From Patescibacteria group bacterium (GTDB taxonomy: Bacteria > Patescibacteriota > UBA1384 > XYA2-FULL-43-10): a DNA stretch of 32,000 bases. The stretch covers positions 30,001 to 62,000 of the forward strand of contig JBAYVT010000002.1 of assembly GCA_041674405.1 (NCBI GenBank), given 5' to 3'. A program made the position numbers and the translations under genes. How positions within the stretch are numbered: the stretch's first letter is position 1; each line of letters starts with the position of its first letter. The notes under the pieces were generated by a model, which was not told where the DNA came from, did not search any database, and was given only the letters and a program-made list of their open reading frames with translations. This document shows positions 1 to 32,000 of the stretch, one piece after another.

Positions 1-673
1 CTTCAACCAAGACTTTGTCATCGTAATAAAGCGCGACTTCAATTTTATTTTCTAGATCCTTCTCATCCTTCACTTTCGCAATGCCGATTGAGGATCCAAG
101 ATGTACGGGTTTCACAAAAACCGGCCATTTCATTTTTTGGATTCGATCGACAATGAATTTTTTATTCGAATCCCAATCTTTTTTACGGAAAACTCCATAT
201 TTAGTTGTCGGAATTCCATTTACTTCACAAAGTTGCTTGGTAAGTGCTTTATCCATTGAAATTGCCGAGGACGCCACATCACAACCGACGTAGGGAACAT
301 CCAACATCTCAAACAATCCCTGTATTGTCCCATCCTCGCCATATGCTCCATGAAAAGCCGGAAAAGCGAGATCGATTGTGATCGATTTCCCAACAATCCC
401 CTTTTTCTTAAAGACCATTTTCCCGCGCGAATTCTGAAGGTCGAGAAGGTATTGTTTGAAGGAGGTTTTTTCTTCTATCCTCACCTTGGGATCGGTAAAA
501 CTGGCAAGTTTGCCCAAAGATTCATCAATCATCCATTCACCATCGCGCGTGATATATACTGGAACTACATCATACCCTAGTCCACAAAGTCCGGAAATTA
601 TCAACTGGCCGGTAATAATTGAAACATCGTGCTCGGTACTCCGGCTGCCAAAGAATACACCAATTGTTTTCAT
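1..673 (-). CDS. ddl: D-alanine--D-alanine ligase (N-terminal ~224 codons; gene runs off the left window edge)
   Basis: Hand translation of the minus strand from ATG 673..671 gives MKTIGVFFGSRSTEHDVSIITGQ...AFPAFHGAYGEDGTIQGLFEMLDVPYVGC...WPVFVKPVHLGSSIGI, a typical Ddl ATP-grasp pattern. It is absent from the ORF track because no stop falls in the window. It starts 10 nt downstream of the murF stop. Confidence 0.85.
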   Translation of the reverse strand, partial: MKTIGVFFGSRSTEHDVSIITGQLIISGLCGLGYDVVPVYITRDGEWMIDESLGKLASFTDPKVRIEEKTSFKQYLLDLQNSRGKMVFKKKGIVGKSITIDLAFPAFHGAYGEDGTIQGLFEMLDVPYVGCDVASSAISMDKALTKQLCEVNGIPTTKYGVFRKKDWDSNKKFIVDRIQKMKWPVFVKPVHLGSSIGIAKVKDEKDLENKIEVALYYDDKVLVE

Positions 674-683
674 GTTTCTCCTT

Positions 684-2066
684 TTAGATGTGCTGATCTC
701 CCCAATCATTTTGAAAAAGTATAACATCACCCGGTTGTAGAATCTTGGATAATGAATCATGCGCCGATTTCGCCGTTTCGTGCCAGATAATATTTTTATC
801 GTCAAAACCAGCATTTTTAAGTCCTTCGGCAATATATGGGGTCGCGCTATTTTTAATAAGAATTACCTTGTCGGCAACCGCTGATAATTTTTTGCCAATT
901 TCGGTGTGAACATTTTTATTTTGGCTGCCGGACTCAACCAAACCAGGAGTGATGAACAATTTACGCCTATCAGTAAATGTTGCAAGTACTTTGATTGCCT
1001 CTGTTACCCCTTGGGGGTTGCCGTTGTAGCTGTCATCAATCACAAGAACACCACCAGCACCCATGATTGGCTCAAGTCGGTGATTGACCGGTTTGATTTC
1101 GGAGATACCTCGTTTGATTTCAGCATTTTCCATACCAAGAGATTTTGCTACAAGATTGGCAGCTTGAACATCACCCAAAATGTATTCGCCCAGAATAGGA
1201 ATCTCAATTTCTCCCAGCTCTGCAATCTCCGCTTTCCAGTGTAATTTGTCCACATCAAACTTTTTTGCTTTAACATCATTCGTGCTGAAGAATTTGACTT
1301 CTCTTGTACTGCAGTATTTTTCGTAATATTTTTTCACATTTTCATCATCGGCGTTTAAAAACACTCTGGCATTAGGTTTTGCATTTTCCACCGCTTCGAA
1401 AATTGTCGCGGCAATTCTCTCGATGCTGCCAATCCGCTCAAAGTGTGCCTCGTTGATACCGCTAATAACTTGAATATCTGGAGGAAAGATCCCGGCAATT
1501 CGTTTATTATCACCTTGATATTCTTCTCCAAATTCAACAATTAACATCTCTGAAGTTTTCTTATAATTTTTGATTATCCACGAGCTCATGCCAACAGCAG
1601 TATTGATGCTTTCACCCGGTGCCAACACCTTATATTTTTGCTTGAGCACAGATTCTATTACGTTTTTAAGTGTAGTCTTACCGTAACTGCCGGCGATGCC
1701 GATAATTTTCAGCTTGGAATTTTTGACCAAATTCCGTGCTCGATTCATAACTATCTTCTTGGCCACATAATCAAAAGGGCTTAAAATCAGCAGCGAAAGC
1801 GTAAAATATATCGGCGCAATAAAAAACGAAATTATTATCCAGATAACGCCAGCCAATGTCCCGAGTGTTAAAAATAGGTAGGTCGATACCGCAAAAATCG
1901 CGAACGAAAGAAGTGCCAGAAGCATTATTTTCTTTGTCCATACTAATCTTTTTCGAAGCGGTACATTTGCTTTATAAAACCCGCGGCGAAACAAAAGCCG
2001 AAAGTACCGAATTATTTCGTAATTCTCAATTTGCAAAAGATAAAGCTGATATGTAAGTGGATTCAT
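684..2066 (-). CDS. murF: Mur ligase, MurF-like (UDP-MurNAc-tripeptide--D-Ala-D-Ala ligase) with a hydrophobic N-terminus
   Basis: P-loop GIAGSYGKTT. The C-domain motif VIDDSYNGNP matches the MurF-type DDSYNANP. The gene lies directly upstream of ddl. Residues ~45-100 form two predicted TM helices (IMLLALLSFAIFAVSTYLFL, VIWIIISFFIAPIYFTLSLLIL). Confidence 0.75.
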   Translation of the reverse strand: MNPLTYQLYLLQIENYEIIRYFRLLFRRGFYKANVPLRKRLVWTKKIMLLALLSFAIFAVSTYLFLTLGTLAGVIWIIISFFIAPIYFTLSLLILSPFDYVAKKIVMNRARNLVKNSKLKIIGIAGSYGKTTLKNVIESVLKQKYKVLAPGESINTAVGMSSWIIKNYKKTSEMLIVEFGEEYQGDNKRIAGIFPPDIQVISGINEAHFERIGSIERIAATIFEAVENAKPNARVFLNADDENVKKYYEKYCSTREVKFFSTNDVKAKKFDVDKLHWKAEIAELGEIEIPILGEYILGDVQAANLVAKSLGMENAEIKRGISEIKPVNHRLEPIMGAGGVLVIDDSYNGNPQGVTEAIKVLATFTDRRKLFITPGLVESGSQNKNVHTEIGKKLSAVADKVILIKNSATPYIAEGLKNAGFDDKNIIWHETAKSAHDSLSKILQPGDVILFQNDWGDQHI

Positions 2067-2815
2067 TCTATAAATTCGTTTAGTAATTTAGTAAATTCTG
2101 CCGGCTTCTCCAAGAAACTAAAATGGCCGGCATTTTTGACAATTTCGAGACGTGAATCTTTTATTTTTTTATGTATTACTCTTGCGTCTTCGATCGGCGT
2201 AGATTCATCATCTTCTCCCCAAACAACTAATGTCGGTGCATCAATTTTTGAAAGAAAAACGCTCAAGTCTTCGCTGATAAGATTTTTGTAGGTCTCCCTA
2301 AGTTCGGACGTTTCAAGATAGTCCTCAGAACCAATCCGTTTATAAATTAATTTTCTCAGCCCTTGCATAAACTTTGGTTTGAAAAATGGCTTGGCAATTT
2401 TTGCCATTCGATTATAATTGTCAGCCTTCGGTGATCTAATGCCTGCGCTATCGACTAGGACTAATCGAGATACCAGATCAGAATATTCAACGGAGAGTTT
2501 GATCGCAATCCGACCGCCGAATGAATGTCCGACGATAATCACTTTTTCACACCCAAGCTTGTCAATCAATCCAGCGACGACTTTTGCATAATCGGACACG
2601 GTAAAGACCGTACTTGGCTTCGGTGAAGATCCAAATCCCGGTAGATCAACAAGATAAATTGAAAATAAATTCTGATCAATCGAGTCGGCAACATTTTTCC
2701 AAACCATGCCATCCGATCTCCAGCCATGCAAAAAAACAATGGCTTTTTTGCCAGTGCCAAATTTGTAATACGATACTAGCGTTCCACCAATATTAAGCTG
2801 CTCTTTCATAGCCAA
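2063..2815 (-). CDS. alpha/beta-fold hydrolase
   Basis: HGW oxyanion region (VFLHGWRSD). Nucleophile elbow GHSFGG. C-terminal NAGHF histidine. 4-nt overlap with the murF start. Confidence 0.8.
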   Translation of the reverse strand: MAMKEQLNIGGTLVSYYKFGTGKKAIVFLHGWRSDGMVWKNVADSIDQNLFSIYLVDLPGFGSSPKPSTVFTVSDYAKVVAGLIDKLGCEKVIIVGHSFGGRIAIKLSVEYSDLVSRLVLVDSAGIRSPKADNYNRMAKIAKPFFKPKFMQGLRKLIYKRIGSEDYLETSELRETYKNLISEDLSVFLSKIDAPTLVVWGEDDESTPIEDARVIHKKIKDSRLEIVKNAGHFSFLEKPAEFTKLLNEFIE

Positions 2816-2867
2816 AATTATAGCAAAAATTGGCCAAAATAGCCATTATTTATGGCAAAGAAGCAAA

Positions 2868-3287
2868 TCAAAGTTTCGTTAGATATTCGAGCACTTTTGG
2901 ATGGATTGAGGTTGTAAAATATTTTGTAACTTCTGTCGGCTTTATCCACATAAGTTCTTTGAATGATTCCCCGGCTTGCTCCATCCCCTCATATGGCTCA
3001 CAAAGATAATAGATCGAAAGAAATTCCTGTTTTTCCGGATAGGTTTTGGCAAAAACGACTTCTTTAACGCGAACTTCAATTCCGGTTTTCTTTTTAACTT
3101 CTTTAATCAGACTGAATTCCAAATCTTCCTCATAACCCGGTCTGCCACCAGGAAAACACCATGAAAGCTTAGGAATGTTAGGGTCATTTTCACGCTTACC
3201 AATCAAAATCTTTTTTTGTTTCTCGTCGTAAACTATCGCCAACAAATTCACTACAAATACTCCTTTTCCAAAAATATTGAAATCCAT
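2868..3287 (-). CDS. Nudix-fold protein with a degenerate Nudix box
   Basis: GRPGYEEDLEFSLIKEVKKKTGI aligns to GX5EX7REUXEEXGU, but REUXEE reads KEVKKK. Confidence 0.75.
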   Translation of the reverse strand: MDFNIFGKGVFVVNLLAIVYDEKQKKILIGKRENDPNIPKLSWCFPGGRPGYEEDLEFSLIKEVKKKTGIEVRVKEVVFAKTYPEKQEFLSIYYLCEPYEGMEQAGESFKELMWIKPTEVTKYFTTSIHPKVLEYLTKL

Positions 3288-3749
3288 TTACTTCCTTTCT
3301 TTTGATACAAATTTTAAGATACTGATGTTTGATATTTGAAAAATTTTAACTATTTCAACAATTATGGTTATCACTACCCCCATCATACTTAATATGATAA
3401 ATATTTTTACCATAAGATCGGTCCATGAAGGTGCCGAAACAGCGGAAAAATCAAATGGATATGTCAAATACAATGCGTACATAGGCATAATTGAAATTAC
3501 TGCCAAAAATATCAGTATGATATTTCTAAAGATTATTCGGTCATAGATCAGAAGAATAGTATTCCCTAAAATTTGGGCAAAAAAATTTAGAACGAACAGC
3601 AAGATAGCGGCAATAGCTGAGTCCTTCAAAAATTTTAAATGCCAGTCAGGTAACTTGTAAAAAATTATTAGCAATATGATGTTCACTAACATTGAAAAAA
3701 CGTAATCCACCTTGTGAGATTTCGCTGCTTGCTTAATCATTGTTTGCAC
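3288..3749 (-). CDS. hypothetical integral membrane protein (~4 TM)
   Basis: Long ORF with four hydrophobic segments. It abuts the Nudix start with no gap. I recognise no family. Confidence 0.5.
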   Translation of the reverse strand: MQTMIKQAAKSHKVDYVFSMLVNIILLIIFYKLPDWHLKFLKDSAIAAILLFVLNFFAQILGNTILLIYDRIIFRNIILIFLAVISIMPMYALYLTYPFDFSAVSAPSWTDLMVKIFIILSMMGVVITIIVEIVKIFQISNISILKFVSKERK

Positions 3750-3758
3750 TATAGCACA

Positions 3759-4355
3759 TCATTTTACTTCTGTCGCATTAGCAAATCTTCTTTCGCACAC
3801 TGACCAATCAATTGCATTTATGATTGCCTCAATGTATCCATCGCGCTTTGTACCGTAGTCCAGCATGTATGCATGCTCGAAGGCATCTACAACTAGTATT
3901 GGCTCGCATCCAGCAAGATGTCCGGTGTCGTGTTCTCCAACCCAGACATTGAGTAGTTTGTCACCGATTTTATCATAATAAATTACAAGCCAGCCGATAC
4001 CGCGCATCGTGAGCATTCGTTTAAATGATTCTCGCCACCTGTCAATCGACCCAAATTCGCTCGCTAAATACTTATGTAATTTCGAGGATGGATCTTGCTC
4101 TTTCCCGCTTTTGATTAAATTTCCAAAATATAGCTCGTGCAGCCGCATGCCGTTCCACTCCCAGCCCATCCGGCGCTTCAATTCGGAAAAACAGCGAGAT
4201 TCAAAATCACCAGATTCCGCCATCTTGGAATTTTCCTCGATTAGGCCATTGATATTCTTTACGTAACCCTGATAGAGAGTGAAATGATTTTTAAGAAGCT
4301 CTTCAGAAAACCCTTTTGTTCCGATCAACTCTTCAAAATTTTTTGCCTCATACAT
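3759..4355 (-). CDS. Fe/Mn-family superoxide dismutase
   Basis: DAFEHAYMLDY matches the SOD DxWEHAYY signature (Asp and His ligands). N-terminal NHFTLYQGYV and LHELYF supply the other His ligands. Confidence 0.8.
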   Translation of the reverse strand: MYEAKNFEELIGTKGFSEELLKNHFTLYQGYVKNINGLIEENSKMAESGDFESRCFSELKRRMGWEWNGMRLHELYFGNLIKSGKEQDPSSKLHKYLASEFGSIDRWRESFKRMLTMRGIGWLVIYYDKIGDKLLNVWVGEHDTGHLAGCEPILVVDAFEHAYMLDYGTKRDGYIEAIINAIDWSVCERRFANATEVK

Positions 4356-4427
4356 GATCCTCCTTGTTTATAATAATTCAACAATAATTATACTACGCGG
4401 TTATTCAAATTCGTTCATAATTTCTTA

Positions 4428-4470
4428 CAACAAAAAGCCTTGCACTGCCACTCCGGGAGTGGCAGTGCAA
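4428..4470 (-). terminator. rho-independent terminator after the aminopeptidase gene
   Basis: Perfect 14-bp stem (4440-4453 / 4457-4470, TTGCACTGCCACTC...GAGTGGCAGTGCAA). On the minus strand it is followed by GGCTTTTTGTTG. Confidence 0.8.
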
Positions 4471-4488
4471 AGTTAATCAACGGAGTTT

Positions 4489-4527
4489 ACTTTATGGACT
4501 TTACGAACTTTACCGACTTTATGGACT
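4489..4527. repeat. 9-bp tandem repeat, 4.3 copies (ACTTTAnnn)
   Basis: ACTTTATGG ACTTTACGA ACTTTACCG ACTTTATGG ACT, lying immediately 3' of the aminopeptidase stop codon on the minus strand. Confidence 0.8.
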
Positions 4528-4529
4528 AA

Positions 4530-5603
4530 TTATATCTTCCAGGCCCCATTTTCCTGTATTACTTTACCGTCGAGAATGATTTTACCCCTCTTCATATCCT
4601 TAACAATATCCCAATGGATCGCCGAGTCGTTTCCCCCACCATTTTCCTTGTATGCCATACCGAGAGCGAGGTGAATGGTTCCGATTATTTTCTCATCGAA
4701 CAATAAATTCCTAGTAAATTTTTTAATTTTGGGGTTCAGACCAATTCCAAATTCTCCCAAATATGATGAGTTACTGTCGGTCTTTAATTGTTCTTTTAAA
4801 AAATTCTTATTTTTTGAGCAATCTGATTTAATTACCTTGCCTTGATTAAATTCCAGATAAATATCCGGCACTTCTTTTCCCGCCTCAATTGCCGGGAAAT
4901 CAAATTTGATCCAGCCTTTTGCTGATTCCCGAACTGGTGCCATAAAAATTTCGCCACAGGGGATGTTGTCGCCTTCCATATCGTTGGCAACTTTATCACC
5001 ATGAATATCAAACTCAAGATCAACGTTTTTTCCCAAAAGATGAACGTGCTTGCCAGCCCTGAACTTACCGGAGACTTTGTTAATATTCTTTTTTACTTTA
5101 TCCCAATCTTGAATCTCTGCCCCAAATACAAAATCCTCGTATTCATGAATTGACATCTCCGCTTCTTGAGCTAAGGCCTGGCAAGGATAACCAACTGATG
5201 CACGTCTGATTTTTCCCCTCTCATTGCAAATATAGTTTGTTATCGGATGAGTCACCGATTCGCGTATCATCATTTTGGACGGATCGACACTGGTCATTTC
5301 TTTTGTATTGGAGTCGGTCACAATTCCAATGTAATACTGTGCATTTTTTGCAGTATAATCGAGAATTTCCGGAAATTTTTTTAGGTGATGATCTTTTGCA
5401 TATTTGTAAAATAATGGTCCAAGACCAGGCAATGAAAGTCGCAAAACCGGGTGTGCACCTGCTTTCAGAACTTCGATATAAAGCGCTTCTACAAATGCTG
5501 CCGCTTCTGTCGAGCCAGAAATTACAACATTTGAGTCGTGTTTCACCTTCAAAAAATATCTGACGACTAATTGCGCGAGCTTTTTTGTTCTTGGGTCAAT
5601 CAT
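4530..5603 (-). CDS. M29-family aminopeptidase (AmpS/PepS/aminopeptidase T-like)
   Basis: Length and N-terminus ([30 protein letters not shown]) plus the C-terminal GIGLNP...HWDIV pattern are typical of thermophilic metalloprotease M29. Confidence 0.7.
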
Positions 5604-6181
5604 TTCGTAATAACCTTATCAATTAGACCATAGTCTTTTGCCATTTTGGCATCCATGTAGAAATCGCGGTCGAGATCTTTTTCGATTTTTGATTCGGATT
5701 GGCCAGTGTTTTGCGCCATGATTTTAGTCAGATTTTTCTTTGTTTTCAAGATATGCTCGGCATTAATCGCGATGTCAGAAGCTTGGCCTTCTGCTCCACC
5801 CAGTGGCTGATGAATCATGACTTCGGCATTTGGCAAGGCAAATCTTTTGCCTTTTTCACCTGAGGACAAAACCCAGGCACCGCCTGATGCCGCCATACCA
5901 ACACAGACCGTCGAAACTGGTGCTTTCACATAATTCATCGTATCGATTATCGCCAAAGTTGCTGTCACCGATCCACCTGGTGAATTTACGTACATATTAA
6001 TGTCTTTTTTTGAATCTTCCGAATCAAGAAATAAAAGTTGGGCAATAATAATATTGGCCAAATCATCAGTGATCGGTCCGCCCAAAAAAACAATTCTGTC
6101 TTTTAGAAGCCGTGAGTATATATCATAAGCCCTCTCTCCTTCAAAAGTTTTTTCTACTACCGTAGGAACTAGATATGACAT
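5600..6181 (-). CDS. clpP: ATP-dependent Clp protease proteolytic subunit
   Basis: [20 protein letters not shown]. Catalytic Ser in GMAAS and His in MIHQPLGG. Confidence 0.95.
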
Positions 6182-6501
6182 GATTCTCCTTTGTTTAAAT
6201 GTGATATACCCACATTATGATAAATACCTGATATTTTGCTTAATAAAAAAATCAATATCTGTTAAATCAACATAGCAAAAACGAGCTTTGTCTTCAATAT
6301 ATAGATGCAAAATCGTTATACAGCACTTATTTTAGATAGCCTTTTTTGTGCAATATATCCGGGATATTTATTACTTTTGAACAAGGCAACTCGCCCATTG
6401 AAAATTATCGCCCCGATTACACAAGGGCGAAACCGCGCGGCACGGATATCATTCAGATACTTTTCGTCGATAGCTTTTTCCGGTTCTTGGATAATAATTG
6501 T

Positions 6502-7779
6502 TTAAGCGATAAAATCCATCATTGATACAGATTTTTTAGCCTCAGAATACTGATTGTAGCGCAAGCTTATGAAGATTCCGAAAGACAAAATGAATATCGA
6601 CAGGGCGACCATTGCTACAAATGGAGAAGTCGCATCCGATATTCCTCCTACTGCGAGAGCAGGGATCGACATCGCAAGATTGATAAGCATAGAAACAATA
6701 CCAAACACTCTTCCTCGGAAATGTCCTTCCGTTTTAATATGAAGGAATGTCTGTGCTGAGATATAAATAATGGAACAGCCAAACCCCAGAGCAATAACAA
6801 GCAGAGTTACAATCAATCTCGAGAAAATGAAAGTGTGATAAAATTTGAATCCTGAAAACATTAGCAGAGCCAAACCCACAGCAAGGAAAGGCCAATTAGT
6901 ACTAAAATCAAAATTAAATTTTCGCCGTCTCTCAAGGATATATGCCGCAATTATCATTCCGATACCCGCAGGAGCAATAACATAAGGACCAACCAATTCT
7001 GCCGGTAAGGATAGGACGCTCGTTCCGAAACCTGGCAACAAGACCACAAAAGAGCCCAGTGCGACCCAGCCGACGGTAAGTTTAGCCATCATTCTAAAAA
7101 TCTGGCGATTTTTTAAGCTATACGCTATTCCCTCTTTAGTCGATTTCCAGATACTTTCAATGTCCGGTGCGAGAGTTGAGAGAGATATTGGCTTGGTTTC
7201 TTTCAAATCATAGTTTGTCATCCTATTCACTGAAAGGGTTGCAATCAGATAAAACAAGCCGCAGATCAGAAACAAAAATAAGGGAGAACTAACTCTCATT
7301 ATCGGACCAGCCAGCGAATAGCCGACCAGAAGCGTTGCATATGTTGTCGTTACAATTAATGAATTCGCTGCGATCAATTTCTCCTTAGGCACTATGAGTG
7401 GAATTGAGGCTTGCTCGGCCGGAGAAAAAAATTGTGCAACAGAAGAAATTATAAATATAATTTCCAAGAGAGCCAAAACGTTGCTTTGGGCAAAGATTAG
7501 AAGAACTACAGCAACAAATCTTAGAAAATTGGTAAGTATCAAAATTTTCTTATAATTGAACCTATCCGCAAAAACTCCGGAAAAAGGCCCGAGAAGAACC
7601 GATGGTATTGCAGAAGCAATTAATACGAGTGAAATTGCGGTCGTCGAATTTGTAAGCTGATAAATATGCAAGATCAATGCAAAATTCAACATATTTAGAG
7701 CAACCTGCGAAGTCCATTGCGAAGTCCAGAGTTTGAAAAAATCTTTGTATTTAAGCACACTTACAAATGTAGATGACAC
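6502..7779 (-). CDS. MFS transporter
   Basis: 425 aa with ~12 hydrophobic segments. GPFSGVFADRF is a motif-A-like loop between TM2 and TM3. Confidence 0.7.
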   Translation of the reverse strand: MSSTFVSVLKYKDFFKLWTSQWTSQVALNMLNFALILHIYQLTNSTTAISLVLIASAIPSVLLGPFSGVFADRFNYKKILILTNFLRFVAVVLLIFAQSNVLALLEIIFIISSVAQFFSPAEQASIPLIVPKEKLIAANSLIVTTTYATLLVGYSLAGPIMRVSSPLFLFLICGLFYLIATLSVNRMTNYDLKETKPISLSTLAPDIESIWKSTKEGIAYSLKNRQIFRMMAKLTVGWVALGSFVVLLPGFGTSVLSLPAELVGPYVIAPAGIGMIIAAYILERRRKFNFDFSTNWPFLAVGLALLMFSGFKFYHTFIFSRLIVTLLVIALGFGCSIIYISAQTFLHIKTEGHFRGRVFGIVSMLINLAMSIPALAVGGISDATSPFVAMVALSIFILSFGIFISLRYNQYSEAKKSVSMMDFIA

Positions 7780-7795
7780 GGACCCTCCGCGTTTG

Positions 7796-8995
7796 TTATT
7801 TCGTCAAAGTTTTTACCAGGTGGTCAAGAGCCTTTGCTCCCGCATCTTCCTTACTCGAATCAATTTTTTGGTCTTGAATAATTTTACCTAACATGAGACC
7901 AATTTTAACATTTTTGGTAGCCTGTTCGCGCATATCTTTGCGAATATCATCAATTTTTTTCTTCATATTTTCCAGATATTTTTCGAAACTCATTCCCGAA
8001 GATTCTACTTGTCCGCGAAAATGTTCTATCATTCTTTCTGTTTCCTGGATAATCAATATCTCGGGAATGTCAACTTTGAGAAGAGGTAATACTTTTTCGA
8101 TTACTGAAAGCTCAAGCTCGTTTTTGTATTTCGCATCAGTTTCTTTTTTGAGGCTATCCATGACAGCCGATTTTAATTCGGAAAATTTCTTGTGCCCATA
8201 ATGTTCTGCAAATTTGTCGTCGAGTTCGGGAAGGATGACCTCTTTGAGGTCTTCAAGTTTAACATTGAATTCTGCTTCCTTGCCGGAAAGTGTTTTCTCG
8301 TGATAATCTTTCGGAAATTTGATTTTAAAGGTTTTTTCTTCACCCTTTTTCATCCCCACAACTTCATCCTCAAATCCCGGAATCAGATTTCCTTCGCCCA
8401 AAATGATCGGGTGATTTTTTGAGCACATTGCATCAACTTTAACGCCCTTCTTAAAACCTTCATATGAAATTTCTGCCCGATCTCCCTTTTTTGCCGAGCG
8501 TTCAGCATCCTTAAATGTTGCTTTTTGTTTGCGCAAATGTTCTAAAATTTTTTCGACATCAGTTTCTTTTGGTTCTTCTTTTTTTGGTGCTTTCACTTTT
8601 AGTTTCGAATAATCCCCAAGCTCAATTTTGGGCATAACATCAATTTCGGCAGTATATTCCAAATTGTCCTTAATATCTAGTTCATCGATCGAAAAGTTCG
8701 GAGATTTTGTAATTTTGATATCTGGCTGCGATAGTGGCATAATTTTTTCGCTTGCAACCACTTCCGGATAACTTCCCCTTACAGCACAATCAATCCCTTC
8801 AGAAATGAGGCGATTGTGGCCAGCTGCAGATTCTACAATTTTGTACGGGGCCTTGCCGGGGCGGAATCCATCAAGCTTCATTCCGGATGCAACTTTTTCG
8901 TAAGCTTCACGAAAATATTTTGCAAGCTCTTTGGGTTCAACTAGAACTTCTAGTTTCACTCGGCTGTTTTTAAGATTTTCAAGTTTTACCTTCAT
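7796..8995 (-). CDS. tig: trigger factor
   Basis: N-terminal ribosome-binding motif GFRPGKAP. Central FKBP-like region GVKVDAMCSKNHPIILGEGNLIPGFEDEVVGMKKGE. Confidence 0.9.
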   Translation of the reverse strand: MKVKLENLKNSRVKLEVLVEPKELAKYFREAYEKVASGMKLDGFRPGKAPYKIVESAAGHNRLISEGIDCAVRGSYPEVVASEKIMPLSQPDIKITKSPNFSIDELDIKDNLEYTAEIDVMPKIELGDYSKLKVKAPKKEEPKETDVEKILEHLRKQKATFKDAERSAKKGDRAEISYEGFKKGVKVDAMCSKNHPIILGEGNLIPGFEDEVVGMKKGEEKTFKIKFPKDYHEKTLSGKEAEFNVKLEDLKEVILPELDDKFAEHYGHKKFSELKSAVMDSLKKETDAKYKNELELSVIEKVLPLLKVDIPEILIIQETERMIEHFRGQVESSGMSFEKYLENMKKKIDDIRKDMREQATKNVKIGLMLGKIIQDQKIDSSKEDAGAKALDHLVKTLTK

Positions 8996-9064
8996 AATAT
9001 TCCCAACAATAAAATAATAATTTACTCGTATAGATTATCATATTAAGACTAGGATTGAAAGTCT

Positions 9065-9094
9065 GGTAGCACAGGCGGAACCGCCTGTGCTACC
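9065..9094. repeat. perfect 14-bp inverted repeat / hairpin (GGTAGCACAGGCGG AA CCGCCTGTGCTACC)
   Basis: The reverse complement of the right arm equals the left arm exactly. It lies 25 nt past the small-ORF stop on the minus strand. No U-tract follows on either strand. Confidence 0.8.
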
Positions 9095-9118
9095 GACGGC
9101 AGCAGAGGGTGTGGGACG

Positions 9119-9271
9119 TTATCCGGGCCAGTTGGCCGGATCGTTGTCGGGGTCGTAGGTGACTGGCTTAGCCCGTTTGCGGGCATCATTCAGGATGATC
9201 AACAGGTCGGCAAACGGCACATCGGGTACTGAGTCCGAAGCTACCTGGTAATCGCCGGCATAACCACACAT
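9119..9271 (-). CDS. hypothetical 50-aa acidic protein in a GC-rich island
   Basis: Hand translation: MCGYAGDYQVASDSVPDVPFADLLIILNDARKRAKPVTYDPDNDPANWPG*. AGGAGG lies 7 nt upstream of the ATG. 32 of 49 third codon positions are G/C. It falls below the ORF-track length cutoff. Confidence 0.4.
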   Translation of the reverse strand: MCGYAGDYQVASDSVPDVPFADLLIILNDARKRAKPVTYDPDNDPANWPG

Positions 9272-9324
9272 AAAACTACCTCCTGGTCCTTGATTCCCTC
9301 TTGCATTTTATATATCACTTTAGA

Positions 9325-10308
9325 TCAATATACGCTATATCCACCAAATTTTTTTAATTCAGAAAGCAGAAGCTTTTTATTGCTTTTATCACCGCAGAAA
9401 AGCAAACATCCTCCTCCCCCAGCACCACAAGCACGGTGGGAATATCCGTATTTTTCCGCAATTTTAGCCATCATTTTCATGTTTTTTGTATAATATGCAC
9501 TTGATAGATCTAGGCGCAAATTCCTATCATTGGCGATTCCTGTTTTGAGCATAGATAGGTCTTTCCCCAAGATCCCTCGCCAAATATCTTCCGCATTTTT
9601 GGCAATCTTCTTAATTAATAATGGATTTTTTTCATATCCAGATCTCATTTGAGAGTTTAGTTTTCCTGATGATCTCGATTCACCGCTGTAATATACCAGA
9701 ATATGATTCAACACCCAGTTATATAACGGAGAGTTTTCTTCTCTATGGTCAATCATCTTCGCTTCTCCATATCCAGGACCACCAAAAGTCATGTAGTTCA
9801 TTCCTCCGTGCCACGCAGCATAATAATCTTGCTTGCCTCCTAAAATTCCCATCGACATTTCAACCAAATAGTTCAATTCGGGAACATTTACACCGGGAAT
9901 TTCATAAAGTTCGGAAAGTGCCATGATCACTCCAACCCCTACCGCCGAAGAAGTGCCTAGGCCAGAAGCAGACGGAATGATGCCAACACTGGTAACTTTT
10001 ATTTCCAATCCATCCGGCTTTAGGTTAAATAACGAAATAAAATGTCGGACAATCTGGCTAACATTATTTTTTTCTTGTTTGATAAGATCTTCAATACTCC
10101 CTTCGATTTTCTCGCCCAAATCAGGAAGTTCGAGTTTAATACCCTTGCCGCCATTCAGTTTCGCTTCAACTTTGACTTGTACCGGTAAGGCAATATTTAC
10201 AACCGAGCCACGATCCGCTTTAAGTTTCTTAAGGTAGTAGCTAATATCTGTAGAACCGCCGGCAATATCTGCACGAACTGGCACGAACAGAGTTACCCTT
10301 TTCATCAT
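9325..10308 (-). CDS. GHMP-family sugar kinase (HddA/COG2605-like)
   Basis: N-terminal RADIAGGSTDISYY. Motif II PSASGLGTSSAVGVG. Motif III CGAGGGGCLLF. The start is probably at the ATGATGA junction (10308 or 10305) that overlaps the upstream TGA, with AGGAGG just upstream. The track start at 10329 is less likely. Confidence 0.8.
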   Translation of the reverse strand: MMKRVTLFVPVRADIAGGSTDISYYLKKLKADRGSVVNIALPVQVKVEAKLNGGKGIKLELPDLGEKIEGSIEDLIKQEKNNVSQIVRHFISLFNLKPDGLEIKVTSVGIIPSASGLGTSSAVGVGVIMALSELYEIPGVNVPELNYLVEMSMGILGGKQDYYAAWHGGMNYMTFGGPGYGEAKMIDHREENSPLYNWVLNHILVYYSGESRSSGKLNSQMRSGYEKNPLLIKKIAKNAEDIWRGILGKDLSMLKTGIANDRNLRLDLSSAYYTKNMKMMAKIAEKYGYSHRACGAGGGGCLLFCGDKSNKKLLLSELKKFGGYSVY

Positions 10309-11156
10309 TTCCTCCTGGATTTCTTCCATTCCTTAATCGCCTTTTCGTATGATTCATAGGTACCCGTATCAAGCCACTGGCTAAAGAAGGGGTAACCAAA
10401 TAATTTCCCCTCCTCCGCCAACTTTGGATATATGTCATATTCAACCATTGCCTTCCCCTTTTGGGGAACATATTTATCGATCACTTCTGGTTCCATTATA
10501 GCCATACCCGCATTAGCAAGATTACTTGGTGCTTCTGATCTCTTTGGTTTTTCGACAAAACCGGTTATTCGGCTGCCGGTAAGTGATGCAACCCCAAAAC
10601 GGCTCGGGTCCTCAACCGGTGTGAGTGCAATTGTAGCTAATCCTTCATTATTTCGATGAAAATGCATAAAATCCGAAAGATCAATTTCCGAAAGCACATC
10701 CCCCCAAACAATAAAGAAGGTTTCATTTAGAAATTTTTTTGCCAATCGCAATGGTCCTGCTGTTCCTAGTGGGGATCTTTCTTCAACATAATTTATCCTG
10801 ACGCCAAATTTTGTGCCATCTTTGAAGTAATCCTTGATCATCTCCCCCTTATAACCCAATGCCAGACAGATTTCGGTAACACCATGTGAGCGCAGAAGGT
10901 CTATCACATGTTCCACCATTGGCTTTCCAGCAACTGGCAAAAGCGCCTTTGGTAATTCATAAGTAAATGGCCGAAGCCTTGTCCCCTCGCCCCCAACGAG
11001 AAGAATTGCTTTTTTGATTTGGTTTATGCCAAGGCCATTTTCGATAAGATATTCTGTCGCATGCGATCGATTTCTGATTTTTTTACCATCGATTATTGCA
11101 TCAATCTTTGAAAATAGGTCTTTTTTAATGGTGACGGTTAACTTTTCTCGTTCCAT
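10305..11156 (-). CDS. sugar-1-phosphate nucleotidylyltransferase with an N-terminal ribbon-helix-helix (CopG/NikR-like) domain
   Basis: Residues ~5-45, KLTVTIKKDLFSKIDAIIDGKKIRNRSHATEYLIENGL, show a strand-helix-helix pattern. They are followed by LLVGGEGTRLRPFTYELPKALLPVAGKPMVEH (the GXGTRLXPLT signature), then GTAGPL and VEKP. Confidence 0.8.
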   Translation of the reverse strand: MEREKLTVTIKKDLFSKIDAIIDGKKIRNRSHATEYLIENGLGINQIKKAILLVGGEGTRLRPFTYELPKALLPVAGKPMVEHVIDLLRSHGVTEICLALGYKGEMIKDYFKDGTKFGVRINYVEERSPLGTAGPLRLAKKFLNETFFIVWGDVLSEIDLSDFMHFHRNNEGLATIALTPVEDPSRFGVASLTGSRITGFVEKPKRSEAPSNLANAGMAIMEPEVIDKYVPQKGKAMVEYDIYPKLAEEGKLFGYPFFSQWLDTGTYESYEKAIKEWKKSRRK

Positions 11157-11177
11157 AGAACTCCTTAAAAATTATTC

Positions 11178-11197
11178 ATATACGATAATATACGATA
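11178..11197. promoter_or_regulatory. perfect 2 x 10-bp tandem repeat (ATATACGATA x2) upstream of the RHH-nucleotidyltransferase gene; candidate operator
   Basis: 11178-11187 equals 11188-11197. On the minus strand this reads TATCGTATAT TATCGTATAT, 22-41 nt upstream of the ATG at 11156. Confidence 0.4.
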
Positions 11198-11228
11198 TAT
11201 AAAAATAGATCAAATTGATTGAAATAGC

Positions 11229-11618
11229 TTAGTCCGACATGATTACCCAGGGTCGCCGATCCTGTTTCTTGTATTTAACGCAGGCAACAAAACGTTCAGG
11301 ATCTTTCAAAAATATCAGAGAAACAAAATTTGCTTTTTTCTTTTCTTCCCAAAATTTTTCATCGACACATAAGTCATCAGAATACATTTTACGAAATTCC
11401 GAAAGACCTTTCGATCCAAAATTTTCGTAATACAAAACATTATCTACAAAAACTCGTCCAACAATACCGCCACCTGATTTTTTAAGATAAATTTCATCTT
11501 CTTTTGCAACAGATCCGTAAGGGGCAATTTTATGAATTGAAAATCGTGACTCGATTGTTTTTTTTCCAACCAGGATATTTTCTATAGCATCACCAACAAA
11601 AATCGCTAAATGCCTCAT
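11229..11618 (-). CDS. ASCH (PUA-like) domain protein
   Basis: N-terminal ILVGKKTIESRF resembles the ASCH-domain signature. The size (129 aa) fits. Confidence 0.5.
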   Translation of the reverse strand: MRHLAIFVGDAIENILVGKKTIESRFSIHKIAPYGSVAKEDEIYLKKSGGGIVGRVFVDNVLYYENFGSKGLSEFRKMYSDDLCVDEKFWEEKKKANFVSLIFLKDPERFVACVKYKKQDRRPWVIMSD

Positions 11619-11655
11619 GAAACTCCTAAAGTGCCTTAATATTTTTGGCCACCTA

Positions 11656-11695
11656 ATTAAAACAAAAACAAACAGCTGTTTGTTTTTGTTTTAAT
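11656..11695. terminator. 40-bp perfect palindrome (ATTAAAACAAAAACAAACAG|CTGTTTGTTTTTGTTTTAAT); probable bidirectional terminator after pfkB
   Basis: Arms verified base by base. It lies 19 nt downstream of the pfkB-family gene stop. The 3' arm is U-rich on either strand. Confidence 0.5.
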
Positions 11696-11713
11696 ATTTA
11701 GAATATACCCTTA

Positions 11714-12727
11714 TTAATAAATCTCGACAACCATGCGTGGATTTTCAGCTACTTGCGCCTCAAGCTCCGATTTGGGCAACAACCCCCCTTGTGCTCCAAT
11801 TATTCTGACAACGGAAGTAGAATTTACTATACCTGCTTTGAGTGCTTCAGATATCTTGTATTGATCGGAAAAATCCGCGTCTTTTGAATCTAAAAATTTC
11901 GCAACAAAAGCTGATGCAAAACTATCACCCGCTCCAGTCGCATCCACTCTTTCTCGATTCATTGCTTCGATTCGATATGACCGAACCCCATCAAATGCGT
12001 AAGCGCCTTCTTTTCCATCGGTTACGATAATTATTCTTGGCCCAAGAGCATGAAGCGATTTGGCAATTTCTTCAACCCGCGGCCGCACAGGATAATTGGA
12101 AAATTTTATTGCTTCTTCACGATTCAAAATCAATATCGAAACACATTTTAATAATGCCCTGTATTTCGAAACACCCTTTTCGATTTGCAAAGAACCAGGA
12201 TTCCATGCAATTTTTGTTCCCTTCTCAGAAGCCATAGATATTAGATCCTTTTCAACTTCTTCGGTGTTTTCCCCCATCGGGCAAACAAAAAACCATTTAG
12301 TTTTTAAATTTTTTTTAGGCTTCAGCACTGAGTAATCTGAAACCCCGTGGCAAACAAAAATTGTTCTTTCGTCCCCAAGATTAAAAATGATTGAAAAATT
12401 TGTTTGGACATCATGTTTTTTAATGACCTGCGCTTCGTCTACACCCTCAATCCTAAGCCTTTCCAGTATTTTTTCAGAAGGAGAATCGTCTCCAATAGCA
12501 GTAATAATTGCAGTGTTATATCCAAGGCGATTGAACGAAACAGCAGTGTTGCATGCTGAACCGCCAATATCATAAAATGCATGTTCTAAAGAAATTTTTT
12601 CCCCCAGTTCAAAAGAAACAGATTTGCCCGAGGCATATCTCCGGCTGCTTTCAATATCAAAAGTATGAGGCTTAACAAAAATATCCTCTGAAGCATCCCC
12701 AATTGTGACAATATCATACTTTGTCAT
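11714..12727 (-). CDS. PfkB/ribokinase-family carbohydrate kinase
   Basis: GGSACNTAV N-terminal motif. DATGAGDSFASAF is the PfkB signature 2. 4-nt overlap with fba. Confidence 0.85.
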   Translation of the reverse strand: MTKYDIVTIGDASEDIFVKPHTFDIESSRRYASGKSVSFELGEKISLEHAFYDIGGSACNTAVSFNRLGYNTAIITAIGDDSPSEKILERLRIEGVDEAQVIKKHDVQTNFSIIFNLGDERTIFVCHGVSDYSVLKPKKNLKTKWFFVCPMGENTEEVEKDLISMASEKGTKIAWNPGSLQIEKGVSKYRALLKCVSILILNREEAIKFSNYPVRPRVEEIAKSLHALGPRIIIVTDGKEGAYAFDGVRSYRIEAMNRERVDATGAGDSFASAFVAKFLDSKDADFSDQYKISEALKAGIVNSTSVVRIIGAQGGLLPKSELEAQVAENPRMVVEIY

Positions 12728-13569
12728 ACTTTTGCTTTATTTCTTGAACCAAATAATGTTATGTAATCACAGACTAATTTTTCAATATCAGCCTTCACTT
12801 CATTGAAGACATCTCTTGGATCATCGCTGATATCGATATTCTTTGAGGCGCTGGACAAGAACGCCTTGCGTATTTTGGTATCAATATTAAATTTGACCGC
12901 ACCCGCTGCTATAGCAGCTTTTATGTCCTTCTGTGAAAGGCCCGATGCACCATGGATCACAATTGGAACAGAACTAGCATGGGCGATTTTTGACAAAAGT
13001 GAAATATCTAACTTTTCACCCCTCGGTGCACCATGTTCATTGCCTACAGAAACTGCTAATGAAGTAATCCCGGTTCGATTAATAAAATCACTAGCTAAAT
13101 CAGGATGGGTATATGAACTTTTGTTCGATAATTCTCCACCCTCTTCGCGCGAAATTACACCCAGTTCCGCTTCCACATCTACATCAAATTCTTTCGCATA
13201 CGAAACAACTTTTTTAGTTAAAGCGATATTTGATTCATATGGCAGTTTTGAAGCATCAATCATTACAGAATTATATCCGATATCGATGCACTCCTTGACT
13301 ATTCCAAAATCACGCGCATGATCAAGGTGAATTGCGGCAAAAACATCTTGGCTGTCCAGTTCGCTTTTTATTATTCCAAATAGTTCAGGAAGCCCGGCAT
13401 AATCGATTGCGCTTGGCGTAGTCTGAATAATTACTGGTGAATTCATTTTTTTTGCAGCAGCTACGACTACTTGTACTGTTTCGAGATTATATACATTAAA
13501 AGCACCTATGGCATAGCCATCGTTTTTGGCTCCTTGATATGCTTCTTTGAGATTTAATAATGGCATCAA
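12724..13569 (-). CDS. fba: class II fructose/tagatose-bisphosphate aldolase
   Basis: GYAIGAFNV, HLDHA, SVGNEHG and VIHGASG motifs. Confidence 0.9.
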   Translation of the reverse strand: MMPLLNLKEAYQGAKNDGYAIGAFNVYNLETVQVVVAAAKKMNSPVIIQTTPSAIDYAGLPELFGIIKSELDSQDVFAAIHLDHARDFGIVKECIDIGYNSVMIDASKLPYESNIALTKKVVSYAKEFDVDVEAELGVISREEGGELSNKSSYTHPDLASDFINRTGITSLAVSVGNEHGAPRGEKLDISLLSKIAHASSVPIVIHGASGLSQKDIKAAIAAGAVKFNIDTKIRKAFLSSASKNIDISDDPRDVFNEVKADIEKLVCDYITLFGSRNKAKV

Positions 13570-14723
13570 ATTACGCTTGTCTTGATATTGCTCACAAATT
13601 TATTGTTGTCAAGTGCAATCAAGCCCGGCATCTTTTCACCAGCAAGGTATGAAAGAGTTGCACCACCGCCTGTTGAAATGAAATTAATATCGCCACGAAG
13701 ATTGTTTGCATCGATAAACCCAACCGTATCTCCGCCCGCAACAATGGTAGTCCCTTTGTTTTTGGAAATTGCCTCTGCAATTCTCCTTGTTCCAGTCTCA
13801 TATCGTTCGTCTTCCGAGTGTCCCAGATTTCCGTTCCAGAACGTCGTAGCAGCAGTCGCTATTTCAGCCTCAAATTTAGCAATTGTTTCCGGGCCGATAT
13901 CCATGATTTTGAAACGGCCACCATCAGAATTTTCCCTAGCCTGATCTACCGGTAAAACAATTTTATCTTGATATCTCGATAGAATATCCTCACAGGTTTC
14001 AAACATTTCCCTTTCATATAATGAATCACTTACGTCTTGGCCAGACGCCGCAAGAAAAGTATTGGCAATAGCCCCTCCAATTAAAATTTTGTCCGCTTGT
14101 CCTGCCAGATTATTTATCAAAGCGGCTTTATCCTTGACTTTTGCTCCGCCCAAAACAATCTTATAAGGCTTTTGTGGATTTTGTATCAAAATATCAAGAG
14201 TTGTTTTCTCAGACTCAATCAGAAATCCGGCATAGCTTGGAAGATAATTGGTAATCGCATCTACTGAAGCATGGGCCCTATGGCTTACCCCGAAAGCATC
14301 ATTAACATAAATATCTGCGTAGCTTGCAAGTTCTTCCCCAAATCTTTCATTGTTGGCTTCTTCTTCTCTGTGCCATCGCAGATTGCCCAACATAAAAATA
14401 TCACCAAAAGTCATCTCTGATATTTTTTTGGCGACCAAGGGGTGAATTATGTGATCTGTCGCATACACTTTCCGTTTTAATAGCTTTGCAAGCTCAGAGG
14501 CGAGCGGGATGGTAGAAAGTTCTGGAATAATTTCTCCAGCCGGCTTTCCCAGATGAGTGGCAATGATAATCTTAGTCCTTCTTTCAAGTAAATACTGGAG
14601 AGTTGAAAGAGATTCAACAATTCTATTGTTATCTAAAATCTTACCGTCTTTAATCGGTACATTATAATCGACGCGAACAAAAATCCGCTTTCCACTAACG
14701 TTTGCATCCCTAACGCTAACCAT
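13566..14723 (-). CDS. pgk: phosphoglycerate kinase
   Basis: RVDYNVP, ATHLGKP, AFGVSHRAHAS and STGGGA motifs. Confidence 0.95.
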   Translation of the reverse strand: MVSVRDANVSGKRIFVRVDYNVPIKDGKILDNNRIVESLSTLQYLLERRTKIIIATHLGKPAGEIIPELSTIPLASELAKLLKRKVYATDHIIHPLVAKKISEMTFGDIFMLGNLRWHREEEANNERFGEELASYADIYVNDAFGVSHRAHASVDAITNYLPSYAGFLIESEKTTLDILIQNPQKPYKIVLGGAKVKDKAALINNLAGQADKILIGGAIANTFLAASGQDVSDSLYEREMFETCEDILSRYQDKIVLPVDQARENSDGGRFKIMDIGPETIAKFEAEIATAATTFWNGNLGHSEDERYETGTRRIAEAISKNKGTTIVAGGDTVGFIDANNLRGDINFISTGGGATLSYLAGEKMPGLIALDNNKFVSNIKTSVI

Positions 14724-14749
14724 ATTCCCTCACTTTTACAATTAACCAT

Positions 14750-14778
14750 ATTTTACCATTGTAAATTTTTACCGTAAA
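14750..14778 (-). promoter_or_regulatory. candidate promoter of pgk-fba-pfkB
   Basis: Minus strand reads TTTACG, a 17-nt spacer ending in TGG, then TAAAAT (extended -10). It lies ~27 nt upstream of the pgk ATG and is embedded in three TTTTACMRT direct repeats about 17 bp apart. Confidence 0.35.
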
Positions 14779-14843
14779 TAGATCATGGCGGAGTTCTGTT
14801 CGTTTTGATAAAATTAATGTGCGTTCAAAATATTGCGATTTAA

Positions 14844-14872
14844 AATCAGATTTATAATTTTTATCTCTGATT
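14844..14872 (+). promoter_or_regulatory. candidate -10 (TATAAT 14853-14858) of the hydrogenase operon, bracketed by a 7-bp inverted repeat
   Basis: AATCAGA (14844-50) and TCTGATT (14866-72) flank a consensus TATAAT. There is no good -35. GGAGG lies 4 nt before the TTG start at 14885. Confidence 0.3.
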
Positions 14873-14884
14873 GACGGAGGGGTT

Positions 14885-15817
14885 TTGCCTTACAGGCTTA
14901 AAGATCATCATTTAAACCATATATTTAGCATAATAAATAAGTATTATGAAATTTATGGCGTTTCCAAAAAAAGCAAAAAATTTTCTAGAATTGAAATTGC
15001 ATCAGATTTAATCTGGATAAACGGCAGATCACAAATGCCACCCAAAAAAGTCTTGTTTGAAGACCAACAGATAATTTCGGAAGATCTCAATAAAAAGATT
15101 GCTTTCGTTGGCATGCCCCTGTGTGATGTCTCGGCCATCCATCATTTAATTTACAAATTAAGAGATTCTGGATTAGTACCGGATCGAGATGATCTGTTGC
15201 TGATTGCATCTGAATGTAAGCCAGACGATGCTTGTTTTTGTGAATTTTTCGGTACTGATAAGCGATCAGGTTTTGATATTTATATTCAAAAAAATAGCAG
15301 TGGGTACGATGCATTCTCAGGGACAGCTGCTGGAGAAAAAATTTTAAAAAAATTAGCGCTAATGCCTGATCACAAATTAAACCTGCGCCCAGTTACCCAT
15401 AAGTCCCTAAACAAATTGTCCAAGGAAGAAATAACAAAACTGATTGAAAAACGCGGCCAATTTGATGACTTATGGAACAAGATTGCAAATAACTGCTTTG
15501 GTTGTGGCGCCTGCACAGCTGTTTGCCCGCTTTGTTATTGTTTTAGACAAGAAGAGAAAAATAATTTAGATGGCAGCTGCAAATCTTGCATAAATTGGGA
15601 TTCTTGCTTTGCAAAAGAATTTTCCGAAGTACAAAATAGAGCTGATTTACGGCCTCAAAATGTTGACCGGCTATATAATTGGTATCATCACAAATTTGTC
15701 CGCTCCCCTTATCTTTGCGTCGGATGTGGACGATGTATCAAGGCTTGCCCTGCAAATTTAAATATTAAAAATATTCTTTTATCAATTGAAAAGTTAGGCG
15801 AAAAAAGTGATGAATAG
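14885..15817 (+). CDS. hydB: hydrogenase-associated 4Fe-4S subunit (sulfhydrogenase beta / AsrA-like)
   Basis: TTG start with a GGAGG SD. Two ferredoxin-type clusters, CFGCGACTAVCPLCYC and CVGCGRCIKACP. GMPLCDVSAI resembles the AsrA/HydB N-domain. Confidence 0.75.
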   Translation: MPYRLKDHHLNHIFSIINKYYEIYGVSKKSKKFSRIEIASDLIWINGRSQMPPKKVLFEDQQIISEDLNKKIAFVGMPLCDVSAIHHLIYKLRDSGLVPDRDDLLLIASECKPDDACFCEFFGTDKRSGFDIYIQKNSSGYDAFSGTAAGEKILKKLALMPDHKLNLRPVTHKSLNKLSKEEITKLIEKRGQFDDLWNKIANNCFGCGACTAVCPLCYCFRQEEKNNLDGSCKSCINWDSCFAKEFSEVQNRADLRPQNVDRLYNWYHHKFVRSPYLCVGCGRCIKACPANLNIKNILLSIEKLGEKSDE

Positions 15818-16607
15818 CCCTTTTTCATATCGTGAATATAAAATTACTAACAAAACTGAAGTTGCTCCAGATACATTTCTGTTTCGACTTAGAGGAAAAT
15901 TGAAATTTGATCCAGGGCAATTTGTCCAGGTAAAATTTCCCCATATCGGAGAAGTGACTCTGGTTCCCTGCTCTAAAAAAGATGAAAAAACATATTTTGA
16001 ACTTTGCGTTCGCAGAGCCGGAAATACGACCGAAAAAATATCTGAAAAGGTACCGGGTGATTCGATGTTTGTTCGAGGGCCATATGGGCACGGATGGCCA
16101 ATCGGCAAAACATTGGAAAAAGATATTTTGCTGATTTCCGGCGGCATCGGAATCATCCCGCTTATGCCGCTTATGGATGAACTGGTGAAATATCGAGGTA
16201 ATTTTGGGAAAATCTACTTTCTCGCCGGATTTAAAACTCCGCACCACGTCATGTTTGAACAGGATCTTTTGCGTTACAAAAAGAAAATAAGCTATTTCAA
16301 GGTTGCGGTCGAAAAAACCGACAGAGATTGGTGGGGTGAAAATTGTATGATCACCGACTTGATTAAAAACACAAATCTGAGTCCAAATATCAATGTATTT
16401 CTATGTGGTCCGGAAATTATGTTTCGCCCCTGCGTCGATGTTCTATTACAAAAAAAAATTAATCCGAAAAATATTTACGTTTCTTTCGAGCGAAGAATGG
16501 AATGCGGGATCGGTTTTTGCCAACATTGTACTATAGGCAAGTATAAAGTTTGTGAGGATGGCCCCATATTTACCTGGAGCAAAATAGCACCGGAGTTAGA
16601 AAAATGA
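15810..16607 (+). CDS. hydG: FAD/NAD(P)-binding oxidoreductase with C-terminal 2Fe-2S (sulfhydrogenase gamma / PyrK / AsrB-like)
   Basis: GGIGIIPLMP nucleotide-binding motif. C-terminal CGIGFCQHC...C cluster. The ATG at 15810 overlaps the hydB stop. Confidence 0.8.
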   Translation: MNSPFSYREYKITNKTEVAPDTFLFRLRGKLKFDPGQFVQVKFPHIGEVTLVPCSKKDEKTYFELCVRRAGNTTEKISEKVPGDSMFVRGPYGHGWPIGKTLEKDILLISGGIGIIPLMPLMDELVKYRGNFGKIYFLAGFKTPHHVMFEQDLLRYKKKISYFKVAVEKTDRDWWGENCMITDLIKNTNLSPNINVFLCGPEIMFRPCVDVLLQKKINPKNIYVSFERRMECGIGFCQHCTIGKYKVCEDGPIFTWSKIAPELEK

Positions 16608-17335
16608 ATGCAATATTCCCCAAAAAAACACTAGGAATTTTTTCTCTCACTTGTTGCGAAGGTTGCCAATTTTCGCTGTTAAAGGACTTTGTTGGTTTTG
16701 AAAAAATCACAAGATTTTATGAAATAAAAAGTTTTCGCCTCGGGCAAGAAGAAAATGACGAATGCTTTTTTGATGTTTCGCTTGTTGAGGGAACACCCGA
16801 GTCAACTCGGGAACTTGAGCATTTGAAAAAGATAAGAAAAGTATCGAAAGCAGTTGTTTCAATTGGCGCTTGTGCACATTTAGGCGGTATTCAATCAGAG
16901 CGAAATCGCTTACCTAAAAAATACATCGGAAAAGAAAAAGTTAAAAAAATTAGTGACATAATAAAAGTAGATTTGGTTATTCCTGGCTGCCCGATTTCCC
17001 ACAAGGAGGCAGTGGCCGCCCTTCTTGACACATATTGGGGCAAAAAATTTCGGCCGAAGGATTATGCCGTATGTTTCGAATGTAGAAAAAATGAAAATGA
17101 ATGCTTGATAAAAAATGGCAGACCCTGCCTGGGCCCGATCACCCGGGGAGGATGTGATAGTGTTTGTATAAATGGTGGAGAATTGTGTCTTGGGTGCCGC
17201 GGTGCGTTAGATCAAACGAATTTTAATAAAATTAAAGAAATACTAAACCCGATGATCGGAGAAGACAAAACGAATAATCTCCTTACCATATATGGAGACC
17301 TGGAACAAGAATGGAAAGATCAGGACAGACAATGA
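16604..17335 (+). CDS. hydD: [NiFe]-hydrogenase small (delta) subunit, group 3 type
   Basis: TCCEGCQ, GACAHLGG and PGCP provide the proximal-cluster Cys. The Cys-rich C-terminus is CFECRKNENEC...C..GGCDSVC...CLGC. ATGA overlap with hydG. Confidence 0.85.
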   Translation: MNAIFPKKTLGIFSLTCCEGCQFSLLKDFVGFEKITRFYEIKSFRLGQEENDECFFDVSLVEGTPESTRELEHLKKIRKVSKAVVSIGACAHLGGIQSERNRLPKKYIGKEKVKKISDIIKVDLVIPGCPISHKEAVAALLDTYWGKKFRPKDYAVCFECRKNENECLIKNGRPCLGPITRGGCDSVCINGGELCLGCRGALDQTNFNKIKEILNPMIGEDKTNNLLTIYGDLEQEWKDQDRQ

Positions 17336-18249
17336 AATTTGAAGAATTAAAGAAAATACTAGCAAGTAAAATAGAATTTAAAGATTTTGACGACCCTGAT
17401 GTCGTAAAAATTAATGCCGGTATAGTAAGTAATCATAAATATAAAATTAAAAGCCACAATTCGAGTTTTTTTGTAAAAGAGATCAAAGACAACGAGGCAA
17501 ATATTCTCAAAATATTAGATATGATTGATCTAGATTTCTATCCCAAAATCTTATATCTTGATCTACTCGATAAAAATATCCTCGTCTCCGAATTTATTGA
17601 GGGTGACGCACTGCAATCTTGGGAGATTCAGGACAATCTTCTGCTAGGTTTTACCCAAATGCAAAATTTGATGAATAATATTAGTTTCCTCAAAGAAAAA
17701 GAAATATTTGGTATTTCGAATTTTAGCGAAACTGATGGTGGTTTTTTCCGAAATCAAATAACAGAAAATTTTTTATATGGATTGGAAACACTTGATGACT
17801 TGTCAAAAACTAATTTGCCAATCGTAAAAAAACACTTCGAGTTGGTATCTTTTTTGAAGAAAGATAAGCAAAAAATATTTGATGATTTTTCAAACATGCC
17901 GTTTGCGAGGCAACATCACGATTTCAAGCAGGACAACATCATTGGAAATCCACAAAAATTGGTTGATTGGGGATCTTCTTATGGATATGGGCCATTTTTG
18001 TTTGATCTTGCTCCTTTTTTGTTAAACAATAAAAACCAATTAGAACTATACAAATCAAAATCAGATGTCTGCAAGGGCTTTACAGACCGCCAGATAAATC
18101 GCTGGCTTTATGTCGCCGCTGTAGCAAGATATATGGAAGATTTGAGATATAGAATTAGCGATAATGGATGGAATTCGTCTAAAGAAAAATGCGAACGCTT
18201 TCTTGAGAGCGAGTATGATAATTATCAGTCATTGCTTGATAAAATATAG
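17332..18249 (+). CDS. APH/choline-kinase-fold phosphotransferase-like protein embedded in the hydrogenase operon
   Basis: FFVKEIK (beta3 Lys). Hinge VSEFIEGD. Catalytic loop HHDFKQDN matches HxDxxxxN. Metal-binding LVDWG. The ATG at 17332 forms an ATGA overlap with the hydD stop, with AGGA 6 nt upstream. The track alternative is 17311. Confidence 0.75.
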   Translation: MKFEELKKILASKIEFKDFDDPDVVKINAGIVSNHKYKIKSHNSSFFVKEIKDNEANILKILDMIDLDFYPKILYLDLLDKNILVSEFIEGDALQSWEIQDNLLLGFTQMQNLMNNISFLKEKEIFGISNFSETDGGFFRNQITENFLYGLETLDDLSKTNLPIVKKHFELVSFLKKDKQKIFDDFSNMPFARQHHDFKQDNIIGNPQKLVDWGSSYGYGPFLFDLAPFLLNNKNQLELYKSKSDVCKGFTDRQINRWLYVAAVARYMEDLRYRISDNGWNSSKEKCERFLESEYDNYQSLLDKI

Positions 18250-18271
18250 CTAAAATTTCAGGAGATAGATC

Positions 18272-19519
18272 ATGAGTTCATCAGTTCCCAAAATTGAAGG
18301 ACACGCTACTTTTTACGCCCATCTTCGTGCCGGAAAAGTTGACAAGGCCAGAATTATTGGCCTTGATGGAGATCGGTTTGTTGAAAAAATATTATTCGGG
18401 CGCAGCTATATGGAAGTACCAGTAATTACCTCTCGCATCTGTGGTATATGCCCCGTAATTCACAATGTTACCTCAACCAAAGCTGTGGAAAATGCTCTCG
18501 ATATCAAGGTTTCCGAACAAGTAGAAACACTGCGGAAACTAATGCTCTGTGGCCAGATGGTTCAGAGCCACTCGCTTCATCTATACCTTCTGGTTCTTCC
18601 CGATTTCATGGGAATGTCTTCCTCTTTCGAGCTTCAAAAAAAGCACCCGGATATTTTTGCCGATGCAGTTGCCCTAAAATCATATGCCGATAGTATTATT
18701 GAGATAATCGGAGGCAGGGCAGTTCATCCGGTTTCGAACGTACCTGGCGGTTTCAAAAAATTTCCGGAAATTTCTGAATTACGGAAATTACTGGAAGAAA
18801 GTAAAAAGATGACCGATCTTGGGATTAAAACATTAAAGCTTTTTCAGTCATTTAATTATCCTGAAATTTCCCGCAAGATAATTTACTCGGCGTTGTCTGA
18901 CCTGAATGAATATGCTTTCTATGGCGGAGAAATCAAGACCACGAGCGGTGAGAATTTTAAAGCAAAAGATTATAAAAAATATATTTACGAAGAAATTCTG
19001 CCATATAATCGTGCGAAATTTGGAACGCTCAAGGGCAAAGAAATGATGGTTGGCGCAATTGCCCGGATTAATCTCAACAAGAAACAATTGGAAAAAGAAA
19101 TTGGAAGTTTGAAGGAACTTGGTGTAGGTGAAGAGCTGTCCGATAATCCATTCGGTAACATAATTGCCCAAGCAATTGAAAACTATTATTTTATCGTAAA
19201 ATCAGAAGCGATAATTGAAAAATTAATTAAAGAGGGTATTTCCGAAGAGTCAATAGTTGAACCAAAAAAAATTGATGAAGGAGTTGCTGCTTGCGAAGCA
19301 CCGCGTGGAACGCTGTTTCACTACTACAAATTTGACAAAGAAGGTATGCTTGAAAAGTGTGATATTGTTACGCCAACCGTACAAAATCTGCCAGCATTGG
19401 AATATGACATGAAAAAACTCGGCCCCTTTCTCAAGGACTTGGACGAAACAGAGAGAACAGAAATGATTGAGATGCTTATTCGTTCATATGACCCATGCAT
19501 CACTTGCGCCACACATTAA
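18272..19519 (+). CDS. hydA: [NiFe]-hydrogenase large (alpha) subunit
   Basis: KIEGH. L1 motif RICGICPVIH. QSHSLHLY. GGRAVHP. The C-terminal DPCITCATH is followed directly by TAA. Confidence 0.92.
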   Translation: MSSSVPKIEGHATFYAHLRAGKVDKARIIGLDGDRFVEKILFGRSYMEVPVITSRICGICPVIHNVTSTKAVENALDIKVSEQVETLRKLMLCGQMVQSHSLHLYLLVLPDFMGMSSSFELQKKHPDIFADAVALKSYADSIIEIIGGRAVHPVSNVPGGFKKFPEISELRKLLEESKKMTDLGIKTLKLFQSFNYPEISRKIIYSALSDLNEYAFYGGEIKTTSGENFKAKDYKKYIYEEILPYNRAKFGTLKGKEMMVGAIARINLNKKQLEKEIGSLKELGVGEELSDNPFGNIIAQAIENYYFIVKSEAIIEKLIKEGISEESIVEPKKIDEGVAACEAPRGTLFHYYKFDKEGMLEKCDIVTPTVQNLPALEYDMKKLGPFLKDLDETERTEMIEMLIRSYDPCITCATH

Positions 19520-19534
19520 TACAGAAATGAATAG

Positions 19535-19567
19535 CCCCAAAGGGGACCGTTCGGGTCGAATCTGAAC
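19535..19567 (+). other. two adjacent short hairpins after hydA (CCCC-AAA-GGGG; GTTCGG-GTCGAAT-CTGAAC)
   Basis: Seen directly in the sequence. The second hairpin has a T-arm-like 7-nt loop. No U-tract follows. Confidence 0.4.
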
Positions 19568-19625
19568 CAATAGCAAATATACGAATTATTAGTAAATTAA
19601 CCATCAGTATATTAGCAATCGATTT

Positions 19626-20507
19626 ATGAATGCAATCATTGAAATCAAAAAACTGACAAAATATTATGGCAAAACCCTCGGGATTAAAAGCCTTGATTTG
19701 GATGTAATTGAAGGAGAAATATTTGGTTTTATCGGGCCAAATGGCGCTGGCAAATCTACAACGATCAGGCTTTTGCTAGATTTAATTCGGCCAACAGCGG
19801 GAAGTGCAAAAATTTTTGGCAAAGATATCCACCGCCATAGTGTGGAGCTTAAACAAGATATCGGCTATTTGCCAGGAGAAATATTTTTGCCGGAAAATCT
19901 CACCGGTAAAAGCTGTATTAATTATTTTAAATCCTTCAAGGAAACAATTGATGACAGATATCTTAAAGATTTAAAATCTCGTTTTGAATTTGATGATAAG
20001 AAAAAGATTTCCCAGTATTCCAAAGGCAATAAGCAAAAATTAGCAATAATTTTAGCCCTGATGCACAAGCCGAAACTCCTAATTCTAGACGAACCGACAA
20101 GCGGGCTCGACCCCTTAAACCAGCAAGAATTTTACAAGGTTATCACCGAAACAAAGGAGTGGAGAACAACAACTTTTTTCTCAACTCATATTTTGGATGA
20201 GGCTGAATTTCTTTGCGATCGAGTCGGAATCATTAAGGATGGCCGTCTGCTCCAGATTGAAGACATCGACAAATTTAAAGAAAAAAATATTCGTGAAATA
20301 AATCTGGAAACCACCGCAGATATTCCTCTTTCGGCCTTGAAAATTGATGGCGTCGAAAAGACGGAAAAAACTGATCATGGCTATCGCCTAATCACCAAGG
20401 GCCATAACGGCGAATTGATAAAAATCATTTCGAAATTTGCAATCGATGACATTAAAATATCCGAACCATCGCTTGAAGAAATATTTATGCATTTTTACGA
20501 AAAATAA
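19626..20507 (+). CDS. ABC transporter ATP-binding protein (ABC-2 type)
   Basis: Walker A GPNGAGKST. Signature YSKGNKQK. Walker B LLILDEPTSGLD. Confidence 0.9.
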   Translation: MNAIIEIKKLTKYYGKTLGIKSLDLDVIEGEIFGFIGPNGAGKSTTIRLLLDLIRPTAGSAKIFGKDIHRHSVELKQDIGYLPGEIFLPENLTGKSCINYFKSFKETIDDRYLKDLKSRFEFDDKKKISQYSKGNKQKLAIILALMHKPKLLILDEPTSGLDPLNQQEFYKVITETKEWRTTTFFSTHILDEAEFLCDRVGIIKDGRLLQIEDIDKFKEKNIREINLETTADIPLSALKIDGVEKTEKTDHGYRLITKGHNGELIKIISKFAIDDIKISEPSLEEIFMHFYEK

Positions 20508-20604
20508 CTAATAGCTAGAAACTAAAATGTAAAATCTAAGGATGGGTCGTTAAATAATTGTTTTGATAAAATATGGTTTTAAGTTTTAACATTTAAGTTA
20601 TTAC

Positions 20605-21408
20605 ATGGATAATATGATCGCAATAATGTACAGAAAATTTATTGACCAAGCGATTTCACTTCTATATTATTTTGGCGGCCTACTCGCCTACTCCTGGATG
20701 ATGATCGCCATGTTTCCAACAATGAAGACGGCAGATCTGGCCGGTATTTACAACCAATTTCCCAAAGAATTTCTAAAGTTTTTTGGCGCCAACGGGATTG
20801 AAAGCATGGGAACGGTAGAAGGTTTTTTATCTATAGAATTTCTTTCGCTGTTTTTTATACTAATTATCGCTTTTTATATCGGCTCGTCCGCCGGATCAAC
20901 CATAGCTGGCGCAATCGAAAAAAGGACAATGGATTTTCAGCTATCACAGCCAATTTCTCGGGCTAAGCTTTTACTCAGTGAGACAATCGTCGGGCTCCTC
21001 AACACTGCACTTTTGGTATTTGCCACTTCAGGCAGTATCTATATTCTTGCAAAGGCATACGATGTTTCAATGAGCACTCGGGGAATCTTCGTTTTTGCTT
21101 TTGTGGCGATAATATTCTTATGGGCATTTTACGGGTTAGCAGTTTTGATTTCTTCCATCTTGCGCAGCAAAATCACCGTTGCCTCGATAACGGTATCTAT
21201 TATCATGGGCTTGTATATATTGAATGCTCTTTCGAAAATCGTGGATAAACTGGCAAAGATCGAAAAATACACATTGTTTAATATGTATAATCCACAAAAA
21301 CTTTTGACCGATCACATCATAAACTGGCACCAGATCGAATTCTTGCTTTTAGTTCTTGTGGTTGGAATAATTAGTTCAATATTGATATTTAATAATAAAG
21401 ATATCTAG
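20605..21408 (+). CDS. ABC-2-family transporter permease
   Basis: 267 aa with ~6 TM segments, directly downstream of the ATPase. Confidence 0.65.
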   Translation: MDNMIAIMYRKFIDQAISLLYYFGGLLAYSWMMIAMFPTMKTADLAGIYNQFPKEFLKFFGANGIESMGTVEGFLSIEFLSLFFILIIAFYIGSSAGSTIAGAIEKRTMDFQLSQPISRAKLLLSETIVGLLNTALLVFATSGSIYILAKAYDVSMSTRGIFVFAFVAIIFLWAFYGLAVLISSILRSKITVASITVSIIMGLYILNALSKIVDKLAKIEKYTLFNMYNPQKLLTDHIINWHQIEFLLLVLVVGIISSILIFNNKDI

Positions 21409-21462
21409 CTATTTGGTTAACGAGATCGGCGATTCGTATAAAATTTATCCGTTCGCCATATT

Positions 21463-22251
21463 TTATGGTTTCCTAGAAACGAAAACTAATCCGATCGGGT
21501 AGGTTTTTGGAAACTTAGGTTGTTTTTCAAGAAGTTCGGCGGTTACTTCCGGCTCTAACATTTTTTCAACCACAAACCCCGCTTTAATCAAAGAATTAAA
21601 ATAATCAGAAATCGGCCGTTGATAATGTTCAATCTCGTAAACCTTTTGGTATTTTTGAGCAACATCAACATCCCGAATCTTACTGTTGTCCATTGTAAAT
21701 TTCGAGTATCCCCTACTAAAATACCCTTTCGATCCCCGAATGGTCCTCTCTTTCCCGTCGGCTTGTCCCCGCAAATAGGTAACGAGATCCCATACAGGGT
21801 GAGTGATTGCAAACAAAAACCGTCCTCCGTTTTTCAAGGTTTTAAAAGCCTGGGACGTAACAAAGTCAATCTCTTCGAGTTCGTTCAGCAAGAAACCTGA
21901 AAAAATTACATCTACGGAATTCGGTTTTATTTTCCAGGGTTTGGTAACATCTTGTTCAATAAATTCGGCTATATTGGTCTGAACTCTTTTTCTCGCAAAA
22001 TCCAAATTATGGGGAGATATGTCGATTAGAATTAGTCGATCTGGGTTCTGACCCTCAATTTGCGAACTGAAATAACCGTTGCCGCACCCCAAATCAACCA
22101 CCGTCTTCCCGTTTAACGTTCCAATCTCAGATAATAATTGCGGGTTGAGCACATATTGTTTGTAGACCCCGCCATTATCTCCGGTCGCTTCGTTCCAAAA
22201 ACTCGCAAATTCAGGATCTAAATATGCAGAAATCGCATTATTCTGTGTCAT
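21463..22251 (-). CDS. class I SAM-dependent methyltransferase
   Basis: Motif I VVDLGCGNGYFS. Post-I LIDIS. NGGRFLF motif. Its start overlaps the hypC stop by 14 nt. Confidence 0.8.
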   Translation of the reverse strand: MTQNNAISAYLDPEFASFWNEATGDNGGVYKQYVLNPQLLSEIGTLNGKTVVDLGCGNGYFSSQIEGQNPDRLILIDISPHNLDFARKRVQTNIAEFIEQDVTKPWKIKPNSVDVIFSGFLLNELEEIDFVTSQAFKTLKNGGRFLFAITHPVWDLVTYLRGQADGKERTIRGSKGYFSRGYSKFTMDNSKIRDVDVAQKYQKVYEIEHYQRPISDYFNSLIKAGFVVEKMLEPEVTAELLEKQPKFPKTYPIGLVFVSRKP

Positions 22252-22471
22252 GGTGGTCCATTTCTTTATGGGTTTTTATAAATTTTAAGTTCTCTTTTGC
22301 TTCGGTTTCGGAGATTTTTGAAAGTGCCCTGCCGTCGTGCATCAAAATCCAATCCCCGACTTTAGGATTTTGAACTAGAGAAATATCGGCCTTGTATTCT
22401 TCACCCTCATAATCAAAAAGGGCAATTGCCCCTTTGATTTCTTTGATTTTTCCAGGTATTGCTAAACACAT
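22238..22471 (-). CDS. hypC: hydrogenase maturation chaperone HypC/HupF
   Basis: MCLAIPGKIKEI... with the essential Cys2. GDWILMHDG. I place the start at 22471 rather than the track start at 22492, because HypC needs an N-terminal Met-Cys. Confidence 0.85.
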   Translation of the reverse strand: MCLAIPGKIKEIKGAIALFDYEGEEYKADISLVQNPKVGDWILMHDGRALSKISETEAKENLKFIKTHKEMDHHDTE

Positions 22472-22527
22472 GGTCACTACACTCCAAATCAAAAATCAAA
22501 ATTTAAAAATCAAAAAATTGGAATTAT

Positions 22528-23526
22528 TTATTTTGAATTTGTTACCCGCTCCACCATATCCACAAGCCTCTCTGAGTATCCCCACTCGTTGTCATACCAG
22601 GCAATTATTTTAACAAGATCTCCACCGATCACGCATGTTAATGGTAGGTCGACTATCGATGAATATGGATTTTGTTTAAGGTCGCTTGATACCAGCGGCT
22701 CTTCTGAAACCTGAATTATTCCTTTGTGGCTGCCATCTGCAGCCTTTTTAAGTGCTTCATTAATATCATCGACTGAAACTTTTTTGGAAAGAACCGCAAC
22801 GATATCAGAGAGCGAAACCACCGGGGATGGAACACGGATCGATAAGCCGTCAAATTTATTCTTAAGCTTGGGTATTGTCAAAGTCGCTGCTATTGCCGCA
22901 CCTGTCGTAGTCGGAACAATATTTTGGGCTGCAGCGCGAGCCCGGCGCAGGTCTTTATGCGGACCGTCAACCAAATTTTGGTCAGCCGTATAGGAATGAA
23001 TCGTTGTCATCATTGATTTTTCAACGCCAAATTCATCCTCAATCACCTTCATCACCGGCGCGATACAATTGGTTGTACAGGAAGCATTTGAGACAATACT
23101 CTCGTCATCGTATTTATCAGCATTAGCGCCGATCACGAAAGTCGGAACCGAATCATCCTTTGCCGGCGCGGACAAAACAACTTTTTTGGCGCCGGCTTCC
23201 AAATGGGCTTTTGCCAAATCATTAGTCAAAAATATACCGGTCGACTCGATGACAACATCGATATCAAGTACTTTCCATGGCAAAGCTCCCGGATTTTTCT
23301 CCGAAAGGTAATGGATTTTCTTGTTATTGACGATAATCTCATTATCAGAAAAGCCAACTTCCCGGTCGTAAATACCGTAGCATGTGTCGTATTTTAAAAG
23401 ATGGGCTTGGGTTTCTGCCGGGCACAGGTCATTTAAAGCGACAAGCTCAACATTCGGCCGGTCCAAAATTATCTTCGCCGCCGCCCGGCCGATCCGTCCA
23501 AAGCCATTAATTGCTACTCGCAGCAT
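22528..23526 (-). CDS. gap: glyceraldehyde-3-phosphate dehydrogenase
   Basis: MLRVAINGFGRIGR. Catalytic SNASCTTNC. WYDNEWGYS. The start at 23526 is preceded by AAGGAGGTG. The 39-codon upstream extension in the track looks spurious. Confidence 0.93.
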   Translation of the reverse strand: MLRVAINGFGRIGRAAAKIILDRPNVELVALNDLCPAETQAHLLKYDTCYGIYDREVGFSDNEIIVNNKKIHYLSEKNPGALPWKVLDIDVVIESTGIFLTNDLAKAHLEAGAKKVVLSAPAKDDSVPTFVIGANADKYDDESIVSNASCTTNCIAPVMKVIEDEFGVEKSMMTTIHSYTADQNLVDGPHKDLRRARAAAQNIVPTTTGAAIAATLTIPKLKNKFDGLSIRVPSPVVSLSDIVAVLSKKVSVDDINEALKKAADGSHKGIIQVSEEPLVSSDLKQNPYSSIVDLPLTCVIGGDLVKIIAWYDNEWGYSERLVDMVERVTNSK

Positions 23527-24289
23527 CCACCTCCTTCGGGATAACAACGTCACCTTTAAAACTTTTATTTGCTGCCCAAATGCGGCAGATTTCGACAAAT
23601 ACACTTGCTCTAAGGCTGGCACTGCCAACCAAGACTCCATCAATCAACGGCGATTTAGCAAAATTTAATATTTTTTCATGGTCTATGCTGCCACCATACA
23701 AAATTGGGCTTTCTCGGAATATCACTTCGCGAAGTTTGGCCACTGCTTTTTCTGCATGTTCGACCGGTGCGGCATTGTGATTGCCAATTGCCCATACGGG
23801 CTCGTAAGCCACAACAATATCCTTGTATTTGTTTTTTGGAACATGAGTCAAGGCCTCTTCAAGCTGGTCGGCAGCATCGGACAGGGGGGCGCTTTTCGTT
23901 TTCTCGCCAACACAAATGATTGGAGACAATCCGTGTTTTAAGGCTGCTAACACTTTTTCATTAACATCAAAATCTGTCTCGCCAAAATGAGCCCGGCGTT
24001 CCGAATGTCCGACAATTACGTATTTGCAAACATCGCGAATCATAATCGGCGAGATTTCACCGGTGTAAGGACCCTCATCTTCATAAAACATATTTTGGGC
24101 CCCTAGGTTAACCTTTCCGTCTCTTTTCAAAATTTCTGATAGTTCAGAAAGCCAGATCACTGGCGGGCAGACCACGACCTCGACTCCATCAAGACTGGCA
24201 ACAGAGTTTCTGATTGAGGTCGCTAAAATATACGCATCAGATGCCCGCGTATACATCTTCCAGTTCGCAACAACCATCGGCCGTCTCAT
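23507..24289 (-). CDS. tpiA: triosephosphate isomerase
   Basis: VVANWKM, VGHSERR, AYEPVWAIG and YGGS motifs. The last 20 nt overlap the gap start. Confidence 0.92.
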   Translation of the reverse strand: MRRPMVVANWKMYTRASDAYILATSIRNSVASLDGVEVVVCPPVIWLSELSEILKRDGKVNLGAQNMFYEDEGPYTGEISPIMIRDVCKYVIVGHSERRAHFGETDFDVNEKVLAALKHGLSPIICVGEKTKSAPLSDAADQLEEALTHVPKNKYKDIVVAYEPVWAIGNHNAAPVEHAEKAVAKLREVIFRESPILYGGSIDHEKILNFAKSPLIDGVLVGSASLRASVFVEICRIWAANKSFKGDVVIPKEVDAASSN

Positions 24290-24308
24290 ATTCCCTCGCT
24301 TTAAGAAC

Positions 24309-25337
24309 TTATTTCACTCTTACATTATTATATAGCTTAATAATCATCTTTGCCAATTTAGTATTATCGTGGTACAAAGGCTTTTTTTCATCAACCAAAT
24401 CCGCTCTAGAGATTTTCACTCCAGATATTTTCTCGTTTTCTGTTGTGATATTATAGACTTCACCAAGTTTTGATGATTGTTTTGACTTCTTTATTACATG
24501 GCTATTTACTAAGCAATAATCAAAAATTTTGCCTGGGGCATGTTTTTTTATTGCTGCAATGTGATCAGAGACAGAGTAATTTTCTGTCTCTCCTCTCTCG
24601 GTTGAAATGTTTGCAATATATATTTTCAGCGCTATTTTGTTAGATAATATGGCTTTTTTAATTCCAGGTATCAACAGGTTTGGAATTACACTAGTATACA
24701 AACTCCCTGGTCCCAAAAGGATCAAATCTGCCTCATTAATCGCCTGGACCGCTTTTTCATACGCCCTCACTTTGTCTTTATTTAAAAAGACAATATTAAT
24801 TTTTTTTCCAGCTTGTGGAATCTTATCTTCCCCCAAAATTTTTTTTCCGCCAGCATACACAGCACCAATTTTAATATTATCCAGTGTGGCTGGTAAAATT
24901 TTTCCCGCCGTGCGAAAAATCGTGGAGGTTGCCTCTATTGCCTGTTCGAATGATCCTAGATGCTTAGTTAGGGCTGCAATCCAAATATTTCCAAGCGTAT
25001 GGTTTGATAAGGATTTATTTTTCCCAGGAAATCGATATTCCAATATTTTGGATAATATTTCTCCATCTTCCGCCAACGCTGAAATACATTTACGGATATC
25101 TCCTGGTGGCAAAATATCAAATTCTTTCCTGATTACTCCCGTGGAAGAGCCGTCATCAGTCACAGCCACAATTGCTGAAATGTTATTAGAATATTTTTTA
25201 AGCCCGGATAATAAAACGGATAAACCCGTGCCACCACCGATTGCGGCAATTTTAATATCACTTCCAGCAAGAAGACGAGGGTCGTTAGGCTCGTAAACGA
25301 GATTTCTCCACCATGTTTTGAAAAAGCTTTCTCTCAT
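24309..25337 (-). CDS. YvcK/CofD-family protein (gluconeogenesis-factor-like, UPF0052)
   Basis: IAAIGGGTGLSVLLSGLKKY...AIVAVTDDGSSTG...PPGDIRKC. Confidence 0.85.
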   Translation of the reverse strand: MRESFFKTWWRNLVYEPNDPRLLAGSDIKIAAIGGGTGLSVLLSGLKKYSNNISAIVAVTDDGSSTGVIRKEFDILPPGDIRKCISALAEDGEILSKILEYRFPGKNKSLSNHTLGNIWIAALTKHLGSFEQAIEATSTIFRTAGKILPATLDNIKIGAVYAGGKKILGEDKIPQAGKKINIVFLNKDKVRAYEKAVQAINEADLILLGPGSLYTSVIPNLLIPGIKKAILSNKIALKIYIANISTERGETENYSVSDHIAAIKKHAPGKIFDYCLVNSHVIKKSKQSSKLGEVYNITTENEKISGVKISRADLVDEKKPLYHDNTKLAKMIIKLYNNVRVK

Positions 25338-26596
25338 TTTATCATCCCTTTAGCATGTAAGTCTCGATAATAAGAAATTGCAAATCTGTGTGCCTCATCA
25401 CGCAATGCAACAATGTTGTTTTTGATTCCGGGGGTCTTTTCGATATAGCTTTTTACATCATGATTCTGAAAGTGTAGCTCGTCTTTGTCACGCTTTGGCC
25501 CCTTTGAAATTGAAATAATCGGGGCATGCAAACCTGATTCCGTAAGGACTTTCAGTGCAGCCTTAAGATGTGTTTCCCCGCCATCAATCACTACCAAATC
25601 AGGATCACCCCATTTGTTATTCATTCTGCGCCGTAGAATTTCTGCCATCATCGCGATGTCGTTAGCACCATTCACATTTTTGATTTTAAATTTTCGATAT
25701 TCTTCCGGCGCTTTTTTACCAGAGATAAATACACTCATCGCGCCGACCGCATAGCTGCCAGAAATATTGGAAATATCGAAACATTCCATTCTTTTGAAAT
25801 ATACTTTGGTGCTATCAAACACATCATCCCGAATTCCCAGCGCCACATCTCGTAAATGGTCAAGGGCAGCAACCTGATTTCGTGTTAACGCTGCAACCTC
25901 ATATCGCTTCTGCCGACTCAATTCTTTCATTTCTTTGTAAAGGGCTTGCTCAACCTCGGCTTTCTTCCCACGGAGAAAATTTTTAAGATATGTGATGTTT
26001 TTGTTATATTGTTTTTTATCTACCCAATCGGCGCAGGGCGCAGTGCAAACACGAATGTCACCATATATACAAGCACGGCATTTCTTGGCCTGCAGATTAT
26101 ATTTCGTTTTTGAACAATCGCGATAAGGAAAGATTTTCCTCAAATATCGCAATGATTTTTTAAGTTCCATTCCATTTGGATAGGGGCCAAATAATCTGCC
26201 CGCTTTTTTCTCGCGAGCAAACTCTTCGTGCGGTATATCTTTAATTCTTCTCAATCCAACGCATGGAAATTCTTCTTTTGTGAAATGAATTACAAAAAAC
26301 GATTTATCATCCTTGAACTGAATATTATATCTTGGCTTAATTTTTTTAATCAGCTCGGCTTCAAGAATTACCGCCTCAATCTCACTTTCGGTTTCTTTGA
26401 AAATTATTTTTCTTGCGTTTGAAACCATTAGATCAATTGACGGACCACGGCCAATCTCTTTTAAAAAATATGATTTTATCCTACTTTTTAAATTTTTGGC
26501 TTTGCCCACATACAAAATATCCCCGTCGGCATTCTGAAACTGATATACCCCCGGGGATTTTGGCGCGTAAATTATATAATCCTGTAAACTCTTCAT
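25334..26596 (-). CDS. uvrC: UvrC-like excinuclease subunit, short form (420 aa)
   Basis: GIY-YIG domain (PGVYQF...ILYVGKAKNLKSR). Cys cluster C..C......C...C. UVR-like helix. RNase-H-like endonuclease domain (MECFDISNISG...RDEAHRFAI). The protein ends ~15 aa after that motif. Confidence 0.8.
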   Translation of the reverse strand: MKSLQDYIIYAPKSPGVYQFQNADGDILYVGKAKNLKSRIKSYFLKEIGRGPSIDLMVSNARKIIFKETESEIEAVILEAELIKKIKPRYNIQFKDDKSFFVIHFTKEEFPCVGLRRIKDIPHEEFAREKKAGRLFGPYPNGMELKKSLRYLRKIFPYRDCSKTKYNLQAKKCRACIYGDIRVCTAPCADWVDKKQYNKNITYLKNFLRGKKAEVEQALYKEMKELSRQKRYEVAALTRNQVAALDHLRDVALGIRDDVFDSTKVYFKRMECFDISNISGSYAVGAMSVFISGKKAPEEYRKFKIKNVNGANDIAMMAEILRRRMNNKWGDPDLVVIDGGETHLKAALKVLTESGLHAPIISISKGPKRDKDELHFQNHDVKSYIEKTPGIKNNIVALRDEAHRFAISYYRDLHAKGMIK

Positions 26597-27831
26597 TTCA
26601 ATTGCTTAATATATTTCACAACCTCATCTATTTTTATAATTTTCTTTTCTGTTTTTTTGCGATTTGCTATCTCAACTCCACCGGATTTGAAAGATCGCTC
26701 AGAAACAACAATGGTTATCGGACAACCAATCAGATCTGCGTCGGCAAACTTTTCGCCGGCAGTGATTTCTTCTCTATCGTCATACAACACTTCAATTCCA
26801 GCGTCAAGAAGCTCCTTGTAAATCTTCTCTGTTTCCTCATTTTTGTTTAAAGAGATTAAATTGACACTGAATGGCGCAATGTTTTTCGGCCAGATGATCC
26901 CATAATCATCGTGAAATAATTCTACAGCCGTGCCCAAAAGGCGTGTTAGACCAATGCCGTAACAACCCATTATCATTGCCACTTCTTTACCCTCAGAGTT
27001 CAGAACTTTAGCATTCATTTGGGATGAATATTTATTTGAAAGAGGAAAAATATTACCAACTTCAATTGAATTGGCCATAACAATTTTACCATCGCATTTC
27101 GGGCATTTATCACCCTCAGATACTTTCGCAATTTCTCTGTTTTGGGCAAAATCACACTTGTTGCAATAAAAGATTGTATCTTCACCGGAAGTCGCCAAAG
27201 CTTGAAATTCATGCGAAAATTCTGAGAATACTCCACCGCTAGCCTCGACCAATTTGGTCTCAATTCCACATCGGGAAAAAGCTCTAAAATACGCTTTGAT
27301 CACTTCTTGATAGTACTTTTCAAAATCTGCTTCATCAATATGAAAGCTATACATATCTTTCATAATAAATTCTCGCCCACGAAGGAGACCTGACTTAGCT
27401 CTCGGCTCATTCCTGAACTTGGTTTGTATTTGATAAAGAGATATTGGCAAATCTTTGTATGAAGAAATATGATGCCTCACAATGTCGATGATCTGTTCTT
27501 CATGAGTTGCGCCAAGACCGATCTCCTTATTTCTTGAGTCCTTAAACTGATACATCACTTCAGACATCTTACTCCAGCGACCAGTTTCTTCCCATAATTC
27601 TCTTGGCTGAAGCACATTCATTAGAAGCTCTTGTCCCTCAACCTTATTCATTTCATCTCGAATAATATTTTCAATTTTAGAATAAACACTGAAACCAAGC
27701 GGAAGAAGTGCATACGCCCCCGCCATGTGTTTTTCAACAAAACCACCGCGAGCTAAAAGAGAGGCATTTATCGAATCAGAATCAGCCGGAGTTTCCTTAT
27801 AAGTTTTGATAAGGCTTTTAGATCTTTTCAT
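26593..27831 (-). CDS. proS: prolyl-tRNA synthetase, bacterial type, lacking the INS editing domain
   Basis: The N-terminus is close to E. coli ProRS (TYKETPADSD...LPLG; LYQIQTKFRNEPR; GREFIMKDMYSFH; SHEFQ; GCYGIGLTRL). CNKC-x16-CPKC occupies the INS position. Confidence 0.9.
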   Translation of the reverse strand: MKRSKSLIKTYKETPADSDSINASLLARGGFVEKHMAGAYALLPLGFSVYSKIENIIRDEMNKVEGQELLMNVLQPRELWEETGRWSKMSEVMYQFKDSRNKEIGLGATHEEQIIDIVRHHISSYKDLPISLYQIQTKFRNEPRAKSGLLRGREFIMKDMYSFHIDEADFEKYYQEVIKAYFRAFSRCGIETKLVEASGGVFSEFSHEFQALATSGEDTIFYCNKCDFAQNREIAKVSEGDKCPKCDGKIVMANSIEVGNIFPLSNKYSSQMNAKVLNSEGKEVAMIMGCYGIGLTRLLGTAVELFHDDYGIIWPKNIAPFSVNLISLNKNEETEKIYKELLDAGIEVLYDDREEITAGEKFADADLIGCPITIVVSERSFKSGGVEIANRKKTEKKIIKIDEVVKYIKQLK

Positions 27832-27837
27832 TCCCCG

Positions 27838-28926
27838 CTACTTTCTTATTAAATGTATTATATCACCATACGTGATCAATGCGATTAGAAGAAGCAAAAA
27901 CACAAAGCCAACCGAGTGAATAATGTTTTCGACATACTCGCGAATTAATCTCCGACGAGCAACCATTTCAATTAAAATAAAAAGTATTCTGCCCCCATCA
28001 AGTGCAGGTATGGGCAAGATGTTCAAAATTGCCAGATTAATAGAAAGCAATGCAACAAATTGAAGAAGGGCAAGGATTCCCATTCTTACAAACAAACCGG
28101 TATAAGTATAAATTGCGACAGGGCCACCAACTCCTTCGCCAGCTTGTCCTGTAGTAAATAAATTATGCAAGTAATTTCCCAAAAACTCAAACGTAAAAAT
28201 ACCGATACGATATTCTTCGCGAGCCGCAACCCAGGGAGCATCATACAGCGGTACTCTGATTATGCTTCTCTCAATCAGTCCAACTCCCAAAGGTGCATCG
28301 GAAGATCCGGACAGAGAAACCTCTTGTTTATTTATCGCCCCATCTCTTTCGTATACTACAGTAACCTTTTGGCCATAATAAGCTTGAGTAAAATTGGTTA
28401 GATCTGAGAAACTTCCCACATTTTGAGTGGTGTTGCTAGAATCAATTTCTTTAATTATATCCCCGGCAGCCAAACCAGCAGACTTAGCTGGAGAATTATT
28501 TTCGAAATCGGCAATGATTATTTGATTAGATAGTCTTTTGCCAGGGACTTGATCCGAAGGAGAGATAACGGGAGACATGCCCACAGAAAAACCGACAACC
28601 AAAAGAACCCATGCCAGTACAATATTCATCAATATTCCAGCAAGAGAGATAATTAACCTTTTATAAGCCGGTTGATTTTCCAGTGCGCGCTTGCTTTTAC
28701 TCTCCTCCAACTCACCGAGCATTTTTACATAACCGCCGAGAAAAAAGAAGGTATTTATAGTATATGTCGTCTCGCCCTTCTTTATCGAAAAAAGTCTCGG
28801 TGGAAAACCAAAAGCAAATTCTTCAACTTTCACTCCGGCTTTTTTTGCAGCGATAAAATGCCCGAATTCATGTGACAGAACAAGAAGCGCCAGAATTATA
28901 ATAAATGTTACAATGGTCAATATCAT
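27838..28926 (-). CDS. rseP: RseP/RIP site-2 metalloprotease (M50)
   Basis: HEFGHF in TM1. PDZ-like SPAKSAGLAAGDII. NILPIPALDGG. Confidence 0.85.
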   Translation of the reverse strand: MILTIVTFIIILALLVLSHEFGHFIAAKKAGVKVEEFAFGFPPRLFSIKKGETTYTINTFFFLGGYVKMLGELEESKSKRALENQPAYKRLIISLAGILMNIVLAWVLLVVGFSVGMSPVISPSDQVPGKRLSNQIIIADFENNSPAKSAGLAAGDIIKEIDSSNTTQNVGSFSDLTNFTQAYYGQKVTVVYERDGAINKQEVSLSGSSDAPLGVGLIERSIIRVPLYDAPWVAAREEYRIGIFTFEFLGNYLHNLFTTGQAGEGVGGPVAIYTYTGLFVRMGILALLQFVALLSINLAILNILPIPALDGGRILFILIEMVARRRLIREYVENIIHSVGFVFLLLLIALITYGDIIHLIRK

Positions 28927-28930
28927 CTAA

Positions 28931-29488
28931 TTAGATCTTCATTACTTCAGATTCTTTTTCAGTGATCATTAAATCAACTTCTTTATTTTTCCGCTCTATT
29001 AGCTCATTCAGATCTTTTTCTGCTTGATATTTATCATCCTCAGTCGCTTCATTATTTTTAATAAGGCCCTGAACACGCGACCAAGCATCGCCACGAATTG
29101 TGCGAAGTGACACCTTGGCTTCTTCTCCGGTTTTTTTAACCTGTTTGGAAAGTTCGATTCTGCGTTCTTCTGTAATTGGTGGCAAACTCAAGCGGACAAA
29201 CGTTCCATCGTTTACTGGAGTTAGGCCAAGGTCTGCATTTCTGATTGCGGTTTCAATATCTCCAAGAGAATTTCGATCAAAGGGTTTGATTTGAATTAGG
29301 CTTGCTTCAGGAACAGAAATGCTAGCCAACTCTTTGAGCGAAGTATTCATGCCATAATACGAAACTAGAATATCTTCAACCAACGAACCTTGCGCTCGGC
29401 CCGTGCGAATTTTTGTAAGATCGGATTTCAGGTTTACGATAGATGCTGACATTTTTACATCGGCATCTTTCAAAATATCTGCAATCAT
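28931..29488 (-). CDS. frr: ribosome recycling factor
   Basis: 185 aa. LTKIRTGRA...LPPITEERR...IRGD pattern. Sits in rpsB-tsf-frr synteny. Confidence 0.92.
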   Translation of the reverse strand: MIADILKDADVKMSASIVNLKSDLTKIRTGRAQGSLVEDILVSYYGMNTSLKELASISVPEASLIQIKPFDRNSLGDIETAIRNADLGLTPVNDGTFVRLSLPPITEERRIELSKQVKKTGEEAKVSLRTIRGDAWSRVQGLIKNNEATEDDKYQAEKDLNELIERKNKEVDLMITEKESEVMKI

Positions 29489-29523
29489 CAGCCTCCTTAT
29501 TAATTCAATAAAATTTTATCACT

Positions 29524-30117
29524 TTAGTTGCCGAGTTCATAGCGGGTAAATCGTGAGATAACTATATTTTCTCCGATTTTGGCAATCAAATCATTGAGAA
29601 GATTTCCAATTGTTTTGTCCGGATCTTTAATAAATGGCTGAGACAAAAGGCAAATCTCTTCGAAATACTTTCCCATTTTACCATCAACAATTTTGGCCGC
29701 TATTTCTTCCGGTTTACCAGAGGCTTTTACTTCTTCCATGAAAATCGCTTTTTCTCTGTCAGCTTCTTCGGCTGGGACTGCATCGGAATTTACATATTTT
29801 GGATTCATTGCCGCGATATGAAGAGCAACATCATGAACGAATGTTTTAAATTCATCGTTTCTAGCGACAAAATCAGTTTCTGTGAGAACCTCAAGGATCA
29901 CCCCGATTTTTGCATCATGGCAGTAGCACTCAATAATCCCCGATTTTGTTTCGCGTTCTGCTTTTTTAGCTGCCTTTGACATTCCTTTTTTGCGCAATAT
30001 CTCGATTGCCAAATCCTCATCCCCACCAGCTTCAATAAGAGCTGATTTAACTTCCATCATTGGAAGACCAGTTTTGGCTCTGAGTTCTGCAATTTCTTTA
30101 GCTGTAATATTTGCCAT
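29524..30117 (-). CDS. tsf: elongation factor Ts (short form, 197 aa)
   Basis: ITAKEIAELRAKTGLPMMEVKSALIEAGGD is a UBA-like N-domain. TDFVARN motif. Confidence 0.92.
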   Translation of the reverse strand: MANITAKEIAELRAKTGLPMMEVKSALIEAGGDEDLAIEILRKKGMSKAAKKAERETKSGIIECYCHDAKIGVILEVLTETDFVARNDEFKTFVHDVALHIAAMNPKYVNSDAVPAEEADREKAIFMEEVKASGKPEEIAAKIVDGKMGKYFEEICLLSQPFIKDPDKTIGNLLNDLIAKIGENIVISRFTRYELGN

Positions 30118-30131
30118 GTTCCTCCAAAAAA

Positions 30132-30836
30132 TTAATTTTTATCGTTAGCCACCGCCCCTTTGTTTTCTTTGATCGTTTTTGCAAATAAATTTACAAATAG
30201 GGCAATGGATTTTGTGGCATCGTCGTTAGCTGGAATAGGATAGTCGACTAGATTCGGATCAGCATTGGTATCTACTATACCAATTGTCGTAACCCCAGAT
30301 TGAGTTGCTTCTTTTATGGCATTTTTTTCATCATGAACCCCAACCAGGATGATTACGTCAGGCTGTTTGGAAAGGCCGACAAGTCCTCCGACCAATCTCT
30401 CGCCTTTTTCAATTTCTTTTGTAAGTTTTACTTTGTCGCGTTTTTTCATCTCTGCAAATTCTGGGCTCGATACGATCAATCTGGCTCTTTCCAATTTCTT
30501 GAAAGCTTTCTGAACTGTGTTGAAATTTGTTAACATTCCACCCAGCCAACGAGAAACAATGTAAGGCATACCACAATCCTGAGCGCCTTTTTTGACAATC
30601 TCTTGGGCCTGTTTTTTGGTACCAACAAATAGGACCGTTTTCCCTTCTTTGGCCGCTTCAGCTAAAAAATTCATCGCGTCGGAAAGCTGTGATTGCGTTT
30701 TTTCCAGATCAATAACATGGACACCAGATTTGGCGCCAAAAATAAATTTGTCCATTTTGGGGTGCCAACGACTGGTTTTGTGCCCAAAATGAACGCCTGC
30801 TTCGAGCATCTCTCGAAGTGTTGGTGTGGTAACCAT
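30132..30836 (-). CDS. rpsB: 30S ribosomal protein S2
   Basis: MLEAGVHFGH..SRWHPKM; RWLGGMLTN; DTNADP. Confidence 0.95.
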   Translation of the reverse strand: MVTTPTLREMLEAGVHFGHKTSRWHPKMDKFIFGAKSGVHVIDLEKTQSQLSDAMNFLAEAAKEGKTVLFVGTKKQAQEIVKKGAQDCGMPYIVSRWLGGMLTNFNTVQKAFKKLERARLIVSSPEFAEMKKRDKVKLTKEIEKGERLVGGLVGLSKQPDVIILVGVHDEKNAIKEATQSGVTTIGIVDTNADPNLVDYPIPANDDATKSIALFVNLFAKTIKENKGAVANDKN

Positions 30837-30950
30837 AAACGATTCTCCTTTTTAACCTCCGCCTTACGATTTACCTCGGCCCGAAGATTTCGGGACGGGC
30901 AAAGGATTTTTTAATCTCGGCTCGCCCAAAGGACGAGACGGATGAGAAAG
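30837..30950 (-). promoter_or_regulatory. structured GC-rich 5' leader of rpsB (candidate S2 autoregulatory leader)
   Basis: Minus-strand hairpins are CCCGAA-AUC-UUCGGG (30880-30894) and CUCGUC..GGCGAG (30921-30937). The latter needs a G.U pair that would be a C-A mismatch on the plus strand, so the minus transcript is the structured one. The SD AAAGGAG follows. Confidence 0.4.
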
Positions 30951-31034
30951 GCGTGTGAATTTATTAACAATTAATTACTTTTAAGACATTATCATATTTT
31001 TTGGATAATTTCAATATTTAACCCGAACAATCCC

Positions 31035-31063
31035 TTGACATAATTTAAAAATATTGTTAAAGT
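31035..31063 (+). promoter_or_regulatory. sigma70-type promoter (TTGACA, 17-nt spacer, TGT-TAAAGT extended -10)
   Basis: Consensus -35 at 31035-31040. 17-nt spacer ending in TGT. -10 TAAAGT at 31058-31063. Confidence 0.6.
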
Positions 31064-31070
31064 CGTTTTT

Positions 31071-31251
31071 GTCGGTTTCGCGGGAGATCGAAACCTGACG
31101 GGGCGAGGGTTCAAGGAGTCCGCTCCAGTCTCCCGCCTAATGGTGGCGAAGCGAAAGCTTATTGCCGAGAGGCAATCGCAAGTAACCAATCTTGCCGCCA
31201 TCCCAAACATTAAACCGCCCATGGGCGGTTAAGCTTGCCTCTTTGGAGGCA
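31071..31251 (+). ncRNA. unclassified structured RNA upstream of tRNA-Ile (ends approximate)
   Basis: ~57% G+C by hand count (103/180). Helices: GGUUUCG/CGAAACC, whose loop CGGGAGA pairs with UCUCCCG at 31129-35 (a pseudoknot); GGAG-UCCG-CUCC; AAGC-GAAA-GCUU; AUUGCC-GAGA-GGCAAU; the closing helix AUGGUGGCGA/CUUGCCGCCAU; AACCGCC-CAUG-GGCGGUU; GCCUC-UUUG-GAGGC. Confidence 0.55.
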
Positions 31252-31328
31252 GGGTACGTAGCTCAGTTGGATAGAGCGTCTCCCTGATAAGGAGAAGGCC
31301 GGGGGTTCAATCCCCTCCGTACCCACCA
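31252..31328 (+). tRNA. tRNA-Ile (anticodon GAT), CCA encoded
   Basis: GGGTACG acceptor, GCTC/GAGC D-stem, anticodon loop CTGATAA, T-arm GGGGG-TTCAATC-CCCTC, CGTACCC-A-CCA. Confidence 0.95.
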
Positions 31329-31333
31329 CCCTT

Positions 31334-31372
31334 CCCTCTCTGCGCCTCGCGCAGAGAGGGTTTCCCGTTTTT
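31334..31372 (+). terminator. rho-independent terminator after tRNA-Ile
   Basis: 12-bp stem CCCTCTCTGCGC / GCGCAGAGAGGG with loop CTC, followed by TTTCCCGTTTTT. Confidence 0.8.
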
Positions 31373-31414
31373 AGGCTTGATTTTAAGTCAATATTCTGTT
31401 AATATAATTTCGTT

Positions 31415-31708
31415 ATGAAAAAAGTCATTCATCCAACTTATTATCCTGAGGCTAAGGTCACATGTGCATGTGGTGCAACTTTTACTATGGGATCAACCGA
31501 AAAAGAGATTCATGTAGAAATCTGCTCCGCCTGTCACCCATACTTTACCGGCAAAGAAAAACTGGTTGATACCGCTGGCCGCGTCGATAAATTTAAAGAG
31601 CGAATGGAAGCAGCCAAGAAGTTCAAAGAAACTAAAGAACTGAAGAACAAAAGAACCGAAGAACCAAAAGAGAATACTTCCAAAAACGAAAAATCTGAAG
31701 ATAAATAG
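31415..31708 (+). CDS. rpmE: 50S ribosomal protein L31 (Zn-ribbon type) with a Lys/Glu-rich C-terminal tail
   Basis: [10 protein letters not shown]...CACG...[22 protein letters not shown]. About 30 extra charged residues follow at the C-terminus. Confidence 0.92.
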
Positions 31709-31727
31709 CTCAATTTGAGATACAATG

Positions 31728-31760
31728 AAACCAGCGAGAATTTTCAAGCTGGTTTTTCAT
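31728..31760 (+). terminator. candidate terminator after rpmE
   Basis: AAACCAGC / GCTGGTTT stem (8 bp, 12-nt loop) followed by TTCATT. Confidence 0.45.
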
Positions 31761-31798
31761 TATCTAACATAAGCCCAATAAGTCTTATTAGAATTTTT

Positions 31799-32000
31799 AT
31801 GAACGATAAACTACAAAAAATTTTAGATCGTTATTACAAACTCGATAATAAACTCAAGGATCCGGCGTTATCGTCAAATCCCGAGGAATTGGCTCACGTC
31901 GCTAAAGAAAAAGCTGAGATCGAAGATGATGCCAAAAAAATCGAGCGTTATTTTCAAATTGAAAAAAATATTGAAGAAAATAAAGAAATAATTCGCGATA
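31799..32000 (+). CDS. prfA: peptide chain release factor, probably RF1 (N-terminal 67 codons; runs off the right edge)
   Basis: Hand translation MNDKLQKILDRYYKLDNKLKDPALSSNPEELAHVAKEKAEIED... fits the RF1 N-terminal helical domain. There is no RF2-type frameshift site. Confidence 0.6.
   Translation, partial: MNDKLQKILDRYYKLDNKLKDPALSSNPEELAHVAKEKAEIEDDAKKIERYFQIEKNIEENKEIIRD

Follow-up and report, generated by a model that had tools for sequence, protein, structure and literature searches.

A predicted kinase-fold gene lodged between the small- and large-subunit genes of a group-3b-type [NiFe]-hydrogenase operon in Patescibacteria, probably as a maintained passenger

APH/choline-kinase-like phosphotransferases (PF01636, within the protein-kinase-like clan) are stand-alone, single-domain proteins of about 300 aa with a bilobal kinase fold, a beta3 lysine, an HxDxxxxN loop and a DFG-like aspartate; examples are Plasmodium choline kinase (6yxs, 3fi8), APH(9)-Ia (3i0o), LicA (4r77), corramycin phosphotransferase (8agy) and B. 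subtilis YtaA (2q83). The sulfhydrogenase I and II operons of Pyrococcus furiosus (hydBGDA and shyBCDA) encode four subunits in the order beta, gamma, delta and alpha. A Pyrococcus-like gene arrangement has been described for the group-3b [NiFe]-hydrogenases of CPR bacteria (PMC10811913). Accessory proteins (HypA-F, HupF/HypC, endopeptidases) are also encoded in or beside hydrogenase operons. To our knowledge, no known step of hydrogenase maturation (the Hyp pathway) uses an APH-fold kinase, and our literature searches found no kinase within a hydrogenase operon.

At the locus described here, a gene predicted to be of the first kind is found inside an operon of the second. The window (the whole 32,000-nt stretch of DNA that was analysed) comes from a Patescibacteria (CPR) genome and carries a group-3b-type [NiFe]-hydrogenase operon at 14885-19519, in which the kinase gene parts hydD from hydA (hydB-hydG-hydD-kinase-hydA). 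The features of the locus are as follows.

14805-14834, forward strand: candidate sigma-70-like promoter upstream of hydB (TTGATA-18-AATATT), a consensus match only
14885-15817, forward strand: hydB-like beta subunit, 4Fe-4S dicluster protein, 310 aa (Pfam Fer4_22, 3e-20; best NCBIfam match sulfhyd_ShyB/HydB)
15807-16607, forward strand: hydG-like gamma subunit, FAD/NAD-binding and 2Fe-2S, 266 aa (Pfam FAD_binding_6, NAD_binding_1 and DHODB_Fe-S_bind; NCBIfam AsrB / hydrogenase gamma)
16604-17335, forward strand: hydD-like small (delta) subunit, 243 aa (Pfam Oxidored_q6, 4e-21; NCBIfam sulfhyd_ShyD, 4e-45)
17322-17325, forward strand: AGGA, Shine-Dalgarno-like element read within the hydD coding sequence, 6 nt before the kinase ATG
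17332-18249, forward strand: predicted APH/choline-kinase-fold phosphotransferase gene, 305 aa, its start codon overlapping the hydD stop
18260-18264, forward strand: AGGAG, Shine-Dalgarno element of hydA read from the sequence, 7 nt before the ATG
18272-19519, forward strand: hydA-like [NiFe] large (alpha) subunit, 415 aa (Pfam NiFeSe_Hases, 3e-39; NCBIfam sulfhyd_ShyA, 7e-84)
19626-21408, forward strand: ABC-2 type transporter (ATPase 19626-20507, permease 20605-21408), also syntenic 3' of hydA in the related operon L050
22238-22492, reverse strand: hypC/hupF-family hydrogenase maturation chaperone (Pfam HupF_HypC, 3.5e-21)

All four subunits (beta Fe-S, gamma FAD/NAD(P), delta small and alpha large) were assigned by Pfam and NCBIfam; their genes are co-oriented, overlapping or tightly spaced, and stand in the Pyrococcus order, as the preliminary description of this DNA had stated. 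The subunits match the Shy/Hyd models best, but far below the equivalog cut-offs (ShyA scores 282 bits against a cut-off of 700), and assignment to subgroup 3b is by best NCBIfam match and architecture. The HydA translation contains both nickel-binding motifs, RICGICPVIH (N-terminal RxCGxCxxxH) and DPCITCATH (C-terminal DPCxxCxxH), and terminates at the histidine of the latter, without a C-terminal extension. The hypC gene, about 4 kb downstream, is the sole Hyp gene in the window. Scans for Rfam families and tRNAs returned a single element, a tRNA-Ile at 31252-31328.

The open reading frame first described at 17311-18249 (312 aa) exists, and GenBank lists it, with its start at 17311, as a hypothetical protein; homologues, however, favor the ATG at 17332, an equivalent methionine starting 51 of 51 aligned relatives, and hence a product of 305 aa. 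From this start the kinase gene overlaps the hydD TGA as ATGA (17332-17335), which is the same 4-nt overlap that joins the hydG stop to the hydD start (16604-16607); hydB and hydG overlap by 11 nt. Its stop is followed after 22 nt by the start of hydA, which has a Shine-Dalgarno element of its own. A scan of 14600-19800 for promoters and terminators found none at the kinase boundaries, in agreement with the earlier suggestion that the gene lacks its own promoter; shuffled sequence yielded more promoter-like sites, and because of this the promoter call upstream of hydB is weak evidence. As judged from its position and orientation, the kinase gene appears to be placed for translational coupling to hydD, and it would share the hydrogenase mRNA and be translated through the ATGA overlap. 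Its GC content is 0.32, compared to 0.36-0.40 for the hydrogenase genes of the window. Repeats around the insert are short and at chance level, with neither target-site duplication nor terminal inverted repeats, and the window contains no second copy of the gene.

If the kinase gene were an integral part of the hydrogenase operon, as had been proposed, then it might be expected to recur in related operons. A comparison with 26 such operons shows that it does so only once: the gene lies between hydD and hydA in a second lineage (L011) and is absent from the other 25. The arrangement is thus not unique to this genome. The L011 kinase is 72% identical to that of the window, its start overlaps the hydD stop as TAATG rather than ATGA, and the 22-nt spacer with AGGAG before hydA is found in both; its GC content is also low (0.30, compared to 0.38-0.41 for the L011 hydrogenase genes). 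Between the two lineages protein sequences have diverged by about 25-30%, and dN for the kinase (0.185) falls within the range for the hydrogenase genes (0.15-0.24), with dS saturated. An open reading frame kept intact in two lineages at this identity and dN, while dS is saturated, implies strong and long-lasting purifying selection; this is a genuine gene.

The remaining operons speak against a fixed association. L050 and L011 share 90% identity in HydA, but L050 has no kinase and no insert: hydD and hydA overlap directly as ATGA. Downstream, L050 shows the same synteny (ABC-HypC) as the kinase-bearing operon, and since the transporter thus also follows hydA where the kinase is missing, we regard the ABC-2 transporter as unlinked to it. 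The closest HydA relative of the window (L049, 80% identity) carries a 23S_rRNA_IVP gene at the hydD/hydA junction, and in HydA relatives at 70-76% identity hydD and hydA abut directly or lie at most 163 nt apart with no gene between them. In 6 of the 26 operons this junction holds other, unrelated genes; genes at the subunit junctions of related operons encode IVP, GIY-YIG, PDDEXK_3, LbH and PQ-loop+Ldh_2 proteins. The kinase thus occupies the same type of site as small, selfish-type CPR genes (23S rRNA-IVP/four-helix-bundle, PF05635; GIY-YIG, PF01541; PD-(D/E)XK, PF13366), but differs from them in being three times larger, single-copy and of neither a nuclease nor the IVP family, and in a start that overlaps the hydD stop, as expected for translational coupling. 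In a neighbor-joining tree the window and L011 kinases form a terminal pair, and the members of its sister clade all come from outside hydrogenase operons. On this tree the embedded state appears to be derived.

The AF2 model of the kinase (pLDDT 91.4, pTM 0.90) has an APH/choline-kinase (eukaryotic-like kinase) fold. A Foldseek search with this model returned 95 PDB matches at E<=1e-3, of which the best 50 are all APH/ChoK-family kinases, each at probability 1.00. The leading matches (E 1e-7 to 1e-5) are all small-molecule kinases, namely choline/ethanolamine kinases, APH(9), APH(2''), LicA, corramycin phosphotransferase, NahK and FN3K; TM-scores are modest (0.4-0.5) and identity is 12-17%. 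The predicted protein has the bilobal fold, size and single-domain, stand-alone organization of this group, together with its beta3 lysine, its HxDxxxxN loop and, as DWG, its DFG-like aspartate.

The kinase motifs named in the preliminary description are all present. Across 52 family sequences K49 (FFVK), E55, H195, D197 and D212 (DWG) are invariant; N202 of HHDFKQDN occurs in the window protein and in most of the family, a few members having H, Q or S instead. In sequence, however, the protein is very remote from described APH/choline-kinase-like enzymes and carries a family signature of its own, MPFARQHHDF(R/K)ExNI...DWGSSYG(H/Y)GPFLFDLAPFL. Alone it scores 21.1 bits against APH (PF01636), its sole Pfam match, which falls short of the 23.2-bit gathering score and covers residues 189-230 only, whereas 43 of the 52 members match that model at E<=0.01 (best 2.1e-12). 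The catalytic loop and DWG segment of the family align with the HGD...DFG of a neighboring, bona fide Pfam-APH protein, which bears out the homology of the catalytic residues; an hhalign comparison of the family with the APH/EcKL neighbor in L055 gave a probability of 3% and is uninformative. A search of PDB sequences with the family profile matched no chain, even at E<=10. NCBIfam assigned the kinase to 0 families, and it has neither a sequence nor, given its kinase-like fold, a structural relationship to the Hyp and accessory proteins; the earlier statement that no hydrogenase accessory family of this kind is described thus holds for NCBIfam and for the literature searched. PADLOC likewise matched 0 anti-phage defence families at E<=0.01. 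With this fold and these residues the protein is probably an ATP-dependent phosphotransferase, and its structural neighbors suggest that it acts on a small molecule.

Among 1.84 billion (1.84e9) proteins, the family comprises 74 representatives at E<=1e-3, with a sharp drop-off beyond. Its hosts are patchily distributed over CPR bacteria, DPANN and Asgard archaea and a few other phyla (they include Nano-, Pace- and Woesearchaeota, Hodarchaeota, Hebobacterum, FCPU426 and Brocadiaceae), and the GC content of host loci ranges from 0.32 to 0.68. The remaining homologues with an examined context (33-53% identity) occupy 12 distinct contexts, all outside hydrogenase operons, in a sample limited by related contigs that are mostly short. 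Their neighbors include GNAT acetyltransferases, MFS and ABC transporters, methyltransferases and other APH-like kinases, without a constant partner; a resistance or detoxification flavor of these neighborhoods is impressionistic. One archaeal genome has a bona fide hypB (TIGR00073, 238.7 bits) two genes upstream of its homologue. Two further candidate links were rejected: an AIRS-domain gene beside the homologue at L014 is PurM-like and not HypE, and an LbH gene in the hydrogenase operon of L047 resembles the LbH gene beside the L051 kinase only at the level of the repeat fold. By these searches the family is rare, sharply bounded, uncharacterised and scattered as single genes. It is an APH-like kinase family common to ultra-small CPR bacteria and DPANN/Asgard archaea that has kept all its catalytic residues, and sequence comparison detects no relative that has been solved or characterised.

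The most likely explanation of the kinase's position in the operon is that the gene is a passenger maintained by selection and encodes a small-molecule kinase that is expressed together with the hydrogenase. According to this account, which we consider probable, a copy of the kinase lodged, in one narrow lineage of Patescibacteria, at the hydD/hydA junction of a group-3b operon, a site that has repeatedly taken up foreign genes in related operons. The enzyme would phosphorylate a hydroxyl group of a metabolite, a xenobiotic or an antibiotic-like compound, and would play no mechanistic part in the assembly or catalysis of the hydrogenase. Because the gene has persisted in two lineages, with overlap and spacer kept and with divergence in step with the subunits, co-expression with the hydrogenase has been tolerated long term and may be selected. 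The same observations lend themselves to a different reading, in which the kinase would serve the group-3b hydrogenase of this lineage as a functional accessory, be it a regulator with a subunit or an effector metabolite as its substrate, a maturation factor or a scaffold, and in which its stoichiometric co-translation with HydD and HydA would be under selection; the lack of an internal promoter or terminator, and the HypB near one archaeal homologue, also fit. Such an accessory would add something new to the biology of [NiFe]-hydrogenases. The comparative data, however, make this reading unlikely: the kinase is missing from 25 of 26 related operons, among them the near relative of L011 in which the hydD/hydA overlap is intact; an IVP gene stands in its place in the window's closest HydA relative; every other homologue examined, archaeal or bacterial, sits among unrelated neighbors outside hydrogenase contexts; and the protein matches no known hydrogenase accessory family. 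We give still less credence to the specific proposal that this lineage co-opted it as a true accessory, whose amount is tied to those of HydD and HydA through translational coupling, and which tunes H2 metabolism by phosphorylating a subunit or a redox-linked metabolite, or else assists assembly; were this true, it would give [NiFe]-hydrogenase systems their first component with a kinase fold. The view that the gene is integral to the hydrogenase accordingly finds no backing in the neighborhood comparison. Apparent translational coupling and long-term retention are compatible with dispensability for the host operon, and foreign genes between the subunit genes are tolerated in CPR hydrogenase operons, which gain them repeatedly; function in CPR genomes should therefore be inferred from operon membership with caution.

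In two other readings, too, the kinase plays no part in the hydrogenase. That the protein acts on other proteins, or is a non-catalytic pseudokinase or scaffold (compare the CotS/YtaA-type spore-coat and FN3K-type protein-repair kinases), draws on Foldseek matches to YtaA (2q83), FN3K (8ue1) and CcrZ (7s3l), with E-values close to those of the small-molecule kinases. We hold it to be rather improbable: intact and invariant catalytic residues argue against a pseudokinase, most structural neighbors are small-molecule kinases, and the neighborhoods offer no constant protein partner. A recent neutral or decaying insertion, the cargo of a mobile element without maintained function, would account for a GC content below that of the flanking genes and for a junction that in relatives acts as a hot spot where small genes of the selfish type insert. 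Near-identical scattered copies are, however, absent from the window, where the gene is single-copy, and no direct or inverted repeats flank it. This reading is largely refuted by the purifying selection evident between the two lineages and by the invariance of the catalytic residues, and we consider it very improbable; beyond the two hydrogenase operons, the family has been kept across phyla.

The hydrogenase operon occupies positions 14885-19519 of the plus strand as five tightly packed, co-oriented ORFs, the kinase gene lying between hydD and hydA:

14885-15817, plus strand, hydB-like (Fer4_22)
15807-16607, plus strand, hydG-like (FAD_binding_6, NAD_binding_1, DHODB_Fe-S_bind)
16604-17335, plus strand, hydD-like (Oxidored_q6)
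17332-18249, plus strand, kinase gene
18272-19519, plus strand, hydA-like (NiFeSe_Hases)

Sulfhydrogenase Shy/Hyd models are the top NCBIfam hydrogenase matches for all four subunits, with scores far under the equivalog cut-offs; with the gamma subunit, AsrB, a homologous sulfite-reductase model, comes out slightly ahead of Shy/Hyd. HydA carries the nickel-site motifs RICGICPVIH and DPCITCATH. Hydrogenases of group 3b whose genes follow the Pyrococcus order have already been described in Patescibacteria (CPR; PMC10811913).

The longest frame of the kinase ORF runs from 17311 to 18249 (312 aa), and the GenBank entry (MFA7243975.1, a hypothetical protein) begins at this upstream ATG. The methionine at 17332, however, is the start in 51 of 51 aligned homologues, giving 305 aa, and other gene callers concur. 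This ATG shares bases with the hydD stop (ATGA, the same 4-nt overlap as at hydG/hydD) and has AGGA 6 nt upstream; the stop codon (18247-18249) is followed after 22 nt by the hydA start, with AGGAG at 18260-18264. The ORF and its junctions had thus been accurately described from the outset. Neither promoter- nor terminator-like sites were found at either ORF boundary, nor were repeats marking a mobile element found around it.

Pfam APH scores 21.1 bits against the window protein (gathering score 23.2), over residues 189-230 only, and no NCBIfam family matched. A homology search with the protein recovered 61 relatives. Every sequence in an alignment of 52 keeps the residues G30, K49, E55, H195, D197 and D212 and the block DWGSSYG(Y/H)GPFLFDLAPF, and Pfam APH is matched by 43 of the 52 (best 2e-12). 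Searching PDB chains by sequence with the family profile returned none even at E<=10. The AlphaFold2 model built from the alignment is confident (pLDDT 91.4, pTM 0.90), and the best 50 of its 95 Foldseek matches in the PDB (E<=1e-3) are all APH/choline-kinase-family enzymes at probability 1.00, among them Plasmodium choline kinase, APH(9)-Ia, YtaA, corramycin phosphotransferase, APH(2''), LicA, ethanolamine kinase, NahK, FN3K and CcrZ, all remote (TM-scores 0.4-0.5, identities 12-17%). In hhalign, HHDF..DNI...VDWGSSYGYGPF falls onto VHGDWGKDQI...IDFGRSF-YGPS from an APH protein that Pfam recognises; the catalytic and DFG-like aspartates therefore correspond by homology to those of the kinase motif, as the preliminary description had supposed.

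Searched exhaustively with the family profile, 1.84 billion representative proteins yielded 74 matches at E<=1e-3, of which 52 reached <=1e-30, with an essentially empty gap between family members and background; judged by sequence, the family is rare and sharply bounded. Its named hosts are archaea (Nanoarchaeota, Pacearchaeota, Woesearchaeota, Hodarchaeota and one unclassified archaeon), "Ca. Hebobacterum", FCPU426 and a Brocadiaceae bacterium. The GC-content of host loci ranges from 32% to 68%; the genes thus belong to the genomes that carry them and did not arrive recently. Patescibacteria and DPANN archaea have been documented to exchange genes (PMC12455944), and the patchy distribution fits such exchange.

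No constant partner gene emerged across the neighbourhoods examined. The next relatives (L013, L014, L057 and L058; 51-53% identity) lie outside hydrogenase operons, beside genes for an NAGPA-domain protein, a PurM-like protein, an Asp/Glu racemase and a second APH-like kinase. Nanoarchaeota homologues adjoin MFS transporters and an overlapping methyltransferase; those of Woese- and Pacearchaeota adjoin an AAA_33 P-loop protein. Other distant homologues have as neighbours a 2-hydroxyacid dehydrogenase; an MscS channel with a GNAT acetyltransferase and a further APH/EcKL kinase; and SPFH proteins or an ABC exporter. Beyond the hydrogenase operons, a single hydrogenase-related neighbour came to light for the family: hypB in an uncultured archaeon (L051, 3599-4315; also L019, 6587-7303), two genes upstream of a 40% identical homologue with an LbH protein between; at 238.7 bits to TIGR00073 (cut-off 121.2) it is bona fide. 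A neighbour-joining tree joins the window kinase as a terminal pair with that of L011, from a second lineage carrying the kinase in its hydrogenase operon; their sister clade consists of the four next relatives outside such operons, and the hydrogenase location is therefore derived.

Two features of these neighbourhoods deserve mention. The AAA_33 protein (179 aa) lies at 5226-5765 (minus strand) in L001 and at 6494-7033 (plus strand) in L016, the two genomes being one of Woesearchaeota and one of Pacearchaeota, in differing orientations; the two copies are 58% identical, the window has no homologue, and in DPANN archaea kinase and AAA_33 may be a pair of genes that is conserved. Two genomes have, next to the homologue, another APH-family kinase that differs from it: in L058 the two genes (132-908 and 898-1827) overlap by 11 nt, and in L055 an APH/EcKL protein (3217-4275) sits on the opposite strand, some 700 nt upstream.

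The hydD/hydA junction was visible in 26 related operons, drawn from 27 metagenome contigs with HydA relatives and the two closest HydA proteins from a protein search. The layout hydB-hydG-hydD-kinase-hydA occurs in one further lineage only, represented by two contigs from two sequencing runs (L011 and L012; kinase 72% identical). In L011 the kinase ATG overlaps the hydD TAA (TAATG), and hydA again follows 22 nt on, with AGGAG within. Recurrence of a kinase at this position, which the preliminary description had left to be checked, thus extends to that single lineage and not to the other related operons. L050, whose HydA is 90% identical to that of L011 and 75% to that of the window, has hydD and hydA overlapping as ATGA, followed by an ABC transporter and HypC as in the window. 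L049, the closest to the window in HydA (80%), carries a 137-aa 23S_rRNA_IVP (IVP) gene at the junction, and in L022-L024 (70-73%) hydD and hydA overlap directly. Elsewhere the hydD/hydA inserts are PD-(D/E)XK (L025), IVP (L029), GIY-YIG (L032, L033) and PQ-loop with Ldh_2 (L042), while IVP, GIY-YIG or LbH genes interrupt hydG/hydD or hydB/hydG (L024, L029, L034, L036, L047). In these CPR operons unrelated genes have thus landed repeatedly at the subunit junctions, which look like insertion hot spots. The small wedged genes are co-oriented with the operon and belong to the IVP/four-helix-bundle, GIY-YIG, PD-(D/E)XK (PDDEXK_3) and LbH hexapeptide families, those of L032 and L036 by sequence resemblance only:

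L049, 1471-1884
L029, 4423-4779 and 5580-5948
L024, 470-847
L036, 4440-4811
L033, 397-687
L032, 4938-5228
L034, 3159-3434
L025, 5535-5957
L047, 3845-4474

In a distant clade (HydA about 36% identical; L038 2466-4500, L042 1156-5983, L044 2551-5110) several genes separate hydG from hydD: an EamA-like permease (by appearance), a HypC-like gene and a conserved protein of about 270 aa without a Pfam match. The Ldh_2 gene between hydD and hydA in L042, together with the PQ-loop gene, is of the malate/L-lactate dehydrogenase family.

Between the window and L011 the kinase dN is 0.185, inside the range of the four hyd genes (0.15-0.24), with dS saturated for all; the kinase has therefore diverged in step with its neighbours under strong purifying selection. 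These values, with the invariant residues, effectively rule out an insertion that is neutral or in decay. The insertion geometry common to both carriers argues for one event. In the HydA/HydD identity matrix the carriers are separated by the non-carriers L049 and L050, which implies either two losses or spread and replacement through recombination among related operons; a loss from L050 would have given back a clean ATGA overlap. Under either history the operon would appear to work without the kinase in very close relatives. In both carriers kinase GC-content is 4-10 points under that of the hyd neighbours, which is compatible with, but not decisive for, a foreign origin.

The best-supported reading is that the kinase is a passenger in the hydrogenase operon. 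It would be an active APH-fold enzyme whose substrate is most likely a small molecule; its landing place would put its expression on the hydrogenase transcript, and it would be retained for a useful function of its own. Homologue neighbourhoods (acetyltransferases, methyltransferases, exporters, APH-like kinases) give the impression of small-molecule modification or detoxification. The more surprising interpretation, a hydrogenase accessory, is favoured by the single HypB neighbour and by a gene kept over the long term with its start/stop overlap conserved, but the kinase is absent from near-identical operons, the insertion site is promiscuous and the remaining family lacks any hydrogenase association; we regard it as improbable, and the earlier view of the gene as an integral part of the operon finds no support on the same grounds.

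A literature search found no account of this gene, nor of any kinase in a hydrogenase operon. The gene adds a new, so far uncharacterised member to a known enzyme superfamily, and its position is unusual but restricted to a lineage; a rare kinase family common to CPR and DPANN, and a CPR operon architecture prone to insertions, are worth recording.

The last residue of HydA (18272-19519) is the His of DPCITCATH, and the same holds for its CPR relatives; HydA has no C-terminal extension for a maturation endopeptidase to remove, and hypC (22238-22492, minus strand) is the sole Hyp gene near hydA in the window. The operon sits amid glycolysis genes: on one side (11714-14723) sugar-kinase-like and class II aldolase-like ORFs, both assigned by inspection, and PGK; on the other (22528-24289) GAPDH and TIM, beyond which comes a CofD-family gene (24309-25337).

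Follow-up and report, generated by a model that had tools for sequence, protein, structure and literature searches.

A GC-rich structured segment upstream of tRNA-Ile between rpsB and rpmE: a possible miniaturised leader of an accessory tRNA operon in a Candidatus Berkelbacteria clade

Between rpsB and rpmE of a small Patescibacteria genome lies a GC-rich segment that folds compactly and ends directly before a tRNA gene, which raises the question of whether it encodes an RNA in its own right or belongs to that tRNA. An initial annotation had read it as a promoter-driven, highly structured RNA of unknown class. We analyzed this locus within a stretch of 32,000 nucleotides (C2:30001-62000; hereafter the window) from a genome of 929 kb that is 98.7% complete and whose RpmE relatives carry the name Candidatus Berkelbacteria. 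The GC-rich fold is real, yet a new free-standing class of RNA is probably not what it represents. In the reading that we favor, which falls a little short of being probable, the segment serves an accessory tRNA operon, found in a narrow clade of Berkelbacteria, as its cis-acting 5' leader (5' external transcribed spacer).

The rpsB-rpmE spacer is 578 nt long (rpsB starts at 30836 on the minus strand and rpmE at 31415 on the plus strand) and carries on its plus strand, in order, a promoter, the 182-nt GC-rich segment, a tRNA-Ile(GAU) gene and a terminator-like hairpin. The promoter (31035-31063, plus strand) is of the sigma-70 type with an extended -10 element: TTGACA at 31035-31040 and, after a 17-nt spacer, TGT-TAAAGT, with TAAAGT at 31058-31063. 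Its match of 10/12 plus the TG extension makes it the top-scoring site in the region and bears out the near-consensus promoter described earlier. Transcription is predicted to start near 31070, and TTGACA recurs at the equivalent position in relatives L047, L050, L051, L053, L054 and L056. The tRNA-Ile(GAU) gene (31252-31328, plus strand; 72.6 bits) is canonical, has an encoded CCA and is the second copy in the genome. Downstream, a terminator-like hairpin read from the sequence (31334-31372, plus strand; CCCUCUCUGCG/CGCAGAGAGGG, then UUUCCCGUUUUU) closes the operon before the rpmE promoter. A terminator scan left it uncalled because its U-run is interrupted; equivalent hairpins sit 3' of the last tRNA in the relatives. 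The 431 nt of the locus are identical in four independent assemblies, with zero variation in the element itself, and the locus is therefore no assembly artefact; the DNA assemblies SRR6484325, SRR22315508 and ERZ27247358 hold it unchanged. At 57% G+C, positions 31070-31251 have the composition originally reported, and the description of the genome as strongly AT-rich was overstated, the contigs having 41-44% G+C. The 76-aa minus-strand reading frame across the segment has no Pfam match, in agreement with its earlier dismissal as an artefact.

The plus strand of the leader (31070-31251) has a minimum free energy (MFE) of -76.2 kcal/mol (z = -3.58; 0/200 shuffles as stable), and the antisense strand folds less well (z = -2.76). 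The MFE structure consists of five local domains with no stem closing the 5' end onto the 3' end, and it includes, apart from the closure of the junction, every helix first drawn by eye, namely the GGUUUCG/CGAAACC stem, the GGAG-UCCG-CUCC hairpin, the arms capped by GAAA and GAGA, and two 3' hairpins. The first of the domains, all on the plus strand, is the 5' hairpin H1 (31070-31100), with GGUUUCG/CGAAACC as its core and CGGGAGAU as its loop. It is followed by H2 (31101-31138), in which an outer helix, GGGCG-GGG/UCCCGCCU, surrounds UUCAA and the GGAG-UCCG-CUCC hairpin. The third domain (31142-31202) is a four-way junction with three linker-less arms, two of them ending in GAAA and GAGA caps and the third in an 8-nt loop. 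Of the multi-helix junction proposed at the outset, the GAAA and GAGA arms are recovered and the 10-bp closure is not; the MFE closure is the 7-bp helix GGUGGCG/CGCCAUC, and a third arm, GCAAG/CUUGC, accompanies the other two. H6 (31213-31230) is a perfect palindrome, ACCGCCCAUGGGCGGU, and one form of a hairpin that recurs at scattered places across the genome. The last base of the final hairpin, H7 (31236-31251; UGCCUC-UUUG-GAGGCA), stands directly before the tRNA; a hairpin at position -1 might hinder RNase P rather than help it, which speaks against a cis-acting leader.

The absence of a known class, as first annotated, was upheld by Rfam 15: at gathering thresholds it matched the tRNA alone, and at E <= 10 with permissive filters it found nothing relevant in the leader. 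The tRNA model RF00005 and ARAGORN likewise called 31252-31328 alone, with H2 and the junction unmatched at E <= 10. RNase P RNA and tmRNA were rejected as identities, both being located on contig 1 (C1:230619-230938 and C1:250435-250826, respectively). The leader was also rejected as a 6S RNA, being a string of local domains rather than a rod, and RF00013 has no match in the region or the genome. For SRP RNA (RF00169 and RF01854) there was no match at E <= 10 in the region, nor any genome-wide. The Ffh M domain (PF02978) and the GTPase domain (PF00448) have no match in the genome, and a six-frame scan for a gene combining the G1, DTAGR and TKxDG motifs found none. With Ffh and FtsY thus undetectable, an SRP RNA is not expected. 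The same holds across the order, where SRP RNA was found in 0/41 genomes and an SRP GTPase above the cut-off in 0/31, all controls being positive, and the leader was rejected as an SRP RNA. A T-box (RF00230) or riboswitch identity was set aside as well: there is no match at E <= 10, the plus strand has no terminator inside the leader, and the downstream gene is a tRNA. Nor is the leader a Y RNA-like molecule (YrlA, RF02553), for which the window holds no match and the genome no TROVE domain (Ro60/Rsr).

To place the segment among its relatives, we gathered their rpsB-rpmE spacers. Searching with RpsB and RpmE turned up eight close relatives, the homologues being 77-93% identical; their spacers come from short metagenomic contigs, and several of the module assignments for L047 and L054 were made by eye. 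A metagenome scan with RpsB returned relatives at 68-69% identity or lower, all without the operon. The operon is also absent from L048 and L055, where the spacer is short and has no tRNA. Where it is present, the tRNAs at the site vary and include those for Pro, Ala, Met and Arg, together with tRNA-likes whose anticodon loops have 6 or 8 nt. L054 has a leader of ~25 nt, tRNA-Ile and tRNA-Pro(CGG), with leader-trailer pairing around the tRNA-Ile. L056 has a short leader, a tRNA-like with a closed anticodon arm, a four-way junction, a hairpin, tRNA-Ile, a second hairpin and tRNA-Met. In L050, a 165-nt domain termed leader-1 is followed by a tRNA-like, the junction, a hairpin and tRNA-Ile, and L053 carries leader-1, tRNA-Arg, a tRNA-like with an 8-nt loop, the junction, a hairpin, tRNA-Ile, another hairpin and tRNA-Ala. 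The spacer of L182 runs from the end of leader-1 through a collapsed tRNA-like of 51 nt, which has the palindrome TCCGCCAGTTGGCGGA inside it, to the junction, a hairpin and tRNA-Ile. L051 has leader-1 and then a tRNA with the L182 palindrome inside its D-loop. L047 has a different leader, followed by tRNA-Pro(CGG), the junction, a CCGCC hairpin and a 64-nt mini tRNA-like ending in ACCA (by eye). The leaders of L054 and L056 measure just ~17-25 nt; the operon can therefore do without a long one, an observation that counts against a cis-acting role.

The window genome has another canonical tRNA-Ile(GAU) in its rRNA spacer (C2:17215-17291), 75% identical to the cassette copy, which makes the rpsB-rpmE operon a spare. 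The cassette copies of tRNA-Ile are 70-81% identical among close relatives, compared with 84-99% across families for the rRNA-spacer type, and the copy in L053 has an aberrant T-loop. Because the operon is missing from two relatives, its tRNA-Ile diverges quickly and a second copy exists elsewhere, the comparison of sequences identifies it as a dispensable, fast-evolving accessory tRNA operon.

The relatives share a module order of 5' domain, tRNA-like, junction with GGUGGYG, abutting hairpin and tRNA-Ile, which is found in L050, L053, L056 and L182 and, with variations, in L047. Leader-1, the large 5' domain, is a conserved RNA in which a 13-bp closing helix, GUUGUGAGUGGCG/CGCCAUUCACAAC, surrounds three long arms and 13/38 pairs are compensatory (three sequences). 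The junction forms a mini-cloverleaf family, with the 7-bp closure GGUGGYG/CRYCRCC and three arms without linkers, that is 100% paired across five sequences (L047, L050, L053, L056 and L182), with three compensatory pairs. These compensatory pairs place the relatives' modules under structural constraint, which speaks for a cis-acting leader. Two covariance models were drawn from this material, R2 from the mini-cloverleaves of L047, L050, L053 and L056, and R3 from leader-1.

The domains of the window leader line up with this series module by module. H1 stands at the place of leader-1, for which R3 has no plus-strand match in the window at E <= 10, and by eye it resembles a hairpin of L047, GUCGAUUUCGAC, ahead of the tRNA-Pro of that relative. 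H2 is probably a collapsed tRNA-like unit, to judge from its alignment with that of L182, which scores 35 against 24.4 +/- 3.8 for shuffles, of which 25/2000 reach it. The two units share a common order of acceptor-like 5' strand, UUCAA, GC hairpin, acceptor-like 3' strand and junction. A 12-mer in H2, CGAGGGTTCAAG, is the T-arm of the L054 tRNA-Pro. We dropped the notion of a decayed tRNA based on generic alignment, since the best scores of the leader against 60 tRNAs are at the 95% level of the shuffles, not significant and at noise level; mild significance is reached solely against the collapsed tRNA-like of L182. The window junction equals the mini-cloverleaves of L047, L050, L053, L056 and L182 in closure motif, architecture and position, having a closure 5' strand of the form GGUGGYG, three arms and a place upstream of the hairpin that abuts tRNA-Ile. 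With the R2 model it scores 6.4 bits (E = 9.3), and its arm lengths and sequences differ. It is thus a positional and architectural counterpart of the mini-cloverleaf and no proven member of the family. Positions 31187-31216 are identical at 22/30 to the 3' end of leader-1 of L050. H6 has a counterpart at the matching place in L047, CCGCCUUCGGGCGG. An orthologue of H7 precedes tRNA-Ile in L050, L053, L056 and L182, with one pair changed from U-A to C-G, a compensatory change that keeps the helix paired. A tRNA-abutting hairpin of this kind occurs at 1/46 tRNAs in the genome versus 22/400 random sites, and it marks the rpsB-rpmE tRNA operon, not the organism.

BLAST with 301 nt of the locus against 61 relatives returned tRNA matches alone, R1, a covariance model built from the single sequence, gave no match over 100 relatives, and R2 and R3 found nothing real over 40 relatives, the single R2 match (C3:142956) being discarded as it lies inside GC-rich coding sequence. 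By MAFFT, the window leader is not alignable with the leaders of the relatives. A pattern scan for the mini-cloverleaf core yielded at least 120 chance matches in GC-rich genomes and is too unspecific. In phage records the tRNA alone was matched, and scanning viral contigs twice for exact patterns gave nothing; a phage or mobile origin was rejected, there being no phage or viral match past the tRNA itself. The 7-mer GUCUCCC, shared by the leader and the anticodon stem of tRNA-Ile, was dropped as chance (~0.75 shared 7-mers by our own estimate). The collection of homologous spacers that the initial annotation had called for showed a kept module order and produced no homologue of the whole leader. 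The self-standing RNA class that it implied is unsupported: the 180 nt have no detectable homologue outside their own strain, R2 and R3 scores are insignificant, and the parts line up with operon modules of the relatives. As a separate observation, these insignificant scores, together with a junction homology that consists of position and architecture, also weigh against the cis-acting leader.

The segment may well be, then, a string of operon modules in miniature, arranged as in close relatives: H1, H2, junction, H6 and H7. The conserved sigma-70 promoter would produce a joint transcript of leader and tRNA-Ile, from which an RNase P cut at 31251/31252 would free the leader. Its compact, closed helices could keep it from mispairing with the tRNA, the 5' stem could protect the start of the transcript, and the 3' hairpin would form the end of the freed piece, so that the leader would act in cis, with no trans function of its own. 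We infer where transcription starts, that it runs on into the tRNA and that RNase P then cuts; that the RNA is co-transcribed with tRNA-Ile and released by RNase P, as initially suggested, is soundly reasoned given the RNase P RNA in the genome, alongside a good promoter and a canonical tRNA-Ile. For a GC-rich "orphan RNA" of a tiny CPR genome, this reading, if true, means that a spare tRNA operon with a compacted leader can be the source and that neither a missing housekeeping RNA nor a riboswitch need be invoked; in annotation such stretches would be labeled tRNA-operon leaders instead of unexplained intergenic islands. The locus would then record tRNA genes shrinking to stable tRNA-shaped modules with their base pairing retained, a natural series for the origin of tRNA-like RNAs and for tRNA precursor processing in RNase-poor bacteria.

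Neutral decay offers another account of the same modules, rather unlikely in our judgment and still deserving weight. The segment would be what deletions, and insertions of GC-rich palindromes, have left of tRNA and tRNA-like genes upstream in the redundant operon; its G+C content and folding would be inherited and unselected, and it would have no role save being cut off. Such erosion is consistent with the dispensability of the operon, the fast divergence of its tRNAs and the aberrant T-loop in L053. It also fits the frequency of tRNA-likes with broken anticodon loops, the differences between lineages in which members have shrunk, and the dispersed palindrome TCCGCCAGCTGGCGGA found inside both the D-loop of the L051 tRNA and the collapsed tRNA-like of L182. 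Against it, the window junction retains 22 consecutive mismatch-free base pairs and GNRA caps with no tRNA sequence left, an outcome hard to reach by neutral decay, and the equivalent modules in relatives stay 100% paired via compensatory changes.

A further reading, which we regard as unlikely, is that of one or more stable RNAs acting in trans. The functional product could be, for example, the ~60-nt junction or all 180 nt, with anticodon-less tRNA mimics serving as decoys or scaffolds, and the downstream tRNA would be an RNase P-dependent 3'-end signal, as mascRNA is for MALAT1. The strong promoter, the tRNA-shaped junction that precedes tRNA-Ile in five relatives with its architecture kept through compensatory changes, and a nuclease-resistant design, with a 5' stem and a hairpin precisely at the predicted 3' end, would suit such a product. 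A G-CCA follows the mini-cloverleaf in L050 and L053; the CCA is not kept in L047 or L056. The sequence is moreover private to one strain, the loop sequences differ between the window and the relatives, the long leader is absent from some relatives, and no partner protein or target is evident. Precedent exists in tRNA-like 3'-end processing elements that have been shown experimentally, in eukaryotes for the mascRNA of MALAT1 (PMC8457004) and in organelles for the t-elements of plant mitochondria (PMC1920247). Like these, the window junction is cloverleaf-like and non-decoding and would lie within a longer transcript, and RNase P and RNase Z can define the ends of such elements; unlike them, its cleavage is conjecture and the Rfam tRNA model is blind to it. 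An extended form of the idea, which we consider quite improbable, would make the rpsB-rpmE operon a hypervariable source of RNase P-released, trans-acting, anticodon-less mini-tRNA mimics. Counted among such mimics would be the mini-cloverleaf, any tRNA-like whose anticodon arm is closed and the GNRA-capped junction of the window, the window leader being the most reduced version of this system, and they might serve, for example, to divert nucleases that target tRNA or to partner enzymes that bind it.

A regulatory switch is suggested by the pseudoknot that the initial annotation proposed. The H1 loop CGGGAGA (31081-31087) is perfectly complementary to UCUCCCG (31129-31135), and a 7-mer complement between the loop and another part of the leader arises in 16/1000 dinucleotide shuffles. 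The complementarity claimed for the pseudoknot stands, and the pseudoknot is possible, with no gain in stability over the nested fold it would displace: the duplex contributes -11.3 kcal/mol versus ~14 kcal/mol lost, and it is a rival of the local H2 outer helix. By pairing with the 3' strand of H2, as a pseudoknot or a long-range helix that competes with the local one, the H1 loop would tune read-through into or processing of tRNA-Ile under the control of a ligand or protein. We hold such a switch or attenuator to be very improbable. The perfect 7-8-nt complement and a nested alternative fold 1.5 kcal/mol above the MFE (-74.5 vs -76.0) are what it would draw on, set against a plus strand with neither terminator nor anti-terminator in the leader, the lack of any riboswitch or T-box match at E <= 10, and an element that is not conserved among relatives. 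Finally, a divergent housekeeping RNA missed by the Rfam models, an idea encouraged by the failure to detect SRP RNA or 6S RNA anywhere in the genome, is largely refuted and of negligible likelihood, given that RNase P RNA and tmRNA lie elsewhere, that Ffh and FtsY are undetectable, and that the element is a local-domain string with no 6S rod and is absent from close relatives.

Among the nearest known systems, the leader belongs to none by a tested criterion. Stable by-products of tRNA-operon leaders and spacers include RtT from the tyrT operon (RF00391) and the 3'ETS-leuZ sponge of E. coli. As in other tRNA-operon leaders and external transcribed spacers, the segment is non-coding, would share one promoter with a tRNA and be parted from that tRNA through RNase P or another processing step, and may persist as a stable fragment. 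It greatly exceeds the usual tRNA leaders in length, has far more structure than they do and is composed of tRNA-shaped modules. It differs from RtT in having no match to RF00391 and no repeated tRNA end, BLAST of the leader against its own genome finding no copy of the tRNA-Ile end. In prokaryotes and phages, accessory tRNA arrays contain at least 20 tRNA genes and are often on mobile elements (PMC4758250, PMC5966550). The operon resembles them in being redundant, variable and patchy among close relatives and in its non-canonical or pseudo-tRNAs, and it differs in having 1-4 tRNAs at a fixed chromosomal site and phage matches to the tRNA alone. In comparison with REP/BIME, Correia and Rickettsia palindromic elements, the remainder of the leader is unlike them, being single-copy in its own genome, and H6 is like them in that it falls within a dispersed population of CCGCC...GGCGG hairpins, of which a scan for CCGCC-N3-8-GGCGG counted 34 genome-wide, the reversed control giving 5.

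The accessory tRNA operons that occupy the rpsB-rpmE spacer in relatives carry structured RNA modules of their own. The first of these, leader-1, is an RNA of ~165 nt that starts directly after the same promoter as the window's, and copies were found on three of the relatives' contigs (L050:2600-2775 and L051:62-243, both minus strand, and L053:131-296). It folds into three arms inside a 13-bp closing helix, GUUGUGAGUGGCG/CGCCAUUCACAAC, with 13 of 38 pairs compensatory across the three sequences. Leader-1 had no match in Rfam, and none in a search of 40 GTDB relatives. A second module, the mini-cloverleaf, is a conserved element of 54-56 nt in which a 7-bp closure and three short arms are joined without linkers. 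Its five copies (L050:2445-2500 and L047:385-440, minus strand; L053:480-535; L056:246-300; L182:196-250) show 100% pairing with 3 compensatory pairs, and lie in every case immediately upstream of the operon's cassette tRNA-Ile; in L050 and L053 the element is followed by G-CCA.

The relatives also encode a range of tRNA-like units (L050:2523-2597, L051:1-60 and L047:~265-330, minus strand; L056:151-225; L053:391-469; L182:133-183). Some are tRNA-like genes whose acceptor, D and T arms are all intact but whose anticodon arms are non-decoding, with loops of 4, 6 or 8 nt. Besides these, there is a collapsed tRNA-like of 51 nt, a mini tRNA-like of 64 nt with the 3' end ACCA, and one tRNA with a palindromic hairpin inside its D-loop. 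The palindrome, which the relatives' collapsed tRNA-like in L182 contains as well, is that of a CCGCC-N3-8-GGCGG hairpin dispersed through the window's own genome, where 34 copies were counted versus 5 for the reversed control; it is frequently the perfect 16-mer TCCGCCAGCTGGCGGA. Example sites are C1:89937, C4:19511 and C6:50958 on other contigs of this genome, and window positions 31215-31228.

The two tRNA-Ile(GAU) genes of the window's genome (C2:17215-17291, minus strand, and window 31252-31328) share just 75% identity, with compensatory changes in all stems. One copy lies within the 16S-23S spacer, and its 3' end is repeated ~130 nt downstream. On relatives' contig L054 (660-790), the leader GUGUGAAU-A-GGU and trailer ACC-(A)CCC-AUUCACAC around tRNA-Ile can, as judged by eye, pair into a putative long processing stem that would prolong the acceptor stem, much as rRNA processing stems do. 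In another genome of the same order (G024; L026:1565-1729, minus strand), tRNA-Pro(CGG), a strongly folded 165-nt spacer and tRNA-Ile(GAU) lie between grpE and dnaK, and a hairpin, UGCC-GUAA-GGCA, abuts the tRNA-Ile upstream, as a hairpin does at the window's tRNA-Ile.

The SRP pathway is not detectable in this genome or its order. Searches of the whole 98.7%-complete genome returned no SRP RNA of either the small or the large type, and among proteins neither the M domain of Ffh nor any GTPase of the SRP54 type (Ffh/FtsY). Across the order, none of 41 genomes had a match to RF00169, and none of 31 scored above the cut-off for PF00448; the control genomes were positive in every case. A literature search found no paper connecting Berkelbacteria with SRP.

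The rpsB 5' leader (window 30837-30960, minus strand) contains two blocks, CACACGCCUUUCUCA and AAGGCGGAGG, that are conserved in all relatives and by their sequence could close a helix beside the ribosome-binding site. The leader's fold is unremarkable (z = -1.15) and it has no Rfam match; it is possibly an S2 autoregulatory leader.

In a scan of this genome for GC-rich, ORF-free runs, the window's folded leader (31070-31251) ranked 11th of 185. In about a dozen further runs G+C reaches 60% or more over 150-nt windows, and most of these runs lack a known RNA gene; examples are C2:121038-121628, C2:104989-105406, C5:10358-10953, C3:151455-151989 and C6:40976-41622. Within the window, a 62% G+C intergenic island (8996-9324, minus strand; fold z = -4.2) contains a 50-aa ORF at 9119-9271 preceded by an AGGAGG site, together with a 13-bp terminator hairpin.
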